Part shown: piece by piece, positions 1-64,000 of the stretch
How the letters are laid out: each line of letters opens with the position of its first letter
How positions within the stretch are numbered: the first letter of the stretch is position 1
Assembly: GCA_964386385.1 (NCBI GenBank)
Contig: CAYLRN010000001.1
Coordinates: forward strand, 172,706-236,705
Reading direction: 5' to 3'
Source: an uncultured Lentisphaeraceae bacterium
GTDB taxonomy: Bacteria; Verrucomicrobiota; Kiritimatiellia; RFP12; UBA1067
DNA: 64,000 bases
Notes under the pieces: model-generated
Databases searched by the model: none
The model's input: only the letters and a program-made list of their open reading frames with translations
What the model was told of the DNA's origin: nothing
Made by a program: the position numbers and the translations under genes

Positions 1-1000
1 TCTGGAGGGCCTGCCCCGCCTGCCCCTTCATCAGGTTGTCGATGATGGAGACGATGCGGAGCTTGCGGACGCGCGCGTCCACGGAAACGACGACGATGCA
101 GCGGTTCGTCCCGCGCACGCTCATCGTCCCCACGGCCGCCGTCGACGGGACCACACGGACGAACGGGCTGCCGGCGTAGTACTCGCGGTAGATCTCAAGC
201 GCCTCCTCCTCCGTGACGTCCCGCGTCAGGTCTCCGTAGAGCGTGGAGAGGATGCCGCGCGAAATCGGAAGCACCTGGGCGGTGAAAATCAGTTTCACGT
301 CCTCGCCGCCCTGAAGCGACAGTTCGCGCTCCACCTCGCACACGTGCTGATGCCCGGAAAGGCGGTACGCGTTCACCTGCTCCATGCGCTCCGGATAGTG
401 GAACTGCGCCTTGGGCTTCTTGCCGGCGCCGGAGACGCCGCTCTTGCAGTCGCAGACGATCGAGTGCGGCATGACGAGATGGCTCTTCATCGCGGGCGCC
501 AGGCCGAGGATGCAGCTTGTGGCGAAGCAGCCGGGATTGCCGACGAGACGCGCGTTCGCGATTTCGGCGCGATGCAGCTCCGGCATTCCGTAGACGTTCG
601 TGCCGAGAAGTTCGGGGGAGAGGTGCGACGGGTCGCGGCCGAGGCGCGTGGCGTAGTCCTCGTAGGCGGCGAGCGTCGTGAAGCGGAAGTCGCCGGAATA
701 GTCGATCACGCGCGCGCCCTTGTCGAGCTCGGCCCTAGCGTCGGCCATGCCGACGCGGTCCGGCGTCGAGAAGAACACCACGTCGAAAGCGCCCTGCGCC
801 GCAGGGTCGTCCGCCGCAAGAATCGGAAGGTCGCAGTATCCCGCAAGGTGCGGATACACGTCGGAAATCCTCTTGCCGGCGTCGTCCCGCGCCACCAGCG
901 CCCCGATTTCGGCGTTCGGATGGCGCAGCAGAAGGTCGATGATGCCGAGGCCGCCGTATCCGGTGGCGCCGACTACTTTAACTCTGATTTTCCTGTCCAT
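1..1000 (-). CDS. argC: N-acetyl-gamma-glutamyl-phosphate reductase ArgC. The 3' end is truncated by the window start.
   Basis: Minus-strand translation from ATG at 1000 gives MDRKIRVKVVGATGYGGLGIIDLLLRHP...GNPGCFATS...CKSGVSGAGK. These are typical ArgC NAD-binding and catalytic-Cys motifs. The ORF runs off the window edge. Confidence 0.85.
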   Translation of the reverse strand, partial: MDRKIRVKVVGATGYGGLGIIDLLLRHPNAEIGALVARDDAGKRISDVYPHLAGYCDLPILAADDPAAQGAFDVVFFSTPDRVGMADARAELDKGARVIDYSGDFRFTTLAAYEDYATRLGRDPSHLSPELLGTNVYGMPELHRAEIANARLVGNPGCFATSCILGLAPAMKSHLVMPHSIVCDCKSGVSGAGKKPKAQFHYPERMEQVNAYRLSGHQHVCEVERELSLQGGEDVKLIFTAQVLPISRGILSTLYGDLTRDVTEEEALEIYREYYAGSPFVRVVPSTAAVGTMSVRGTNRCIVVVSVDARVRKLRIVSIIDNLMKGQAGQALQ

Positions 1001-1022
1001 AGATTGGAGTATTCTAGCACAC
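1001..1022 (-). promoter_or_regulatory. Putative extended -10 promoter (TGcTAGAAT) about 10 nt upstream of the argC ATG. This implies a very short or absent leader.
   Basis: Minus-strand sequence reads gTGcTAGAATactccaatctATG. No separate RBS is present. Confidence 0.35.
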
Positions 1023-1084
1023 TTTGCGGCTTTAGTCTTTCCCATTGTGCGCCGGGATTCTGATGACGCCGTATGCGATTCTCC

Positions 1085-1200
1085 ATGGGAGGGACGCGCT
1101 CCTGCGCGTCCGCCAACGCGGCGGGGCGGGACGCCCCGCCCTACCATCGTGCCATTTCACCGGCAGAGGGCGGACGAGGATGTCCCCCCTCCCATGTGGG
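1085..1200. repeat. REP-like intergenic element, copy 1. It has a GGGAGGG box plus a GC hairpin GGACGCGC-TCCT-GCGCGTCC and a second GGGCGGG/CCCGCCC hairpin, flanked by CCATGGGAGGG...CCCTCCCATG inverted ends.
   Basis: Inverted repeats are read directly from the sequence. Related copies occur at 3626-3775, 25893-25972 and 27550-27665. Confidence 0.6.
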
Positions 1201-1270
1201 GCGTTCTTGTCCGCCATTCGCGAAATGTCAGTAGACCTCCCACAGCAGGGCAGACGCCAATTCCGCCTCC

Positions 1271-1828
1271 TCATGCGCGGAGACGCCGCTCTCGCCATTG
1301 CCCGGCGCACCTTTCGGACGGGATAGTCTCTTCATCGAGCCGTAGTAGCTGTATGGCGCACCGAAATACCGCTCCTTCTCCGCACCGCCGCACGGCCGCG
1401 TCTCGTTCGCGTCTTTTGCGGCAGAACGCCCATGTCGCCTCCATCTGCGCGTTCGCATTCGCGCCGTCCAGTTTGAACGCCAAAAGGCATTCCCTCGGCT
1501 CCTTGCGGTACTGCTTCAACTTGTCTTCCGCCGCAAGGCACTCCGTCATGTAGTGGCGGATCTGGTTGGACAGGATCACGTCGTATTCGGACGTTCCGTC
1601 TATCTTGAGCGAAGACAGTTCCGTGACTATAGAGACAATCAGGTCGTTGTACGACTTTTTCTTCTCGTGACCCTCGTCGCGCAGGGCCTTCACCGCGGCA
1701 AGCGCACACCATCCGAACGCATTGAGCGCCTTTTCGGAGTCAATGTTGAACAGCGCTTTCGCGAGGTAGTACGACGCGGTGAACTGCAATCGAAATGGCT
1801 CACCTCGCCGAAGATTTCTGCGATGCAC
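1271..1828 (-). CDS. Hypothetical protein of 185 aa with a GTG start. A possible frameshifted N-terminus exists (alternative ATG at 1854 with a strong RBS, in another frame).
   Basis: The translation is protein-like (YYLAKALFNIDSEKALNAFGWCALAAVKALRDEGHEKKKSYNDLIVSIVTELSSLKIDG...) and local GC is lower. AAAGGAGAGAGA-ATG at 1854 reads MRQFRTLPRCIAEIFGE and then goes out of frame. Confidence 0.45.
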   Translation of the reverse strand: MHRRNLRRGEPFRLQFTASYYLAKALFNIDSEKALNAFGWCALAAVKALRDEGHEKKKSYNDLIVSIVTELSSLKIDGTSEYDVILSNQIRHYMTECLAAEDKLKQYRKEPRECLLAFKLDGANANAQMEATWAFCRKRRERDAAVRRCGEGAVFRCAIQLLRLDEETIPSERCAGQWRERRLRA

Positions 1829-2315
1829 CTAGGCAGCGTTCTGAACTGTCTCATTCTCTCTCCTTTTCCCCATGTACGTTCTGCGCTCCGCCCCGCGCGT
1901 CCCCGCCGTCGGCGGCCGCCCTCTCCGCCGCCGCCCTGGCGGCAGCGCCGAACTCGGCGGCCTGTGTTCGTGACAATTCCCCCCTCTTCCCTGGTCGCGC
2001 CGTTGTGTCCGACGGCGCGACCGTCGACTATCTTCTCGCCGACCGGCGGCAAGTTGCCGGCAACTCAACCGCTTGACCGCTTAACCCAAAGGCCCACGGC
2101 CCATCCGTTCGCCCGGCCGGTCCAGCGCCTTGAGGACGAGGGCGCGGACGGCGGGCGCAAGCGCGTCCACCTTCGTGGCGGCGCACACGGCGGCGACCTC
2201 CGACTCCTTCAGCCGGACGTTCACCTGCCGCCATTCTTCTCCGCATGTGTCATTCGTGTCGTTGCTTTCCCTTTCGCTTCCCCTTATTCGCCTTGTTCGC
2301 TTTTCGGCGCATGCT

Positions 2316-2609
2316 TCAAATCGTCTCCGCCTTTACTGCGCCCCCTGCAACTGAACCGCGGACGGCGCGGGCGAAACCACCTCGTGTCCGAAAAAGATGG
2401 TTTCGTGCTTTTTCAATGTCCTCGGCAATTTTTCGATATTCGTCAGGCGTAAGCTGAACGTCCCGCGTTGCATGCCGAAGCGCAAGAATGTAAGCATCTT
2501 TGACGGTCATACTTTCATCTTGTCGAAAGCGCTTTGCCACTTTTGCATCGAGGTCGCGCTGAACACGAAGCGCCCTCTGAATGTTCCTAACGTCTGGCAT
2601 GTTGCTCAT
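2316..2609 (-). CDS. Hypothetical small protein of 97 aa in the low-GC islet. It is a possible toxin-antitoxin-associated or regulatory protein.
   Basis: The ORF sits in an approximately 50% GC segment and translates to MSNMPDVRNIQRALRVQRDLDAKVAKRFRQDESMTVKDAYILALRHATRDVQLTPDEYRKIAEDIEKARN. No family was recognised. Confidence 0.4.
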   Translation of the reverse strand: MSNMPDVRNIQRALRVQRDLDAKVAKRFRQDESMTVKDAYILALRHATRDVQLTPDEYRKIAEDIEKARNHLFRTRGGFARAVRGSVAGGAVKAETI

Positions 2610-2723
2610 CGCTCAATCTCCTTGCGGCGCGCGTTCCGCCGAGGCGCGGAAGGGCGCACTCGGTGGAAGAAGAAATGCCGCGCTTGTCTTTTCCGTTGGT
2701 TAGGCATCTACGTTCCTCACCGC

Positions 2724-3185
2724 TCACGCCATCGCCAATTCACGGCGAGTCCTGCGCCTTGTTGGAGCGGCGGCTTTCGGCACAGAGGCGGTCGCCTTGA
2801 GCCCAAGGGCAATGCCGTCCCAGATCGCGCTTCCGATCTGGTCGCCCCGCGCCCGTGCGACGACCGCGAGCGACTGTGCGACAAAGGCGGGGTTGCCGTC
2901 CTCAATGGCCGCGAGGATGAATTCCCCCTGCGCTTTCGGCGTTGTGAGGCTTTCCTCTGGCTTCCAGTCGTGGAGCTTCGGCCGCGCCGTGTCCTGCACG
3001 GCGAGTTCGGGATGCCGCGCAAGGTCACGCGCCGAGATGACATCAAGCGCATGGCGACCCGTCTTGCGGAAGTGGGCGCGGTCCGCCTCGACCTCCAGCC
3101 GTGCGCGGATGGAGCGCGCCGCGTCGATGTCGCATGCGTTCTCGGCCATGATGGCCTTCAGTGTTGGCAGTCTTGTCATGCTCAT
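2724..3185 (-). CDS. Putative addiction-module antidote protein (HigA-like, TIGR02684-like). Its HTH segment appears shortened.
   Basis: FILAAIEDGNPAFVAQSLAVVARARG and the C-terminal GIALGLKATASVP resemble the TIGR02684 family. It lies immediately downstream of the RelE/YafQ toxin gene, a HigBA-like order. Confidence 0.5.
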   Translation of the reverse strand: MSMTRLPTLKAIMAENACDIDAARSIRARLEVEADRAHFRKTGRHALDVISARDLARHPELAVQDTARPKLHDWKPEESLTTPKAQGEFILAAIEDGNPAFVAQSLAVVARARGDQIGSAIWDGIALGLKATASVPKAAAPTRRRTRRELAMA

Positions 3186-3188
3186 GTG

Positions 3189-3482
3189 TCAACCTCCGAT
3201 GTGCAACTTTGAGTGAGACCCCGTGCGAACGAGGACGAGTTCGAGCCTCCCCTCGTCCTTCGAGTAGACGAGCAGCCAGTCCGGCCCGACATGGCATTCG
3301 CGATAGCCGCGCCAGCTGCCCGTGAGCGCGTGGTCGCGGTTGCGGGGCGGGAGGGCGATGTCTCCGGCAAGCAGCCGCACCACGAGTTCGAGCTTCTCAA
3401 GGTCGAGGCCGCTTTTCGCCGCCGCCTTGCAGTCGCGCTTGTACTGCGTCGTCTTGATGATGTCGTATTTGAGCGTTTCCAT
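3189..3482 (-). CDS. Type II toxin, RelE/ParE superfamily, YafQ-like mRNA interferase.
   Basis: METLKYDIIKTTQYKRDCKAAAKSGLDLEKLELVVRLLAGDIALPPRNRDHALTGSWRGYRECHVGPDWLLVYSKDEGRLELVLVRTGSHSKL closely parallels E. coli YafQ (…YKDHPLQGSWKGYRDAHVEPDWILIY…RTGTHAALF). Confidence 0.8.
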   Translation of the reverse strand: METLKYDIIKTTQYKRDCKAAAKSGLDLEKLELVVRLLAGDIALPPRNRDHALTGSWRGYRECHVGPDWLLVYSKDEGRLELVLVRTGSHSKLHIGG

Positions 3483-3524
3483 CTGTCGTTCCCTTTCGCC
3501 GCCCCTTGGGGGCTTTGATGGTGC

Positions 3525-3590
3525 GTATTATAGCACAAGGTGGTTTCACCGCAACGGCCCAAACGTATTTTTACCGCGTTTTATTTTTCC
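3525..3590 (-). promoter_or_regulatory. Putative promoter of the toxin-antitoxin operon. It has TTGCGG-16 nt-TGcTATAAT and an upstream AT-rich UP-like tract.
   Basis: Minus strand reads ccgTTGCGGtgaaaccaccttgTGcTATAATacgc, followed by an approximately 44-nt leader with AAAGGGAACGACAG before the ATG at 3482. AAAAATAAAACGCGGTAAAAATACG lies upstream. Confidence 0.4.
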
Positions 3591-3625
3591 CTCTACGCCC
3601 TCATCGGCGGCGGTGGTATAATCGG

Positions 3626-3775
3626 CAGGGCGAAGCGTCCCGCCCCGCCGTGTCCGCCATCGGGAGGGCGCGTGTCCTCACGCGCCGTGGGCGGAGCGGG
3701 AGGGACGCGCTTCTGCGCGTCCGCCGTCACGCACGATTCCATGTTTCGGTCGCGCAGAAGCGCGCCCCTCCCAGG
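3626..3775. repeat. REP-like element cluster, copy 2. It contains three GGGAGGG + hairpin units (two direct, one inverted) plus a GGGCGAAGCGTCCCGCCCCGCC hairpin.
   Basis: The units are gggagggcgcgtgtcctcacgcgcc, gggagggacgcgcttctgcgcgtcc, and the inverted ggtcgcgcagaagcgcgcccctccca. Confidence 0.6.
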
Positions 3776-3796
3776 CATACGAGAATCTGCGAAGCG

Positions 3797-6700
3797 TCAG
3801 CGGAGGATCAGCAGCGTTCCGACGGCGGTGACGACGGAGATGCGGCCGTTCTCGAAGACGAGCGCGGAGTTCGGCGCAGCGCCAGAGACGGAACACGCAA
3901 GGTCCGCCGCGTCTGGCTCGTCGCCGGAGTACGCGAAGAGCGGGAATTTGGGCGGCAGCTTCACCGGACGGTCTGCCATCTGCACGACCGCGCCCTTCTC
4001 GGACTTGAACTTCGCAAGCGGGACGGGAGCGGACTGGCTGAAGCTCGCGCGCAGGACGCCGCCGCTCTGCAGCCACAGTTCGTCCAGCGCCTCCGGCGTC
4101 GCAGCCACCATGTCGAAGACGCCGCCGGCCGCGACGCCGAGCGTTCCGCGCACGGAACCGGCCACCGCCAGGCGCTGCCCGGCGGCCAGCGCGAAGGGCC
4201 GGTTCGTCGTCGTCGGCAGCACGAGGCTCGCGCCCGCCGCCACAGTGACGTTCGTCGCGGCGAGGCCGCACGCGCCCGAATCGCTCGCATGGGGGAACTG
4301 CGAGGGCGTCAGGATGCCGTACTTCGCAACCCAGGCGTCGGTCAGAGCCTTTACGGCCGCGTCGTCGATGAAGGAATCGTAGAGGCGCACCGCGGCGATC
4401 TCCCCCTTGTAGTTGAAGTCGCAGTTGCCGCTGCCGACAAGAACGCGCATTGCCTCGCGCGGCGTTCCGCCGGATCCGGCCGCCAAGAGGCGCATATGCG
4501 TGAAAACGCCGTCCACGACGATGCGCATGAGGCCGGTGTCAGTGTCGAAGGAGCAGACGGCGCAGTGAGGCTGGCCGTCGGCGAGGTCCCAGACGCGGCT
4601 GACAGTGGACTGGTCGCCGCGCGTAGACACGTTCTTTCCGCCGTAGCCGGCCATGACGCGGTTGCCCTCGCCCCAGAGACCCAGTCCCCAGTCCGCCCGG
4701 TTGCTGGTGGGAAGTTCCGCGCCGACCATAACTGACGACGCGAAGAAGTTGCGGTTCATGGTCACGGAATCAGGCATGTTTCCGTTCGTCGACGTGCGGA
4801 ATACGACCGCAGCCGTCCAGGCGACCTTGCCGGAGGCTGGCGAATCGCCGGCGGGGATGCCGAGGGAGGTGTTGTTTCCGTTGAAATAGACGGAGTTGTG
4901 TCCGTTGATCGCGCCCTTGCGCAGAACGGGTCCCTTCCAGGTGGAGGCGTAGGACGTGGCCGACAGGTCGCTTGTTCCCGTGATGCGCGTGACGTTCGCC
5001 TTGTTCGCCGTGCGCGTTCCATCCGTCGAAAGCCATTCCGTCACCTCCGCACCGTCGGCGACGTCGACGATCGAATCGGCGTCCCACGCGGCGGCGCCGT
5101 CGTCCGGAATTGCCGCGGGGACTTTCTCCCCCATCGGCGGAACGTCGCCCTGCGCCGAATCGTCATCCAGCTCTCCAACCGCGTAGACGCTCGCAGGCGC
5201 GCCGTACTTCCCGGCGAGTTCCACGCCGACGGCGGCCTTTTCGCTCCATGTCAGAGTCCTGCCGGGATAGAAGCGGATCTCGGCCAGCGCGCCCGTGAAC
5301 GCGAACTTGTACGGGGCGTCGGCGTCGGCAATGTTCTGGACGCCGAAGTAGATGTCCGCCGCGTTGCGCGGGCTGCGCGTCGTCTCGTCGAGGTCGACGG
5401 CCCTCTCGACGGTCTCGCCGTCGACGGAGAGCGTGAGCGTCCCGTCGCCGGCCATGGCGTAGATGGCAACGTGCGGCCGGCCGTCGGCGTAGCTGCGAGC
5501 CTTCGTGTAGACGCTGTAGTCCTTGTTGAGCTTGGCGACGCCGAAGCCGGCGCCGACATGTCCGTTCGCGCCGAAGACAAGCCCCCAGTCGTTCACGCAG
5601 CCCGGCTGTTCGCGTCCGAGAATGCCGGTCTCCATATACCACGAGTTGTCCCAGCCCAGGCCGGGCGTCGCAGTCTTGAAGACGACTGCCAGCGTCCAGT
5701 TGGTCTGCCCTGCGAGCGGATTTTCCTCCGCCACGACCTTGAGCGCGGAGTGGTCGAACACGACGCCCGGCCGGCCGTTGAACTCGTCGAGAGAGGCCTT
5801 GGGAACTGTCGTCGGATTCGACGAAAACGTCGGAACCACGGCAGTGCGCGAGGCAGTGGAGTCCGGCCATGCGACGACGTCGTCCCCGTCGGCAAGAGCC
5901 GCGACGGCGTCCTCCGCGCGCCAGGCTACGCATCCGGCGGCAGTCGCGGAAGAGGAGGAGGACATTGGCGCGCCCAGTATCTTGACCGTCCCCTCGTCGA
6001 CGGCGAGTTCGCCCGTGAACGCCGAGGCGTCCCCGAGGACGAGCGTGCCGGCCCCCTTCTTCGTGAGGACGCCGCATCCCTTGAGCGGGGCGCGCATGGC
6101 GAATCGGCGGTCCCGCGTGTCGACTGTCGCAGAGGCTCCGGAAGGGACGATCGTGTCGAGTTCGCTGAACGAGTCGGCCGTAGCCGCGAGCGTTCCGCCG
6201 CGCAGTTCGACGCGATACCAGGAGTCGGTCGTCGCGCCCGAGTTCCACCGCCCTTCAGTGGCCGAGAATCCGCGCGAACCGATTTCGAAGAGGCCGCCGG
6301 AGAGCGTGAACGTGCAGTAGCTGTTCGTGACGGGAATCTGGCGGTCGGCCCCGAACGTCGTCGCTCCGCCCAGCGCGACGCGCGGGACGCGCACGGCGCC
6401 GCCCGACTGGCGGTATGCGGCGGAGGGGGAGTTCACGACCGTTCCGTTGTCGCGCCTTGAGAACGCGAGGATCAGTCCGTCGTCGCCCGGCTGGCTGGAA
6501 GAGGTTTCGTCGACGGCAAGCGTTCCGCCCTTCACCGTGAAGTCGTGGGAGACGAGCTGGTGGCCGCCGCGGTCGCCCATCCAGAGCGTCCCCAGATTCG
6601 CCGTGCCGCCGTCCAGGACGAACTTCGGGTTGGCGTACCAGGTAGAAGAGCCGTTGCCCATGTAGAACGTCGTAGCGTCGAAGCGTCCGCCCGTCAGTTC

Positions 6701-7552
6701 GTAGAGCGAGTCGTACTTGCTGAAGCCGACCTGCGCCAGGACCGCCTTGACGTGTCCGCCGGACTGGCGGAACTCGCCGGAGTCGACGACGAAGACGCCG
6801 TTTGTGAAGACCGCGCCGTCGCCAAAGACCACCTTCGGCGCGCCCGGCTGCGTGAGAAGCAGATAGCTGCCTCCGCCACCCATGTTGACGACGACGCCGG
6901 GGAAGACGTCCTTCCAGTCCGCCTTGTCGGTGAACGTCAGTTCGAGCCGGGCGCTTCCGCTCCAGCGAAAGTCCTGCGCCCAGACGCCAGGTTTCGCCAG
7001 GCGCGCGACATTGTGTCCGCCGGACGCGAAGCGGTAGCCGAGCGTCCCCGCATAGGCCGGCGGCGCATTGTGGCAGGCCAGCACGGCGTTGGAGACTACG
7101 AGTTCGGAATTGCCGCCGATGGCGGCGTTGAAAAAGACCTTTGCCAGTCCGAAATCCCATGTCTGGTCCGCGGCCGTCGCCAGGCGGACGCTGAACGTGA
7201 GGTTGGAATCCGCCCCTGCGGCATGGCGGGCCGTCAGGCCGTCCGCGCCCAGGGCCAGCGTCGTCGTCGCGCCGGCCGCCGCGTTCGTGCCGACGACGAC
7301 GGCGCCGTTGGGGACGTTCGTGAGGACGAGGCCGCCTAACGCGAGGCTGGCGGAATTCGTCAGGGCAGCCATTCCCGGCCGCGCCGCGAAGTCGACCCAC
7401 GCGACGTCGTCCTCCCCCGGCAGGACACCGCCCGCCCAGTTCGCCGCGACGGCCATGTCCGCCGATTCCGCGCCGGAGAACCTTACGACCTCGCCCCGCG
7501 CCATCGCGAGAGCAAGCCCCATTGCGACTGCACAATACGCCGCCTTGACCAT
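3797..7552 (-). CDS. Giant secreted protein of about 1252 aa. It has multiple LamG/concanavalin-A-like lectin domains and an autotransporter-associated beta-strand (PATR) repeat.
   Basis: Start ATG at 7552 is preceded by AAGGAGG. Signal peptide is MVKAAYCAVAMGLALAMA. GTLVLGDASAFTGELAVDEGTVKILG matches the PATR repeat. LamG-like signatures include TLTLSVDGETVERAV and GEIAAVRLYDSFIDDAAV. The ORF-track start at 7945 is an upstream read-through. Confidence 0.75.
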   Translation of the reverse strand: MVKAAYCAVAMGLALAMARGEVVRFSGAESADMAVAANWAGGVLPGEDDVAWVDFAARPGMAALTNSASLALGGLVLTNVPNGAVVVGTNAAAGATTTLALGADGLTARHAAGADSNLTFSVRLATAADQTWDFGLAKVFFNAAIGGNSELVVSNAVLACHNAPPAYAGTLGYRFASGGHNVARLAKPGVWAQDFRWSGSARLELTFTDKADWKDVFPGVVVNMGGGGSYLLLTQPGAPKVVFGDGAVFTNGVFVVDSGEFRQSGGHVKAVLAQVGFSKYDSLYELTGGRFDATTFYMGNGSSTWYANPKFVLDGGTANLGTLWMGDRGGHQLVSHDFTVKGGTLAVDETSSSQPGDDGLILAFSRRDNGTVVNSPSAAYRQSGGAVRVPRVALGGATTFGADRQIPVTNSYCTFTLSGGLFEIGSRGFSATEGRWNSGATTDSWYRVELRGGTLAATADSFSELDTIVPSGASATVDTRDRRFAMRAPLKGCGVLTKKGAGTLVLGDASAFTGELAVDEGTVKILGAPMSSSSSATAAGCVAWRAEDAVAALADGDDVVAWPDSTASRTAVVPTFSSNPTTVPKASLDEFNGRPGVVFDHSALKVVAEENPLAGQTNWTLAVVFKTATPGLGWDNSWYMETGILGREQPGCVNDWGLVFGANGHVGAGFGVAKLNKDYSVYTKARSYADGRPHVAIYAMAGDGTLTLSVDGETVERAVDLDETTRSPRNAADIYFGVQNIADADAPYKFAFTGALAEIRFYPGRTLTWSEKAAVGVELAGKYGAPASVYAVGELDDDSAQGDVPPMGEKVPAAIPDDGAAAWDADSIVDVADGAEVTEWLSTDGTRTANKANVTRITGTSDLSATSYASTWKGPVLRKGAINGHNSVYFNGNNTSLGIPAGDSPASGKVAWTAAVVFRTSTNGNMPDSVTMNRNFFASSVMVGAELPTSNRADWGLGLWGEGNRVMAGYGGKNVSTRGDQSTVSRVWDLADGQPHCAVCSFDTDTGLMRIVVDGVFTHMRLLAAGSGGTPREAMRVLVGSGNCDFNYKGEIAAVRLYDSFIDDAAVKALTDAWVAKYGILTPSQFPHASDSGACGLAATNVTVAAGASLVLPTTTNRPFALAAGQRLAVAGSVRGTLGVAAGGVFDMVAATPEALDELWLQSGGVLRASFSQSAPVPLAKFKSEKGAVVQMADRPVKLPPKFPLFAYSGDEPDAADLACSVSGAAPNSALVFENGRISVVTAVGTLLILR

Positions 7553-7625
7553 TTCAAGCCTCCTTGCCAGAGAATGCCACCCGCCGCGCTTGGCGGAAAC
7601 TGCAGAGTCCGAATGCATATGAAGC

Positions 7626-7653
7626 ATTATATCCGTTTTTTTTTTCTCGTCAA
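7626..7653 (-). promoter_or_regulatory. Sigma70-like promoter TTGACG-16 nt-TATAAT for the giant LamG gene. The spacer consists mostly of a homopolymeric A10 (T10 on the plus strand) tract.
   Basis: Minus strand reads cgcaaTTGACGagaaaaaaaaaacggaTATAATgc. The promoter lies between the activase stop (7678) and the LamG gene start (7552). Confidence 0.5.
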
Positions 7654-7677
7654 TTGCGTTCGCCATAAATGGGCGAT

Positions 7678-8526
7678 TTATGGGAGTCGGACGGCGACTT
7701 TCTTCGGCGGCATGACGTCGGGGAGACCGAGGGCCAGGTACTTCGCCCGCGCGTAGTCGTTGTACTCCAGCTCCACGCGAGCGTCCTTTGCGATGCCCAT
7801 CCCGTCGAGGTCGCGATGGCGCGCGGCAAGGTCTGCGCCGTCCGTCAGATTGGGAACGACGAGCAGGCGGACTTCCATTTTCGCCTTCGCCGCGACGAGC
7901 CGGGCGAGATTGCGCAGAATGAGCTCGTTTGATACGCCTGTGCATCGGCGATGGAGATCAGCGCCGTGCGCCTTGTAGTCGGGAAGCCACATGTCCGTCA
8001 CTGGAAGCATCGCCTCGATTGCGGCTGGCGGCGCGTGAAGCGACGTGTCCAGGCAGGTCCGCAATCCCGCCGCGCGGAAGCGCGCGAAGAGCTCCGCCGC
8101 CCATTCCCAGAAGAAGAGCGGTTCGCCGCCGGAGAGAGTGACGCCGCCGCCCGTCCGCTCGTAGAACGGCCTGTCTTCAAGCGCCAGCTCGACGATGCGC
8201 TCCATTGTCATCGGCTTCCCGTAGAACTTCAGCGCACCGGTCGGACACGTCGCCTCGTCGTTCGTGCAGACCTTGTGTCGAACGCACTTGTGCCGGAAGC
8301 GCGCCAACTGCGGCTTCGGGTCGATCGACTCCGGGTTGTGGCACCACAGGCATTTCAGCGGACACCCCTTGACGAAGAACGTCGTCCTCATCCCCGGGCC
8401 GTCCCATATTGCCATCCGCTTCACGTCGAGAAGCAGCGGCGTACGCAGCGGACGGCCGGCAGCGAACGCCGGCGCCAGAGCACATGACGCAACGCCTGCC
8501 AGGAATCCCTTGCGAGTCGTCTTCAT
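7678..8526 (-). CDS. Glycyl-radical-enzyme activating protein (radical SAM, PflA-like), 283 aa. It has an N-terminal Tat/Sec-like hydrophobic extension.
   Basis: CPLKCLWCHNPESI (CX3CX2C), WDGPGMRTTFFVKGC, and a ferredoxin-like Cys cluster CVRHKVCTNDEATC. Start ATG at 8526 overlaps the upstream GRE stop (ATGA). The N-terminus reads MKTTRKGFLAGVASCALAPAFAAG. Confidence 0.8.
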   Translation of the reverse strand: MKTTRKGFLAGVASCALAPAFAAGRPLRTPLLLDVKRMAIWDGPGMRTTFFVKGCPLKCLWCHNPESIDPKPQLARFRHKCVRHKVCTNDEATCPTGALKFYGKPMTMERIVELALEDRPFYERTGGGVTLSGGEPLFFWEWAAELFARFRAAGLRTCLDTSLHAPPAAIEAMLPVTDMWLPDYKAHGADLHRRCTGVSNELILRNLARLVAAKAKMEVRLLVVPNLTDGADLAARHRDLDGMGIAKDARVELEYNDYARAKYLALGLPDVMPPKKVAVRLP

Positions 8527-11393
8527 TGCGCGATTCCCTCCGCGCGCCGGATGTAGGCCTCCTGCTCCTTTCGCGGCATGTCGTTCCAGCGGACGTTCCA
8601 GCCGCACACGCGCACCTGCAGGTTCTCGTATTTTTCGGGCCGCCGCTGGGCGTCGCGCAGCGTCTCCACGTCCACGACGTTGAAATGGATCGCGCATCCG
8701 CCGTTCGCGAAATACGTCTGCACCAGCGCCTTCATCGCGTCAAGCCCCTTATCGCCTCCCACGGCGTACGGGAGAAGCATGACGTCGAGCGGGAAGTCGC
8801 CCGGCAGGTCGCGGGCGTCGAGGTGGGCGACGGATAGCAGAAGCGCCGTAACGCCCTCCGTGTCGGCGCCCATCGTGGGGGAGACGTTCTTGCTCATCTC
8901 CTCGCCGGCGCGGCGTCCGTCCGGCGTCGCGCCCGTGGCGCGGCCAAGGTCGATGAACTGCTTCGCGCAGTGTCCGCTCGCCTCGAACGCGCCGTTGCGC
9001 GAATTCGGGACGCCGTTCAGGCATTTAGCGTAGGCCTTGACGATTTCGTCGGCGAGATGGTTCGCCTCCGCGTCGTTGTTTCCCCACTTGCGCTTCGAGC
9101 GCTGCATCCTGAGGCGGAGGTCTTCACGCCCTTCCCAGTTCTTCGCCATCAGCGCGCCGAGTTCGGCAAGCGACATCTCACGGCGCTCGTAGACGATTTC
9201 CTCCACGGCGAGCAGCGCGTCGACCGCGGTGCCGAGGCCGGTCTGGAGGACGGAGGAGAAGTTGCCGCGCCGAGTGCCGTCGACGAATGCGTCCTTCCCG
9301 GTCATGACGCTGTATTCCGTGGCAAGCGAGAAGAGAAGGGACGGGTTGACTTCGGCAAGAGTCCTCTCCCACTCGAACGCGAGATTGCGGCTCTCGACGG
9401 TCGTCTCCGCAAGCCGCGCCAGGTAGGCCCGCCTGAACGCCGCGAAATCGGCGGCGGCGAAAGTCCCGTCCTTCGCGCGATCGAGCAGTTCCTCGACGAC
9501 CTTCAGCAGATTGACGTGGGAGATGCCGGTGCCGTTGTAGCCGTCCCTGAGGCCGAACTCGTAGCAGCCGGCGACGACCATCGCGCGGCAGTCCTCGTCA
9601 GTGCAGTCGCGTATCTTGCCCTTCAGCACGCGCGCCATCGGCTCTTCGCCGCAGAAGACGAGCGAACGGTGTCGGCGCGCCATGTCGAGGGCCTTACGCC
9701 AGACCCAGTCGGGGGTGGAGGCCGCCATCTTGAGCTGGACTTTCGGCGTCGGCAGGGCGAGTTCGTCGTGCACTTCAAGGAGAATGCGCGAGACCTCGTT
9801 GTACGCGCTCGTGCCGTCGGCGTTCGTGCCGCCGAAATAGACGGGCTGCCCCCAGTAGTTGTCGATCGACCCCCACTGCCACCAGAAGTGGCGGAGCTGT
9901 TCGCGGAACTCCGCCTCGGTCGTCCGCCCCGCCGCGATGTCTGCGCGGTAGTAGGGCGTAAGGAGGCGGTCGAGGTTGCCGAGGGAGCGGACCTGGAAGC
10001 TGTCGAAGTTCTCGCTCATCACCCAGTCGAGATAGATGAAGAGCAGGACGTCATAGGCCGTCCGCGGCGCGCCCGCGCGCAGGCGGCGCAGGGAATCGCG
10101 CTCCTTCTCGAGGCGGGAGACGCGCCGCGCATGAACCGCGCCGGGCGGGTCCGCCGCCTCGCTCCGCAGGGCAGCCAGACGACGCTCCGACTGGACGACG
10201 AGGCGGTCCAGATGGCGAAGGACGGCGTCTGCGGCCATGAGACGGCTTTCGTAGTAGGCGTTTCCGTCCTTCCAGTTCGCCAGCAGACGTTCCCGGAGGC
10301 CGGGGAAGCCGAGCGGCAGAATAGCGTCCCAGTCGGGGACGGAATGGTCGTAGTCCTTCCACATGTTCCAGCGTCCGGCCTTGCGCCCGGCATGGATCTT
10401 CGCCGGCACGTCCGGACACGTCCGGGCGTCCACCTCCCCGCTGCGCTGTCCCATGATGGAATTGAGAGGATGCCCGAACCTGTGCTTCGTCCAAAGCGCG
10501 TAGGCGGGAAACCAGTCAAGGGGCGAGACGTCTATCGCCGCGCGGTCGCAGCAGAACGCGAAGAGCTTAGCCTTTACGACGCTCCACGGCATTCTGCCCT
10601 TGCTCTCCTCCGCAAGCCTTGAGAGCGCCCCGCGCATCTCCTCGCGCTCAAGGCCGGTGGCGGGGTCTGCGACAGGGGTCCGCCACTTGAAGCGAAGGTA
10701 GTCCGCCTCGTTCGCGAACGGCGCGATCGTCCGTTCCTCGTACGGGGTCAGGACGACGTTGCGCAGACGTATCGCCACCCGTCCCTGCGGATAGGGCTGC
10801 GTCTGGAAGCCGATGCGTCCCGCGCGCGGAACTGTCACGAAGCAGCGGCTCACCTCCACTCCGTCCCACGAACACGCGACATCTCCCTCGACGCTGCGGA
10901 CGGCGAGGCGATGCCAGGCGCCGGGCGTCCGTCGCGCCGCTACGGCGCGGGGGATGCGATGGTAGCCGACTCCCGACATCGGACCCGACTGCGGCGTGGC
11001 GCCGACCATCAGCCCCGGCCATCCCCACAGGTCGCCGATGTCCGTCGTCTTCAACTGGAATTCAAGACCCGACGCCTGGTCGCCGTCGCCGACAAGAACG
11101 GCCAGCCCTCCGTCGCCGAACGAATCGTCGGCGTACTGTATTTCGGCCGTGAGCTTGAAATCGCGCCAGCGTTCCCTCGTCGTCAGGACGAGCGGCCTGG
11201 CGCCGTTCATGGTCAGGACGCCGTCCGCCAGGCTGAACGTCTCCGCGACGTCGGCGGCGGACTTCGCCATCGGGCAGTCGAAGTCCGCCAGCGTCCGCCC
11301 GGCGAACAGATCCACCGGCGGAAGCGCGGTCGGCGCGGCAAGTCCCGTCCATGCGGCAAGGACCCCGGCGGCGATGGCCATTTCAAGTTTCAT
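8523..11393 (-). CDS. Fusion protein of 956 aa: signal peptide + DUF1080 (3-keto-disaccharide-hydrolase-like/LamG-like) module + glycyl-radical-enzyme (PFL-family) fold.
   Basis: RBS AAGGAGG precedes the ATG at 11393. N-terminus is MKLEMAIAAGVLAAWTGLAAP. DUF1080 signature ...DFKLTAEIQYADD...GRIGFQTQPYPQGRVAIRLRNVVL. C-terminus QVRVCGWNVRWNDMPRKEQEAYIRRAEGIAQ parallels the PFL glycine-radical motif RVSGYAVRFNSLTKEQQ. AGCYEFG is the candidate thiyl-Cys loop. Confidence 0.75.
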   Translation of the reverse strand: MKLEMAIAAGVLAAWTGLAAPTALPPVDLFAGRTLADFDCPMAKSAADVAETFSLADGVLTMNGARPLVLTTRERWRDFKLTAEIQYADDSFGDGGLAVLVGDGDQASGLEFQLKTTDIGDLWGWPGLMVGATPQSGPMSGVGYHRIPRAVAARRTPGAWHRLAVRSVEGDVACSWDGVEVSRCFVTVPRAGRIGFQTQPYPQGRVAIRLRNVVLTPYEERTIAPFANEADYLRFKWRTPVADPATGLEREEMRGALSRLAEESKGRMPWSVVKAKLFAFCCDRAAIDVSPLDWFPAYALWTKHRFGHPLNSIMGQRSGEVDARTCPDVPAKIHAGRKAGRWNMWKDYDHSVPDWDAILPLGFPGLRERLLANWKDGNAYYESRLMAADAVLRHLDRLVVQSERRLAALRSEAADPPGAVHARRVSRLEKERDSLRRLRAGAPRTAYDVLLFIYLDWVMSENFDSFQVRSLGNLDRLLTPYYRADIAAGRTTEAEFREQLRHFWWQWGSIDNYWGQPVYFGGTNADGTSAYNEVSRILLEVHDELALPTPKVQLKMAASTPDWVWRKALDMARRHRSLVFCGEEPMARVLKGKIRDCTDEDCRAMVVAGCYEFGLRDGYNGTGISHVNLLKVVEELLDRAKDGTFAAADFAAFRRAYLARLAETTVESRNLAFEWERTLAEVNPSLLFSLATEYSVMTGKDAFVDGTRRGNFSSVLQTGLGTAVDALLAVEEIVYERREMSLAELGALMAKNWEGREDLRLRMQRSKRKWGNNDAEANHLADEIVKAYAKCLNGVPNSRNGAFEASGHCAKQFIDLGRATGATPDGRRAGEEMSKNVSPTMGADTEGVTALLLSVAHLDARDLPGDFPLDVMLLPYAVGGDKGLDAMKALVQTYFANGGCAIHFNVVDVETLRDAQRRPEKYENLQVRVCGWNVRWNDMPRKEQEAYIRRAEGIAQ

Positions 11394-11435
11394 GATACCT
11401 CCTTGAGTTCAATTGCCCCTGTGAATGGCGTTTCG

Positions 11436-14400
11436 TCAGAAAAGGCGGTTGGAGAGGAAGCAGGAGGCGACGACGTGGCCCTTGACGATGAATGTCGAGA
11501 CGGGGATGCGCATTCCGGTGAACTGCTTGAACCCCTGCAGCCACTGCCCCTTCAGCTCCAGTTCGAGGTCGCCCGTCTCGGCGCGGAACGAGACGACGCA
11601 CAGTTCGCGCGGCGAATAGCGGATTCCGGTGCCCAGGGCCTTCGAGACGGCCTCCTTCGCGCACCAGAAGCGGATGATGGCGCTTGGGGTGTCGACGGCG
11701 TTCATCGCCAGATCCTGCTCCTCCGGAAGGAAGACGCCGCGCGCGAATTCGTCGGAAAGATACCGGTCGAAGGCCTCCACGTCCACGCCGACATGGGCGT
11801 TGACCGCGACGGCGGCCATGATGAAGCGGGCGGTGTGGGCGATGGAGAGGTCGAAGTCGACGTCGCTGCGCATGTGGTGCAGCCACGGGCCCGTGACACG
11901 GGGCTTTCCGCTGGGGTCGGAATAGACCTGCACGTCGGCGTCGCTCCAGCGCGCCTGGTAGTATCTGTCCAGAAAGCGGCGGACCGCCTCCTTGGCGGCG
12001 ACGCGGCCGAAGAGCCATTCCGTCCGGCGCGCCACGCTGCCCTTCTCCTCCATCTCCGCGAACTCGTGGCGTTCGGTGCGTCCGAGGACGATGTGCGAGA
12101 GGGTCTTGAGCCAGAGTTCCTCGTTGCGTTCGAACATGGGGTAGTCGACGTCGGTCAGGACGGCGGTGGCCATCGCAAGGCCGGTCGCGCCCATGCGCTC
12201 CTCCGGGAGGGTGTGCGTCAGGTAGGTGCGCGCCGGTTCGAGGAGCATCTTTCGGTATTCGTCCGGCACGCGCTCGGTGTATTCCTCGTAGCCGCGCAGT
12301 TCCATGACAAGGTTTCCGTTGCCGTCGGAGACGAATATGTCGGAGATGAGGGACGTGGGGGTGACGCCGGTGTTGCGCAGATAGCAGTGCAGGCGGCGTC
12401 CGACGGGATGGGCGAGCGAGTGGAGGGAGAGGCCGCGGATGCGGAACGCATATGAAATCGCCCCGTGGAAGCGCTCGTGGCTGCGCCAGAGCTGGAAGCC
12501 GTCCGTGATCGCGGCCATGAGCTGCGGGTTGAGCACCCAGACCGGGACGGTCGTGTGGGACACCGCCCTGTCCGATTCTGGCACCTCAACTTCGTAGTCG
12601 AGCCCCGCCTCGCTCCATCGGTCCGCGCGGCGGATGCACTGCAGAAGCGAACCGGAGAAGAGCATGTCGGGATAGATGTCGCTCGTCTCCCAGTGGACGT
12701 CCCTCGGCGTAGTGCCGTGCTCCGGCGGCGTGAACGCCTCCGGCGGAAGGGGACCTTCGGAAAGGAGGAACGTCCCCTCCATCGCAGGCCACGTCCAGGC
12801 GGAACCGGGCGTGTCCTCGCGCACCTGGACGCGCACGGCGACGCGCGCGGAGGCGGAAGCCGCGACGCGCTCGGCCCGGACGAAGAGGCGGAGGCGGCCG
12901 TTCCTGAATGCGGCCATGCGCCGGCGCTGCAGGTCGTTCACCGCGACGACGTGGAGGCCCGGCGCCAGCTGCTGGGCGAGCTCTGCCATGATCTCCGCCG
13001 CGCCGACGAGCGTCAGCGCCGTAAACCCGCGAAGCGGCTCAAGCCCGGAGTCGGCGTGGTCGGGATGCGAGAGCTGCGACGTCCCGAGGGCGAAGTCGGC
13101 GAGGATCGGCTCCGCCTTGAGGTCGAACGTCTTCACCATCTCGATCGATATGCCCTGCTGGTGGGAGACGACGTCCATGTCTGAAATTAGCGGACACACG
13201 GCGCCGAAGCCGAACTGCTGTTCGCGGCGCCGCGCCTGGGCGGCGATGACGGCCGCGCGCACCGCGGCCCGGCTGCGGCGGTCCGACGCGCCGCCCATGG
13301 AGGGCGCAAGCGCGGAGACGGCCTGCGGCGGCGGGACGTCCACCGTCAGGGCGAGGCAGGGGAACTCGCGCGAAAGCGGCATCTCCGCCTCCATCCTGAC
13401 GTTGAGCGAGAGGGGCGACGAGAAGTCCAGAAGCCGGCATCTGCGCTGGCGGAAGAGAAGCGAGGGGTCGACGGCGGCGCCAAGGGCGGCGAGCTGGCCT
13501 ACGACGTGCATCAGCTGGACGAGGCCCACGCGGTGGATGGAGTCCGCCGCCATCACGACGCGCTCCTCTCCGCGCAGGACCTCGTCGGCAAGGCCGCAGC
13601 ACGTCCCGCGCGGGCCGACCTCCAGGAAGACGCGATAGCCGTCGGCGTACATTCTGCGAATCGTGTCCGCGAACATGACGGGCCGCACCCATTCCTCCGC
13701 CGCCTCGTCGCGCGCCTTGCGGACGCGGGGGTGGAGCGGTTCGGCGCGGCCGCACGAATAGACGGGGAACTGCGGCTTTTCGTCTATCCAGTTGGACGCG
13801 AACTTGCGCAGGAGCGGAAGCACCCCACGGCAGCCCGGCGTGTTGAACGGCCTGTCCACGGAAAGGCGGCGGACGCGCGCCCCGGCGGCGGAAAGGCGCT
13901 TCACGACGTCGGCGGCGCATTCCGGCGCGGCGGCGATTGTCATGTGGCGCGGGGAGAGGCGATACGCCACGCCGACCTTGTCAGGCGGGAACTCGCCCAA
14001 CGCGCGTTCCGTTTCGCCGGGGCTTGCAGAGACGACGGAGGCGAGGACGCACTTCGGAAGCCCCGAATGCCCCACCGCCGTGTTCACCACCTTGTACGTC
14101 TCCTGCAGGAATTTGAGCCGGTGCTTGCGCTCGAACTTCCCGAACATCCCGCTTGCGGCGAGGGCGCTCAAATCGCCTCCGGAAAAGCCCGTCGCCCCTT
14201 CCGGCACGATTCCGAGCGCGCGGAAGAGGCGCGTCAGCGCCATGTTGGCGGAATACGTGGAGACGACGGCCTCGGCGTAGCCGCCGGCCGCGAAGACGTC
14301 CGCGTCCCCGCGGTAGTACGGCGCCGGCGGGAATACGAACGACGACGGCTGGAAGGGGCCTGCGCCCTTCAGCGCGGCCTCGAGCTCGTCGAAGGGAAGA

Positions 14401-14819
14401 CGGCACTCGCGGAAGCGCACGGTGACGTCGCGAAGCATGTCGGGATAGAACGACATTGCGCCGGGATAGATGAACGCCAGCTTCCCGTCCGCGCCCTCGC
14501 CGAGGACGTGCCTGGAGAAGAAGTACGTCCCCGACTTGTCGCGCAGACGCTCCGTCTTCGCGTCGGCGATCCGCGCCGCGGCGGAGACGAGGCGGCCGCG
14601 CAGTTCCGGGACGTCGGAGACGACGAGCGCCAGAACCGCGGCCTTCTCGCCGTCAGCGAACCGGCGGGCGCACGTGTACGCGACGTCGCGCAGCTCCACG
14701 CCCGTGATCTGGTCGATGAACGACACAAGGCCGTTCACCTCGGACACAAGCCCATCCCTGTCCGCCGCGCCGAGCAGGACAAGTTCGCTTCCAAACCATT
14801 CGCTCAGGTCCGCGCTCAT
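11436..14819 (-). CDS. Multidomain PKS/FAS-like protein of 1127 aa: KS-AT-type linker + acyltransferase + dehydratase (hot-dog) + Sfp-type 4'-phosphopantetheinyl transferase. No carrier-protein domain was seen.
   Basis: AT: LAFIYPGAMSFYPDM, GFSGGDLSALAASGMF, FLEVGPRGT. DH: LSHPDHADSGLEPL...GAAEIMAE. PPTase: SGKPRVTG...FDLSIAHT, GVDVE, FWCAKEAVSKALGTG. The start overlaps the KS-like stop (ATGA). Confidence 0.7.
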   Translation of the reverse strand: MSADLSEWFGSELVLLGAADRDGLVSEVNGLVSFIDQITGVELRDVAYTCARRFADGEKAAVLALVVSDVPELRGRLVSAAARIADAKTERLRDKSGTYFFSRHVLGEGADGKLAFIYPGAMSFYPDMLRDVTVRFRECRLPFDELEAALKGAGPFQPSSFVFPPAPYYRGDADVFAAGGYAEAVVSTYSANMALTRLFRALGIVPEGATGFSGGDLSALAASGMFGKFERKHRLKFLQETYKVVNTAVGHSGLPKCVLASVVSASPGETERALGEFPPDKVGVAYRLSPRHMTIAAAPECAADVVKRLSAAGARVRRLSVDRPFNTPGCRGVLPLLRKFASNWIDEKPQFPVYSCGRAEPLHPRVRKARDEAAEEWVRPVMFADTIRRMYADGYRVFLEVGPRGTCCGLADEVLRGEERVVMAADSIHRVGLVQLMHVVGQLAALGAAVDPSLLFRQRRCRLLDFSSPLSLNVRMEAEMPLSREFPCLALTVDVPPPQAVSALAPSMGGASDRRSRAAVRAAVIAAQARRREQQFGFGAVCPLISDMDVVSHQQGISIEMVKTFDLKAEPILADFALGTSQLSHPDHADSGLEPLRGFTALTLVGAAEIMAELAQQLAPGLHVVAVNDLQRRRMAAFRNGRLRLFVRAERVAASASARVAVRVQVREDTPGSAWTWPAMEGTFLLSEGPLPPEAFTPPEHGTTPRDVHWETSDIYPDMLFSGSLLQCIRRADRWSEAGLDYEVEVPESDRAVSHTTVPVWVLNPQLMAAITDGFQLWRSHERFHGAISYAFRIRGLSLHSLAHPVGRRLHCYLRNTGVTPTSLISDIFVSDGNGNLVMELRGYEEYTERVPDEYRKMLLEPARTYLTHTLPEERMGATGLAMATAVLTDVDYPMFERNEELWLKTLSHIVLGRTERHEFAEMEEKGSVARRTEWLFGRVAAKEAVRRFLDRYYQARWSDADVQVYSDPSGKPRVTGPWLHHMRSDVDFDLSIAHTARFIMAAVAVNAHVGVDVEAFDRYLSDEFARGVFLPEEQDLAMNAVDTPSAIIRFWCAKEAVSKALGTGIRYSPRELCVVSFRAETGDLELELKGQWLQGFKQFTGMRIPVSTFIVKGHVVASCFLSNRLF

Positions 14820-16270
14820 CGCCGTTCCTCGCCTTCTGGTTCCTCCTCAAGCACCACCGCCGCCTTTCGTCCGCCCAGGTCGGAGACAAGCACGACCGCG
14901 CGGCGCGGCGACGACGGGTCGCCCGTGATCCACGGCCGCGGCTCGTTCAGCAGGTACACCGACGAGTTCGCGCTGGAGAGCTGCGCAAGCGGCGTCGCCA
15001 CCGGCATCTGCGGCGGAAGGATACGCCGGCGCAGGGCGATCGCCGCCTTGAGCAGTCCCGCCGCCGCCTCGGCGCGGAAGCAGTGCCCCACGTTCCCTTT
15101 CACGGAGCCGATGCCGACGAGCGGCCCGCCGGGGCGGTGCTCGCCCCAGACGGACTGCACCGCCTCCACTTCCGCGGCGTCCATTTCGGGGATACCGCAC
15201 CCTTCCGCCTCGACGAGCCCGATCGAGTGGAGCGGCGCCGCCGCGCGCTCCGCCGCATCCGCCAGCACGTCGGCGGCGGAGAGCTCCCCGCAGGAGACAG
15301 ACCTGACGAGCGCGTATATGCGGTCGTTCGCGGCAAGCGCGTCCGACTCGCGCTTCAGGACGAAGAACGCGCCGCCCTCGCCGGGAATCGTGCCGTGGGC
15401 GGACCGGTCGAAGGGAGTCAGTTCGGAGTCCTTGGAGAAAAGAACTTCGCCGGAGACGCCCTGAAGGAAGGCTCTGCTGAGCGGCGGCGTCAGGGCCCCG
15501 GCCAGCGCGACGTCCGCCCGGCCGCTGCGAAGGTCGTCCATCGCGCCGCGCAGCGACGCGACGCCGCTGAGAAAGCCGCCGTCTATCGTCGTCGCCCCGC
15601 CGGAAAAGGAGCATTCGTGCGCTATCCACGAGGCTATCCTGTGCCCTGAACCGGAAAGGAAGCTGGCGGCGTTCGCCTCCGGGAGGGAGGAAAGCAGCTT
15701 CTGCCTTATGTTCTCGAACGATTCCTGCGGGGCGTTGCGGAAGAACCTGCCGATGATCTCCATCGTCTGGTCGATGAAGAACGTGTGGTCGAGCCAGTTG
15801 ACCGTGGAGGCGTTGAAAGGCGGCGCGTAGCCGAAGCGCACCGTGCCGCGGTGCAGTTCGCGCCCATGCGGACGCATCCCCGCATCGACAAGCGCGTCGA
15901 ACGCCAGCTGGACGGCGAAGTAGAGATCCTGGTTTTCGCCCTTGTTTATCTGGCGCGGGAAGTTCTGGTCGCCGGGGACGCAGGCGTAGAGCCGCCCGAG
16001 CGTCCCGCCGTGCGTCGGATACGGGCGGTTGAAGAGGTTCTTCGCGCCCGGCAGCAGCGCGGTGTCGAACCCAAGCGGCGCGATGCCGCTCTTCTGGTGC
16101 ATTATCTGCCGCCAGAAGACGCCCGGGTCCGCCGCCTGCGCGAAACGGCATGACACGCCCACGATTGCTATTGGAATGCTTTGCACGCCACCAGTATAGC
16201 AAAAACGACCGCCGTGTTGTAGACACCGGCAATGGACAACAGGCGGCACGTTGTTGTACAATAGCCGCAT
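14816..16270 (-). CDS. Beta-ketoacyl-synthase-like protein with the active-site Cys replaced by Phe (KS0/chain-length-factor-like). The likely true start is the GTG at 16186.
   Basis: IAIVGVSCRFAQAADPGVFW resembles a PKS KS N-terminus. TIDGGFLSGV aligns to the TVDTACSSSL consensus, so C becomes F. GHCFRAEAAAGL keeps the His motif. Minus strand has TGcTATACT 6 nt upstream of GTG 16186. Confidence 0.65.
   Translation of the reverse strand: MRLLYNNVPPVVHCRCLQHGGRFCYTGGVQSIPIAIVGVSCRFAQAADPGVFWRQIMHQKSGIAPLGFDTALLPGAKNLFNRPYPTHGGTLGRLYACVPGDQNFPRQINKGENQDLYFAVQLAFDALVDAGMRPHGRELHRGTVRFGYAPPFNASTVNWLDHTFFIDQTMEIIGRFFRNAPQESFENIRQKLLSSLPEANAASFLSGSGHRIASWIAHECSFSGGATTIDGGFLSGVASLRGAMDDLRSGRADVALAGALTPPLSRAFLQGVSGEVLFSKDSELTPFDRSAHGTIPGEGGAFFVLKRESDALAANDRIYALVRSVSCGELSAADVLADAAERAAAPLHSIGLVEAEGCGIPEMDAAEVEAVQSVWGEHRPGGPLVGIGSVKGNVGHCFRAEAAAGLLKAAIALRRRILPPQMPVATPLAQLSSANSSVYLLNEPRPWITGDPSSPRRAVVLVSDLGGRKAAVVLEEEPEGEERR
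16186..16205 (-). promoter_or_regulatory. Extended -10 (TGcTATACT) immediately upstream of GTG 16186. This is a leaderless-type start for the KS-like gene.
   Basis: Minus strand reads ttTGcTATACTggtggcGTGcaaagcattccaatagca, which translates VQSIPIAIVG. Confidence 0.35.
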
Positions 16271-16282
16271 TCAAGGAGAACC

Positions 16283-16897
16283 ATGGCAACTCTAAAACTC
16301 GGAATACTCGGTTCGGGCTCGGGCTCGAACATGCAGTCGATCGTAGACGCGATCGAGGCGAAGAGCCTCGACGCCGAAATCAGGCTCGTCCTCGCCGACG
16401 TCCCGGACGCGAAGATACTCGAACGCGGACGGAGGCACGGCATGCCGTCCATGTACCTCGACTGCGCCCCGTGGAAGACGAAACTCGAAGGCCAGGCGGA
16501 AGATCGCTGTATCGACCTCCTGAGGGGGCACGGCTGCGACACCGTCGTCCTCGCCGGATTCATGCGCATCGTCAAGCCGAAACTCCTGGCGGCGTTCCCC
16601 ATGCGCGTCCTTAACGTCCACCCCGCCCTTCTCCCCGCGTTCCCGGGCGTCCACAGCTGGACGCAGGCGCTCGACTACGGATGCAAGGTGGCGGGCGTAA
16701 CCGTCCATTTCGTCGACGCCGGCACCGACTCGGGCCCGATAATCGTGCAGAAGGCCGTGCCCGTCCTTGAAGACGACACGCCGGAGACGCTCCACGCGCG
16801 AATCCAGGAGCAGGAGCATCTCGCGTTCCCGGAGGCCCTGCGCCTTCTGGCGGCCGGCCGCCTTTCCGTGGAGGGGCGCCGCGTCCGGATCAAATAG
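16283..16897 (+). CDS. purN: Phosphoribosylglycinamide formyltransferase.
   Basis: MATLKLGILGSGSGSNMQSIVDAI...NVHPALLPAFPG...VHFVDAGTDSGPII. The RBS is caaggagaacc. Confidence 0.9.
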   Translation: MATLKLGILGSGSGSNMQSIVDAIEAKSLDAEIRLVLADVPDAKILERGRRHGMPSMYLDCAPWKTKLEGQAEDRCIDLLRGHGCDTVVLAGFMRIVKPKLLAAFPMRVLNVHPALLPAFPGVHSWTQALDYGCKVAGVTVHFVDAGTDSGPIIVQKAVPVLEDDTPETLHARIQEQEHLAFPEALRLLAAGRLSVEGRRVRIK

Positions 16898-16951
16898 CCG
16901 TCCGCGCATCCGTGTTCCACAAGACAGGAAACTGAAGAAGAAGGAAGAACC

Positions 16952-18733
16952 ATGAACGGTGCAACGCTGCTGCTCATCGCCACTGCGTGTTTTCTCGTCG
17001 GCTACTTCATCTACTCGAAATTCGTCGGGCGGCTGCTCGGCGTAGACCCGTCGCGGCCTACGCCCGCCGTCTCGATGAACGACGGGGTGGACTACGTGCC
17101 GGCGCATCCCACGGTGCTGTTCGGACACCACTTCGCGGCAATCGCCGGCGCTGGGCCGATCGTCGGCCCCGTCCTCGCCGCCGAGTTCGGCTGGGCGAGC
17201 GTCGCGCTGTGGGTCGTCCTGGGATGCATATTCATAGGCGCCGCGCACGACATGATCTCGCTCTTCCTCTCCGTCCGCCACAAGGGCGAGTCGATCGGCA
17301 GCGTGATCGGCGACATCCTCGGCCGCCCCGGCCGCATCCTGTTCCTCCTCTTCAGCTGGTCCGCGCTCGTCCTCGTCGTCGCCGAGTTCACGCGGCAGAT
17401 CTCCGTGACGTTCGTACAGGACCCGTCCATCGCCTCCGCCTCCCTTCTCTTCATCGGAGAGGCAGTCCTCTTCGGCGTATGCGTGTACCGCCTGAAGATG
17501 AACGTCCTCGTCGCCTCGCTGATATTCGTCCCGGTCATGTTCGGCTTCGTCTGGCTTGGCGGCGTGATCCCGATCGACCTCATGAAGTGCCATGGCTTCA
17601 CTGCGGCGGAGTACTGCAGAGCCCTCGCCTCCGGCACACCGGTCCCGGCCGCGATGGCCGCGGCCGCGCAGAGCGCGCAGACGATATGGACGCTCGTACT
17701 CCTCGCCTACTGCTTCCTCGCCTCCACCCTGCCGGTGTGGCTTCTCCTCCAGCCCCGCGACTACCTCAACGCGTATCTCCTCTACGCGATGATGATCCTC
17801 GGCTTCCTCGGCGTCTTCGTAGCCCACCCGACGCTGCAGACGGACGCCTTCACCGGCCTTTCAGCAATCGGACGCTCCGGCAACCTGGAATACCTCTTCC
17901 CGTTCCTGTTCGTGACAGTCGCCTGCGGCGCCTGCTCCGGCTTCCATGCGCTCGTCGCGAGCGGAACGAGCGCGAAGCAGCTGGACAGCGAAAGGAGCAT
18001 CCGCCCAGTCGCCTACGGCGGAATGCTGCTTGAGGGCGTCCTCGCCGTGATCGCGCTCGTGGGCGTGGCGGGGTCGTTCGCAAGCCAGGCGGAATACGTG
18101 AAAACCCTCCAGGTCACGGAGCCGGTGAACGTGTTCGCATCGACAATCGCCGGCTTCGTCCAGAAGATGGGCTTCCCGGCGGAGACGGCGCGGTCGTTCA
18201 TGCTGCTCTCCGTGTCCGCGTTCCTCATGACGAGCGTCGACGCCGGAACGCGCCTTGCGCGGTTCTCGTGGCAGGAGTTCATCGCCGCCGCGGCGCCGGC
18301 GGAGGAGCGCAAGGAAAAGCCGAGCATCCTCTACCGCGTCTGCCACAACATGTACTTCGGCACGGGCGTCGTCATCGCGCTCGTCTGCGCCCTGCTCCTC
18401 GGCAGCCCGAAGGCGGCGAAGTCGCTCTGGACGATCTTCGCCAGCGCAAACCAGCTGCTCGCGGCCCTGACGCTTCTCACGGCCACGCTCTGGTTCGTCC
18501 GCAGCAAGAAGCCGTGCTGGATCACGCTCGTTCCGACGTGCTTCATGATGACCGTCAGCACGTACGCGCTCATATCCCTCTTCCGCGCGTCCATTGCCGG
18601 CGGGAACTGGACTGTCGTGGGCGCGACGGGATTCCTGATTCTCGTGGCGATCGCGCTGATCCTCTTCTCGCTCTCGTACGTCTACACGCACTTCGCGCCC
18701 GCCGCGAAGAAAGACGCAAACGGCGTCCGGTGA
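16952..18733 (+). CDS. cstA: Carbon starvation protein A family peptide/pyruvate transporter.
   Basis: A 593-aa polytopic membrane protein with CstA N-terminal signature ...VPAHPTVLFGHHFAAIAGAGPIVGPVLAAEFGW... Confidence 0.9.
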   Translation: MNGATLLLIATACFLVGYFIYSKFVGRLLGVDPSRPTPAVSMNDGVDYVPAHPTVLFGHHFAAIAGAGPIVGPVLAAEFGWASVALWVVLGCIFIGAAHDMISLFLSVRHKGESIGSVIGDILGRPGRILFLLFSWSALVLVVAEFTRQISVTFVQDPSIASASLLFIGEAVLFGVCVYRLKMNVLVASLIFVPVMFGFVWLGGVIPIDLMKCHGFTAAEYCRALASGTPVPAAMAAAAQSAQTIWTLVLLAYCFLASTLPVWLLLQPRDYLNAYLLYAMMILGFLGVFVAHPTLQTDAFTGLSAIGRSGNLEYLFPFLFVTVACGACSGFHALVASGTSAKQLDSERSIRPVAYGGMLLEGVLAVIALVGVAGSFASQAEYVKTLQVTEPVNVFASTIAGFVQKMGFPAETARSFMLLSVSAFLMTSVDAGTRLARFSWQEFIAAAAPAEERKEKPSILYRVCHNMYFGTGVVIALVCALLLGSPKAAKSLWTIFASANQLLAALTLLTATLWFVRSKKPCWITLVPTCFMMTVSTYALISLFRASIAGGNWTVVGATGFLILVAIALILFSLSYVYTHFAPAAKKDANGVR

Positions 18734-18755
18734 AAGACGGAAAGGAGACGACGGC

Positions 18756-21700
18756 ATGAAGACGAAACTCCACAGCATCGGCGCGATCGCCGCGCTTGCG
18801 GCGTGTGCCGCCGCGACGGCGGCTGGCGAAAGGCCGCCGATAACGGGCGACGACGCGAAGCGTCCATACGAAATGGTGTGGGCGAACCGCGTGAAGGACC
18901 TGCACGAGCCGTTCGCGCCGCTCACTGACGCGGCGGGCTGGACGGTCGAGGCGAAGAACGCGGTCGCGACGTTCGAGCGTTCGCGCGACCTCCTTCTCTT
19001 CGGCGACGGCACGTGTCGCCTCACGTACCGCGCCACCGGAGAGCGCCCGGTCGTCACGCTCCGCCCGCCGCAGCCGATTCCGGTGAAGGGCCCGTTCGAC
19101 GTCGTGACGTGCTGGGGCTACGGCAACAACCACAACGGCTACGCGCCCGACCCGTCCACGCCGTCCGTGACCGTCACGGCCAATTTCAAGGACGCGGACG
19201 GCAGACCGTTCGCCGTCAAACTGCTCCACGTCAACTACAAGGAGTGGTTCCAGGGATGGACGCGCCTGTCGCCGGAACTCGCCGAACGGGCGAAGCGCGG
19301 CGCAGCGCTCGTCTCGCTCTCCGTGACCGGAGGCGCCAACAGGGAAGACCGCGCAATCCACCTCAACAGCCTCTGCGCGTTCGTCGAAGAGCTAAAGCCC
19401 CTCTCCTTCGCGCCGCGCGCGAAGCGTCCGAACCGCGTCTTCCCCGACGCCCCCGCCGGAAACAACGTCGGAACGGGACTTCTCCCCTTCCCGAACACGC
19501 CGCTCGGCGCGACGCCGAAGACGCGCCCCGCGCCAGAACTTGAAATCCGGCTTCCATCGCAGGCGTCCGACTGGTCGGGTCTCGCGTTCCGCTGGAAAGG
19601 CGGCGACTGGCGGCGAGTGGCGGACGGCGGCGGCCTATGGTTCGCCGATCTGCCCGCCGGACGCGAAAGGGCGAGGGGCAGGAGCCGTCGCCGCGTGGAG
19701 ACGGAGACGAGCGTCGTCACGAACCGCGCCGCGCCGCTGGACGTCACGCTGACCGGACGCCTGGCGCCCGGCGGCGACTTCGTGCGCGCCCGCTTCCACG
19801 TGGAAGGACGCTCGCTCGTCGTGGACGTCGCGACGGACGCGAAGGACGTCCGCGAAGTCCGCTTCGGCGCCTGGGCCGATCCGCCCGCCGACGCGCAGTA
19901 CGTCCGCCTCCCATACTACTCCTACGGCAACTGGGGCGCCGCCGAGCGCCCTGGCGTAATCGCCACGGAACGGAACGGCTGTCCCCTCTTCCACGCGGCG
20001 ACGATGGACTGGACGCAGTCGAACGCAAGCACTCCCGTCGGCGGCTCGCTACGCTGGGACGGCGCGCTGGCCGCCAACGGCGGAACGCTCTACGCCGAAA
20101 AGACAGACGGAACGCGGAACGTCTGCCGCGAACGATTCATCTACAGCTTCTCGGACACGTTCGCCGACGTCCTCCCCAACGTCCCCAACCCGCCCAGCCC
20201 CTGGCGCCATGTCACCGGCACTGGCGTCTGGCGCGCGCACGGCGCCGGCAACCGCGAACGCGACAAGGCGTACTGGCGCGGAGTCCGCGCGCGCGGCCTC
20301 AAGCACGTCATTGTCACCGACCACGAGACCTGCTGGCGCGACGGCGACGAGAGCTTCACGTTCAGGACCGACCCCGCGCCCAAAAAGGGCGGCGACAGGG
20401 GAATGCACGACTACGCCCGCGTGATGATCGACGAACTCGGATTCGTCTACGGCCCCTACAACAACTTCACCGACTTCGCGCCGGTCAACGCGAACTGGCA
20501 TCCCGACCGCGTGTCGCGGCGCGCCGACGGCTCATTCCAGACCGCCTGGGTGCGCTGCTACGCGCCAAAGCCCGCATACGCCGTCGAGGCGTGCGCCGAG
20601 TTCACGCCGATAAACCAGAGGAAGTTCGGCTTCAACACCGCGTACTGCGACGTCCACACCGCAGTGACGCCGTGGAGCCGGACGGACTTCGACGCGCGCG
20701 TCCCCGGCGCCGGCGCGTTCGCCTCCACGTTCTACGCGTTCGGCGAGATAATGCTGATCCAGCGGACGAACTGGCGCGGACCCGTCTACTCCGAGGGCGG
20801 CTTCCACTGGATGTACTGCGGCCTCACGGACGGCAACTACGCGCAGGACCAGAGCTACAACATATCCGCCAACCCCTGGCTCGTCGACTTCGACCTCCTT
20901 CGCCTCCACCCGCTCGCCTGCAACTTCGGCATGGGCGACGTCGGAATGTTCTATCCCGGCAAGTCCGCGCCGAAGGACGCCGACGAGAAGGTCGACCGCT
21001 TCCTCGCCGCGACTGTGGCGTTCGGCCACCCGGGCTTTCTCGTCCATTCCCAGAAAATGGAGGACCGCAGCTACTTCATGGTGCAGGCCCTCGCCGCCCG
21101 CTACACGCAGGCCGAGGCCGCCGAGATCCGCTACTTCGACGCGCACGGCGTCGCCCACGACACGTCGCGCGCCGTCCTGAACGGCGCGTTCAGGCGCTCG
21201 CAGGTGGCGGTGACGTACACGGACGGCACGTTCGTCGCGGCGAACGGGTCGCGGACAGAGCCGATGAAACTGCCATGCGGCGTCTGGCTGCCGCCGAACG
21301 GCTACTGCGGATGGACGGCGGACGGCGCCGTATTCGTCTTCAGCGGCCTCGTCGACGGCCACCGCGTCGACTGCTCCGTCTCGCCCGAATACGTCTACAT
21401 GGACGGCCGCGGCGTCGAGACGAAGCTGCCGTGCGGCACGTGCAAGGGCGCGATCGCGCGCCTGCGCGAAAAGGACGCCGGTCTCTGGCCCTCGCCCTCA
21501 ATCGCAGACTTCGCCGCGCGCAGCGCTCCGCCCGCCGGCGCATTCAAGCCGCCCGCCGCGGCGGCGGACGGCGCAATGGAGCTTCCGCCGCTCTTCTGCG
21601 TGGCGATGGAACGTCGCGGACAGGAGATGGAGGAGGTGCAGCCCGAATCCGGCGCATACGCCGGCAAGGGCGGCATGGCAAGCGGCGGCGCATGGAAGAC

Positions 21701-22055
21701 CGGCCTCACCATGCACCCGCCATACCGCGGCGGCGCCGGGCGCGTCTTCGCGCAGTACAGCCTGTCCATGCCGCAGCGCCCAATGGCGTTCACGGCGCTA
21801 GTGGGCAAGGGCGACGGCAGCGACCTCGGCGATGGAATATTCTACTCCGTCGAGGTACTGGACGCGGACGGAAAGACCACGACCGTCGCGTCCGTCCACA
21901 TCGCCAGGCACCAGTGGCTGCCGATCGCGGCAGACCTTTCGCCGTGGGCAGGCAGACGGGTGAGACTGCGCCTTGTCGCCGACTGCGGCCCCGCCGGCAA
22001 CACGGCGGGCGACTGGGCGGCGTGGGCGGACCTCGCCCTCGCGCCCGCGAAATGA
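18756..22055 (+). CDS. Large secreted hypothetical protein of 1099 aa.
   Basis: Signal peptide MKTKLHSIGAIAALAACAAATAAG. The translation is coherent. It is co-directional with cstA, GH2 and the ROK kinase. The C-terminal beta-sandwich-like region is GIFYSVEVLDADGKTTTVASVHIARHQW. Confidence 0.6.
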   Translation: MKTKLHSIGAIAALAACAAATAAGERPPITGDDAKRPYEMVWANRVKDLHEPFAPLTDAAGWTVEAKNAVATFERSRDLLLFGDGTCRLTYRATGERPVVTLRPPQPIPVKGPFDVVTCWGYGNNHNGYAPDPSTPSVTVTANFKDADGRPFAVKLLHVNYKEWFQGWTRLSPELAERAKRGAALVSLSVTGGANREDRAIHLNSLCAFVEELKPLSFAPRAKRPNRVFPDAPAGNNVGTGLLPFPNTPLGATPKTRPAPELEIRLPSQASDWSGLAFRWKGGDWRRVADGGGLWFADLPAGRERARGRSRRRVETETSVVTNRAAPLDVTLTGRLAPGGDFVRARFHVEGRSLVVDVATDAKDVREVRFGAWADPPADAQYVRLPYYSYGNWGAAERPGVIATERNGCPLFHAATMDWTQSNASTPVGGSLRWDGALAANGGTLYAEKTDGTRNVCRERFIYSFSDTFADVLPNVPNPPSPWRHVTGTGVWRAHGAGNRERDKAYWRGVRARGLKHVIVTDHETCWRDGDESFTFRTDPAPKKGGDRGMHDYARVMIDELGFVYGPYNNFTDFAPVNANWHPDRVSRRADGSFQTAWVRCYAPKPAYAVEACAEFTPINQRKFGFNTAYCDVHTAVTPWSRTDFDARVPGAGAFASTFYAFGEIMLIQRTNWRGPVYSEGGFHWMYCGLTDGNYAQDQSYNISANPWLVDFDLLRLHPLACNFGMGDVGMFYPGKSAPKDADEKVDRFLAATVAFGHPGFLVHSQKMEDRSYFMVQALAARYTQAEAAEIRYFDAHGVAHDTSRAVLNGAFRRSQVAVTYTDGTFVAANGSRTEPMKLPCGVWLPPNGYCGWTADGAVFVFSGLVDGHRVDCSVSPEYVYMDGRGVETKLPCGTCKGAIARLREKDAGLWPSPSIADFAARSAPPAGAFKPPAAAADGAMELPPLFCVAMERRGQEMEEVQPESGAYAGKGGMASGGAWKTGLTMHPPYRGGAGRVFAQYSLSMPQRPMAFTALVGKGDGSDLGDGIFYSVEVLDADGKTTTVASVHIARHQWLPIAADLSPWAGRRVRLRLVADCGPAGNTAGDWAAWADLALAPAK

Positions 22056-22109
22056 CGACGGCATTCAGAACGAACCGGTTTCACAGACAAACACACAGCG
22101 AGACTACTG

Positions 22110-24875
22110 ATGAAAAAGACAATGCTGGCATTCATGGCCATCTGCGCCACCGCCTTCGCGGGCGCCGCGACTGCGGACATCCCGCTGCCGGAGCACCCGC
22201 GTCCCGACTGGGAGCGCCCGCAGTGGATGAACCTCAACGGCACGTGGAAGTTCGCCTTCGACAAAAAGGACTGCGGCGTGAAGGACAAATGGTTCAACGC
22301 CGACGACAAGACGTTCGGCCAGACGATCTGCGTCCCCTTCCCCTGGGGCAGCAAGCTCTCCGGCGTCAAGGACGAGGCCGACATCGGCTGGTACCGCCGC
22401 GACGTCGTCGTCCCCGAATCGTGGAAGGGAAAACGCGTCTTCCTCGTCGTCGGCGCGTCCGACCACGACACCACCTGCTGGTTCGACGGCAGCCGCCTCG
22501 GCGAGCATTCCGGCGGCTACCTTCCCTTTGAATTCGAGCTGACCGACCACGTGAAGTGGGGAGAGGCGCAGAAGGTCACCCTCCGCGCATGGGACGCGCC
22601 CGGCGCGATGGCGCACCACGACTGGCGCCTCTTCGGAAAGCAGGGCTACGGCAACGCGCGCGGAGTGTGGCAGACCGTCTACCTGGAGGCGCGCGGCGCG
22701 GAGTTCATCGACTCGATCCGCTTCACGCCCGACGTCGCGAACGGCGCGGTGACGGCCGAGGTGAAACTCGCCGCCCCGGCGAAAAAACCGCTCCAGTTCG
22801 AGCTGCAGTTCAAGAAGGAGGACAGGCCAGAGCCGGCGAAGGCGTCGTTCGCGCCCGGCAAGATGGCGGCCACAATCAAGATTCCCCTTCCGGGCGCGAA
22901 GCTCTGGAACCTTGACAGCCCGTACCTCTACGAGGTGCACGCGGTGCTTTCAGGAGAGGGGACGCGAGACGAAGTCTCGGCGTACTTCGGAATGCGCGAA
23001 GTGTCCGTCGGCAAAACGCCCGGCCCCAACGGCCATCCGTACGTCACGCTCAACGGAAAGCCCATCTACCTCCAGCTTACCCTCGACCAGAGCTACCACC
23101 CGGACGGGTTCTACACGTTCCCGACCGACGAGTTCATGAAGAACGAGATCCTCATATCGAAGAACCTCGCCCTCTCCGGAAACCGCGTCCACATCAAGGT
23201 GGAAATCCCCCGCAAACTCTACTGGGCCGACAAGCTCGGACTCCTGATCATGGCCGACGTCCCGTGCGCGTGGGGTCCCGCCTCCGAGGCAATGTTCCGC
23301 GAACACTGGTTCTGCTTCGAGGACATGGTCAAGCGCGACTACAACCATCCCTCCATCTTCTCGTGGGTGCTCTTCAACGAGACGTGGGGGCTTTTCGCCG
23401 ACGGCGAGAACTGGGGCGGAAACCGCGCCAACCGCTACGCACCGTGGGTGCGCAGGAAAGTCGCGGAGGCCTACGCGAAGGCGAAGGCGCTTGACGCGAC
23501 ACGCCTTGTGGAGGACAACTCGCCCTGCAACCGCGACCACGTGGTGACCGACATCAACACCTGGCACAACTACCGCCCCGGATTCGACTGGGAGCGCACC
23601 GTCTCCTCCGTCTGCAACGAGACGTTCGCCGGCTCGAAGGCTAACTACATCGGCGGATTCGTCCAGGGCGCCGAGCCCATGTTCAACTCCGAATGCGGAA
23701 ACGTGTGGGGCTACCAGGGCTCTACGGGCGACGTCGACTGGAGCTGGGACTACCACATGATGATCAATGCCTTCCGCCGCCACCTGAAATGCGGTGGATG
23801 GCTCTACACGGAACACCACGACGTCATCAACGAATGGAACGGCTACGTCCGGTTCGACCGCACGGAGAAGTACACCGGCATCGAGGAGCTCTTCCCGGGA
23901 ATGTCGCTCAAGGACCTGCACGCGGACGCCTATCTTCCGCTTGACGTGGAACTCTGCCGCGAATTCAAGGCGGGCGAGACGTGGACGATGCCAGTGGACG
24001 TCTCGCTCACGACGGAGAAGTACGCCGGCCGCGCGCTTGACGTCCTCTGCCAGGTCCGCCACTGGAACGCCGCCGGAAAACTCGTCGAAGGGCCGGTCGC
24101 GAAGGTCAAGTCCTTCGTCGCCACGACATGGCAGAACGGCCGCGTCGCCGACGTGCCGGTGAAGCTCCCCGGTGAAACCGCCTGCGGAACGATCTGCTTC
24201 ACGCTCATGGACGGCGGCAAGCCAGTGGCGCGCAACTTCGCCTGCTTCGTGACGCGCGGCGAAAACGCCGGCGCGGTCTCCGTTCCGGCATCCGCATTCG
24301 CCAAGGCCGAATGGTCGCAGAAGCAGTGGAGCGCGATGGGCGGCGCGAAGGCGAACGGCGCCGGAAAGGGATTCTTCGAATACGAGTTCTCCGGCGTCCC
24401 GGCGGACAAGGCCGCCACTTTCCGCGCCGAAGTCGGCGCGAAGCGTCTGAACGGCAAGGACTCGAAGGACGTGGACAAGGGAGTCCGCGACCTCGACTGC
24501 ATGCTCGGCGGCGGCTTCGCCGACAGGTCGAAGAACCCGAACAGCTACCCAATGACGTGCACTGAAAAGTGGTCCTCCACCGTCAAGGTCTACGCAAACG
24601 GCGAACTCGTCAAGACGGTCGCCCTTCCGGACGACCCCGCCGACCACCGCGGCATTCTCTCCTGGTTCGCGCAGAAGCGTCCGTCCAAGGGCGCCGCCAC
24701 GCTCGACGAGGCGGGTTCGTACGGCTATCTCGTCGAGGCGGAAATCCCCGCCGCCATTGTCGCGAAGGGCGGCGGCAAGGTGACGATCCGGCTCGAGACG
24801 GAGAAGAACGGCATCGCCGTCTACGGCGCGAAGGCCGGACGCCTTCCGCTCGACCCGACAATCGCCGTCAAGTGA
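22110..24875 (+). CDS. Secreted glycoside hydrolase family 2-like protein (beta-galactosidase/beta-mannosidase-like), 921 aa.
   Basis: Signal peptide MKKTMLAFMAICATAFAGAATA. GH2 N-terminal sugar-binding-like region PEHPRPDWERPQWMNLNGTWKFAFD. Catalytic-region motif SWVLFNETWG. Confidence 0.7.
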   Translation: MKKTMLAFMAICATAFAGAATADIPLPEHPRPDWERPQWMNLNGTWKFAFDKKDCGVKDKWFNADDKTFGQTICVPFPWGSKLSGVKDEADIGWYRRDVVVPESWKGKRVFLVVGASDHDTTCWFDGSRLGEHSGGYLPFEFELTDHVKWGEAQKVTLRAWDAPGAMAHHDWRLFGKQGYGNARGVWQTVYLEARGAEFIDSIRFTPDVANGAVTAEVKLAAPAKKPLQFELQFKKEDRPEPAKASFAPGKMAATIKIPLPGAKLWNLDSPYLYEVHAVLSGEGTRDEVSAYFGMREVSVGKTPGPNGHPYVTLNGKPIYLQLTLDQSYHPDGFYTFPTDEFMKNEILISKNLALSGNRVHIKVEIPRKLYWADKLGLLIMADVPCAWGPASEAMFREHWFCFEDMVKRDYNHPSIFSWVLFNETWGLFADGENWGGNRANRYAPWVRRKVAEAYAKAKALDATRLVEDNSPCNRDHVVTDINTWHNYRPGFDWERTVSSVCNETFAGSKANYIGGFVQGAEPMFNSECGNVWGYQGSTGDVDWSWDYHMMINAFRRHLKCGGWLYTEHHDVINEWNGYVRFDRTEKYTGIEELFPGMSLKDLHADAYLPLDVELCREFKAGETWTMPVDVSLTTEKYAGRALDVLCQVRHWNAAGKLVEGPVAKVKSFVATTWQNGRVADVPVKLPGETACGTICFTLMDGGKPVARNFACFVTRGENAGAVSVPASAFAKAEWSQKQWSAMGGAKANGAGKGFFEYEFSGVPADKAATFRAEVGAKRLNGKDSKDVDKGVRDLDCMLGGGFADRSKNPNSYPMTCTEKWSSTVKVYANGELVKTVALPDDPADHRGILSWFAQKRPSKGAATLDEAGSYGYLVEAEIPAAIVAKGGGKVTIRLETEKNGIAVYGAKAGRLPLDPTIAVK

Positions 24876-24887
24876 GAAGGAGGCAAT

Positions 24888-25835
24888 ATGCAGTATTCCG
24901 TTGGCCTTGACATCGGCGGCACGAAATGCGCCGTCTGCCTTGGCTCGGTGGGCGAGTCCGGCGTGGACGTTAAGTTCCGCGTCGAATTCCCCACCGCCGG
25001 CAAGACGTGGCAGGAAGTGCTTGCGATCTACACGGACAAGATCCAGGAACTTTCCAACCAGTACGAAATCGCCAACATCGGCATCTCCTGCGGCGGGCCG
25101 CTGGATTCAAGACGCGGACTCATACAAAGCCCGCCGAACCTCCCCGGATGGGACGACGTGCCGATCGTCCAGTACTTCAAGGACCAGTTCGACGTCCCCG
25201 TCCACGTGCAGAACGACGCGAACGCCTGCGCCCTCGCCGAGGCGAAGTTCGGCGCCGGGCGCGGCGCGCGCAACGTCGTCTTCATGACGTTCGGCACGGG
25301 CCTGGGCGCCGGGCTTGTCCTTGACGGCAAACTGTACTCCGGCACGAACGACAACGCGGGCGAGATCGGACACGTCCGCCTCGCCCCGCGCGGGCCGAAG
25401 GGCTACAACAAGGACGGCAGCGCCGAGGGCTTCTGCTCCGGCGCCGGCATCGCCCGCCTCGCCGGCATCCGCGCGCGTGAACTGGAAATGGAGTTCGCCA
25501 ATTCCGAAAGCGCAAAGAAAGCCCGCGCCGACGAACTGACGACGAAGGACATCTTCGGCTACGTTCGCTCCGGCGACCCCTTCTGCACCCGCGTCTTCAA
25601 GGAGAGCGCGGAAAAGCTGGGGCAGATCCTCGCCTTCACGATCGACGTCCTGAATCCGGAGGTCATCGTCCTCGGCGGAGTGTTCATGCGCAACGCAGAC
25701 CTCTTCATGCGCGAGCTCGAGCCGATTCTCGAACGCGAGGCCCTGCCCGGAGCGCTGAAGGTCTGCCGCATCGTCCCCGCCGGCATCGGCGAGAACATCG
25801 GCGACTACGCCGCCCTCGCCGTCGCGAACATGTAG
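24888..25835 (+). CDS. ROK-family sugar kinase (glucokinase/N-acetylglucosamine kinase-like).
   Basis: MQYSVGLDIGGTKCAVCLG...GTGLGAGLVLDGKLYSGTNDNAGEIGHVRL... matches ROK signatures. Confidence 0.8.
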   Translation: MQYSVGLDIGGTKCAVCLGSVGESGVDVKFRVEFPTAGKTWQEVLAIYTDKIQELSNQYEIANIGISCGGPLDSRRGLIQSPPNLPGWDDVPIVQYFKDQFDVPVHVQNDANACALAEAKFGAGRGARNVVFMTFGTGLGAGLVLDGKLYSGTNDNAGEIGHVRLAPRGPKGYNKDGSAEGFCSGAGIARLAGIRARELEMEFANSESAKKARADELTTKDIFGYVRSGDPFCTRVFKESAEKLGQILAFTIDVLNPEVIVLGGVFMRNADLFMRELEPILEREALPGALKVCRIVPAGIGENIGDYAALAVANM

Positions 25836-25892
25836 TCGCGTAAAATCGCGCGTGACATTCAAGGGAATATGCCGGCATTCGCCCCATCCTAT

Positions 25893-26045
25893 TTGGGAGG
25901 GTCGCGCTCCTGCGCGACCGAGACACGAGCCTCCATGCGGCGGCGGACGCGCAGGAGCGCGTCCCTCCCGCTTTCGTCGCTGCCGCGACGCTCCCATCGT
26001 CCCGAACACCGTCCCGTCGGCGGGTTCTGCATTGCGCGACGGCCT
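25893..26045. repeat. REP-like element, copy 3. It has direct and inverted GGGAGGG-hairpin units plus a GCGCGACG-GCCT-CGTCGCGC hairpin at about 26024-26043.
   Basis: Direct unit tgggagggtcgcgctcctgcgcgaccgag and inverted unit ggacgcgcaggagcgcgtccctccc. Confidence 0.55.
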
Positions 26046-26116
26046 CGTCGCGCCAATCTCCGAATCGGACCTTTGGTAAAACTTAAAGTCAACGCGCAAA
26101 GGAAAGGACATCTGAC

Positions 26117-27445
26117 ATGACACGCATTAAAGAAATGGCGCGCGGTCTCTTCGCCGCCGCCGCAATCGCGGTTGCGGCGGCGGTCTGCGGAGCGCCGCCG
26201 ACGTTCAAGATCGCCGCAAACCGGCCCGACTGCCTCTACGCCTGCGGCGAAAAGACGACCTTCACCGTGACCGCCGTCGACTCGAACGGCGTCCCCGTCA
26301 CGGCAGGAACGGTGGACGCGGTGGTTGACAACTTCGGCCCCAGACGCATCGGCGGACGCACCGTCGACCTGGCGAAGGAGAACCCCTTCCAGATTGGCGG
26401 CACGCTGAAGGAGCCCGGCTTTCTCCGCCTCCGCCTTTCCGCAAAAGGCGGAAAGCCCACCGTCTTCGGAGTCGGCTACGAACCGGTGCGTATCGTGAAG
26501 GGATCTCCGTCGCCTGCGGACTTCGATGCGTTCTGGTCGAACGCCGTCGCGCGCCTCGATGCGGAAGTCCCCGCAGATCCGCGCCTCGTCCTCCTCCCAG
26601 AACGGTCGAAGGGCGCGTTCGACTTCTGGCGCATCAGCTTCGCCACCTGGGGCGGAACGCGCGTCTACGGCTATCTGTCCATCCCAAAGGACGCCTCCGC
26701 GACAAGAAAGTATCCCGTCCGCTTCCAAGTGCCGGCGGCCGGCGAGGGCGGCTGGACGAACAACATGAACGGCGCCCCCGACGCCATCTGCATGCTAATC
26801 ACCGTCCACTGGTTCGAGCCGCCGTTCGACCTTGGCGAGCTCAAGGCGAAGCACGAGGAGCTCAGGCGCGAACTCAAGGCGAAGTACGGCAACCCGTCGT
26901 ATTCCAGGGCCGGCATCGACAAAAGCCGCGAAGAGTACTACTTCTACCGCGCCATTGTCGGCATAAACCGGGCGGTGGAATGGCTGGCGGCGCGTCCGGA
27001 GGTCGACCTGACCGACTTCACCTACTCCGGCACGTCGCAGGGCGGCGGATTCGGTTTCTATCTGCTGGGGTTGAGCAGCCGTTTCACGAAGGGAGTGATG
27101 TACGTGCCGGCGATCACCGACACGATGGGCTACCTGAAGGGCCGCCAGAGCGGATGGCCGCAGATCGTCGAAGGACAGACCTCGCCGGAGGCCCGCGCCG
27201 CCGCGGAGGCCAACGCCCCGTACTTCGACGGCGCGAACTTCGCCTCGCGCATCACCTGCCCCGTCAGAATGGTGGTGGGCTTTGCGGACACCACATGCGC
27301 CCCTTGCGCGGTCTACGCCGCCTTCAACGCCCTCGCCTCCAGGGACAAGGACATCCGCCACGGAATTGGCATGGGACACAACTGCGACTGGAAGTTCTAC
27401 CAGGAGTTCAGCGCCTGGCAGAAGGAACGCAATCCCGAACCCTGA
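26117..27445 (+). CDS. Secreted carbohydrate esterase, acetyl-xylan-esterase/cephalosporin-C-deacetylase (CE7/AXE1)-like, with an N-terminal extra domain.
   Basis: Signal peptide MTRIKEMARGLFAAAAIAVAAAVCGA. The nucleophile elbow YSGTSQGGGFG (GxSQGG) is typical of AXE1/CE7. The protein is 442 aa. Confidence 0.65.
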   Translation: MTRIKEMARGLFAAAAIAVAAAVCGAPPTFKIAANRPDCLYACGEKTTFTVTAVDSNGVPVTAGTVDAVVDNFGPRRIGGRTVDLAKENPFQIGGTLKEPGFLRLRLSAKGGKPTVFGVGYEPVRIVKGSPSPADFDAFWSNAVARLDAEVPADPRLVLLPERSKGAFDFWRISFATWGGTRVYGYLSIPKDASATRKYPVRFQVPAAGEGGWTNNMNGAPDAICMLITVHWFEPPFDLGELKAKHEELRRELKAKYGNPSYSRAGIDKSREEYYFYRAIVGINRAVEWLAARPEVDLTDFTYSGTSQGGGFGFYLLGLSSRFTKGVMYVPAITDTMGYLKGRQSGWPQIVEGQTSPEARAAAEANAPYFDGANFASRITCPVRMVVGFADTTCAPCAVYAAFNALASRDKDIRHGIGMGHNCDWKFYQEFSAWQKERNPEP

Positions 27446-27723
27446 CGGCGCGACGAGACGTCGCGCCCTACCTAGCCGCTGGAACGGACGCCATCCGGCG
27501 CGACGAGACGTCGCGCCCTACCAGACCGGCCAAAGGATCGCATTCGGTAGGGCGGGGCGTCCCGCCCCGCCGCATTGCCCACCATGTCCTCGGCGGGCAA
27601 ATGGAAATCATGCCATTGCGGTCGCGCAGGAGCGCGACCCTCCCATGCCGTCTCAAGCGGCGCAGCCAGATTGGGTCAAGTGGCGCGTACCTAGATCGTC
27701 TCAAGCGGCGCAGGCAGATCGGT
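27446..27723. repeat. Repeat-rich convergent intergenic region. It has two copies of the hairpin-containing direct repeat GGCGCGACGAGACGTCGCGCCCTACC, the REP-like copy 4 (inverted orientation), and a second direct-repeat pair CGTCTCAAGCGGCGCAGnCAGAT.
   Basis: Direct repeats at about 27448-27473 and 27498-27523, and at about 27648-27672 and 27695-27720. ggtagggcggggcgtcccgccccgccgc and cgcgcaggagcgcgaccctccca match copy 1 in reverse orientation. Confidence 0.55.
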
Positions 27724-28335
27724 TCAGACGGCGCAACGGTGGATTATCGCGCGGCGGAGGGTAAGCGGGTCGGAGTAGGCTACGCCGGAATCTGCCGGGA
27801 GTCCGAACGCGAGTCGCGTAAGGCGGACCGGAGAAGCGGCGGACGGCCATTCGCGCAGGATTTCCGAAAGGAGGCCCGCGGTGGCGTCCCCTTCCATGTC
27901 GGTCGAAAGCGCAAGAAGGACTTCGCCAAACCCCTCCCTGGCGATGCGGTCCTTCAGTTCGGCGATGCGAAGCTTCTCGATGCCGGACCTGCGGGCGGGC
28001 GAGAGCTTGCCGCCGAGGACGTGGTAGCGGCCGTGGAAGACGCCGGCGGATTCGATCGTCACGATGTCCGCCGGGTCTTCCACTACGCAGACTGAATCGC
28101 CGTCCCGCGTCGCGTCCATGCAGAACGCGCACGGGTCGCGTCCGCGCACCGTGAACGCCCCGCAGCGGGAGCAGCAGACGACGTTCTCGCGGGCATCTGC
28201 AAGCGCGACAGCGAGCGGGTCCAGCAGACGCTCCGGCTCGCGCAGAAGCGCCAGTGCGGCGCGCCCTGCGCTCCTGCGACCGAGTCCCGGCAGACGCGCC
28301 AGGTTCTTCACGAGAATGTCGATTGGTTCGAGCAT
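27724..28335 (-). CDS. recR: Recombination protein RecR.
   Basis: MLEPIDILVKNLARLPGLGRRSAGRAALALL... plus a C4 zinc finger CSRCGAFTVRGRDPCAFC and a Toprim region. The internal Met at 28335 was taken as the start. Confidence 0.9.
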   Translation of the reverse strand: MLEPIDILVKNLARLPGLGRRSAGRAALALLREPERLLDPLAVALADARENVVCCSRCGAFTVRGRDPCAFCMDATRDGDSVCVVEDPADIVTIESAGVFHGRYHVLGGKLSPARRSGIEKLRIAELKDRIAREGFGEVLLALSTDMEGDATAGLLSEILREWPSAASPVRLTRLAFGLPADSGVAYSDPLTLRRAIIHRCAV

Positions 28336-28342
28336 CCTGCCG

Positions 28343-28702
28343 TCACTTGCCGCCGAGCAGATTGCCAAGCCCCGCAAGACCGGCCATGCCGCCGGACTGC
28401 ATCGCCTTCGCCATGTAGTCGGCCGCGTTCTTGCGGACGGTCTTGAGCGCGCCGTTGACGACATTGAAAAGCATCGTCTCGAAGCGGTCGGTCTTGCCGT
28501 TGACGACTTCCTTCCACGTCTCTTCGGAAATCTTGATGGAAACGATGGAAGAATCGCCGCGGGCGACGACTGTGATTCCGCCGTTCTCGTACGTCGCCTG
28601 CATCTGCTCGACTTCCGTCTGGAGGCGCTTGGCCTCGTTGCGCATCTGCATGACCTGTTTCATCTGGTCCTTGGCCTGTTTCATCTGGTCGAAAATGCCC
28701 AT
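28343..28702 (-). CDS. ybaB: Nucleoid-associated protein YbaB/EbfC family.
   Basis: MGIFDQMKQAKDQMKQVMQMRNEAKRLQTEVEQMQATYENGGITVVARGD... is the canonical YbaB. Confidence 0.9.
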   Translation of the reverse strand: MGIFDQMKQAKDQMKQVMQMRNEAKRLQTEVEQMQATYENGGITVVARGDSSIVSIKISEETWKEVVNGKTDRFETMLFNVVNGALKTVRKNAADYMAKAMQSGGMAGLAGLGNLLGGK

Positions 28703-28750
28703 GTCAACTACCTCTTTCTTTTTTGTCTTTCAAATCTCAAATCAGTCGTT

Positions 28751-29101
28751 TCAAATCAGCCCGTTCTTCCGCGCCTTGTACGCCACGATCCGGGGGGTGG
28801 TCTTGAGCGCCCTGGCCGTTGCGGCGACGTTTCCATTGCACGACGCCAGCGCCTGCGAGAGAACCGCCCGCTCGAATGCGGCGACGGATTCCGCCCAGCT
28901 CTCTCCGCGCCATGTCCATGGAGAATGCGCCGTTCGACGCCGGCTCCACCTCCTGACCGCAAGCGGAAGGTCGTCGCGCTCGACGCAAAGCCCGAACGCG
29001 ACGAGTTCCGTTTCAATTCGCGCCCGCGTCTTCTCATCCTCGGACGGCCATGGGTACGAATCGAAAAGCGCGGCGGCGTCTTCAGACCAGTTTTTTGCCA
29101 C
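28751..29101 (-). CDS. Small Fis-type HTH protein of 116 aa that resembles the C-terminal end of a sigma54-dependent activator. It is a possible remnant.
   Basis: AAALFDSYPWP (cf. the YPWPGNVREL motif, which is degenerate here) and HTH_8-like SVAAFERAVLSQALASCNGNVAATARALKTTPRIVAYKARKNG. It overlaps the purC 3' end by about 20 nt. Confidence 0.4.
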   Translation of the reverse strand: MAKNWSEDAAALFDSYPWPSEDEKTRARIETELVAFGLCVERDDLPLAVRRWSRRRTAHSPWTWRGESWAESVAAFERAVLSQALASCNGNVAATARALKTTPRIVAYKARKNGLI

Positions 29102-29984
29102 TCAAAGCCTCGTAGGCCTTAACGTAGATGTCGTGCGTCCTGGAGACGACGTCGTCGGGGAGTTCCGGTCCCGGCGGCTGGTGGTTGAATGAAATGGAGT
29201 CAAGCCAGTCGCGGACGAACTGCTTGTCTAGCGAAGGCGGATTCGCGCCGGGGGCGTAGGATTCCTGCGGCCAGAAGCGAGAACTGTCGGGCGTGAGAAC
29301 CTCGTCGGCGAGGATGAGCGAGCCGTCGGCATCGCGTCCGAACTCGAACTTCGTGTCAGCGATGATGATTCCGTGTTCGCGCGCGTAGTCGGCGGCCTTG
29401 GTGTAAAGTCCGATCGTGGCGTCCTTCAGGGCTTTCGCCATGTCGACGCCGACAAGCTCCTCCGTCTGGCGGTAGTCGATCGCCTCGTCGTGGTCGCCGA
29501 TGGCGGCCTTCGTGGTGGGGGTGAAGAGAACTTCGTCGAGCTTGGAGGCGTTCTGGTAGCCGGTGCGGAGGGGCTGTCCGTTGACCGTGCCGCTCTTCTG
29601 GTATTCCTTCCAGCCGCTGCCGGTGAGATATCCGCGGGCGATGCATTCGACCGGCAGCATGTCGACCTTCCTGACGAGCATGGAGCGGCCGCGAAGGTCT
29701 TCCTTGACACGCTGGAGGAAGACGGGGTATTCGTCGACGTCGGCGGTGACGAGATGGTTCTTCATGCCGAGGAAGTCCATCCAGAAAAGTGAAAGCTGGT
29801 TGAGGACCTTGCCCTTGCCGGGGACGCCGGAGGGAAGGATGACGTCGAAGGCGCTTATGCGGTCCGTCACGACCATGAGCAGTTTGTCGCCGAGGTCGAA
29901 GACGTCGCGCACCTTTCCGCTGGCCGGCGGGGGGATGCCGGGAATCAGCGTTTCGAGCAATGCATGGTTTTTGTCGTATTTCAT
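29082..29984 (-). CDS. purC: Phosphoribosylaminoimidazole-succinocarboxamide synthase (SAICAR synthetase).
   Basis: MKYDKNHALLETLIPGIPPPASGKVRDVFDLGDKLLMVVTDRISAFDVIL... An AGGAG RBS precedes the ATG at 29984. Confidence 0.9.
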   Translation of the reverse strand: MKYDKNHALLETLIPGIPPPASGKVRDVFDLGDKLLMVVTDRISAFDVILPSGVPGKGKVLNQLSLFWMDFLGMKNHLVTADVDEYPVFLQRVKEDLRGRSMLVRKVDMLPVECIARGYLTGSGWKEYQKSGTVNGQPLRTGYQNASKLDEVLFTPTTKAAIGDHDEAIDYRQTEELVGVDMAKALKDATIGLYTKAADYAREHGIIIADTKFEFGRDADGSLILADEVLTPDSSRFWPQESYAPGANPPSLDKQFVRDWLDSISFNHQPPGPELPDDVVSRTHDIYVKAYEALSGKKLV

Positions 29985-30766
29985 CTGTCTGCTCCTAATG
30001 GAAAACTTTCCGGTGCCCTGCGTCCCTGCGCCGCGGGTGAGACGCTTCCTTCGAGAAGGCGAATGTCCGGCTCCGCCAGGTCGCGCCACTCGCCGGGGCG
30101 CATTTCGCGCGGGAGGCGCAGCGCGCCGATGGCGACGCGCTTGAGGGCGAGGACTTTCAGCCCGGCGGCGCGACACATGTTCCTGATCTGCCGCTTGCGC
30201 CCTTCGCGAAGGCGGAACTCCAGCAGCTGGACGCCGTTGCTCCACTCGTCCAGCAGATCCACCCGCGCGGGGCGGATGCGATAGCCGTCGGGCATTTCGA
30301 CGGCGGAGCGCAGGACGCGAAGACGGTCGTCGCCCCACCGTCCGGCGGTGCGGACGAGATACGTCTTCTCGTGCTCGAACCTGGGATGCGTCAGGCGGAA
30401 CGCCAGGTCGCCGTCGTTCGACATGAGAAGAAGCCCCTCGGAGTCCTGGTCGAGGCGTCCGACGGGGACGAGGCGCTCCGGGATTCGCCCCCTCACGACG
30501 TCCGCGACGGTGCGTCCGCCGAACGGGTCGTGCATCGTGGAGAGGACGCCGACGGGCTTGTAGAGCATGATCGTGCGCTTTCGCTCCGCGGCGGCGATGG
30601 GGCGTCCGTCGACCGAGATTTGCACCTTTTCGGGGTCGAAGCGGAGGTACGGCTCTCGGACGACCACGCCGTCCACGCACACCCGCCCGGCGGCGACGAG
30701 TTCCGCCGCATGGCGGCGTGACGCGACTCCGGCGTGGCTTAGGATGTTCTGGATCCGCTCTTCCAT
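29981..30766 (-). CDS. Pseudouridine synthase, RsuA/RluB family (S4 domain + catalytic domain).
   Basis: MEERIQNILSHAGVASRRHAAELVAAGRVCVDG... (S4 domain) and GRLDQDSEGLLLMSNDGDLAFRLTHP (catalytic Asp motif). Confidence 0.8.
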   Translation of the reverse strand: MEERIQNILSHAGVASRRHAAELVAAGRVCVDGVVVREPYLRFDPEKVQISVDGRPIAAAERKRTIMLYKPVGVLSTMHDPFGGRTVADVVRGRIPERLVPVGRLDQDSEGLLLMSNDGDLAFRLTHPRFEHEKTYLVRTAGRWGDDRLRVLRSAVEMPDGYRIRPARVDLLDEWSNGVQLLEFRLREGRKRQIRNMCRAAGLKVLALKRVAIGALRLPREMRPGEWRDLAEPDIRLLEGSVSPAAQGRRAPESFPLGADR

Positions 30767-31347
30767 CACTCGACGGTCCGGTACTTCTTCACGGCCTCGG
30801 CAAAGGCGGGGGTGTCCACGAAGCCGCAGGACTTGAATTCCGGGCAGAATCCGCGGTACACGCATTCGGGGACGCAGCACGCGGCGAGTTCAGGCTCCTG
30901 GCGGGCAAGTTCGTCGACGACGAGCCGCCATGCGGCGCGCGTCTCCGGCGAGGCCTGTGCGCAGAGGCGGCGGCGGCTGATGAACATGACCTCTGCGGCG
31001 TTCGCGAAGCACTCGTGCTCCACCGGGGCGTCCTGACGGGCGCCGGCGCGGTCTGCGCCGGTGCGGTCCGTCCGCTGCGTCGAGACAAAATGCTCTACGC
31101 CGAACTTGTGGCGGACGAAATGGACACTGACCCAGTACGGAAGGTTCGACCACTTCCAGTTCACAAGCAGTTTGCGAATTGGCGAGTGTTCGGCGAGAAG
31201 GATGCGCTTCTTCCAGCGGGAAGAAGGCTCCTTCTGCCCTTCCGGCATGCGGATTGTCGTCCGGGCGGCGTCGGCGACTCCGCGCCAGTCGCCGACGACC
31301 CGAAGGAATTTCAGCGTCGTCGGCGCCATTGCGCGGGAATCGGTCAT
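30766..31347 (-). CDS. Hypothetical protein of 193 aa.
   Basis: A coherent ORF whose stop overlaps the start of the pseudouridine synthase gene. No family was recognised. Confidence 0.4.
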   Translation of the reverse strand: MTDSRAMAPTTLKFLRVVGDWRGVADAARTTIRMPEGQKEPSSRWKKRILLAEHSPIRKLLVNWKWSNLPYWVSVHFVRHKFGVEHFVSTQRTDRTGADRAGARQDAPVEHECFANAAEVMFISRRRLCAQASPETRAAWRLVVDELARQEPELAACCVPECVYRGFCPEFKSCGFVDTPAFAEAVKKYRTVE

Positions 31348-32156
31348 TTGCTGAAGTCGCCCATTGCGCGGAACTTGGCGTAGCGCCTGTCGACGAGCTC
31401 GTCGACGGGAATCTTCACGAGTTCGGCGATTGCGGCGAGGACGGCCTCCTTTACCGAAGCGGCGGCGGCGGCGTGGTCGGTCTGCGCACCGCCATCCGGC
31501 TCCTTCACGATTCCGTCGATTACGCCGAGCCTCTTCAGGTCGGGGGCGGTGATCTTCAGGGCCTCGGCGGCCTCCGGGGCCTTCGCGCCGTCGCGCCAGA
31601 GGATGCCGGCGCAGCCTTCGGGGGAGATGACGGAATAGACCGCGTTCTCCATCATGAGGATCCTGTCGCCGACGGCGATCGCGAGCGCGCCGCCGGAGCC
31701 GCCTTCGCCCGTGACGACGACGACGATCGGCGTCTTGAGGGCGGCGAAGAACTCAAGCGACTTGGCGATGGCCTCGGCCTGGCCGCGGGCCTCGGCGGTG
31801 TCGCCGGGGTATGCGCCAGGGGTGTCGACGAACGTCACGATCGGAAGGTGGAACTTCTCGGCGAGCTTCGCCAGGCGCATCGCCTTGCGGTAGCCGTCGG
31901 GGTTCGCCATTCCGAAGTTCGCCTCCAGGTTCTCCTCGACTGTGGCGCCCTTGTGGTGTCCCATGACGAGGCACTTGACGCCGTCGATCGTCGCGAGGCC
32001 GCATATGAGGCCGCGGTCGTCGTTCACGAGGCGGTCGCCATGCAGTTCCTCGAAGTCGGAGGCCATGTGGCTGATGAAGTCAAGCAGGTGCGGACGCTTC
32101 GGATCGCGGGCGAGCTTGACGTGGTCCATTGCGGTTTTCACAGCTTCAGCGGACAT
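31344..32156 (-). CDS. accA: Acetyl-CoA carboxylase carboxyltransferase subunit alpha (short N-terminus).
   Basis: ...LPIVTFVDTPGAYPGDTAEARGQAEAIAKSL...VTGEGGSGGALAIAVGDRILMMENAVYSVISPEGCAGILW closely parallels E. coli AccA. Confidence 0.85.
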   Translation of the reverse strand: MSAEAVKTAMDHVKLARDPKRPHLLDFISHMASDFEELHGDRLVNDDRGLICGLATIDGVKCLVMGHHKGATVEENLEANFGMANPDGYRKAMRLAKLAEKFHLPIVTFVDTPGAYPGDTAEARGQAEAIAKSLEFFAALKTPIVVVVTGEGGSGGALAIAVGDRILMMENAVYSVISPEGCAGILWRDGAKAPEAAEALKITAPDLKRLGVIDGIVKEPDGGAQTDHAAAAASVKEAVLAAIAELVKIPVDELVDRRYAKFRAMGDFSK

Positions 32157-32170
32157 TGCGGCAATCCTCC

Positions 32171-33001
32171 TTAGAATCCAAAGTAGTGCAGGACCTTCAC
32201 GATGAAGGGCTTGAGGTCCTTGCGCTCGACGATCTTGTCCACGAACCCGTGCGACAGCAGATACTCCGCCGTCTGGAAGTCGGGCGGAAGCTTCTGGTGG
32301 ATCGTGTTCTCGATCACGCGGCGGCCGGCGAAGCCGATCAGCGTCTTGGGTTCGGTTATGTTCACGTCGCCGAGCATCGCGAAGGACGCGGAGACGCCGC
32401 CGGTCGTCGGGTCGGTCATCACGCTGACGTAGGGAAGACCGGCGTCCTTGAGGCGGCCGATCGCGGCGGAGGTCTTCGCCATCTGCATGAGCGAAAGAAT
32501 GCCCTCGTGCATCCGGGCGCCGCCGGAGGCGGAGCAGATGACGAGCGGACGGCGTTCGGCGATCGCCTTCTCGCAGGCGCGAGCGATGCGCTCGCCGGTG
32601 CCGGTGCCGAGTGAGCCGCCCATGAACGCGAAGTCCATCACGCCGAGCATCACCGGGACGCCGCCCATTTCGGCCGTGCCCATGACGATCGACTCGGTCT
32701 CGCCGCTCTTGGCGATGACGCTCTCGACCTTCGCCTTGTAGGCGCCGGTGGCGTCGTGGAAGTCAAGATGGTCGGAATAGCTGACCTCGCGGAAGGTCTC
32801 CGCAAAGGACCCCTCATCGGCGAGCTGGGCGATTCGCGCCCGGGCGCCAAGACGTCCGTGGTAGTTGCACACGGGGCAGATGCAGTTGGCGCTCTTCCAC
32901 TCCGCCGTCGCGATGTAGCTTTTGCAGCGCGGACAGACCTGCCACAGCGCCTTTGTGGGCGGTATCTTCGCCGGTGTTTCGGCTTTTTCGAACCAGGCCA
33001 T
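32171..33001 (-). CDS. accD: Acetyl-CoA carboxylase carboxyltransferase subunit beta.
   Basis: MAWFEKAE...CPRCKSYIATAEWKSANCICPVCNYHGRL (Zn ribbon) ...GGSLGTGTGERIARACEKA...CSASGGARMHEGILSLMQMAK. Confidence 0.9.
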   Translation of the reverse strand: MAWFEKAETPAKIPPTKALWQVCPRCKSYIATAEWKSANCICPVCNYHGRLGARARIAQLADEGSFAETFREVSYSDHLDFHDATGAYKAKVESVIAKSGETESIVMGTAEMGGVPVMLGVMDFAFMGGSLGTGTGERIARACEKAIAERRPLVICSASGGARMHEGILSLMQMAKTSAAIGRLKDAGLPYVSVMTDPTTGGVSASFAMLGDVNITEPKTLIGFAGRRVIENTIHQKLPPDFQTAEYLLSHGFVDKIVERKDLKPFIVKVLHYFGF

Positions 33002-33017
33002 TCTACGTTCTCCTTTT

Positions 33018-33500
33018 CTAGGATTCAGATTTCTTGCGTTTCGCGTCGGCGAGGAAGCCGAACGCAATCAGAATCGCCGCCGCCAGGGTGATGAAGGAGT
33101 CGGCGACGTTGAAGACGGGGAAATGGTGGACGCCCCAGTGGAAGTCGAACATGTCCACCACGTGGCCGCGGAAGACTCGGTCCAGCAGATTGCCGACGAC
33201 CCCGGCGTAGAGCATCGTCTCCGCCGCCAGCCCCCAGCGTCCCGCCGGAAAGACGGCCCTGCGCTTCCATACGAGAACCGCCAGCACGGCGAACGCGAAA
33301 AGCGCAAGCGGCCAGACGTGTCCCTGAAGCATCCCCCACGCGCAGCCGCGGTTCTCGACGTAGGCGAGATTGAACAGTTCGGGAATCACGACGACTGGCT
33401 CCGCGCCCTTCAGGCAGACGACGGCGGCGGCCTTCGAGAGCTGGTCTGCGCAGACCAGCCCCAGCACGGCCGCGCCCATCGCCATGACGCCCCTGAGCAT
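33018..33500 (-). CDS. lspA: Lipoprotein signal peptidase II.
   Basis: ...VIPELFNLAYVENRGCAWGML...FPVFNVADSFITLAAAILIAFGF is the LspA signature. The start was chosen at Met 33500 (ORF-track start 33599 is GTG). Confidence 0.8.
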   Translation of the reverse strand: MLRGVMAMGAAVLGLVCADQLSKAAAVVCLKGAEPVVVIPELFNLAYVENRGCAWGMLQGHVWPLALFAFAVLAVLVWKRRAVFPAGRWGLAAETMLYAGVVGNLLDRVFRGHVVDMFDFHWGVHHFPVFNVADSFITLAAAILIAFGFLADAKRKKSES

Positions 33501-33505
33501 CGCGC

Positions 33506-34183
33506 CTACCGCCGCCCTTCCATCTGGTTCTGGCATTCCATGCACGTGTGGGCGAAGGGAAGGTTGAGAAGGCGCGGCTTGCGTATTAGCTGACCGCACA
33601 CCTCGCAGATCCCGTACGTGCCGTCGTCGATGCGGTGGAGGGCCTCGTCGATCTTCTGGACGATCTTGTTCTGGGAATCGACCTGGCTGAGGTTCTGGAG
33701 GCGCATGAACGAATCGCTTCCGTCCTCGTCCTCGCTGCCGCGCTCGTCCGACTGCTCCAGCGCGTTCGCGCGCAGCGCGGTGGACTGCCCGATCGCGTCC
33801 TGTCGCAGGACTATGAGGCGCTTGCGGAATTCCGCCAGGTCGTCGTCCGAGAACTGCATAGTGGCCTTGCCGCGGGCGCGCGTCGTGGGGCGGCGCGTCA
33901 GCGTGACGGTGGACGTGGACGCCTTGCGCTCCTCCTCCTGCTCCTTCTGGCGGCGTTTCATCTGCTCCGCGAAGGAAAAGGCCATGTCCTTGTGCTGGTT
34001 CTCGAACGCAATCGACTCCTCCGGCTTCTTGGAGGACGTCTTCTTCACGTTGCTCACGATCGTTATCGGCTTCGGCGCGCCTTCGGGTCGGACGACGCGG
34101 ACTCCCGCCGCGGTCATCGCCTCAACGGGGGCGCTCTTCTCGCCCTTCGCCGCCTTCACGCTCTTCTTGGACACTTCGCCCAT
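33506..34183 (-). CDS. DksA/TraR-family C4 zinc-finger protein with a long Lys/Glu-rich N-terminus (225 aa).
   Basis: The C-terminal GTYGICEVCGQLIRKPRLLNLPFAHTCMECQ is the DksA/TraR Zn finger. The coiled-coil-like region is ...DDDLAEFRKRLIVLRQDAIGQ. Confidence 0.75.
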   Translation of the reverse strand: MGEVSKKSVKAAKGEKSAPVEAMTAAGVRVVRPEGAPKPITIVSNVKKTSSKKPEESIAFENQHKDMAFSFAEQMKRRQKEQEEERKASTSTVTLTRRPTTRARGKATMQFSDDDLAEFRKRLIVLRQDAIGQSTALRANALEQSDERGSEDEDGSDSFMRLQNLSQVDSQNKIVQKIDEALHRIDDGTYGICEVCGQLIRKPRLLNLPFAHTCMECQNQMEGRR

Positions 34184-34229
34184 ATAGTCTGCATTCCTTT
34201 CGTGCCAATGTACAGCCAGGGGCCGCGGC

Positions 34230-36443
34230 TCAAACCGCCGGAGCCTTGATCCATTCCTTCATCTCGGCCGACAGCGGGGAGACCGACTTGACGACCGCCT
34301 TGGAAACCTTGCCTTCGGCGTCGGGAAGCTCGATCTCGTCGCCGGCCTTTCTGCCGACCATGTTCTGCGCAAGCCGCGTATTGCAGGAGATGACGCCGAG
34401 GTCGAGATAGTTGTCCCATTCGCCGAGGACGGTGTACGTCCTCTCCTCGCCGGAAGCGGTCACGATGACAACCGTCGTGCCGGGGCAGACGGTCTCGGAG
34501 ACGACGTCCGCGAAGTCGACGGCCTTGACCTCGTTGAGCTGCTTCTGGAGTTCGTCCTGCTTCTGGTGGAGGACGCGCTCCTCGTCCTTCGCGTACTGGT
34601 ATTCCGCGTTTTCGCTCAAGTCGCCGTAGCTCTTCGCGAACTGGATGCGCTTCGTGTTCTCCGGGATGTCCTTCGTGACGAGCTTTTCGTATTCCGCCTG
34701 GCGTTCGGCGTAGGAGCGGAGCGACGTGATGCGTTCGACCGTCTTCGCCGCGGTCTTCTTGATCTGGCGGGCCGCGAGTTCGGGGACGATCTTCGTCATG
34801 CGCACGACGATCATGTGGTGCGTGGACGGGTCCCACGCGATCGACGCCTGGAAGCGCTCGAAGAAGAGGGCCTGGTCGGCCGGCTTCAGGCGCTTGAACA
34901 TGTCCTCAAGCCACTTCTGGTCCGCGAAAAGGCGGCGGATCGTGTTCTGCATCCGCAGCGTCTCGCCCGTCTGCCTGCCCTCGCCAAGCGCGATGGCGTG
35001 GGTCAGGATGACGACGAGCGGCGGCAGGGACTCCCATTCCACGAAGTCGTTGTACCTGCCGATTACGTACGTCACGAGGGGGGCGGGGGCGTGCGGGGAC
35101 TTCAGGAGGTCGGCGGCGGCGTGCTCGCAGACGGAATCCTTCTTGAACGTGTCCAGGGTGGCGCAGAGCAGGGAATACGTCATCACCGCCAGATTGTCGA
35201 AGAGCTTCTGCTTGCGCCCGGCGCGCTCCTCCTCCGTGGAACCCATGGAGAGGAACGTCACGAAGCGCACCATGTCGCGGGCGGGCAGAACGCGCGCCGC
35301 GTCGAGATAGCGGTCTTCCGTCCACATGTAGTTGCGCGCCTTGGCGATGGTCTCCGGGTCGAAGCCAAGCCCGTCAAGGCAGAACGCGATGCGCAGATAG
35401 AGCGAATCGTCCACGCCGCGGACGCCCTTGAGCGCATAGCGGAGACGCTCGGCGATGCAGGCCTTCTGCTCGTCGCCGAGCTTAGCGAAATGCGCCTTGG
35501 CGGACTGGAGCTCGGCGACGGACGCGAAGATGGACTTGGGGTCGCACTCCTTCGCGAACGCCGAGAACCAGGTGTCGCCGTACGTCTCCTCCGAGGCCTT
35601 GAGCACGATCGGCTCGGCCCGGCGCGTGGGAATCGCGACGCACTTGTTCGTGCGCAGCTCGGCGCGCGCCTTCTCCCAGAAGGATTTCCACTTCGCCGCC
35701 TTGTCGCCCCGGTTCCTGCCGTTGTCCGGAAGGAGGCGGGCGAAGCCGTACTGGTTCACCAGCTCCTCGAGGCGCGAGACGGGCATGTTGCCGAAGCTCT
35801 CCAGCATGGCGACGACGAATTCGCCCGGCTTCTCCTTCATCTGCGCCTTGATGCGGTCGGGGTCGCCCTTCAGCATCAGGAGTATGTGGCCGTCGGGCGC
35901 GATGGAAAGCGTCTCGCAGGCGGCGTCGTACGTGAACTGGTGTCCGGGGCGGGTGGGGAAGTCCACGCTCACGCGACGGTAGAAGTCGTCGATCCTCCTG
36001 ACCTGGCCAAGCCCCCAGGCGCGGCTGAGGACGTAGGCCCCCGGGCGGAAGGAGACAAGACGCTCCAGGCGCTTGACAGGCTCGTTGAGGTCGGGCCGGA
36101 CGTCGAAGCCCACCGCGTCAATGAACGAAAGAAGCGTCCTGTCCTTCGTCGTGCGCTTCAGGGCGTCCCTGACCCCGGCGCCGCTCAGGCAGGAGTTAAG
36201 CAGCCTGCCGCAGCCGGACACGGCCTTGAACGCGCCGTCGAAGTCGCCGGCCTCCCCCATCGCCGCAAGCAGCGCGGCGGCGTTCGCCTCCCCCTTGCTG
36301 GGAGGCAGACTGGAAATCAACTTGACGACCTCATCCACCGGACACGGCGTGACCGAAAGCTTCGTGCCAATCTCGGCTTCAATCTCCTCAACGGACTTCT
36401 TATCCATAACTGCCTTTTTCTGGTTGAAAAACGTAAGGGGCAT
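34230..36443 (-). CDS. Large protein of about 737 aa with a C-terminal GreA/GreB-type transcript-cleavage-factor domain and a long uncharacterised N-terminal region. The start is ambiguous between 36443 and 36407.
   Basis: C-terminus ...FAKSYGDLSENAEYQYAKDEERVLHQKQDELQKQLNEVKAVDF...GTTVVIVTASGEERTYTVLGEWD... is GreA-like. The ORF-track start at 36632 is probably read-through. Confidence 0.65.
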   Translation of the reverse strand: MPLTFFNQKKAVMDKKSVEEIEAEIGTKLSVTPCPVDEVVKLISSLPPSKGEANAAALLAAMGEAGDFDGAFKAVSGCGRLLNSCLSGAGVRDALKRTTKDRTLLSFIDAVGFDVRPDLNEPVKRLERLVSFRPGAYVLSRAWGLGQVRRIDDFYRRVSVDFPTRPGHQFTYDAACETLSIAPDGHILLMLKGDPDRIKAQMKEKPGEFVVAMLESFGNMPVSRLEELVNQYGFARLLPDNGRNRGDKAAKWKSFWEKARAELRTNKCVAIPTRRAEPIVLKASEETYGDTWFSAFAKECDPKSIFASVAELQSAKAHFAKLGDEQKACIAERLRYALKGVRGVDDSLYLRIAFCLDGLGFDPETIAKARNYMWTEDRYLDAARVLPARDMVRFVTFLSMGSTEEERAGRKQKLFDNLAVMTYSLLCATLDTFKKDSVCEHAAADLLKSPHAPAPLVTYVIGRYNDFVEWESLPPLVVILTHAIALGEGRQTGETLRMQNTIRRLFADQKWLEDMFKRLKPADQALFFERFQASIAWDPSTHHMIVVRMTKIVPELAARQIKKTAAKTVERITSLRSYAERQAEYEKLVTKDIPENTKRIQFAKSYGDLSENAEYQYAKDEERVLHQKQDELQKQLNEVKAVDFADVVSETVCPGTTVVIVTASGEERTYTVLGEWDNYLDLGVISCNTRLAQNMVGRKAGDEIELPDAEGKVSKAVVKSVSPLSAEMKEWIKAPAV

Positions 36444-36615
36444 TTTATCAAATCCACTCCGCTTGTGCAACCTTGCAACGTCTTGGAGGCTTCCCGTTTT
36501 TTCACGGCCGGCAAGTCCATCTCGCGGCAACTCCCCGTTTCCGGCTTTCAGGGAGAGACAACCGCCCGCGGATTCAATGAAGCCCGTGGGTGATGGCGGC
36601 GCGGAAAATGAAGAG

Positions 36616-36660
36616 GGGCAGAACCACCGCATTTATATGAATGCGGTGGTTCTGCCGTTC
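36616..36660. terminator. Perfect 16-17 bp inverted repeat GGCAGAACCACCGCATT-tatatg-AATGCGGTGGTTCTGCC. It is a candidate terminator for the convergent/upstream LamG gene or a regulatory hairpin for the GreA-like gene.
   Basis: The palindrome is read directly from the sequence. It lies about 115 nt downstream of the LamG gene stop (36773) and about 170 nt upstream of the GreA-like start. TATGAATGCGG is directly repeated nearby. Confidence 0.35.
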
Positions 36661-36772
36661 GCTATGAATGCGGAGATTCGCCACTCAAGCCGTGCGGGAC
36701 GGCGAAAGGAAGTTCGCGTACTGAAGCCGCATGGTACGGCAAAAGCGCAGGAATGGCGACTGCGGATTCGCG

Positions 36773-39700
36773 TCACCTGAACTGGATGAGCGTTCCGAGA
36801 TGGAGCCAGCGCACCTCGTCGAGCACCGAGAAGCCGACGTCGCCGACGACCGAGAGGTCGTGCACGGCGTTCCCGTTCGCGACGCCATCGCGAAGGCCGT
36901 CCGAACCGGCGTCGAGCGGCCACCAGCCGAGCAGCCCAGACTCCGTGCCTTCCGGAGGACGTCCGCAGTGGCGGGCGACCTCGCCGGGCGTCAGCGCCCG
37001 GTCCCAGAGCGTGACCTGCGAGAGCGTTCCCTTGACCGAGAAGCCGCCTACGCAGTGTCCGCCGATGCGTAGGCTGTACCAGTCCGTGGCGGGATTGACG
37101 AAATTCTCCGCGCCGTCGGCGGAATCCACCAGCCGCCCGTCAAGGTAGAGCCGCGCCTCTGACCGGCCCAGGTCGTGCGTGAAGGCCAGCTGGTGCCAGC
37201 GGCCGGAATTGCGGACGGCGGAGGCGTCGAAGCCCAGCTCAAGCATGTTGTTGTCGAAGTCGCGCGTCTGGACACTGATCTTGAAGAACGAACTGTCCGT
37301 CCTGCTTGCGTTCGCGAAGCAGCAGAACCCCGGCGTCCTGTTGCCCAAGGCGCCCTTCGAGACGATTGCGCCGTAAAGTTCGTCGTCCAGCCCGCGCCCG
37401 CCGACGTCCAGGTCGCGAAACCACACGGTGAACGAGAAGTTCGTGAGCGACGGCCCCCACCCGGCGTTCAGGCAGGACGGCCCGTACGATCCCGTGAGAT
37501 GCGGAACGCCGGCCGAGCCGCCGGGGCCTGCAAGGAACGCCGCGCCCTCGGCGGAGGGATAAAACGCGCCGACGACGAGGTCGTACATCCCCGCCACGCC
37601 GTCGGCCTTGCGTTCGCATGGGATGAACTTGCGCGCGAGCGTCCCGTCCTGCCAGATCGCCGCGGCGTGGAGGCGTCCCCATCCAGACGCTTTCGGCCCA
37701 GCCTTCAGCAGGCTTATCTGCGCCGTGGACGTCCCCGTCATGGGATAGTCCAGCGCGGCAGACTTCGTTCCGTCCACGTAGAACGCGCCGCCCCTCGCGT
37801 CGAGCGTCAGGCGGGCCCGCGTGCCTGAAACGGCCACCACGGGCGACGACGGGGCGTTCCACCCCAGTGCGTCCTCAAGGCCGGCGTCCATGCAGCGGCT
37901 CACCCAGCGCATGTTGTTCAGCGACGTGAAGGCCTCGAAGAAAAACGCCCCGGCGGGAACGTCCGCCTCCGCGCAGTCGCGCGCGCCGACGACATGGCGG
38001 TTCAGGGTGGCGCTGACGTTGTACGGCGTGAAGTCGACCGTCGCCGTCGTCCCGGGCGTCGCGTACACGCACGTCGCTATGGACTGCGCGCCCGTGGCGA
38101 CGACGTAGTCGAGGGCCGCGTATCCGTCGGGAAGTTCCGAAACGTCGAGGTACGCGCCGCGCTCGAACGCATCCGAACCGGCGGCGTTCACGTGGAACGC
38201 GCCCGTGACGCGGTCGTACAGGCCCGCGGCGCCGTCCGTGATGCGCTCGAACGGCGCGAGGTCGCGCACAAGGACGTCTCCCTCGTAGATCTTCCAGCCG
38301 TAGACGCGAAGCCCGTAGTACGTGAACGGCGTGAGCAGTCCGTTCGCCGCGCACGACCCGCAGAGGGCAAGGGAGTTCACGGAGTGCGTAGTCGTCTTCA
38401 CGGCGGCATGCGTCGACTGGACGCCGAACGAGACCGCTCCGGAGGCGGCGTCCACCTCGAACGCGCCGCGGGACGTGCGGTTCTGGACGTCCCAGCTGTA
38501 GATGTCCGCCCCCGACGCATACGATCTGTCCATCCAGAGGAACAGCTGGTTGTCCTGAAAGTCGTAGCCGCCGAAGTTAACAGTCATGCAAACGACGCCG
38601 TCCGGCTCCGCGCAGCCGAAGAATGACGCGCCTTTGACGCCGTTGACAGGCTTGCGGTTTGCGGGGCTGCCGACGAACTGGATGTCGCCCGCAATGCGCG
38701 TGGAGGGATTGGGGCAGTAGCCCAGGTCGAAGCACTGCGTGCCGGTGGACGCGACGTACTCGACCGGGCGCAGCGCGCCGGCGGGCGTGACGGTGAACTC
38801 CTTCGTGACGGCCCATCCCGCGCGCTCGCCAAGGCCGGTCACGGTCACGGTGCCGGCACCAGGCGCGGCGTTGTCCGCATACGACAGTTCGTAGTCCGTC
38901 CCCTCCTCCAGCGGCAGTTCCGTGACGGGGTCGACTACGCGGGGCTTCGGACGGCACGGGTTCGCGCCGTCATACACCTGGTCCGGCACGGGGCGGACGA
39001 CGAACGAAGCGTTCTCTCCTAGGAAGCGGGCGCGGTCAAGCGTCGCGTTGCGGTCTCTCTCGTATGGCGTGAGGGCGCGGTCGTAGACCCGGATGGCGTG
39101 GACGCGGACGTCGGCGCGCGGGTTAGAGAAGAACGCGAACTTCGCCCCCCAGTCCTCGGAGTACGAATCCATCGCGAAGTCTGAGAGGGCGATGGCCTCG
39201 CCGTCGCAGAAGAAGGCGCTTGTAGCGGTGTTCGTGCCGTAGGTGAGGGAAAAGACGTGGACCTCCGCCGTCGTCATGTCCTCCGGCTGCCAGTGCCATA
39301 TCCGCCTCTTGGACGCGCTTTCGGGGAAGAAGGCGTAGAAGCCGTTGTCCTTGTCCCTGCGATAGCCGAAGCTTCCGCGCGGAGTGTCGGCAACCGTCTG
39401 CAGGTTGTAGTAGTTGTCGGAGAACTTCCAGGCGACGTTCTGCATGACGACCTCGACCGTGAACGCCCCGGCGTCGGGTCCTGTCGACAGACCCGCCAGG
39501 GCCGCCATCTCCGTCGTGTCCACGCCGGCCGTCTTGTCCGGCTTCGCGAGCGAGAGAAAGGCGTTCGCCTCGGCGGCGACAAGACTCGTGGCGGGAATGG
39601 CGAGGTCGTTGCCGTTCCCTGAAAGGTCTTTCCAGACCGTCGGCGAATCGGAGTGCGAGCGGACGCCGTCCACAATCGCGTTGTCTATGCCGTCCCAGTG

Positions 39701-39847
39701 CGCGACGAGGCCGTTCGTGACGTAGGCGTCCGACCCGAACTCGCCGGCGGAAGCCGCCGTCCCCAACGCAAGCGCCGCCATGAACGCCGCCACCGGACGC
39801 GCCATGCGCCCACTTCCCATCGACCTCGACCGATCTATCGATTTCAT
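36773..39847 (-). CDS. Secreted LamG/concanavalin-A-like lectin-domain protein of 1024 aa. It is a paralogue-class of the 3797-7552 protein.
   Basis: Signal peptide ...MARPVAAFMAALALGTAASAG. LSGNGNDLAI and C-terminal ARLYLDGRLVDSADGA...GTLSQVTLWDRALTPGEVARH are LamG_3-type signatures. AAAGGAGA RBS precedes the ATG at 39847. Confidence 0.75.
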   Translation of the reverse strand: MKSIDRSRSMGSGRMARPVAAFMAALALGTAASAGEFGSDAYVTNGLVAHWDGIDNAIVDGVRSHSDSPTVWKDLSGNGNDLAIPATSLVAAEANAFLSLAKPDKTAGVDTTEMAALAGLSTGPDAGAFTVEVVMQNVAWKFSDNYYNLQTVADTPRGSFGYRRDKDNGFYAFFPESASKRRIWHWQPEDMTTAEVHVFSLTYGTNTATSAFFCDGEAIALSDFAMDSYSEDWGAKFAFFSNPRADVRVHAIRVYDRALTPYERDRNATLDRARFLGENASFVVRPVPDQVYDGANPCRPKPRVVDPVTELPLEEGTDYELSYADNAAPGAGTVTVTGLGERAGWAVTKEFTVTPAGALRPVEYVASTGTQCFDLGYCPNPSTRIAGDIQFVGSPANRKPVNGVKGASFFGCAEPDGVVCMTVNFGGYDFQDNQLFLWMDRSYASGADIYSWDVQNRTSRGAFEVDAASGAVSFGVQSTHAAVKTTTHSVNSLALCGSCAANGLLTPFTYYGLRVYGWKIYEGDVLVRDLAPFERITDGAAGLYDRVTGAFHVNAAGSDAFERGAYLDVSELPDGYAALDYVVATGAQSIATCVYATPGTTATVDFTPYNVSATLNRHVVGARDCAEADVPAGAFFFEAFTSLNNMRWVSRCMDAGLEDALGWNAPSSPVVAVSGTRARLTLDARGGAFYVDGTKSAALDYPMTGTSTAQISLLKAGPKASGWGRLHAAAIWQDGTLARKFIPCERKADGVAGMYDLVVGAFYPSAEGAAFLAGPGGSAGVPHLTGSYGPSCLNAGWGPSLTNFSFTVWFRDLDVGGRGLDDELYGAIVSKGALGNRTPGFCCFANASRTDSSFFKISVQTRDFDNNMLELGFDASAVRNSGRWHQLAFTHDLGRSEARLYLDGRLVDSADGAENFVNPATDWYSLRIGGHCVGGFSVKGTLSQVTLWDRALTPGEVARHCGRPPEGTESGLLGWWPLDAGSDGLRDGVANGNAVHDLSVVGDVGFSVLDEVRWLHLGTLIQFR

Positions 39848-39932
39848 CCGCGTCTCCTTTCAGCGTGGAGGTGAAAGCGCCCGCCGCGCGCGGCGCAGCG
39901 CAACCAAAGACAACATTCGATTATTGCGGTGA

Positions 39933-39958
39933 ATTATATGCTTTTTTTTTCCTGTCAA
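39933..39958 (-). promoter_or_regulatory. Sigma70-like promoter TTGACA-14 nt-TATAAT for the LamG gene. The spacer is dominated by an A9 (T9 on the plus strand) homopolymer.
   Basis: Minus strand reads cgccaTTGACAggaaaaaaaaagcaTATAATtcacc. It has the same architecture as the 7626-7653 promoter. Confidence 0.5.
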
Positions 39959-40039
39959 TGGCGCTGGCCGCTTTTATTTCGTCCGCCGGCGAAATAGGCA
40001 GCGGATTTCCGCGCCCATGTTGACGCGGGGAAAACGGCG

Positions 40040-40058
40040 TGGTAGAATGGTCTGCATG
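40040..40058 (+). promoter_or_regulatory. Extended -10 TGgTAGAAT located 7 nt upstream of the ATG at 40056 (leaderless-type start).
   Basis: Sequence reads cgTGgTAGAATggtctgcATGaatcgg. No RBS is present. Confidence 0.4.
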
Positions 40059-42080
40059 AATCGGCGACTGAAAATACCGTACGGCATAAAGGACTTCAAG
40101 CGGATACGCGAAGAAGGCTACTACTACGTCGACAAGACGGCGTACGTCCGGCGGATGGAGGAGCGCGACAGCTTCGTCTTCTTCGCGCGCCCCAGGCGCA
40201 TGGGCAAGTCCCTCTTCGTCGAGACGCTCCGCCGCTACTACGACGTCAACGAAAAGGGCAACTTCAGGAAGCTGTTCGGGGGGCTTGACATCGGCGAGAA
40301 CCCCACCGAGAACGCGAACAGGTACCAGGTGCTCGCGCTCGACTTTTCGCTGGTCGCCGCCAGTTCCGAGCGGACCCTCGAGCAGGCGTTCGACGCATAC
40401 ATGGACGTCTGCCTCGACCGATTCTTCGTCCGCTATCCGAACTGCTATCCGCCGGAGGACAGGCCGGCGTTCGCCGCGCTCACCCCGGAGGCGAAGTTCG
40501 CCTACCTCTCGCAGACCGCGAATGAGCGCGGAGCGCAGATCTATCTTGTCATCGACGAATACGACAACTTCACGAACACGATGCTGCGCAGCGAGGCGAA
40601 CAGGGACTACCGCGCCGTCACGCACGGCGCCGGGTTCTACCGCGGCTGGTTCAAGAAGTTCAAGGAGGCCTGCTCGCGCATATTCATGACAGGCGTCTCG
40701 CCCGTGACGATGGACGACCTCACGAGCGGCTTCAACATCGCCGCCAACCTCACCCAGCTCCCCGCGTTCAACGCGATGGCGGGCTTCTCCGAGGCCGAGG
40801 TCGTGAAGATGTACTCCGACTTCAAGGGCGTCGGCGAGTTCACGGACGGCGACCCCGCCGAAATCGTGAAGTCCATCAAGCCGTGGTACGACGGCTACTG
40901 CTTCTCGACGGCGAAGATAGGGAAGGAATGCGTGTTCAACAGCGACATGGCCCTCTACTACCTGAAGTCGCTCGTGGACGACGGACGGCCGCCGGAGAAC
41001 ATGGTGGACGCCAACGTCAGGACCGACTACGAGAAGCTGAAGATCATCGCCGAGATTCAAAGGCAGCACAGGTACTGCGCAGGGACAGGCTCCTGTGCGG
41101 TGCAGGACTCTGATGTCCAAGACGGCGCAATGGCTTCCGCGCCCGCTTCCGCAGCCGCAGGGCAGGCCACTGCGCCGGCAGCCGCACAGGCGCTTGCATC
41201 AGGGTTCCGCACCGCATCTGGCGCTGCGGTGGCGGATGCTTTCCATGTGCCTCCGCTGGCGCCTGCGGCGGCAGATGAGCCGGCCATTGCACCGTCTTTG
41301 CCATCAGAGTTCCGTACCACATCAGATGCCGCAGAAAACGCCGCGCTCGACAGCGTGGACGTGCTGCCGGTCACGGAGCGGCTGGCGGCGACCGGCGAAA
41401 TCTCCTTCGACCTCGTGGAGAGCTTCCCCGCGGACAGGATATCCGACCTCGCGAACTTCCACTCGCTCTTCCACTACTACGGCATCGTGTCGATGCAGGG
41501 AAGGCGCAGGGGGAGCACCGTGTTCCGCATCCCCAACGTCTGCGTCCGCCGCCAGCTCTTCGACTACCTCCGCGACACCTACCACAGGACGCGGGCTCCG
41601 GACTGGATCGAGTGGTCGCATCTCGCATCGGCTTTCGCCTACGACGGCGACTGGAAGCCGTTCCTCAGGCGCCTTGCGCGGGACTACGCGGAGACCACGC
41701 CCGTTCGCGGCGGCCTCCAGGGCGAGATCCGCGTACAGGGCTACATGCAGGCGGAGTTCGGACACCTCAAGTTCTATCTCCTCGCGCCGGAGATGGAGCT
41801 TTCCCGCGGCTTCTGCGACTTCTGCCTCTTCCCGGAGAGGGTCCACTACGGCGACGCCTCGCACAGCTATCTCATCGAACTGAAGTACGCGAAGGCTGAG
41901 GCCTCGGACGAGGACATGGCCGGTCTGGTCGCGGAGGCGAAGGCGCAGCTTGCGAAGTACCGCGCCGACCGCTCCGTCCCGTCCCTCGCGCGCGGCACGA
42001 CCCTGCACCAGATCGTCTACGTCTTCCGCGGGACGGTTCTGCATACTCTGGAGCAATTCAGTTGCGAACAAATGGCTTAA
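40056..42080 (+). CDS. AAA-ATPase-like domain protein (PF09820-type N-terminus) with a C-terminal PD-(D/E)XK nuclease-like domain (PDDEXK_9-type). It contains an Ala/Pro-rich low-complexity insertion.
   Basis: KIPYGIKDFKRIREEGYYYVDKTAYV, FFARPRRMGKSL, and C-terminal SYLIELKYAKAE. A paralogue lies at 57183-58943 with about 60% identity outside the insertion. Confidence 0.8.
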   Translation: MNRRLKIPYGIKDFKRIREEGYYYVDKTAYVRRMEERDSFVFFARPRRMGKSLFVETLRRYYDVNEKGNFRKLFGGLDIGENPTENANRYQVLALDFSLVAASSERTLEQAFDAYMDVCLDRFFVRYPNCYPPEDRPAFAALTPEAKFAYLSQTANERGAQIYLVIDEYDNFTNTMLRSEANRDYRAVTHGAGFYRGWFKKFKEACSRIFMTGVSPVTMDDLTSGFNIAANLTQLPAFNAMAGFSEAEVVKMYSDFKGVGEFTDGDPAEIVKSIKPWYDGYCFSTAKIGKECVFNSDMALYYLKSLVDDGRPPENMVDANVRTDYEKLKIIAEIQRQHRYCAGTGSCAVQDSDVQDGAMASAPASAAAGQATAPAAAQALASGFRTASGAAVADAFHVPPLAPAAADEPAIAPSLPSEFRTTSDAAENAALDSVDVLPVTERLAATGEISFDLVESFPADRISDLANFHSLFHYYGIVSMQGRRRGSTVFRIPNVCVRRQLFDYLRDTYHRTRAPDWIEWSHLASAFAYDGDWKPFLRRLARDYAETTPVRGGLQGEIRVQGYMQAEFGHLKFYLLAPEMELSRGFCDFCLFPERVHYGDASHSYLIELKYAKAEASDEDMAGLVAEAKAQLAKYRADRSVPSLARGTTLHQIVYVFRGTVLHTLEQFSCEQMA

Positions 42081-42179
42081 GTGTTTAAGCGTTCAAGTGG
42101 TTAAGTTTTTCCTGCGCTCCATGGCAGAACCTGGCACTCGCAAACTTGACCACTTGACGCTTGACCGCTAAATCTTGAT
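42077..42179 (+). promoter_or_regulatory. Direct-repeat arrays between the AAA-ATPase gene and purM. There are four TTAAG/TCAAG pentamers at 8-nt phasing, then three TTGACn heptamers plus a TTGAT.
   Basis: gcTTAAGtgtTTAAGcgtTCAAGtggTTAAGttt and cTTGACcacTTGACgcTTGACcgctaaatcTTGATcg. Downstream are TTGcTAAAAT (-10-like) and the palindrome CCCCATATTGGGG in the purM leader. Confidence 0.35.
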
Positions 42180-42286
42180 CGACGCGCCCCATGTCAAAGA
42201 TAGGGGGTTGTCTTTTGCCGTTCTTTTTGCTAAAATGTCCGCAATTCCCCCATATTGGGGATTGAATGAACCAAGGAGAATGAACC

Positions 42287-43351
42287 GTGAACAGTTCCGC
42301 ATCCGCTTCGAAGTCCGCCTACGCGGCCGCCGGCGTGAACATCGACAGCAAAATGGAGGCTCTCAAGGCGATTAAGACCATGGTTGGGACGACGAAGACG
42401 CCCAACGTCGTCGGGGGGATAGGGTCGTTTGGGGGGCTTTGCAAGCTGCCGTCCGGAAGCGGCAAGGACACGCTTCTGGTGGCCTCGTCCGACGGAGTTG
42501 GAACGAAGCTGAAGGTGGCCGTGATGATGAAGAAGCACGACACCGTGGGACAGGACATCGTGAACCACTGCGTGAACGACATTCTCGTGCAGGGCGCAAG
42601 GCCTCTCTTCTTCATGGACTACGTCGGCACGTCGAAGTTCGACGGGCCTGTCTTCAAGCAGATCGTCGCCGGCCTCTGCAAGGCCTGCAGAGAGAACAAC
42701 ATGGCGCTTCTCGGCGGCGAGACCGCCGAACTTCCGGGTCTCTACCCCGCGGGCGAATACGACCTCACGGGCACAATCGTCGGCACGGTCTCGAAGAAGG
42801 AAGTCATAACGGGCAAGTCCATCCGCGCCGGGGACGTCGTGATCGGACTTCCCTCCGGCGGCCTTCAGACGAACGGCTACTCCCTCGCCCGCCGCGTGTT
42901 CTTCGACATCTGCCAGATGTCGCCGCAGGACAAGCTTCCCGGCACGAACCAGACGGTCGGCAGCGCCCTTCTCGCCGTCCACAAGAGCTTCCTCAAGCCC
43001 GTCGCCAAGCTGCTCGACTCCAAGGTCAAGGTCAACGGCATGGCGCACATCACGGGCGGCGGCTTCCAGGACAACATTCCGCGCGTCCTCCCCGAATCGG
43101 TCGTCTGCGAGATCGACCGCACTTCCTGGACTGTCCCGACCGTCTTCAACTTCATCGAACGCCAGGGCAAGGTCGACCACGACGAGATGTACCGCGTCTT
43201 CAACATGGGCGTCGGCTTCGTAATCGTCCTGCCGGAAGACCAGCTGCCACGCGTCAAGACGCTCTTCCGCAACATGCGCCAGACGTGGAAGCTGATCGGC
43301 GCCATCCGCAAGCGCAAGGGCGACGAGCCGCAGGTCGCGTTCTCGAAGTAA
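42287..43351 (+). CDS. purM: Phosphoribosylformylglycinamidine cyclo-ligase (AIR synthetase).
   Basis: GTG start preceded by AAGGAG. ...GIGSFGGLCKL...DGVGTKLKVA...NHCVNDILVQGARPLFFMDY...GGETAELPG. Confidence 0.9.
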   Translation: MNSSASASKSAYAAAGVNIDSKMEALKAIKTMVGTTKTPNVVGGIGSFGGLCKLPSGSGKDTLLVASSDGVGTKLKVAVMMKKHDTVGQDIVNHCVNDILVQGARPLFFMDYVGTSKFDGPVFKQIVAGLCKACRENNMALLGGETAELPGLYPAGEYDLTGTIVGTVSKKEVITGKSIRAGDVVIGLPSGGLQTNGYSLARRVFFDICQMSPQDKLPGTNQTVGSALLAVHKSFLKPVAKLLDSKVKVNGMAHITGGGFQDNIPRVLPESVVCEIDRTSWTVPTVFNFIERQGKVDHDEMYRVFNMGVGFVIVLPEDQLPRVKTLFRNMRQTWKLIGAIRKRKGDEPQVAFSK

Positions 43352-43406
43352 AGGCCAGCCGCCTTGCGAACCCGCCTTGGCGCGGGCAGGTTGAAAATCC
43401 CTCTCT

Positions 43407-44525
43407 TCAGTCGCCCGGCTGGAGGGAGGGATTCACGTCTATGGCAAGCGCGGCGTCTCCGCAGACGTTCTGCCGGTAGAACGCAAGGCCGGCGATCATC
43501 GCGGCGTTGTCGCCGCAGTTCTTCGGAGCGGCGAGAAGAAGCGGAACGCGGGCGCTTTTGGCGACCTCCGCGAGGCGCGCGCGGAGGCGTCCGTTCAGGG
43601 AGACGCCGCCGCCGACGACGAGCGCCTTGCAGTCCCGACGGGCGAGCGCGGCCGCCGTCCTGTCCGCCAGCGTCCCGACAATCGCCTCCTGGTACGCCGC
43701 CACAAGCGCGGCCTTTTCCGCGTCGTTCGCGGGGGGAGTCTTCTTCACGTGGTAGAGAAGCGACGTCTTGAGGCCGGAGAACGAGACGCACAGGTCCGCG
43801 TCAAGGCCGGCGAGCGCGGCCGTGCCGGGGCGCGGACGCCCCTTCGGGAAGCGCGGCATTCCGTCGCGCAGGCGGATTCTTTCGGGATAGCGCAGGGCGG
43901 AAAGGGCCGCGGCGTCCGAATAGTCCGAAACGCCGTTCCAGAACCCCTTGGCCCAGCGGTCCACGACGGGGCCGCCCGGATAGCCCATACCAAGCAGTTT
44001 CGCGGCCTTGTCGAAAGCCTCTCCCGCCGCGTCGTCGAGGGTCTGGCCGATGACCACATAGCGTCCGTATTCGGGGACGTCGATCCAGGTGGTGTGTCCG
44101 CCGCTGACGACAAGCCCGAGTGCGGGCACGGTCTCCTCCGGCGCGATCCCGGGCGTCGCGCCCGAATCGTACAGGAAAGGCGTGTGGAGATGCGCCTCAA
44201 GGTGGTTTACGCCAATCAGGGGAACGCCCATGGACATTGCAAGTCCCTTCGCGGCGTTAAGGCCGACAAGCAGGGAACTGGCAAGTCCGGGGCCGTAAGT
44301 CACTGCGACGGCGTCTATGCCCCCCTTCCAGGCGGCCATCGCCTCGGAGACGACTTCGCCGATCTTCTCTATGTGCGCACGGCTCGCCACCTCCGGCACT
44401 ACGCCGCCGTACGGGCGGTGGAGGGGAATCTGCGTGTAGACCACGCTGCTGAGGACCTCGCGTCCGTCGCGCACGATGGCGCAGGCGGTCTCGTCGCAAC
44501 TGCTCTCTATTCCAAGAATCGTCAT
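43407..44525 (-). CDS. tsaD: tRNA N6-adenosine threonylcarbamoyltransferase TsaD (Kae1/Gcp family).
   Basis: MTILGIESSCDETACAIVRDGREVLSSVVYTQIPLHRPYGGVVPEVASRAH... Confidence 0.9.
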   Translation of the reverse strand: MTILGIESSCDETACAIVRDGREVLSSVVYTQIPLHRPYGGVVPEVASRAHIEKIGEVVSEAMAAWKGGIDAVAVTYGPGLASSLLVGLNAAKGLAMSMGVPLIGVNHLEAHLHTPFLYDSGATPGIAPEETVPALGLVVSGGHTTWIDVPEYGRYVVIGQTLDDAAGEAFDKAAKLLGMGYPGGPVVDRWAKGFWNGVSDYSDAAALSALRYPERIRLRDGMPRFPKGRPRPGTAALAGLDADLCVSFSGLKTSLLYHVKKTPPANDAEKAALVAAYQEAIVGTLADRTAAALARRDCKALVVGGGVSLNGRLRARLAEVAKSARVPLLLAAPKNCGDNAAMIAGLAFYRQNVCGDAALAIDVNPSLQPGD

Positions 44526-44544
44526 TTCCGCTTCCTACGCTCCG

Positions 44545-45381
44545 CTACCAGAACTTCCACCACGCCTTGCGCACAGGCTCCACCCCGCCGGCCTCCTGGT
44601 ACAACTCCTTCGCCCGCTCCGCGCCCGCCATGTCCGGATCCACCAGCTGCTCGTGCTCGTGGAACTCGAACGCGGCGGGAATGCTCCAGAAGACCGTGCG
44701 CACGAACGCGCGCTGCGTCAGGCGGTGCAGCACGACGACCTCTCCGGACGGAAGTATGGAAATCTTCGGCCTCGTTATCCGCAGAAACGGGCCGAGGTCG
44801 GTCGTCTGCCAGCTGCGCGACGACGAACCCGCGTCGCGCGCCTTGAGAAACAGATGCTCCACGCGGCCGCGTCCCCAGTGGCAGAGCTCGAACTCCCGCT
44901 TAAGTCCGTCATGCCCCTCGAACATCTGCAATGCCCCGCCGAGGCGAAGGCCGGGGACGACGGTGAACGACTTGAGGGAGCTCTCGTAGCGCATTCCGGC
45001 GTGGACGAGGACGGCGCGCGCAAGGTAGCGCGTCGTCTCGCCAAGCGGGAAATGGTCGGCGAAGAAGGTCTCCAGCTTCTGCCCTTCGCCGGACAGAAGC
45101 GCGAACGGCGCCACGAAGGTCCTGTCGCCGCTTTCATAGCGATGGCGGTCGTGCGCGCGCCAGAGTTCAAGCACGACCCTGTCGGGAGAATCGGGCCTGC
45201 GCGCGTCTATGACGTCGGCCGACGCGTTCGCGACGTCCACGATGGCGCGGATGCGTTCGCCGACGACGAACTCCTGCTCGTCGAACTTAAGCTGCACGGT
45301 GATTTCCGTCAGCGGCGGCGCGGCGAAGCAGCGCACGGCCATTGCGGCCAGCGTGAAAAGTGCAAGTGCATTCATCTTCAT
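44545..45381 (-). CDS. Secreted hypothetical protein of 278 aa.
   Basis: Signal peptide MKMNALALFTLAAMAVRCFAAP. Translation is coherent. No family was recognised. Confidence 0.5.
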   Translation of the reverse strand: MKMNALALFTLAAMAVRCFAAPPLTEITVQLKFDEQEFVVGERIRAIVDVANASADVIDARRPDSPDRVVLELWRAHDRHRYESGDRTFVAPFALLSGEGQKLETFFADHFPLGETTRYLARAVLVHAGMRYESSLKSFTVVPGLRLGGALQMFEGHDGLKREFELCHWGRGRVEHLFLKARDAGSSSRSWQTTDLGPFLRITRPKISILPSGEVVVLHRLTQRAFVRTVFWSIPAAFEFHEHEQLVDPDMAGAERAKELYQEAGGVEPVRKAWWKFW

Positions 45382-46184
45382 GACTGCGTTCCTTTCTGCG
45401 CATTTCCAAGGCGAATCTCAAGGCCGTCGTATGCCAGTCTCACGTGCCTTGGCAGTTTCTTCGAGAACTCCGCATGGACGACGTCGTGGCACATGTGCGT
45501 CAGGTACGTCCTGCGCGGCTTCAGCTGCGCGATTTCCTCCAGCGCCCGTTCAAGGTTCATGTGGGTGGGATGCTCGCGTTCGCGAAGGCAGTCCAGAACG
45601 AGAACGTCGAGGTCGCGCATCTTCGTCTTCGTGGAGGGCGGAATCTCCGCGCAGTCCGGCATGTAGACAAGACGGCTGCCGGATTCCTCTATCAGGTATC
45701 CGTTCGTCCTGGGGCCGTGGACGACGGGAAGCGGAGTGAGAACCGCAGAGCCGATCTGGAATCTGCCGGAGACCGGTGTGAAGCGTATCATAGGACGATA
45801 CAGCCCAAGCGGATTCGGCTTGTCCGTTATGTACGGGAATATGCGGCGAACGTCCATGAGCGTCTCGTCCGCCGCATAGCACGGCATGACGGCATGGCCG
45901 TTCAGGGTGTTGAAGCGGCGGACGTCGTCGAACCCGGCGAGATGGTCCATGTGGGCGTGCGTCAGGACTACGGCGTCCACCTTCCTCACGCCGCACTCGA
46001 TGCAGGCGATGCGGAACTCCGGCGGCGTGTCGATGACGAACGCCGCAGAGCCGGCGCGGACGTAGACGCCGGAACGGCGGCGTCTGTCACGCGGGTCCTG
46101 CGACGCGCACGCGGGGCAGCGGCAGCCGATCTGCGGGATTCCGACCGACGTGCCGGTGCCAAGGAATTTCAATCGAAGAGACAA
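45378..46184 (-). CDS. MBL-fold metallo-hydrolase (PhnP/YcbL-like).
   Basis: LKFLGTGTSVGIPQIGCRCPAC and the His motif VVLTHAHMDHLAG. A TTG start is inferred. Confidence 0.7.
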   Translation of the reverse strand: MSLRLKFLGTGTSVGIPQIGCRCPACASQDPRDRRRRSGVYVRAGSAAFVIDTPPEFRIACIECGVRKVDAVVLTHAHMDHLAGFDDVRRFNTLNGHAVMPCYAADETLMDVRRIFPYITDKPNPLGLYRPMIRFTPVSGRFQIGSAVLTPLPVVHGPRTNGYLIEESGSRLVYMPDCAEIPPSTKTKMRDLDVLVLDCLREREHPTHMNLERALEEIAQLKPRRTYLTHMCHDVVHAEFSKKLPRHVRLAYDGLEIRLGNAQKGTQS

Positions 46185-46215
46185 CTCAAGTCCAATCGTC
46201 CCCTTCAGGGCGGCT

Positions 46216-47085
46216 TTACAAGTCCTTGTAGAGCGTGAATGCGTCCTTCGCCGTCATGTTCTCGTGGACGACGGCGGAAATCGCCTTCATCATCGCAAGG
46301 GGCTTCTCGCTCTGGAACACGTTGCGCCCCATGTCCACGCCAGCGGCGCCGGCCTGAATTGCACGGTAGGCGAGTTCAAGGGCCTGCTCTTCGGGGAGCT
46401 TCTTTCCGCCGGCGATCACGATCGGCACGGGGCACTGCGCGACGACGGTCTCGAAGCCCTCCTCCGTGTAGTACGTCTTGACGAAAGCCGCGCCGTTCTC
46501 GGCGCAGACGCGCGTGGCGAGGCGGAAGTAGCGCGCGTCGCGCGCCATGTCCTTGCCGACGGCAGTCACGCCGAGGACGGGGATGCCGTACTTTTCGCCG
46601 ACGTCCACGGCATGGACGAGATTCTGCGTGGTGACCTGCTCGCTTGCCTTGTCGCCGCAGGCGACCATGACGGCCATCGCGCTTGCGTTGAGGCGGACGA
46701 CGTCCTCCGGGTCGTAGACGCGGTTGAGGTTGAGCTCGGTGAGAATCGTCGTGCCGCCGTCGGCGCGGAGGCAGATCGGCTTGCTCGTCGCGGCGGGGAC
46801 GACCGAGCGGAGCATTCCGCGGGTGCACATCAGGCAGTCGGCGTACTCGATGAGGGGGTTTATCGTCAGGTCCACGCGCTCAAGCCCGCTCGTGGGGCCC
46901 ATGATGAATCCGTGGTCGCACGCCAGCATGACCGTGCGCCCCGTCTTCGGGTTGAAGATGCGGGCGAGGCGGTTCTTCACGCCCCAGCCGCGGTTCTCCG
47001 CGCCCTTCAGGAAAAACAGCTCGTTCGTCTGCGGCCTGTCGAAACCATACGCCGCCGCTTCCTTGAAACCTTCCATGTCAGCCAT
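46216..47085 (-). CDS. Class I aldolase of the DeoC/LacD/LsrF (PF01791) family.
   Basis: ...TVMLACDHGFIMGP...PICLRADGGTTI...YGIPVLGVTAVGKD... (Lys Schiff-base region) is typical of LsrF/FbaB-like aldolases. Confidence 0.7.
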   Translation of the reverse strand: MADMEGFKEAAAYGFDRPQTNELFFLKGAENRGWGVKNRLARIFNPKTGRTVMLACDHGFIMGPTSGLERVDLTINPLIEYADCLMCTRGMLRSVVPAATSKPICLRADGGTTILTELNLNRVYDPEDVVRLNASAMAVMVACGDKASEQVTTQNLVHAVDVGEKYGIPVLGVTAVGKDMARDARYFRLATRVCAENGAAFVKTYYTEEGFETVVAQCPVPIVIAGGKKLPEEQALELAYRAIQAGAAGVDMGRNVFQSEKPLAMMKAISAVVHENMTAKDAFTLYKDL

Positions 47086-47127
47086 TTCAACGCTCCTTGC
47101 TTCTTGTCAAATCTCCTGCCGGACCGC

Positions 47128-47736
47128 TCACCAGCACTTGGCAAAGCACTCCCACATGTCGGCGTGGGACGCGGCGCCGGCGTCGATCGTGCCGATGGAA
47201 CGCTCGCCTAGGTTCTTCGCGCGTCCGAACTTGGCCCGCATCTGCGCCGTCGCCTCGCATCCCGCCCTGGCGGCCTTGGCGGCCGCGTTGACCATGGACG
47301 AGATTCCGAGCCTGGCATTGGCCTTCAGCGCCTCGACCGCGGGGATGAGCGCGTCCATGAAGGTCTTGTCGCCGACTCTCGCGTCCGTCGCAAGGTAGAG
47401 CTCCTCAAGTCCGGCGGCAAAGACGTCCGCAAGCCCCTGGGAGTTCAGGTCCGTGACGCCAGAGGCGGTAAAATCGCGCATGCCCTCGAAGAACGCGGCG
47501 TAGAGCGAACTCGTCGACCCGCTCACGTTCTTCTCAAGGAGGACCGCAATGTCGAGGAAGAGATACTTGAACTCCGGGTTGGAGGCGGATGCAATCGTCT
47601 TCAGGGCGGCGACGATGGCCTCGCCATGGTCGCCGTCGCCGCCGGCCGCCGCGTCAAGCGCGGAATACTCCTTTTCGCGGGCGGCAAGCGTTTCCGCCGC
47701 CAGCTTCCAGGCCTGCATGAATCTCTCGGTTGTCAT
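47128..47736 (-). CDS. dhaL: Dihydroxyacetone kinase subunit L (DAK2 domain). It is orphan, with no dhaK/dhaM nearby.
   Basis: ...ALDAAAGGDGDHGEAIVAAL... is the DhaL ADP-binding motif. The protein is 202 aa. Confidence 0.75.
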   Translation of the reverse strand: MTTERFMQAWKLAAETLAAREKEYSALDAAAGGDGDHGEAIVAALKTIASASNPEFKYLFLDIAVLLEKNVSGSTSSLYAAFFEGMRDFTASGVTDLNSQGLADVFAAGLEELYLATDARVGDKTFMDALIPAVEALKANARLGISSMVNAAAKAARAGCEATAQMRAKFGRAKNLGERSIGTIDAGAASHADMWECFAKCW

Positions 47737-47833
47737 TTTGCGCTCCTTGCGTCAAACTCGTTGAAGATGGACGTGATTGTAGCACAGACGGCGGCCGACG
47801 TCCAGCGGCCGCGCCCGCAGCAGCCCGGCTCGA

Positions 47834-48787
47834 TCAGGTGAAGAAGACCTCTTCGCCGTGGAACATGAAGTTCCCGCCGACGACGTACTCCATCGCCGTC
47901 GGGGAGAACCGGTCCTGAACGGTGATGTGGAGGTGTCCGGCGAGGATTGCCTTGAGCAGCGGCTGCTTCCTGAGCGCGGCGATGAAGTCGCGCGTGACGG
48001 GGTCGTCGTGCTGCTTCTTGCAGTCGCCGCGGAAATCCGGGAGCGGGCCGCCGGCGAACTTCCTGTCGGACTTCCAGAACTTGTCGTTCGCGCGCCAGAT
48101 GGAGTCCGTGTAGAACGGCACATGCTGGCAGAGGACGATTGGCAGCCCCTTCTTCACCTCGCCGTTGAACAGTTCGACCTGGGTCGGCGTGACGTAGCCG
48201 TAGACGGAATCCATGGAGACGAAGTTGACGCCGTTGACGACCTGGGACGCGAAGTGGATGCCGAACGGATACGCCTTCTGGATGCGCTCGGCGGTTGCGG
48301 CCTTGTTGGCCTCCGTGGGCGTCTCCTTGTCAAGCCACATCGACTGCGAGTACTCGTGGTTGCCCATCGAGCCGAACATCGCCCCGCCGAAGTACTTCTT
48401 CACGAGGTCGAAGTTCTTCTCGCTCTGCCAGTCGATCATGTCGCCGGTATGGATGACGTAGTCGACGTTCTTCTTCGCCCATTCGAGCGAATCGCGAAGA
48501 GCCTCCTCCTGGCGGCCGCCGAACGTCTTCGTGCGGATTTCCTTCAGCTTCTGCTTCTTCCCGCCCTCGTTTGGATAGGCGTCGGTGAGATGCGTGTCGG
48601 AGATGTGGAGGACGGAAAAGGGCTTCTTCAGTCCGACGTGGACGTGGTTGTAGGCGAGGACGAGGCGCTCGAAGCGTCCGCGGGCCGGGAAGACAGCAGG
48701 GTTGTCGGCGAACGACGGAAGGGCCGCCGCAGCGGCAAGTCCGCCGAGGGAGGCGAGGAAAGTTCTTCTGTCTACGTTTGCGCTCAT
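47834..48787 (-). CDS. Tat-exported calcineurin-like metallophosphoesterase.
   Basis: Twin-arginine signal MSANVDRRTFLASLGGLAAAAALPSFA. Phosphoesterase motifs are LHISDTHL, HTGDMID and GNHE. Confidence 0.7.
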   Translation of the reverse strand: MSANVDRRTFLASLGGLAAAAALPSFADNPAVFPARGRFERLVLAYNHVHVGLKKPFSVLHISDTHLTDAYPNEGGKKQKLKEIRTKTFGGRQEEALRDSLEWAKKNVDYVIHTGDMIDWQSEKNFDLVKKYFGGAMFGSMGNHEYSQSMWLDKETPTEANKAATAERIQKAYPFGIHFASQVVNGVNFVSMDSVYGYVTPTQVELFNGEVKKGLPIVLCQHVPFYTDSIWRANDKFWKSDRKFAGGPLPDFRGDCKKQHDDPVTRDFIAALRKQPLLKAILAGHLHITVQDRFSPTAMEYVVGGNFMFHGEEVFFT

Positions 48788-48871
48788 GATGGTTTCTCCT
48801 TCTTCTGTTGAATCATCTGACGGCGTTTCCGCCGAGATTGCCTCCGTTGGCGGCGTCCGCCTCCGAGCGGG

Positions 48872-49738
48872 CTATGCGCCGCCGCATTCGCCTGAAAGCG
48901 TCGCGATCGTCCACGTGCGCCCGCACATGTGGCACGTGACGTCGAGCGTCTGCGGAAGCCGGTCCCGCTCTTCCGGCGGGAGGGCCGCGATGACGTCCTT
49001 GGCGCGTTCCGGGCTGCAGCGGCAGGCGAACGAAAGCGGCGTCGTTTCGCGAACCTCCGCGCGCGGGAGGCCGATCTTCTTCAGGATTGTCCTGACGGAC
49101 GCCGATGCGCCCGCGATCGCCTTCTGCGCCTCGCCTGACGCGAAGAGCTCCGCCACGCGGGCGAACGCCGCAGCGTCTCCGTCTGGAGGGCACTCCGCCT
49201 GGACGCCGCGCGCGAAGACGGGCGCGCCGTCGTCGCCCGCCACGCCGGCCACGGCGTTGACGACGCGCCGCTGCATGGAATTGGCGTAGTACTCGTCCAG
49301 TCCATGCGCCACGGCGCCGGTCTTTCCGATGGCGGTGGCAACGGTGCCGGAGGAAAGGAGTTCGCCCGGCACGGAACGGATGACCTGGAACGTCGCGGAC
49401 TCGCCGAAGATGGCGGAATCGGCGAAACGGCCCAGTCCGTCGAAGTCGTCAAGGACCTTCCTGTTGGTGTACCCGCGCAGCGTGCCGGAATTCGTGGCCT
49501 CAACGAGAAAGCCGCCGATGGGGCCTGGGCATGACATCTTCAGCGTGACCGTCTCGTCCGCGCGCGAGCATTCCGCGCCGAGGAGCGAGACGGCGGCAAG
49601 CGCCCGGGCCAGGCACGTGGAGGCCGCAGGGCCGGAAAGGTGTCCGCGCGCAAGCGCGACGGCGGCCGAAGTGCAGTCGACCGCGACGACCGCGATTCGC
49701 GACGCGGGGTCGTAGATTCTGATTGTCTCGTCCATCAT
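48872..49738 (-). CDS. hslO: Redox-regulated chaperone Hsp33.
   Basis: The C-terminal Zn centre is CRCSPERAKDVIAALP...CHMCGRTW. Overall length is 288 aa. Confidence 0.85.
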   Translation of the reverse strand: MMDETIRIYDPASRIAVVAVDCTSAAVALARGHLSGPAASTCLARALAAVSLLGAECSRADETVTLKMSCPGPIGGFLVEATNSGTLRGYTNRKVLDDFDGLGRFADSAIFGESATFQVIRSVPGELLSSGTVATAIGKTGAVAHGLDEYYANSMQRRVVNAVAGVAGDDGAPVFARGVQAECPPDGDAAAFARVAELFASGEAQKAIAGASASVRTILKKIGLPRAEVRETTPLSFACRCSPERAKDVIAALPPEERDRLPQTLDVTCHMCGRTWTIATLSGECGGA

Positions 49739-51945
49739 TCTCCTTCACCCTCCTCTTCGATGAAGCGCACGGTGGCGTCCTCAAGCGCGCTCATCACGTT
49801 CGCCGCGTTCTCGTCCTCCAGTTCGCGGATGTCGTCGAAGCGGAACCCGCCGTCCGGATGCAGGACGAAGCCCATGAACGCCTGCCGGAACGAATCGAGG
49901 CGCCTGGCCTGGCGTTCAAGCGCCCAGAGGGCGAAGCGCCACTTCGGCAGGAATCCGAAGCGCGTGGGAAGGCCGGGGTCGAACGACTCGAAGCTGTCGC
50001 GCCGCACGGTGAACTGCCATTCCATCGCGCGCGTCCGGAAGGCGAAGCCGGCGAAGAAGCGCTCGGCGAGTTCCACGACCGGGACGCACGGATGGGCCGC
50101 CGCGTATTCCGCGAGATGGCGCGCGTACGTGCCGACGTAGAAGTCGCGTATCGCGGAGAGGTTGCGCTCGGTCAGCGAGACGTCAGGCCATCCGAGCGTT
50201 CCGCGTATGGAGCAGCAGGCGACGCCCTGCGGCATGGGGCGGCCCGCGTTCACGTCGTAGTCGAAGCGGTATATCTCCTTGCCGACGCCGTAGATGGGGG
50301 TCTTCGTGGCGGCGTCGAACTTCTTCATCGCCATGTTCTGCGCGGCCGCGTCGCCCATCACGAACGCCAGGGCGAGGACGACCTGCGGGTCCTCGCCCGC
50401 GTCGGCGCCGCCGAACTCGCCGGCCACCTGGAAGTACGTCGCAGGGAGGTCGACGAGCGGCTCTCCCTCGCAGCGCGTCCGGACGATGTAGTCGTACATT
50501 CGTCTGGCGCCGTTTTCGCGGCGGCGCAGGAGACGGTATTCAGGCAGCGAGACGCCGAGCGCCTTGAACGCCTGGGCGCGGGAGACGACGTAGCTTCCGT
50601 AGCCGGTGCCGGTGTGGGAGAGGCGCTTCTCGACCATTGACGCGACGAGCGGTCGCTGGTTCGTCTTGTAGACAATCTCCCGCGTCTTGCCCATGCCGAT
50701 CCGGCGCGTCTCGTCCTCTGCGTCCGCGTCGTCCGTGCGCAGCTCGTAGACGTTGGCGTACTCCACCTGCTCGTCCTCGCTCATTAGGCCGCGTATGTTG
50801 GCGAGAAGCGTCTCCGTCCGCGCGTCCGCGCCGGGGTGGAACGCCGGACGCCCGTCAGAAAAGGTCGCGCCCGGCAGGGCCGTCCGGCGGTCGTCGAACG
50901 CGGGAGTTGCGCCTTCGCCCATGCCGGAGTAGATCTCGCCGGTGAGGTGCATGTAGAGGATTTCGACGAAGTCCTTCGATGCGTCATCGGCCAGTTCCGC
51001 CCGCGTGAGGAGAGACTTGCAAAGGGCGTCAAGCTCGTCTATCTTGGCGGCGGCCTCGTCCTGCGATATCCGCCCAAGCGCGATTCGCGCCATGAGCGTC
51101 TCCAGTTCCGGGATCAGACGCTCGTGGGCCGCGCCGCGCAGCATTCCGAAGAACTCGACCTCGTGGTGTCCGAAGCACTTCGGCTGGCGCAGGAAGGAAG
51201 TGGAATGACCCTCGAAGACGGCGGTGAGCTCATGGAGCGCGGCGCAGAACGCGGAGTAGTCCGAACGCGCCCATCCGGCGAAGTCGTGGAAGTCGGGATA
51301 GGAGAGGAAATGGACGCCACGCGCGGCATGGTAGTACAGGAGGCGGGTTGAAATGCGCTTCCGGCTTGCGGCGATGGCGACGGACATTTCGCGCGCGGTC
51401 CAGACGAGCGGCTTGACGCGCCACTCCTGGCCCAGGGCGCGGTAATGCTCGAGCGTCTGCACGTTGCGGTCCGCCATCAGCACGTTCTCCATCGAGAAGC
51501 GGAGAGTCTGGACGAGCCAGGCGTCGAGCCGCACAAGGCGGCGGCAGGGGACCTCCCGCTGGGAGATCTCCAGCTTCCCGTCGACGACGTTGGCGCAGAG
51601 GACGTCGTACGTCATCACGTCGCCGCGCTTTTGCGGCGAAAGGCGGCAGAGGTCCCAGAAGTGTCCCTGCAGAAGCGGCAGCGCGGCGACGGAGTGGTTG
51701 CCGGTGGTGACGGTCATTACGTGTCCGCGAGCGCCGTGGACGAGCTTCGCCTTCTCGACGAGCAGGACGGACGCATGGGCGTCGAGGTCCGTCCAAACGC
51801 CGTTTTCGAAGACGAACGTGTCGTCGCCGAGGTCGTATCCGGTGAAACGCCTCGTCCGCCCCATCGCGCGCGTGACGACGCATGTGGCGCGTCGTTCGGC
51901 ATCGCGGCGGATGCGGGAGAGGAGGTGTTTCACGGACGACTTCAC
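49735..51945 (-). CDS. Hypothetical protein of 736 aa. It is translationally coupled with hslO and the murU-amgK gene.
   Basis: A long coherent ORF with 4-nt overlaps to both neighbours. No family was recognised from the sequence. Confidence 0.55.
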   Translation of the reverse strand: MKSSVKHLLSRIRRDAERRATCVVTRAMGRTRRFTGYDLGDDTFVFENGVWTDLDAHASVLLVEKAKLVHGARGHVMTVTTGNHSVAALPLLQGHFWDLCRLSPQKRGDVMTYDVLCANVVDGKLEISQREVPCRRLVRLDAWLVQTLRFSMENVLMADRNVQTLEHYRALGQEWRVKPLVWTAREMSVAIAASRKRISTRLLYYHAARGVHFLSYPDFHDFAGWARSDYSAFCAALHELTAVFEGHSTSFLRQPKCFGHHEVEFFGMLRGAAHERLIPELETLMARIALGRISQDEAAAKIDELDALCKSLLTRAELADDASKDFVEILYMHLTGEIYSGMGEGATPAFDDRRTALPGATFSDGRPAFHPGADARTETLLANIRGLMSEDEQVEYANVYELRTDDADAEDETRRIGMGKTREIVYKTNQRPLVASMVEKRLSHTGTGYGSYVVSRAQAFKALGVSLPEYRLLRRRENGARRMYDYIVRTRCEGEPLVDLPATYFQVAGEFGGADAGEDPQVVLALAFVMGDAAAQNMAMKKFDAATKTPIYGVGKEIYRFDYDVNAGRPMPQGVACCSIRGTLGWPDVSLTERNLSAIRDFYVGTYARHLAEYAAAHPCVPVVELAERFFAGFAFRTRAMEWQFTVRRDSFESFDPGLPTRFGFLPKWRFALWALERQARRLDSFRQAFMGFVLHPDGGFRFDDIRELEDENAANVMSALEDATVRFIEEEGEGE

Positions 51946-51949
51946 GGAA

Positions 51950-53788
51950 TCACTCCTCGTGGCCGCGGCAATGCCCGCCGTGGACGGTGAAATGCCCGTG
52001 GCGGATCTCCTCGCGGGCGATCAGGTCTTCGGCGAAAGCGCCGACGGCGTCAAGGTCAGCCTCGTCCGCCGCCTCAAGGAGGTTCGAGAGCGCGCGCGGG
52101 ACATGGCGTTCGAACTGCGTCTGCCCGACGGAGGCGAGGCGGCCGAACGCGCCGAGCGCCTGGACGAGGCGCTGCACGGCGGCGAGATGAAGATGCTCGA
52201 CCGGCAGCAGGCGCGCCAGCGCCTTTCGCTCCTTCTCGCCGAGCGGGACGTACGGGTCGTAGAGAAGCGAGGCGAGGTCGTACGCGGCGGGCCCTAGCCT
52301 CATTCCCTGGAAGTCGATGAACGCCATCGTGCCGTCCGCGCGGAAGAGGACGTTGGAACTCTGGAAGTCGCGGTGGACGAGAACCGGGCGCGCGCGGGAA
52401 AGGGTTTCCGCAACCTGCTCCAGCTCGGCGCGGACGGCGTCCGGCATCGCGTCGTAGGCGAAGCGCTCCTTCACGCAGTGCGCCTCGAAGAGGTCGCGCT
52501 CCCACTTGTACAAGTCCGGCCCGAACGGCGGCTCAAGCGCGGCCTCCGCCGCAAGCACGGCCTCCGTGCCGCGCTCCTGCATTGCAGCAAGAGCCTTCAC
52601 GACGGGGCGGTAGAGCTCCACAAGCTTCGCTCCCTTCTTCGTGGCGCGCTCCTCAAGCGACCCGCCGGAGACGTCCTCAAGCGCAAGCGCCTTCGCGTCC
52701 GGCAGGTCGGCCAGCACGTTCGGCACGGGGACGCCGGCGGACGCCAGAAGCCGCGCGTGCGAGGCGTAGCGCGCGTTCTCCTGACGCTTCGCGTCGTCGT
52801 ACTCGACGGCGACCGCGCGCTCGTCGCCGTGGACGAACCGCCAGAACGTCCGGTCGCTGCCGCGCTCGCCGATGAACTCCGCGGCGACGTCCCCCGGCTT
52901 CCATCCAAGCGCCTGCGCCAGGGCGGACAGCCTGGAGTCCCCCGTCTGGTCCACGCCGACAAGCGCGGCGCGCTCGAACGCGCCGCCTATCATCCCGCCA
53001 GTGACGACGCATCCGGCGAGGTCGGCGGAATCAAGCAGCTTGACGCCGTCGAAAAGCACGTTGGGATTCTCCTCGAACCTGTCGGGGTCGAACGCGGCGT
53101 GGATTTCAAGGTAGCGCTCAAGCGTGCCGGCGTCGCCCCAGTACGAATCGTCCTGAACGCTTCCGACGACGAAGCGTCCCTTCATCGCGGCCTTCTCGTA
53201 GGCGGAGACGATCGTCGAAAAGCCGCTCGGCGGAAGCTCGTCCATCACCGACGGCGAGAGAAGCGCACAGCCGCAGTACGTGTACGTGCCGTGGTCGCCG
53301 GGGACGTCGCTCCTCCAGTTGCAGACACGCCCTTCCGGGTCGGCCTCGACCGTGCGCGGGCCCAGGACGTCTGAAAGCCAGCAGCCGGCGAAGCGTCCGC
53401 TGCGCTCGAAAGCGTCCGCAATCGGCTGGGGATCAAGCCCGTGCGCCACTATGTCGCCGTTCACGAGCCAGAAGTCGTCGCCGCCGATCCATTCGCGGAG
53501 CGGGTTCAGGACGCCGCCAGTCCCGAGGATCTCCTCTTCGGACGACACGCGGACCTTCGCCGCGCCCTTGCGGCTTCCGGCGAACTCGCGTATCTTCTCC
53601 GCCTGCCAGTGCGCGTTGACGGCGACCTCCTCCACGCCCCACGATTCGAGCATCGCGATGATGCGCTCGAGCATCGGAACGCCCCAGACCGGCAGGAGCG
53701 GCTTCGGGGCGACGAGCGTGAGCGGACGCAGGCGCGTCCCCAGTCCCGCCGCCAGGACGACGGCCTTTTTCACTTCGGACGCCTTCAT
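51950..53788 (-). CDS. Bifunctional MurNAc/GlcNAc-1-phosphate nucleotidyltransferase (MurU-like, N-terminal) and anomeric sugar kinase (AmgK-like APH-fold, C-terminal).
   Basis: MKASEVKKAVVLAAGLGTRLRPLT is the nucleotidyltransferase motif. LVHRDFQSSNVLFRADGTMAFIDFQGMRLGPAAYDLASLL is the APH/AmgK-type kinase motif. The internal Met at 53788 was taken as the start. Confidence 0.75.
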   Translation of the reverse strand: MKASEVKKAVVLAAGLGTRLRPLTLVAPKPLLPVWGVPMLERIIAMLESWGVEEVAVNAHWQAEKIREFAGSRKGAAKVRVSSEEEILGTGGVLNPLREWIGGDDFWLVNGDIVAHGLDPQPIADAFERSGRFAGCWLSDVLGPRTVEADPEGRVCNWRSDVPGDHGTYTYCGCALLSPSVMDELPPSGFSTIVSAYEKAAMKGRFVVGSVQDDSYWGDAGTLERYLEIHAAFDPDRFEENPNVLFDGVKLLDSADLAGCVVTGGMIGGAFERAALVGVDQTGDSRLSALAQALGWKPGDVAAEFIGERGSDRTFWRFVHGDERAVAVEYDDAKRQENARYASHARLLASAGVPVPNVLADLPDAKALALEDVSGGSLEERATKKGAKLVELYRPVVKALAAMQERGTEAVLAAEAALEPPFGPDLYKWERDLFEAHCVKERFAYDAMPDAVRAELEQVAETLSRARPVLVHRDFQSSNVLFRADGTMAFIDFQGMRLGPAAYDLASLLYDPYVPLGEKERKALARLLPVEHLHLAAVQRLVQALGAFGRLASVGQTQFERHVPRALSNLLEAADEADLDAVGAFAEDLIAREEIRHGHFTVHGGHCRGHEE

Positions 53789-54135
53789 GCGGTCCTCGCA
53801 ATCCTGACTTCGGCGCTCTGGACGCCGGGGACTCCGCCGAACTTCTTCACGGAGACGGTGACGCCCTCCACGCGCGGATAGGCCAGGCACATGTCCGCCA
53901 CGACGTCCGCCGCGCGCTCCAGAAGCCTGCACTTCGCGCGCTCCAGGGCCTCGCGGATGTCGTTGGACAGCGCCGCGTAGTCGACGGTGTCCTCAAGCGA
54001 ATCGGACATCGCCGCGTCGCTGAGGTCCGCCGAGAGCGCGACGTCCACCAGCACGCGCTGCGGACGGACCCGCTCGTCCGAACGCTCGCCCAGGATGCAG
54101 ACCACTTCGATTCCGTTGATGCGTATCGCGTCCAT
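53785..54135 (-). CDS. folB: Dihydroneopterin aldolase.
   Basis: MDAIRINGIEVVCILGERSDERVRPQRVLVDVAL... is the FolB signature. The protein is 117 aa. Confidence 0.8.
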   Translation of the reverse strand: MDAIRINGIEVVCILGERSDERVRPQRVLVDVALSADLSDAAMSDSLEDTVDYAALSNDIREALERAKCRLLERAADVVADMCLAYPRVEGVTVSVKKFGGVPGVQSAEVRIARTA

Positions 54136-54143
54136 GCGCCGCC

Positions 54144-54951
54144 TCACTTCCACTGCATCCGCTGGCGCGGCATGTGCCGCTTCGGCTCCTCCAGCTGGAG
54201 CGCGTACCACTGCTCGCCGATTCCGGAGTTGTTGAAATGCGCCACGCGGTTGTTCGCAAGCACGTCGCGGTTCGCCTTGAGATACTGGTTGTCGCTCTTC
54301 TCAAGCGCGCGGACGAGCGCCCGGTGCGCCTCGTCTATCTCGTTGCGCTTGACGAGGACCCACGAATACGCCGCGGCGAGAAGGACGTTCTGGTTGTAGC
54401 GGAGACGCGCCGCCGCCCTGTCATAGACCTTCTTTATCGCGGCTGACGGCTCGTTGCGCATATACATCCGCGCGATCTTCATCGCCGCCATCGTCGGATC
54501 CATGAAAATCGCCTTTGGCATGAGTTCGTCGACCTTCTCGAAGTCCGGGATCATCCAGTAGAGCTGGAACTGCATCGTGGCGATCTGCCGGCCCATCATC
54601 GGAATCCAGCGGCGGAATGGATCGAGGGCCGCGGTCTTCTCAAGCGCGGCCTTCACCGCCGCCTTGCGGTCGCGCGCAAGCTCGGCCTCGGCTGTCTGGA
54701 CAGAACTCGGCGGACGTATCCGCCACATGGCGAGCTTCGCCTGCATCTGCTTCTGCCCCTCCGCCATCGCGTTCTGCACGTCCGCCATCACGGCGCCCAT
54801 GCGCTTCTTCATCCTGAGACCAATCGCGACGTTCACCGCGATGAACGCGAGAACTCCGAAGAAGACGCTCCATCCCGGCCCGAAGACGCCTGGAAGACCC
54901 AGCCCAAGACCGACGACAAGACCGGCAAAGACGGCAATGAAAACAGAGTAC
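54144..54951 (-). CDS. Hypothetical membrane protein with an N-terminal TM helix (269 aa).
   Basis: MYSVFIAVFAGLVVGLGLGLPGVFGPGWSVFFGVLAFIAVNVAIGL, then a soluble helical region. The start was inferred at an internal Met. Confidence 0.5.
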
Positions 54952-55012
54952 ATATTTTCCTTTTCCTGATTGAAATCCCTGAATGAAAACACGGCGCGGG
55001 ACGAGACGGCGG

Positions 55013-55696
55013 CTAGCCCCTGCCGCCGAACGAGGCGGGCCCGGCGGCCATTGCGGCCGGGTCGAGCTCCGACAGACTGGAGACGACCATCTCGCATCCG
55101 GCGAAGTCCGTCTCCACAAGATCGTTGCCGCGGACGCCCACGACGCGCATCCCGGCGGCGACGCCCGCCTTCACGCCGTCCGTGGAGTCCTCCACGACGA
55201 CGCACTCCCCCGGCGCGACGCCAAGGCGTGAGGCGGCCAGCAGATAGCCCTCCGGATCGGGCTTGCCGCGCGAACAGTCCTCGCATCCGACGACGAAGCG
55301 AACGTCGCCCGCCCCGCCGCATATGCGCACCATCTTCTCGATCTCGGATACGGGCGAACCCGACACGATGGCGCATGGGGCGATGCCGGCGGCCGCGTGG
55401 AGGAACTTCCAAGCGGCCGGGATGGCCATCGCCGACGGGTCGGGGACAAGCCGCGCGAAATGGCGGCGCACGGCCGCGACGTCCTCTTCCAGCGTGGTGG
55501 GCGGCAGTGACGGGAACGCATTGCGCAGCGAGACGCGAATGTCGAGCCAGCTGTGGCCGGAGACGATCGGGGCCAGGAACTCGAACGACGTCTTCTGCCC
55601 GCGGTCCGCCAGCCAGTCCACCATCGCCAACGCCCAGAAGCGCTCCGAATCGATCAGAGTGCCGTCAAGGTCGAAGAGGAATGCCGCCGGCCTCAT
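55013..55696 (-). CDS. HAD-superfamily hydrolase (beta-phosphoglucomutase/phosphatase-like).
   Basis: FLFDLDGTLIDSE (motif I) and ...GKPDPEGY...VVEDSTDGVKAGVAAG (motifs III/IV). Confidence 0.75.
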   Translation of the reverse strand: MRPAAFLFDLDGTLIDSERFWALAMVDWLADRGQKTSFEFLAPIVSGHSWLDIRVSLRNAFPSLPPTTLEEDVAAVRRHFARLVPDPSAMAIPAAWKFLHAAAGIAPCAIVSGSPVSEIEKMVRICGGAGDVRFVVGCEDCSRGKPDPEGYLLAASRLGVAPGECVVVEDSTDGVKAGVAAGMRVVGVRGNDLVETDFAGCEMVVSSLSELDPAAMAAGPASFGGRG

Positions 55697-56232
55697 CACT
55701 TCTTTCCGTGGTACTTGGCGCAGTCGCACTTCTTGAACTTCCTGCCGCTTCCGCACGGGCAGGGGTCGTTGCGGCCGATCTTCGGCTCCTCGCGGCGGAC
55801 GGACGCGACGGGGGCCGGTTGCTCGATCTCGCCGTCGATGAAACGCCATTCGCCGTCGATTTTCTTGAAGACGGCCGTCTCGTGATGGTCGCACGCCTTG
55901 CCGTTCGTGGTGTAGTGGGCGACGAACTCCACGACGCCTTCCGCGTCGGCGGCGCCGCCCTTCTCCGTGCGGACGACGTCGATGCCGCCCCACTCCGCCT
56001 GCCGCGACCACTCGCGCGCGCTGTTCGCGTCGAACTCGGCGCGAACCTCCGGGCCGGAGGACTTGTAGAGATACTGCACGTCGCCAACCGCATACGCGGT
56101 ATAGCGCGCCCGCATCAGTTCCTCGGCCGTGGCGGCCTGACGCCCTCCGGAGAGGACGACGCCGCAGCATTCACCGTAAATCTTGCCCGACCTGCAGGGG
56201 CAAAGGTCTCCATTGTTTTTCATGGGCTGCAT
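55696..56232 (-). CDS. YchJ-family (UPF0225) protein with SEC-C metal-binding motifs.
   Basis: N-terminal [14 protein letters not shown] and C-terminal [22 protein letters not shown] motifs. Confidence 0.7.
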
Positions 56233-56276
56233 TCTACCAAAAAGAGGGCGAGTAGTGAACTGGTGAATTGCCGGCC

Positions 56277-57074
56277 TCAGCGGCCGGACAGGGCGGACGA
56301 CGCGGGCAGAATCCGCGTCGTGTAGCGCGTCTTTTCCCAAGGCGTCCCCTTAGGCGTGATACATTTGATGGCGGCCTTCCACATGCGGCCGTCAAGCTGG
56401 AGGACGCCGACGGCGGTGTCCTCCTTCACGTTCTCGACGGACGACAGGTCGGCGGGAGCGACGAGCGTGAGCGACGGCACGGACTTCCCGTTCGTGGAGT
56501 TCCTGCCGGCGTAGCAGCCGAAGTAGAAGCGCCCGTTCGCGTAGTCCGCGGTCTGAATCCCCAGATTCGTCCAGCCGCTGCGCAGCACGTGGCGGTCGAC
56601 GAAGCGGAAATCGGGCGTGTACTCGTAGACGTAGTTCACGTCGTGCGTAGGCGGAAGGCCGCCGACCACGAAGAAATGCCCGTCCTTGTACGTCATGCCG
56701 CCCGCGCCGTGGCGCAGTTCCGGGACCTTCCAGCGCCTGACGAAGGAGAGGTCGTCCGCATTGTAGGCGTAGACCCAGCTGTCCGCCTTGTCCTCCGTGT
56801 TGAACTGCCCATGGTTGACGGCGACGTACACCTTGCCGTCGACGACGCAGAGGTCGCCGTGGTGGGTCTTGAGCCCTTTGGCGACGGCGAGCAGCTTTCC
56901 GTTCAGGTCGGTCCGCGCAAGTTCGACCGTATGCGACCACCAGACGTTCGTGCCGTCGGTGCAGACGCCCTGGAGATGGGGCGGCCATTCGCCTTCGCTC
57001 AGGATTTCGTTCTGCGGCGCCGCGCCGAACGCCAGTCCGCGGATGAGGGCGATTGCCAGCAGCGATTTCTTCAT
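56277..57074 (-). CDS. Secreted hypothetical protein of 265 aa.
   Basis: Signal peptide [20 protein letters not shown]. It is rich in beta-strands and aromatic residues. No family was recognised. Confidence 0.55.
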
Positions 57075-57165
57075 GTCGGTCCTTTCATGTGCGATGTCGA
57101 TTCATATGCGATGCAGATGTGCCGCACATTCTACCACGTTTCGGCGCGGCATAGAATCCGCCGAA

Positions 57166-57185
57166 TGTGCTATAATGGCGCCATG
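57166..57185 (+). promoter_or_regulatory. Extended -10 TGcTATAAT located 6 nt upstream of the ATG at 57183 (leaderless-type start).
   Basis: Sequence reads gaaTGTGcTATAATggcgccATGagacag. The same layout occurs at the paralogue (40040-40058). Confidence 0.4.
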
Positions 57186-58943
57186 AGACAGGAGCAGATA
57201 CCATACGGCGTCAAGGACTTCAGGCGGATTCGCATGGAGGGTCGCTACTACGTGGACAAGACTGCGTACATTCGGGAACTGGAGAGGCGCGCGGACTTCC
57301 TCTTCTTCGTACGCCCGCGCCGCTTCGGCAAATCCCTCCTCTGCGAGACGCTGCGCTGCTACTACGACGTCGCGGAGAAGGAGAATTTCGAAAGGCTCTT
57401 CGGCGGACTGGACATAGGCCGGAATCCGACCGACCAGCGGAATCGCTACTTCGTCCTGTCGCTCGACTTCTCCCGCGTCAACGCCTGCATAGGCGCGACG
57501 TGGGCGGACAAGTTCGAGTCGTACATGGACACGGCGGTCTGGAACGCCATAGAAAACCACAGGTCGCAGCTCTCCGCCATCACCGACGTCGACGGACTCC
57601 TGCGGACGCCGGGAGCGGAGACGAAGTACAGCCGCCTCGTGGAATTCGTCCATCGCCTCGGCCTCGGCGTCTACGTGATTGTGGACGAGTACGACAACTT
57701 CACGAACGAGATCGTCTCCACCGTGGGGAAGGACCCCTACAAGGAGATGACGCACGGGTCCGGTTTCTACCGCGGGTGGTTCAAGCAGTTCAAGGCGACG
57801 TGCGACCGCATCTTCATGACCGGCGTCTCGCCCGTGACGATGGACGACCTCACGAGCGGGTTCAACATCGCGACGAACATCTCGCAGGAGCCCGAGTTCA
57901 ACGCGATGGTCGGGTTCACGGCGGACGAGACGCGCCGCCTCTTCGAGGACTTCCAGGGGACGAGACTTTTCACCGACGCGGCGGGGACGCACCTCGCGAC
58001 GGTCAAGGCCTGGTACGACAGCTACTGCTTCTCGAAGCCACTGGCGGGACGCGAGACGCTGTACAACTGCGACATGGCGCTCTACTACCTGTCCAAGCTC
58101 GTCGCCACCGGCGCCGCGCCGGAGAACCTCGTCGACGCGAACATCCGGAGCGACTGGAAGAAGCTCTCGGCGATCCTCGCCGCGCAGCGCCACGCGGAGA
58201 CGTTCGACGGCGTCCTGCCGCTCACGGAGGAGCTGGCCGACAGGGGCGAGGTCTCCTTCGCGCTCGTGGACAGCTTCCCGATAGAGGGGATTCTCAAGGA
58301 GGAGAACTTCAAGTCGCTCTACTACTACTACGGAATCGTCACCATGTCGCGCTTCGTGCGCGGCGACCTCCAGTTCCGCGTCCCGAACGAGTGCGTCCGG
58401 CGGCAGATCTTCGACTACATGCGCGACGAGTACGCGAAGCGCCCCAACGCCGTCGACACATCCGAGTTCACGGAGCGCTTCGACGCCTTCGCGTGGGACG
58501 GCAAATGGCGGGAGTTCCTGACGTACCTCGCGGAGAAGTACCGCGACAACGGCTCGCCCCGCGACGGCATATGCGGCGAGGCGCGGATCAACGGCTACCT
58601 CCGCGCGTACCTCACGATGAAGAGCGTCTACGTGGTGAAGCCCGAGCTGTCGCATCCGTGCGGCTACTCCGACTACGCGCTCTTTCCTAACAGGTCGCTG
58701 CCGGATGGAAGCGTTCCGGAGCAGAGCTACCTCATCGAGATGAAGCACTCGAAGGCGGACGCACCCGACTCGGAGATTGCGACGAAGCACGAGGAGGCAC
58801 TGGCGCAGCTGCGCGCGTATGCGGCAGACCCGGCGGTGGCCGCCCTCGCCGGCGGCACCCCCGTCCACTTCATCTGCTACGAGTTCCGCGGACGCGAGCT
58901 TGTGCGCCTCGAGGAAATCCCCGTCTCCGAACTGATGGCGTAG
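57183..58943 (+). CDS. AAA-ATPase-like domain protein (PF09820-type) with a C-terminal PD-(D/E)XK nuclease-like domain. It is a paralogue of 40056-42080.
   Basis: MRQEQIPYGVKDFRRIRMEGRYYVDKTAYI, FFVRPRRFGKSL, C-terminal SYLIEMKHSKAD. Confidence 0.8.
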   Translation: MRQEQIPYGVKDFRRIRMEGRYYVDKTAYIRELERRADFLFFVRPRRFGKSLLCETLRCYYDVAEKENFERLFGGLDIGRNPTDQRNRYFVLSLDFSRVNACIGATWADKFESYMDTAVWNAIENHRSQLSAITDVDGLLRTPGAETKYSRLVEFVHRLGLGVYVIVDEYDNFTNEIVSTVGKDPYKEMTHGSGFYRGWFKQFKATCDRIFMTGVSPVTMDDLTSGFNIATNISQEPEFNAMVGFTADETRRLFEDFQGTRLFTDAAGTHLATVKAWYDSYCFSKPLAGRETLYNCDMALYYLSKLVATGAAPENLVDANIRSDWKKLSAILAAQRHAETFDGVLPLTEELADRGEVSFALVDSFPIEGILKEENFKSLYYYYGIVTMSRFVRGDLQFRVPNECVRRQIFDYMRDEYAKRPNAVDTSEFTERFDAFAWDGKWREFLTYLAEKYRDNGSPRDGICGEARINGYLRAYLTMKSVYVVKPELSHPCGYSDYALFPNRSLPDGSVPEQSYLIEMKHSKADAPDSEIATKHEEALAQLRAYAADPAVAALAGGTPVHFICYEFRGRELVRLEEIPVSELMA

Positions 58944-58958
58944 CCGCGCGGGAAAACG

Positions 58959-61900
58959 TCAGGAGCGCGTCGTCGTCTTGACGATCCTGTCCGCGCAGCC
59001 GACTTCCTTCATGACGGACTTGAATAGTTCGCTGTCGTCATGGCTTCTGGAGGACGGCATCTGCGGAACGTGCCGCGCGAACGCAAGCCGGAGAAGTTCC
59101 TCAAGCCTGCGGCGGGCGTCGTCCGCCTCCAGCGGCAGATACAGCTGCAGCGGAGACTTCTTGCCGCACATCATCACGGAGACAAAGCGCTTTCCTGATG
59201 CGTGGCCGACGACATGGCGGACCCATGTCTCCATTTTCACGCTGTCGTATATCTCGTCGCCCGGCGAAAAGGCGAATGCGTAGGAACGCATGCCGTTCCT
59301 GGTCTCCGCATCGACGAAACGCATCCTGCCGTCGATTCTGACGGCGTGTCCGTCGAGCGGAATTTCCACGACCACGCCCTCGTCCGGCGCCGCCTCGCAC
59401 TGCGCACAAAGCGAGAGCACGGTATCGCCGGGAACGCCGTATTCGTCCTGGAGCGACTGCTCTTTCTTTGGGAAGGCGATTTTCAGACTGCGGTATTTCT
59501 CGGCGTCCACGTCCGACGCGCATTCGAGAATCGCGTTTGCGACTTCGCCGGCGTTCGGGCCGCGCCCCTTTTCCACGATGCGCATCGACATTTCACCGAG
59601 TTCGACGGACGACGGTTCGCCCGCGAACAGAAGCCGCCTCTTTTCCGCGTTGGAGATCTTCACGTTGAAAGGCTCGTCGTCTTCAAGAACGTCGTACGCC
59701 GGATTGTCCATGCGCGCATGAAGGCGTCTTGTCCAGAGAAAGTATGACGGATTGGCGAAAAAGGCCGCCAGGTCGTCAAGCCCGACCGCCGTCGGCGCGG
59801 ATTCGGCGCATTCAAACGCCGCGACGCCGTCTTTCGCCTCGCCGTTCTCTCCGCCGGCGAACAGCGCCGCCGCAATCTCGTAGTCGGCGGGAGAATACGA
59901 CGGCGGCAGCGCGGCGGCCTTGCCATCGTCCGCCGTGAAACGGCAAATGCTGTACGACTGGAGAGGATGCACGAACTCGACCATGCCGCCCTTCCCGCAT
60001 TCACGCCGCTCGTATGCAAACCAGTCCCGCAAATCCGAAAACGGGACGGCCGGCGGAATCTCGGCATTGGAGCGGACGTCGCGTCCGACGTAGCTGAACG
60101 CCAGACGCCCCCTTGCGCCGAGCGCGGCCTTCAGAAGCGCAAAGGCGTCGCGCTCGCGCGGCGACACGTCGAAAAGCGTGGGGCGGCGACCGATGACGTC
60201 GAATGACGGACGATACTCCTTCCGCGGGAACGAGCCGTCGTTCAGCCCGCAGATCCAGACGAAGCGGGCCGGAACGGCGGAGGCGTTCTTGAGCGGCGCG
60301 AACTTGACGGAATCGCAGCGCGTCCAGCCGCGCCTCTGCGGCACGACGATGGCGTCGAGGACGGCCTTGCAGACCACGTCGCCCGGCAGCCTCCACTTGC
60401 CGCCCTCTCCGCATATCGCCTCCGCGCGTTCCGCAGACGACAGTGAGGAATCTATCGCCTTGCGCAGCGCGGCCGTTTCGCGCATCGTCTCCTCGCCGTC
60501 GGCGTAGATTTCGTCGACGACGCGAAGCAGGCGTTCGCGCCACTCGGAAATGGAACGCCCTTCGCGCAGAAGACGGCGAACGCCCTTCAGCGTCCGGATG
60601 AAACGCCAAAGGCGGTACGCAAGCGCGGCGCGGTCGTCCTCGACGTGTCCGCAGGGAAGCAGCCTTCCGATTCCCGGCACTGAGACCGTCGCGTCCTCGT
60701 CCTCGCGCGGGCCGATAAGCGCGTCCAGCGCAAGCCTGTCCAGACCGCGCCGCCACGTGAAAGGCAGCGCCTCGACGGACTTCTCGCCGCCGATTGCGTC
60801 ATGCACGTCATCGTCGTCAAGCCCCCAGTGCACGTTGGCGCGGGCGGCCATGTCGCGCAGGACGTCCACCCCTTCCGCGTCGACGTCGAACCTGGCCCTG
60901 ACGGACGGGACGCCGAGGAGGGAGAAGACGGCGTTGACGGTCAGGCGCCCGTCCCGCAGCGCAAGCAGTTCGGAAAAGGAATGGACGATCGGGGAATCGG
61001 ATTCAAGCCCGCCGTCGAGGGAGACCGGAATCGCGGAATCGCCGCCCTCGCCGAAAACCGATTCGACGAGAGGAGCATACGAATTCCAGTCGGCGCAGAG
61101 GATCCGGACGTCATGCGGGCGCGCATCGGGGTTCTCGCGCATGAACCGGTGAATGCCGTCGCGAATCGCCTCCAGTTCCCGCCTTGGAGAATGGCAGACG
61201 TGCGTTTCGGCGGGAGCGGAGAGTTCGCGAAGCGCGGAAAAGTCCGCCTCCGGCCCGCCATCGTCGCCGATCCATTCGGGCTCGTTTATCGGAAAGTCCA
61301 GCTCTGCCGAAAGAACGCCGCGCGCCCCGGTGGCGAGCGCGCCGAGCAGCCGGTCGTCCGCCGTGTCGAACATCGCATCGGGAGAGGAGTCCGGCAGCTC
61401 TGCGCCGCTAGCGAGACAGGACTTCATCCTTTGCGCCAGTTCCCTGACGGCAGTGCGTTTAGTGTGATTGTCAAGCCAGTATTCACGCGACGGATTGAAC
61501 GACCAGAACCTGACGGGGACGACGCGCGAAATCTGCACGAGCATCTGGAGATACGGCAGCGGGGCCGCCGCAATGTCGAACACGTGCACGGACTCGTACC
61601 TGCGGAATCCGTTTTCGAACGCCAGTGAAAGGTCTGCATCGTCCGACAGCGCGTCCGCGTAGTCGGCCGCATACGTGTCGCCCGACTGCTCCACGAGCAT
61701 CCGATAGAGAAGAGACTGCCAGCCCGGCGCCTCGTTCCCGCAAATGCCGCGCTCCCATCTGCAGAGCATCTGATGGCGGCTTGCGAGATAGTCGTCGAAG
61801 AGCGCGGCAATGCGGCAGGAGAGGGCGAAGCGACGGCGGGCGACGCCTCCCCTGTCGGCCTCGACGTACGACGTCAGTTCGGAGAACGCCGGATCGCCGG

Positions 61901-62240
61901 CGTTCCTCTCCAGAAGCGCGAAGATGCGCCACGCCATGACGTCGCGGGCGTACGGATGGTCCGCCGCCCTGCGCAGTCCGCGCGCCCGGCCGCACTGCGC
62001 GGCAAGCCAGTCGTTCACGAATTCGGCGATTGGAATGAAATCGACGTTGGCAAGGACGCCGCATCCGCCCGCCCCCGTGACGAAAAACGACTGCAGATAG
62101 TCACGCGAGGCCGGGTCGCCGACGACGACGCACGTCCTGGCGAACGGGTCGCCCGACCTGCCGCGCGATGCGAACAGCCTCTCCGCAAGCGCCTCGATTC
62201 TGTCGCTCCAGTAGACCCGCAGGTCGAATTCCGCTTCCAT
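58959..62240 (-). CDS. recC: RecC-like protein (exodeoxyribonuclease V gamma-subunit family), about 1093 aa.
   Basis: The N-terminus FDLRVYWSDRIEALAERL...CVVVGDPASRDYLQSFF...GVLANVDFIPIAEFVNDWL parallels E. coli RecC (LRVYHSNRLDVL...ILVQSTGMAQWLQMTL...ANIDFPLPASFIW), and the size is consistent. No recB/recD is adjacent. Confidence 0.65.
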   Translation of the reverse strand: MEAEFDLRVYWSDRIEALAERLFASRGRSGDPFARTCVVVGDPASRDYLQSFFVTGAGGCGVLANVDFIPIAEFVNDWLAAQCGRARGLRRAADHPYARDVMAWRIFALLERNAGDPAFSELTSYVEADRGGVARRRFALSCRIAALFDDYLASRHQMLCRWERGICGNEAPGWQSLLYRMLVEQSGDTYAADYADALSDDADLSLAFENGFRRYESVHVFDIAAAPLPYLQMLVQISRVVPVRFWSFNPSREYWLDNHTKRTAVRELAQRMKSCLASGAELPDSSPDAMFDTADDRLLGALATGARGVLSAELDFPINEPEWIGDDGGPEADFSALRELSAPAETHVCHSPRRELEAIRDGIHRFMRENPDARPHDVRILCADWNSYAPLVESVFGEGGDSAIPVSLDGGLESDSPIVHSFSELLALRDGRLTVNAVFSLLGVPSVRARFDVDAEGVDVLRDMAARANVHWGLDDDDVHDAIGGEKSVEALPFTWRRGLDRLALDALIGPREDEDATVSVPGIGRLLPCGHVEDDRAALAYRLWRFIRTLKGVRRLLREGRSISEWRERLLRVVDEIYADGEETMRETAALRKAIDSSLSSAERAEAICGEGGKWRLPGDVVCKAVLDAIVVPQRRGWTRCDSVKFAPLKNASAVPARFVWICGLNDGSFPRKEYRPSFDVIGRRPTLFDVSPRERDAFALLKAALGARGRLAFSYVGRDVRSNAEIPPAVPFSDLRDWFAYERRECGKGGMVEFVHPLQSYSICRFTADDGKAAALPPSYSPADYEIAAALFAGGENGEAKDGVAAFECAESAPTAVGLDDLAAFFANPSYFLWTRRLHARMDNPAYDVLEDDEPFNVKISNAEKRRLLFAGEPSSVELGEMSMRIVEKGRGPNAGEVANAILECASDVDAEKYRSLKIAFPKKEQSLQDEYGVPGDTVLSLCAQCEAAPDEGVVVEIPLDGHAVRIDGRMRFVDAETRNGMRSYAFAFSPGDEIYDSVKMETWVRHVVGHASGKRFVSVMMCGKKSPLQLYLPLEADDARRRLEELLRLAFARHVPQMPSSRSHDDSELFKSVMKEVGCADRIVKTTTRS

Positions 62241-62254
62241 CCGCTTCCCCTTCC

Positions 62255-62749
62255 CTATGCCGCGTCCCCGAAGAGCGCCGTCGCGCCGCGAACGAACCAG
62301 CATGCGTCAAGGGCGAGGACTGCCATCTTGGCCAGCGTCCCGAAAAGGAATCCGAGAAATCCACCAACTCCCCCGCGAAAGGCCTGCGACACTCCGCGCC
62401 CTGCGACCAGTTCCCCAAGCATCGCGCCAAGGAACGGCCCCAGCAATATTCCGAGCGGAAAGAAGAACGCGCCGACAAGCGTTCCGACGAAACACCCTAC
62501 AGTTCCCCAGCGCGAGCAGTTGAACTTCTTCGCGGCCATGGACGGAAGCGCGTAGTCGAGCGCGAACGCGACGGCGGCGGCCGCGCCGGCAATAGTCAGC
62601 TGCGAAGTTGAAAGCGCGGCCGATGTCGGACAAAGGCAGAGCAGCGCGGCGAAGCCCGCGACGACGCCCGGCAGAACGGGAACGACGCATCCGACGAACC
62701 CCACCAGAAGCAGGACCGCTCCAAGAACTGTCAGCGCGACGTCGGTCAT
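62255..62749 (-). CDS. DUF456-family small membrane protein.
   Basis: MTDVALTVLGAVLLLVGFVGCVVPVLPGVVAGFAALL... has four predicted TM helices. The start overlaps the upstream stop (ATGA). Confidence 0.6.
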   Translation of the reverse strand: MTDVALTVLGAVLLLVGFVGCVVPVLPGVVAGFAALLCLCPTSAALSTSQLTIAGAAAAVAFALDYALPSMAAKKFNCSRWGTVGCFVGTLVGAFFFPLGILLGPFLGAMLGELVAGRGVSQAFRGGVGGFLGFLFGTLAKMAVLALDACWFVRGATALFGDAA

Positions 62750-63957
62750 GGATTCGCGCCGTAGAGCATCAGCCCGCCATACGTCCAGTTCGGATTCGGC
62801 ATTCCCGGAAAGTTCGCCCGGTCCATCGTCAGCATCACGTACTTGAACGGAAATCCGTCCGGCAGCTCCGCGATGCAGGGCCAGACCCGGCCGTTGCGGC
62901 AGACGTCGTCCCACGGCGGGAAGTCCATCTCAAGCGTCCCCCTCAACTTCAGGTGCGGATATTCGTAGACGTGTATCGCGCGGTCGGCGCTGCCGCTGAA
63001 GCAGTGGCGGACGCCGTCGATCCACGCGATCGTCGTCCCGGTGGAGTCGCGCTCGACGGGGCCGGCGACGTTCACGAACACGCCGTCCCACTCGCGCGAT
63101 TCAAGCATCGAGGCGCGAATGCCCTTTGGGGTGAACTCCGAGACGAAAAGACGCCAGCGCTTAGCCGCCTCGTCCCAGGTGGCGCACGGGTCTTCGTTCA
63201 TGCCCTTCAGGCCGAGCGATTTCGCCCGCATCACGGAAAGCCCGTGAAGAGGGGACTTCTCGCTCCACGCGACGTTGAGGCCGCCCTCGGCGCGACGGTT
63301 GAGTCCGTCCGTCCCCGTCGAGAAGTTGCTTGCGTAGCATTTCCAGAAGCCGTCCTTCTCGTCGAAGAAGATATGGCTCGCCAGGTCGTTGCGCAGTTTC
63401 CCATCATCGTAGTCGAAGAGAATCGCCCCTTCAAGGCGAACGTCGAAGAGCGACGGGTCGAAACTGGCTACGGCCTGGAACGCGCCATATGCGCGAGCGC
63501 TGAACGTGAAGAATACGCGGTCGTTCTCCATGTAGACGTGGTTCTGGCGGTCGCGGCAGACGAAGCGGACGTCCGCCTGCCCGATTCCGGCCGTGAGCGA
63601 AGCGGATGCGTCGACGACGTTCGTCGAGACGCAGAACTTCAGCCTCCCCATGTTCGAGCGCAGGGACGGGTCGAAGCCCTTGTCCAGCTCGGCAATGCGC
63701 AGAAGAGACGTCTTGCCGTCCTTCGTCGCGAACACCGCCGAACGCATCCGGCACGTCATGAGCACGGAAAGGTCGAACGGCGGAGGCGGAAGCCCCTTCG
63801 TCTTCCCGTCCACTCCGAAGCGCATGGCGACGTCGCCGTCCTTCGCCGCGAACGCGATCTCGGCCGGAAGCGAATCGACGCGGGCGCGGTAGTGCGCGGC
63901 AGGCCAGTATCCGCCGACGACGCGCAGGCCGGCGTTCGTAAGTACCGGATGCATCAC
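62746..63957 (-). CDS. Hypothetical protein (403 aa or more). Its start is uncertain and the true N-terminus may lie beyond the window end.
   Basis: Coherent ORF reaching within 43 nt of the window end. No family was recognised. Confidence 0.45.
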   Translation of the reverse strand: MMHPVLTNAGLRVVGGYWPAAHYRARVDSLPAEIAFAAKDGDVAMRFGVDGKTKGLPPPPFDLSVLMTCRMRSAVFATKDGKTSLLRIAELDKGFDPSLRSNMGRLKFCVSTNVVDASASLTAGIGQADVRFVCRDRQNHVYMENDRVFFTFSARAYGAFQAVASFDPSLFDVRLEGAILFDYDDGKLRNDLASHIFFDEKDGFWKCYASNFSTGTDGLNRRAEGGLNVAWSEKSPLHGLSVMRAKSLGLKGMNEDPCATWDEAAKRWRLFVSEFTPKGIRASMLESREWDGVFVNVAGPVERDSTGTTIAWIDGVRHCFSGSADRAIHVYEYPHLKLRGTLEMDFPPWDDVCRNGRVWPCIAELPDGFPFKYVMLTMDRANFPGMPNPNWTYGGLMLYGANP

Positions 63958-64000
63958 CGACGCGGCTACGGCGGTGTCCGGCCTGTACTCGCACAGCGTC

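Follow-up and report, generated by a model that had tools for sequence, protein, structure and literature searches.

A Kiritimatiellia gene pair with KS-, AT- and DH-like pseudo-domains and an intact Sfp-type PPTase, a probable repurposed synthase scaffold

The gene pair at the locus

The window, that is, the whole 64-kb stretch of DNA that was analysed, carries two ORFs on the minus strand, one at 16270..14816 (484 aa) and the other at 14819..11436 (1127 aa), which overlap in ATGA and are translationally coupled. The first codes for a KS-like protein. The second codes for a protein that consists, from the N- to the C-terminus, of a KS-AT linker, an AT fold, a double hot-dog DH fold and an Sfp-type PPTase (Table 1). 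The true start of the KS-like ORF is probably GTG 16186, which gives 456 aa instead of 484. This start was preferred over ATG 16270 because the homologues are mostly 452-467 aa in length, because residues 1-28 are disordered in the AF2 model of the 484-aa ORF, and because ATG 16270 lies 12 bp from the start of the divergent purN and overlaps its promoter-like site, a sigma-70-like site at 16233-16262 on the + strand.

Table 1. Features of the gene pair and codons of the residues at the former active sites (positions in the window)
Feature	Position	Strand	Evidence
KS-like pseudoenzyme gene	14816..16270	-	Pfam KS N-/C-terminal domains, PDB alignments, AF2, Foldseek, family columns
KS-AT linker and AT-like pseudo-domain, residues 1-460 of 1127-aa protein	13440..14819	-	Pfam AT, NCBIfam, PDB alignments, AF2, Foldseek
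Post-AT linker, residues 461-545	13185..13439	-	AF2 pLDDT, Pfam, ACP-bearing relatives
Double hot-dog DH-like pseudo-domain, residues 546-865	12225..13184	-	Weak Pfam PS-DH match, AF2, Foldseek, columns
Sfp-type PPTase domain, residues 880-1127, and stop codon	11436..12182	-	Pfam ACPS, NCBIfam, motif columns
Probable divergent promoter region, KS-like gene/purN	16187..16282	.	Sigma-70-like site, sequence
purN	16283..16897	+	Pfam, NCBIfam; divergent from KS-like gene
KS Phe233 codon	15572-15574	-	
KS Glu356 codon	15203-15205	-	
KS His396 codon	15083-15085	-	
AT Ser213 codon	14181-14183	-	
AT Asn326 codon	13842-13844	-	
DH Phe576 codon	13092-13094	-	
DH Ala769 codon	12513-12515	-	

The KS, AT and DH folds are kept without their catalytic residues

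The KS-like ORF matches the N- and C-terminal KS domains of Pfam (PF00109 and PF02801, 4.7e-23 and 1.4e-19), its AF2 model has a pLDDT of 85 and a pTM of 0.86, and Foldseek aligns this model to the KS domains of type I PKSs (TMq 0.77). By these three lines of evidence it is a thiolase-fold KS. Its Cys-His-His triad is incomplete. Residue-level alignment to solved PKS ketosynthases places Phe233 at the position of the nucleophilic Cys (TIDGGFLSGV versus VDTACSASL), so that the change of Cys to Phe in the original prediction was found again in a fresh alignment. The same prediction took the His motif to be kept, which is true of the second catalytic His, His396 (GNVGH396C), but it overlooked that the first (HGTGT) is now Glu356 (EAEGCG). 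No Cys occurs at the nucleophile position in any of 121 homologues; 11 residue types are seen there (A, V, I, M, S, T, N, L, F, G and P), and the first-His column of the family is Asp or Glu. Asp230, Lys391, Asn393 and His396 near the dead site are strongly conserved.

A Cys-less KS with the second His retained looks superficially like a CLF, and there are weak NCBIfam matches to PigJ and AmcF. The KS-like protein could then form a heterodimer with an active KS encoded elsewhere (FabF/FabB or a PKS KS), in the manner of the CLF of type II PKSs and of PfaC. We consider this very improbable, and the analogy to KSQ or CLF that had been drawn for this protein does not hold: the residue at the Cys position is Phe instead of Gln, the first His is gone, and no active KS that could be the partner was found in the 64-kb window. 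When compared with a PfaC-type KS-CLF protein (6riw), it was far more similar to the KS half, with 85 bits, than to the CLF half, with 27. In addition, the gene was split off from a KS-linker-AT polypeptide, since fused relatives exist and the break lies exactly at the KS/linker junction, and a CLF is missing from the intact relatives, which have only one KS.

In the 1127-aa protein the AT fold and the KS-AT linker were both recognized, as originally predicted, by a Pfam match (PF00698, 1.4e-10), by NCBIfam matches of PfaA and PKS models over the linker region, by AF2, and by Foldseek alignments to KS-AT didomains and AT domains. The nucleophile Ser213 (in GFSGG) is retained, but Asn326 takes the place of the dyad His (RPFNTP versus xAFHS/YHTP) and the GQ motif is lost (GQGSQ to PGAMS, Ala121). 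The Ser column of the 121 homologues reads A74/V26/S20/L1, which means that Ala or Val is found in 100 of them, and Asn326 is present in all 121. Gly211, Gly214, Gly215, Asp216, Arg323 and Asn326 near the dead site are strongly conserved. The post-AT linker is disordered over residues 471-515 (AF2 pLDDT below 50) and then forms a single long helix, 516-538; in the ACP-bearing relatives P0263 and P0265 the ACP sits at this place. Pfam gave no match over this linker in the window protein, even at E<=10. The AF2 model of the 1127-aa protein has a pTM of 0.55, with which the inter-domain arrangement is uncertain.

The DH-like domain was assigned by its structure. Its Pfam match to PS-DH (PF14765) is below the cut-off at 5.8e-4; the AF2 model shows the strands and helices of a DH over residues 549-860, and Foldseek aligned the model with KS-AT-DH megasynthases over about 900-950 columns, spanning AT and DH of CalA3, MAS and FAS. 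The double hot-dog fold that had been predicted is therefore there, but the HPDHADSGLEP stretch that was quoted as its motif is part of a lineage-specific insertion present in only 14 of the 121 homologues. The true column of the catalytic His (HxxxGxxxxP) holds Phe576 (LADFALG versus LxDHTLG) and that of the catalytic Asp (DxxxQ/H) holds Ala769; the intact relatives have His and Asp at these positions.

The PPTase domain is intact

The C-terminal domain matches ACPS of Pfam (PF01648, 7.5e-14) and the NCBIfam models pantethn_trn (TIGR00556), acpS (TIGR00516, in two stretches) and HetI. Hence, among the domain HMMs proposed for checking the prediction, those for KS, AT and PPTase were matched and only PF14765 stayed below its cut-off. 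The domain is made up of two AcpS-like halves and carries the Sfp-type motifs GKP971-973, His995, GVDVE1011-1015 and WCAKEAVSKALGTG1052-1065. The PPTase motifs quoted earlier are correct, and none of the motifs varies in any of the 121 homologues; D/E/K/E is retained in 88 of 88 loci of the degenerate clade described below. Mean identity to the query is 0.64 for KS, 0.56 for AT, 0.54 for DH and 0.60 for PPTase, so that the dead domains are about as conserved as the PPTase. Purifying selection acts on the folds of the pseudo-domains (KS', AT' and DH') about as strongly as it does on the PPTase.

Carrier protein, reductase and gene context

No carrier protein is encoded in the operon, as had been stated, and a complete PKS/FAS module is therefore not present. 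A PP-binding domain was not found in the 1127-aa protein even at E<=10 in Pfam. No ACP-like ORF turned up in any of the six reading frames across the window, nor did one turn up within 10 kb at 88 related loci. The absence of a reductase and of a condensing KS from the operon was likewise borne out, because no reductase was detected there or among the ORFs scanned in the window, and no other KS of any kind in the window. The neighbours in the window include purN, asd, accA/accD and tsaD, and those at related loci include dxs, dapF, ispH and valS. In 14 deeper-branching loci panB, whose product leads to pantothenate and then CoA, lies directly upstream. The surroundings are thus housekeeping genes and are not conserved as a biosynthetic cluster. 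About 7 loci with room upstream have no adjacent KS' gene, and at these loci KS' may be dispensable or encoded elsewhere.

A degenerate clade within a superfamily of intact synthases

The pair was found in at least 133 species-level genomes, mostly labelled as gut or rumen Kiritimatiellia MAGs, and intact full-length ORFs also occur in hundreds of metagenomic clusters. Existing annotation calls these genes 'polyketide synthase'. The pair lies within a large, uncharacterised superfamily, with 732 representatives (50%-identity clusters) below 1e-30, of intact KS/AT-[ACP]-DH-PPTase synthases with an ACP gene. Of the best 150, those that were examined keep GHSxG, YHTP and DH-His intact, and in some of them the KS is fused or an ACP is inserted. 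A small ACP gene and an SDR adjoin the synthase in the intact relatives.

All 13 degenerate representatives fall into a single clade, and no intact member lies inside it. The clade is monophyletic and its decay was stepwise. The decay is a mosaic: in some members the KS is live and the AT dead, in others the AT is live and the KS dead, and no member has kept the DH His. The complete KS triad is kept in L089 and L090, and the complete AT dyad in L077, L078, L080 and L088. In the crown group, which includes the window pair, KS, AT and DH each lack a nucleophile or base.

Three domains without catalytic residues might be taken for a functionless decaying remnant, that is, for pseudogenes in the making. 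This is effectively ruled out by the conservation data: the ORFs are full-length and intact in all these genomes and clusters, identity within the family is 50-64%, GC3 of the two ORFs (0.84 and 0.89) is as high as that of the neighbouring genes, and the structural models are confident.

Another explanation is that the pair is a working but non-canonical lipid or polyketide module, which would use alternative residues or would bind and hand over intermediates, with a carrier such as AcpP encoded elsewhere and primed by the PPTase, to make or modify a specialised lipid. The strong conservation of the pseudo-domains speaks for it, as do the old pockets, which are lined by conserved residues (His396, Lys391 and Asn393 in KS; Arg323, Asn326 and Thr327 in AT), and the members of the clade with a full KS triad or a full AT dyad. 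We nevertheless regard it as unlikely. In the crown group all three domains are dead, and the nucleophile columns are hypervariable, with 11 residue types at that of KS and Ala, Val, Ser or Leu at that of AT, which argues that these positions have no chemical role. Moreover, KR, ER, TE and ACP genes do not co-occur at the 88 loci, and the housekeeping surroundings offer no conserved biosynthetic cluster.

Proposed role of the gene pair

The best reading of these sequences, and one that we hold to be rather likely, is that the pair codes for a PPTase that acts in trans, probably in a housekeeping role, and is borne by a pseudoenzyme PKS scaffold. Of the possibilities named in the original prediction, a repurposed scaffold fits best, since the catalytic residues are gone from KS, AT and DH and the nucleophile columns vary while the folds are kept. 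A carrier encoded elsewhere was the other possibility; this is right insofar as an intact PPTase must act on one, but the module cannot extend, load or dehydrate by canonical chemistry. We propose that the two genes are the split halves (KS and linker-AT-DH-PPTase) of a single, ancient type I synthase module of the PfaA-like kind, that KS, AT and DH became pseudoenzymes while the cognate ACP and ketoreductase genes were lost, and that the C-terminal Sfp-type PPTase would be the sole remaining enzyme. It is predicted to transfer 4'-phosphopantetheine from CoA to a carrier protein encoded elsewhere. The likeliest target would be AcpP of FAS II, and on this assumption the protein would serve as holo-ACP synthase in a housekeeping role and might be the main such enzyme. 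A 'housekeeping' or 'sole' PPTase is here a reading of conservation and gene context. The KS'-AT'-DH' body would be a folded scaffold required by the PPTase, probably dimerised through KS, and it may serve stability, carrier-protein docking or ligand sensing. Since residues around the dead KS and AT sites are conserved, the pseudo-domains may have a non-canonical catalytic or a ligand-binding role.

If the ligand-binding role is taken further, the pair could be a regulatory or sensor pseudoenzyme in which the dead AT and/or KS pocket binds malonyl-CoA, acyl-CoA or acyl-ACP and thereby gates the PPTase, or sequesters ACP, so that the supply of holo-ACP would be tied to the acyl-CoA pool. A pocket architecture that is kept and conserved without catalytic residues, the fusion to an intact PPTase that uses CoA, and the linkage to panB are in line with this. 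Structural constraints explain the conservation equally well, however, and the case is purely inferential; we think it quite improbable.

Returning to the scaffold-mounted PPTase, we suggest tentatively, as a possibility that goes well beyond the reading above, that the holo-ACP synthase essential to primary fatty-acid synthesis in gut and rumen Kiritimatiellia may be this protein and not AcpS, with a dead, dimeric KS'-AT'-DH' fossil of PfaA-like origin repurposed for carrier docking or acyl-CoA sensing. We know of no case in which an enzyme of primary metabolism was made from a fully pseudoenzymatic PKS module.

A whole PKS module (KS, AT and DH) that has turned pseudoenzyme and yet is under selection would be a clean natural dissection of a megasynthase, and the series of sublineages in which the KS, AT and DH sites were lost in different orders could reveal what the megasynthase body does apart from catalysis. 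If the PPTase is the housekeeping holo-ACP synthase, an essential enzyme would here have a new architecture, and this in a gut phylum that is poorly known. The 'polyketide synthase' label on these genes is no marker of a biosynthetic cluster, which is a warning for annotation and genome-mining pipelines.

Comparison with known systems

Like the non-condensing ketosynthases (CLF, KSQ and the KS0 of trans-AT PKSs), the KS-like protein is a Cys-less thiolase-fold KS that was kept for a structural or partner role. In KSQ, Gln is accompanied by both His, which decarboxylation requires, CLF has an active KS as its partner, and KS0 lies within an otherwise working assembly line. The KS-like protein, in contrast, has a hypervariable Cys column, Asp or Glu for the first His and no active partner, and the adjoining AT and DH are dead too. 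In fungal type I FAS the alpha-subunit has a C-terminal PPTase next to KS. As in the window pair, a PPTase is permanently attached to a KS-containing megasynthase body, but fungal FAS has full activity, the ACP that it primes is internal to it, and its overall architecture is unrelated to that of the window pair.

The enediyne PKSEs (SgcE, CalE8 and DynE8) are iterative type I PKSs of the order KS-AT-ACP-KR-DH-PPTase and, like the 1127-aa protein, have the C-terminal Sfp-type PPTase after DH. They contain ACP and KR, whereas the window pair has neither and the intact relatives examined have no KR. For neither the KS-like protein nor an intact relative did the 60 best-matching PDB sequences include a structure named or recognisable as a PKSE.

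In the PPTase-integrated PUFA/secondary-lipid synthases, namely, PfaC-PPTase of Pseudoalteromonas sp. DS-12 and PfaBC-PPTase of Aquimarina, Flavobacterium and Renibacterium, the PPTase is C-terminal on a DH-containing Pfa-type multidomain protein (PMC3098273, PMC13291983); the 1127-aa protein has its PPTase at the same end. The Pfa proteins are of the type KS-CLF-(AT)-DH2-PPTase, are encoded in complete pfa clusters along with tandem ACPs, KR and ER, and are presumed to be active, whereas the window pair lacks CLF, ACP, KR and ER and its catalytic residues are gone. The PfaA model TIGR02813 is among the top NCBIfam matches of the KS-AT region (second for both proteins), but the scores of 131.8 and 73.8 bits are below the cut-off of 1010, and the ACPs and KR of PfaA (KS-MAT-ACPn-KR) are absent.

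A further comparison is with the intact relatives (for example, L006/P0252, L007/P0264, P0263 and P0265), with which the window pair shares 28-33% identity over the full-length large protein and 30-37% over KS. The relatives keep the KS Cys-His-His, the AT GHSxG and His, and the DH His, have their carrier as an internal ACP or as a downstream ACP gene of 97-106 aa, and lie near an SDR or other PKS genes, and in all these respects the window pair differs. Common to both are the domain order, the point at which KS and linker are split, and the C-terminal Sfp-type PPTase.

The gene pair and its domains

The KS-like ORF and the ORF for the 1127-aa fusion protein are joined by an ATGA overlap and therefore translational coupling is probable. 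Third-position GC is high in both, as it is in real genes of this DNA (64-68% GC). Pfam finds the N-terminal and C-terminal KS domains in the KS-like protein and, in the fusion protein, an AT domain, an ACPS/PPTase domain and, below threshold, PS-DH. The start of the fusion protein matches the KS-AT linker region of the PfaA and type I PKS models of NCBIfam, and its C-terminus consists of two AcpS-like halves in the Sfp-type arrangement. AlphaFold models made from family alignments were confident for the fusion protein (pLDDT 86) and for the KS-like protein (pLDDT 85, pTM 0.86). In Foldseek comparisons about 900-950 columns of the fusion protein align to KS-AT-DH megasynthases and the KS-like protein aligns to type I PKS ketosynthases (TMq 0.77).

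The true start of the KS-like gene is probably GTG 16186, giving 456 aa, because homologues are mostly 452-467 aa long, residues 1-28 of the ORF are disordered in the AlphaFold model, and ATG 16270, separated by 12 bp from the start of the divergent purN gene, falls within a promoter-like site for purN. The 511-aa ORF that precedes it is not a true gene but an antisense artefact of purN/cstA with an E/D/R/G-rich low-complexity translation.

Coordinates of the gene pair, its modelled domains and other features
Feature	Location	Strand	Length
KS-like ORF	16270..14816	-	484 aa as listed
AT/DH/PPTase fusion ORF	14819..11436	-	1127 aa
Linker and AT (AlphaFold)	fusion protein residues 1-460		
Disordered stretch (AlphaFold; one long helix follows it)	fusion protein residues 471-515		
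Double hot-dog (AlphaFold)	fusion protein residues 549-860		
PPTase (AlphaFold)	fusion protein residues 880-1127		
ORF antisense to purN/cstA	16292-17827	-	511 aa
Glycyl-radical enzyme	8523-11393	-	956 aa
AAA-ATPase/PDDEXK_9 protein	40017-42080	+	
AAA-ATPase/PDDEXK_9 paralogue	56268-58943	+	
GreA/GreB-domain protein	34230-36632	-	800 aa
Large secreted-looking protein	3797-7945	-	
Large secreted-looking protein	36773-39847	-	
ACP-like gene of related locus L006	7499-7792		97 aa
ACP-like gene of related locus L007	14055-14375		106 aa

Only the PPTase keeps all its catalytic residues

Residue-level alignments to solved structures place Phe233 at the position of the KS nucleophile, which confirms the Cys to Phe change of the original prediction. 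Its claim that the KS His motif is kept holds for the second His (His396), but the first catalytic His is Glu356, so that His396 is the sole survivor among the catalytic residues of this protein. In the AT the Ser of GFSGG (Ser213) is retained, the His of the dyad is replaced by Asn326, and GQGSQ has become PGAMS. The peptide HPDHADSGLEP had been taken for the DH motif; it sits in an insertion carried by only 14 of the 121 homologues aligned. When aligned with intact relatives, the DH catalytic His column holds Phe576 (LADFALG versus LxDHTLG) and the Asp column of DxxxQ holds Ala769. The PPTase motifs of the original prediction were right. GKP, His995, GVDVE and WCAKEAVSKALGTG are invariant in all 121 homologues.

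A family that is widespread and conserved

Hundreds of full-length homologues were found for each protein, at 50-98% identity for the fusion protein and 57-99% for the KS-like protein. Only a few have a named source; these are annotated as 'PPTase superfamily protein' or 'polyketide synthase' and come from Kiritimatiellia MAGs. Scanning GTDB species, each represented by a single genome, gave at least 133 carriers. Nearly all are uncultured MAGs, and many derive from samples of animal gut or rumen; the majority are labelled Kiritimatiellia and some bear other labels.

Across the family, 11 different residues occur in the KS Cys column and none of them is Cys, the first-His column is Asp in 109/121, and the AT Ser column is Ala in 74, Val in 26, Ser in 20 and Leu in one. 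In the alignment these columns behave like positions without a chemical role. It is unlikely that the pseudo-domains catalyse by some non-canonical chemistry, for although several pocket residues are still conserved the nucleophile columns are hypervariable. Mean identity to the query is 0.64 for KS, 0.56 for AT, 0.54 for DH and 0.60 for PPTase. By this measure the dead domains are about as conserved as the PPTase and are not decaying, and the dead KS-AT-DH body is, judging from sequence, kept under selection. Simple decay is contradicted by the hundreds of homologues, the number of carriers and the domain conservation.

Intact relatives and stepwise loss

An exhaustive profile-free search gave 9880 matches, and the 732 below 1e-30, which are representatives of 50%-identity clusters, measure the size of a KS/AT-[ACP]-DH-PPTase superfamily. 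Of the full-length proteins in the top 150 that do not belong to the degenerate clade, nearly all retain an intact AT (GHSxG and YHTP) and an intact DH His. Some relatives carry an N-terminally fused KS and are about 1500-2000 aa long, and some have an ACP inserted between AT and DH; the gene split of our pair coincides exactly with the KS/linker junction of the fused relatives. No KR was present in the seven relatives scanned with Pfam. An enediyne PKSE identity is contradicted by this Pfam scan and by PDB sequence matches.

The genomic context of intact relatives was inspected at two loci. L006 has a KS (Cys-His-His), an AT-DH-PPTase, an ACP-like gene and an SDR, while L007 has a 2780-aa PKS, a KS-AT-DH-PPTase, an ACP-like gene and SDRs. 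The ketosynthases of these loci are 30-37% identical to the window KS-like protein over the full length. A CLF identity, or a CLF-like pairing, of the KS-like protein is contradicted by the alignment and by the intact relatives. The two ACP-like genes lie directly after the AT-DH-PPTase genes, and their products have the motifs LGFESVD (L006) and LAFESIDV (L007) and no precomputed Pfam match; they represent a divergent carrier family tied to this large uncharacterised superfamily.

In a neighbour-joining tree of 50%-identity cluster representatives, the 13 degenerate ones group together in a single clade that contains no intact member. Catalytic columns tabulated over the fetched loci show a mosaic, stepwise decay in which the DH His is always lost. 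In L089 and L090 the KS Cys-His-His is intact and the AT Ser is lost; in L077, L078, L080 and L088 the KS Cys is lost and the AT dyad is intact; an intermediate group has lost the KS Cys and the AT His and kept the KS His-His; and in the crown group, which includes the window, the active sites of both KS and AT are lost. The PPTase D/E/K/E residues are retained in 88/88 loci of the degenerate clade.

Search for a carrier protein

The original prediction of no ACP in the fusion protein was borne out by Pfam at E<=10, which gave zero PP-binding matches in the whole protein and in the linker of residues 440-560. phmmer searches whose queries were E. coli AcpP and three or four ACPs of intact relatives found no ACP-like ORF in any of the six frames of the 64-kb window, nor in those of the DNA up to 10 kb from each degenerate locus. 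A stand-alone AcpS was not found in the small amount of DNA searched, a sample far too small to speak for genome-wide absence; all matches of this search fell within the fusion protein.

Gene neighbourhood

The neighbours vary among genomes and are housekeeping in character: purN, cstA, asd, accA/accD, purM, tsaD and recC in the window, and dxs, dapF, asd, ispH and valS elsewhere. The KS-like gene is directly upstream of the PPTase gene in most loci and absent beside it in about seven. Clustering of neighbouring ORFs gave only two recurrent real neighbours. One is panB, which immediately precedes the KS-like gene, on its strand, in 14 deeper-branching loci of the degenerate clade (a subset of L048-L088); it codes for ketopantoate hydroxymethyltransferase, an enzyme of the pantothenate pathway. 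That pathway feeds into CoA, the donor substrate of the PPTase. The other codes for a KamA-family radical SAM protein, lysine-2,3-aminomutase-like with TIGR00238 above cut-off. In 32 loci (L002, L003, L021-L084) it lies on the strand of the fusion gene and either overlaps that gene's 3' end or adjoins it directly; it is missing from the window. We treat the KamA adjacency as lineage synteny, a functional tie not being evident.

In the window a glycyl-radical enzyme gene follows 42 bp past the PPTase gene, with the Shine-Dalgarno sequence AAGGAGG and no terminator between. Such a gene is near 0/87 other loci, which contradicts its being part of the system. Besides PFL-like and Gly_radical domains (RVCGW), its product has a DUF1080/3-keto-disaccharide-hydrolase domain and, at the N-terminus, a segment resembling a signal peptide; such a fusion is odd in a class of cytoplasmic enzymes that are sensitive to oxygen. 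No activating radical-SAM enzyme for it was found at the ORFs scanned in the 64-kb window.

Elsewhere in the window, two paralogous genes code for Predicted AAA-ATPase plus PD-(D/E)XK proteins, the second with an N-terminal extension of ~300 aa. In the 800-aa protein the GreA/GreB N- and C-terminal domains are confined to the C-terminal part (residues 639-781), and the ~640-aa region before them has no Pfam match. Two very large proteins look secreted; a PATR autotransporter-type repeat occurs in one of them and a Laminin_G_3 domain in the other. For the first of the two in the table, the start given, ATG 7945, seems over-extended because the N-terminus is Arg/Pro-rich and of low complexity.

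Proposed role and comparison with known systems

The simplest account of all these findings is that the pair would be a fossil PfaA-like synthase module with the integrated PPTase as its last catalyst. Since the module's own ACP is gone, the PPTase would have to act in trans, and FAS II AcpP would be the universal candidate for its target. A putative role in primary metabolism is favoured over one in natural products by the pair's wide spread among these MAGs, its housekeeping surroundings, its linkage to panB and the lack of co-occurring biosynthetic genes. The body was likely retained either because the PPTase may need it in order to fold or dimerise, or because old ACP-docking surfaces or CoA-thioester pockets may be reused for docking or regulation; a putative ligand-sensing regulator is compatible as well. 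The predicted PPTase function, the AcpP target and the scaffold role are what we infer.

Full-text literature searches returned no description of this family, no catalytically dead module with a PPTase and, in particular, no free-standing, lineage-conserved module that has a dead KS, AT and DH, lacks a carrier and keeps the PPTase alone. Single inactive KS, AT or DH domains are common within working assembly lines. Integrated PPTases occur in enediyne PKSE, in the order KS-AT-ACP-KR-DH-PPTase, and in fungal FAS. They are also known in some Pfa-type synthases, as PfaC-PPTase in Pseudoalteromonas sp. DS-12 and as PfaBC-PPTase in Aquimarina, Flavobacterium and Renibacterium (PMC3098273, PMC13291983).

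Follow-up and report, generated by a model that had tools for sequence, protein, structure and literature searches.

The gene for a large predicted secreted LamG protein is preceded by a promoter whose spacer is largely an A homopolymer, and this promoter is probably a contingency locus, at which slippage in the A tract would change the spacing of the promoter elements and thereby transcription. Sequence comparison among related strains supports slippage-driven promoter variation well, both here and at a second locus in the window (the whole 64-kb stretch of DNA that was analysed). The sites appear to carry the signature of contingency promoters because four features coincide, namely an improbable tract, its placement within the spacer, polymorphism of its length, and the retention of a pure and unstable tract over long divergence. 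From these features we infer that tract length controls transcription and that switching is reversible and adaptive.

Two promoters with homopolymer spacers

The features of the two loci are as follows, all on the minus strand.

39953..39958, minus strand: -35 hexamer TTGACA of the LamG gene, read from the sequence
39933..39938, minus strand: -10 hexamer TATAAT of the LamG gene, read from the sequence
39939..39952, minus strand: 14-nt spacer GGAAAAAAAAAGCA (plus strand, TGC-T9-CC)
39942..39950, minus strand: A9 homopolymer, the mutable part of the spacer (T9 on the plus strand)
39848..39926, minus strand: predicted 5' leader of ~79 nt, its start site inferred from the -10 hexamer
~39877-39901, minus strand: small GC hairpin in the LamG leader that holds GCGCGGCGGG
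39854-39859, minus strand: AAGGAG ribosome-binding site of the LamG gene
36773..39847, minus strand: LamG gene, encoding a 1024-aa predicted secreted/surface protein with a C-terminal Laminin_G_3 domain (ConA-like lectin)
36617..36656, minus strand: 17-bp stem-loop after the LamG stop codon, a likely terminator
7653..7626, minus strand: sister promoter TTGACG-AGA10CGGA-TATAAT with a 16-nt spacer (T10 at 7636-7645 on the plus strand)
3797..7552, minus strand: PATR gene, encoding a 1251-aa predicted secreted protein with a PATR (autotransporter-type beta-strand) repeat

The site at 39933-39958 had been described as TTGACA and TATAAT hexamers separated by 14 nt, nine of which form a homopolymer, and on re-reading these coordinates are exact. 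The plus strand reads ATTATA at 39933-39938 and TGTCAA at 39953-39958, and 9 of the 14 bases between TTGACA and TATAAT belong to the A run. The hexamers (39958..39933) match the sigma-70 consensus at 12 of 12 positions, and the end of the -10 hexamer lies 85 nt from the ATG at 39847. The spacer nevertheless falls outside the 17 +/- 1 nt of the sigma-70 rule, both in this promoter (14 nt) and in its orthologues (19-21 nt), and inspection found no alternative hexamers with more than 1-2 matches that would give the window promoter a spacer of 16-18 nt. The upstream neighbour of the gene is divergent, so read-through cannot supply transcripts, and the likely terminator after the stop codon would make the LamG gene monocistronic.

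The same promoter design had been proposed for a second gene of the window, and it is indeed found there. The sister promoter lies upstream of the ATG at 7552 of the PATR gene, scores 11 of 12 against the sigma-70 hexamers, and has a 16-nt spacer, within 17 +/- 1 nt. At the two sites, the promoter is 67-85 nt upstream of the gene. In the window (65.5% GC) there are two homopolymers of at least 7 bases, and these are exactly the two promoter tracts; for A or T runs of at least 9, 0.014 are expected as against the 2 observed. When both strands were scanned for -35/-10 pairs with spacers of 12-22, five sites in the window reached at least 10/12, with the tract promoters in ranks 1 and 2, while shuffled sequence gave ~0.3 sites per spacer class. 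An ordinary promoter (TTGACG-17-TAGAAT with a TG) is located at 40020-40048, 60 bp from the LamG site. A common core of the form ATTATAT...GTCAAT.GCG had also been suggested for the two tract promoters; ATATAAT and ATTGAC are common to both, and the full core is only loosely right.

Downstream of the promoters, the 10-mer GCGCGGCGGG is found in both leaders, ~40 nt from the -10 hexamer, and these are two of its three occurrences in the window. The leader of the LamG gene is well conserved among orthologues, and a CCGCC-N6-GGYGG hairpin is kept in the orthologue leaders. A conserved leader RNA element is not claimed, as the leaders fold like their shuffles (no extra stability, z +0.65 and +0.23), covariation in the hairpin is thin, and an Rfam search of the leader returned no family and one sub-threshold chance match.

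The two genes had been taken for paralogues, a view that the protein comparisons contradict. The LamG protein carries Laminin_G_3 at residues 872-958 (E 3.4e-16), and a comparison with solved structures matches it via a LamG or pentraxin-type module only. In the 1251-aa PATR protein, the PATR repeat is the sole Pfam match, with no LamG domain, and the comparison with solved structures found no relatives. BLASTP between the two returned nothing (best E 2.4), and when the family profiles were compared, a LamG-type motif of ~80 residues matched with 65.6% probability (E 5.8e-5). Paralogy of the pair is rejected, and all that they have in common is a weak LamG-type module. Both have N-termini that look like signal peptides, and no further large protein of this predicted secreted LamG or PATR kind is encoded in the window. 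Among the remaining large open reading frames, most match enzyme or housekeeping families (among them a glycyl-radical enzyme, GH2, RecC, SAICAR synthetase and an acyltransferase/ACPS protein), and three have no family match. The dN/dS of the LamG gene against its orthologues is 0.26-0.27, and the values for both genes fall within 0.26-0.39; both are intact and under purifying selection.

Several neighbouring loci are of interest in their own right. Downstream of the LamG gene, 34230-36632 (minus strand) encodes a protein of ~725-800 aa with HTH_GRAD and, at its C-terminus, both the N- and the C-domain of GreA/GreB, which makes an extended GreA-like protein of unusual architecture; this gene is kept beside the LamG gene in L001 and L002, two contigs described below. 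A gene with AAA-ATPase_like and PDDEXK_9 domains is present in two diverged copies (40020-40058 and 57150-57185, both plus strand) with ~73-77% nucleotide identity in patches. The first copy has TG-G-TAGAAT followed after 7 nt by the ATG at 40056, and the second has TGCTATAAT followed after 6 nt by its ATG, so that both look like leaderless mRNAs from extended -10 promoters. The listed start of the first copy (40017) is 39 nt too early. Finally, 7678-11393 (minus strand) encodes a glycyl-radical enzyme (PFL-like plus Gly_radical, with an N-terminal 3-keto-disaccharide hydrolase domain) and a radical-SAM activase, a pair that sits between a 1127-aa acyltransferase/ACPS gene (11436-14819) and the PATR gene. 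In three related contigs (L028-L030), the PATR gene comes immediately after the acyltransferase gene, which marks an indel of ~3.8 kb beside the sister promoter.

Tract-length alleles among orthologues

Orthologous loci were collected from related uncultured Kiritimatiellae in public metagenomes, with alleles taken from consensus assemblies of short reads; for the distant homologues, the source is given as Kiritimatiellae bacterium. Both window proteins, from an NCBI contig of 328 kb, are singletons at 90% identity. The LamG protein occurs in just one further contig (L001), which matches the window at 100% identity over 6312 bp and is hence not independent, so the window strain counts as one sample.

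Two lineages of the LamG gene are available for comparison. At 82% identity, L002 carries TTGACG-GGGGAG-A10-GTA-TATAAT, and at 80% identity, L003-012 carry TTGACG-GGAGAG-An-GTA-TACAAT. The latter are ten samples with an identical protein, of which seven have A10, one A11, one A12, and one A10 with an extra GA. Over ~3.54 kb they differ by three synonymous SNPs. Two upstream T9/T10 runs vary in length too, so such variation is common to long A/T runs in general and alone is no proof of adaptive switching. The TTGAC is kept in L002 and in L003-012 despite an adjoining indel of 4-5 nt. Relative to L002 and L003, the window lacks four non-tract bases beside the -35 hexamer plus one A, and the difference between LamG spacers of 14 and 19 nt is mostly this 4-nt non-tract indel. 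In all, the LamG-gene spacers seen measure 14 nt (window) and, among relatives, 19, 20, 21 and 21 nt, with no allele among those seen that places TATAAT or TACAAT at 16-18 nt. In L002 and L003, a poorer overlapping -10 hexamer (TATATA or TATACA, without the final T) would sit at 17 nt, which makes the promoter frame there ambiguous.

Orthologues of the PATR gene show the design more uniformly. Four diverged lineages of 78-81% identity (L028, L029, L030 and L162) carry TTGACG-AG-A10-YGGA-TATAAT, and L163, whose protein is that of L162, has A9 in place of the A10 of L162 and L030. At 65% identity, L151-159 carry TTGACA-GCGAG-An-TGGC-TATAAT. They come from nine samples of several studies, all with the same 1236-aa protein, and their tracts are A7, A8, A9 in five samples and A10 in two, for spacers of 16, 17, 18 (five) and 19 nt (two). 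Across 4.5 kb there are five SNP columns and no indel other than the tract, and five contigs that lack any SNP difference carry either A9 or A10. PATR-gene alleles thus cluster at spacers of 15-19 nt, around the optimum.

The design is present in all orthologues of at least 65% identity, and TTGAC, tract and TAYAAT are retained across lineages at dS 0.25-0.75. Tract lengths differ among samples with identical proteins in L151-159, in L162/L163 and in L003-012, and it is established that length polymorphism outpaces point mutation in these three separate lineages. The original prediction had named as evidence against itself a motif missing from relatives and a fixed tract length; orthologues carry the motif, and the lengths vary. 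Its further suggestion of a dedicated control element for this protein family does not hold, as the homologues of ~45% identity (L013-015, L160 and L161) have no tract, and one of them (L161) has the ordinary promoter TTGACA-18-TAAACT.

Other sequence features accompany the orthologous promoters. In L003-012, two consecutive T9 runs stand ~20-45 nt upstream of the -35 hexamer (L003 116-136), after a terminator-like hairpin CGTCCACG...CGTGGACG; these T9/T10 runs are in the position of an UP element and may act on this promoter as a second input of variable length. At 338-375 of L151, the predicted transcript opens with an 11-bp hairpin GCGCATTCC...GGAATGCGC followed by U6GU4, which is terminator-like (z -2.2). 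Lying just downstream of the variable promoter, this hairpin could be an attenuator or the terminator of an upstream gene for a 1926-aa protein. On the upstream side, the short-read contigs of the LamG orthologue (L003-012, and likewise the 5' ends of L001 and L002) all stop 226-264 nt before the gene; on the downstream side they stop exactly 244 nt past its stop codon, a constant break of the 80% lineage. In the window, the multi-copy AAA-ATPase gene lies where the upstream break occurs.

Two broader motif searches were made. A search of representative genomes, in a collection apparently without the source genome, with GA7-N(1-10)-TAYAAT-N(30-55)-GCGCGGYGGG gave 12 matches, all in unrelated taxa and none in Kiritimatiellae. 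A metagenome scan with TTGACR-N(0-6)-GA7-N(1-10)-TAYAAT-NCNYC found no tract cassette among the matches listed. Those matches include an abundant human-gut promoter, TTGACGGGGAGAAAAAAATAGCATACAATTCACC (TTGACGGGGAGA7TAGCATACAAT), in L032, L034, L035, L037 and at least about 40 more loci. It resembles the L003 promoter, with an A7 run, a 17-nt spacer and contigs of 59-65% GC, and it precedes a different gene. Among the matches listed it is invariant, and it is the same design without length variation.

Proposed switching and the alternatives

In the proposed mechanism, replication slippage would add or remove A residues in the spacer and so shift the distance and rotational phasing of TTGACA relative to TATAAT, which would alter how often transcription initiates. 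Expression of the two large predicted secreted proteins would then be heterogeneous in the population, in ON/OFF or graded fashion and independently for each gene. In the window strain, the PATR gene (A10, 16 nt) is predicted to be active, and the LamG gene (A9, 14 nt) to be silent or very weak, because a spacer of 14 nt is too short to be workable by 2-3 nt. That 14 nt represents an OFF state is plausible by analogy with the E. coli-type rule of 17 +/- 1 nt for sigma-70 spacing. This prediction is supported by the spacers of the ordinary promoters nearby (17 nt) and in L161 (18 nt), by the 15-19 nt of the PATR alleles, by the lack of a rescuing hexamer in the window and by the divergent upstream gene. 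Promoters close to the E. coli consensus are very rare in this genome, so that its spacing rules are poorly calibrated. Since all LamG alleles seen are off the optimum, either the gene is habitually OFF or low and drifts among non-permissive lengths, or the simple 17-nt rule does not describe its promoter and spacing is looser here than in E. coli.

An alternative possibility, which we regard as unlikely but worth serious attention, is that the A tract serves as a constant piece of the architecture of strong promoters, where a rigid, bent or AT-rich spacer would aid RNA polymerase or a nucleoid protein, so that promoters of 14-21 nt all work to some degree and the different lengths are tolerated noise. 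The LamG spacers (14 and 19-21 nt) would fit such a role, as they straddle the optimum and never reach it while gene and promoter elements are conserved; so would the A10 of the PATR gene in four diverged lineages and the variation of other long T runs. AT-rich spacers have, moreover, been reported as important for the sigma-66 promoters of chlamydiae, which belong to the same superphylum. However, so unstable a tract would stay pure over dS 0.4-0.7 only if purity itself were selected, and an interrupted AT-rich spacer would do the static job and be stable. The alleles of L151-159 fall at 16-19 nt, around the canonical optimum, and the homologues of 45% identity do without a tract; both observations argue against a static role.

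A rather improbable reading is that, in this Kiritimatiellae lineage, the A tract is recognised as a promoter element in its own right and does more than set the length, with TTGAC-TAYAAT promoters usable at 14-21 nt and their output tuned by non-canonical rules. Such recognition would explain how perfect hexamers and purifying selection on the LamG gene persist without any canonical spacer.

It is somewhat less probable still that the LamG promoter of the window is a decayed and locked-off relic, three steps from a working length, for which rescue by slippage is too rare. The promoter has lost 4 nt beside the -35 hexamer and has one A fewer than L002 and L003; a 17-nt spacer would need A12, and an allele of that type (17 nt) at the LamG gene occurs in no sample. 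On the other hand, the reading frame is intact over 3 kb with a dN/dS of 0.26 against orthologues, the hexamers are perfect at 12/12 and better than those of the orthologues, unlike those of a decaying promoter, and steps of +2 do occur in relatives (A10 to A12).

That there is no promoter here at all, the T9 on the plus strand being a terminator tail or UP-like element of the divergent AAA-ATPase gene or the hexamers a product of chance, is scarcely credible: a terminator-like hairpin does stand ahead of the T runs upstream of the L003 promoter and the divergent gene has the same intergenic region, but the 12/12 hexamer design is found again at a second gene and throughout the orthologues. 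As a terminator, the T9 is rejected because no plus-strand gene ends at the site, no GC-rich hairpin precedes 39942, and a terminator scan is silent there; as an UP element, it is rejected because it lies ~70 nt upstream of the divergent -35 hexamer at 40020, beyond UP-element range.

Significance and known systems

Kiritimatiellae are common in animal guts, almost uncultured, and rich in giant LamG/PATR surface proteins of unknown role. If the promoters switch, cells of one strain would display different sets of LamG and PATR proteins, which, if true, would be a form of bet-hedging against phage, host immunity or changing glycans. Bet-hedging by slippage is documented mainly in pathogens. The variation also flags the LamG and PATR proteins as likely targets of fluctuating selection, and since the allele series is already visible in public metagenomes, the idea can be tested directly on reads and metatranscriptomes that exist, with no need for cultures.

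Promoters of this general kind are known from several bacteria. In Helicobacter pylori, the poly-T "rheostat" of sabA is an A/T homopolymer beside or within the promoter that tunes transcription of an adhesin stepwise. The series of 16-19 nt alleles in L151-159 would fit such stepwise tuning, although the sabA tract lies beside the -35 hexamer whereas the tract described here fills the spacer.

A close likeness is found in the vlp genes of Mycoplasma hyorhinis (Citti and Wise, 1995), where, according to a later account, indels in a promoter poly(A) tract accompany ON/OFF switching (PMC10502178). In both cases, an A homopolymer is found in the promoters of separately transcribed genes, several surface-protein genes in the one and two for predicted surface proteins in the other. 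Each vlp gene switches independently, a behavior that is proposed for the two genes here. The vlp host is AT-rich and its vlp genes form one paralogous lipoprotein family, while the present genome is 65% GC and its two genes are unrelated save for a weak module; in a genome of such composition, the A tract is far more anomalous. Switching has been shown for vlp and is proposed for the present loci.

In the porA, fetA and opc genes of Neisseria, a homopolymer between the -35 and -10 hexamers sets their spacing and facing and thus transcription of outer-membrane proteins (van der Ende, 1995; Carson, 2000; PMC5320596). Promoter tract lengths differ among Neisseria strains, as tabulated in PMC5320596, just as they differ among samples here. 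The Neisseria tracts, however, are poly-G, poly-C or mixed T/G, occur in pathogens, and have had their graded expression measured, in contrast to the poly-A tract in uncultured gut Kiritimatiellae, for which an effect on expression is predicted. A high-GC gut commensal, Bifidobacterium breve, switches its pilus by homopolymer slippage (PMC9187656), but does so through an intragenic poly-G and translational frameshift rather than a promoter tract. Our literature search found no paper that links Kiritimatiellae to phase variation. The mechanism looks like an ordinary, textbook slippage switch, and what appears to be new is its occurrence in an abundant uncultured gut lineage.
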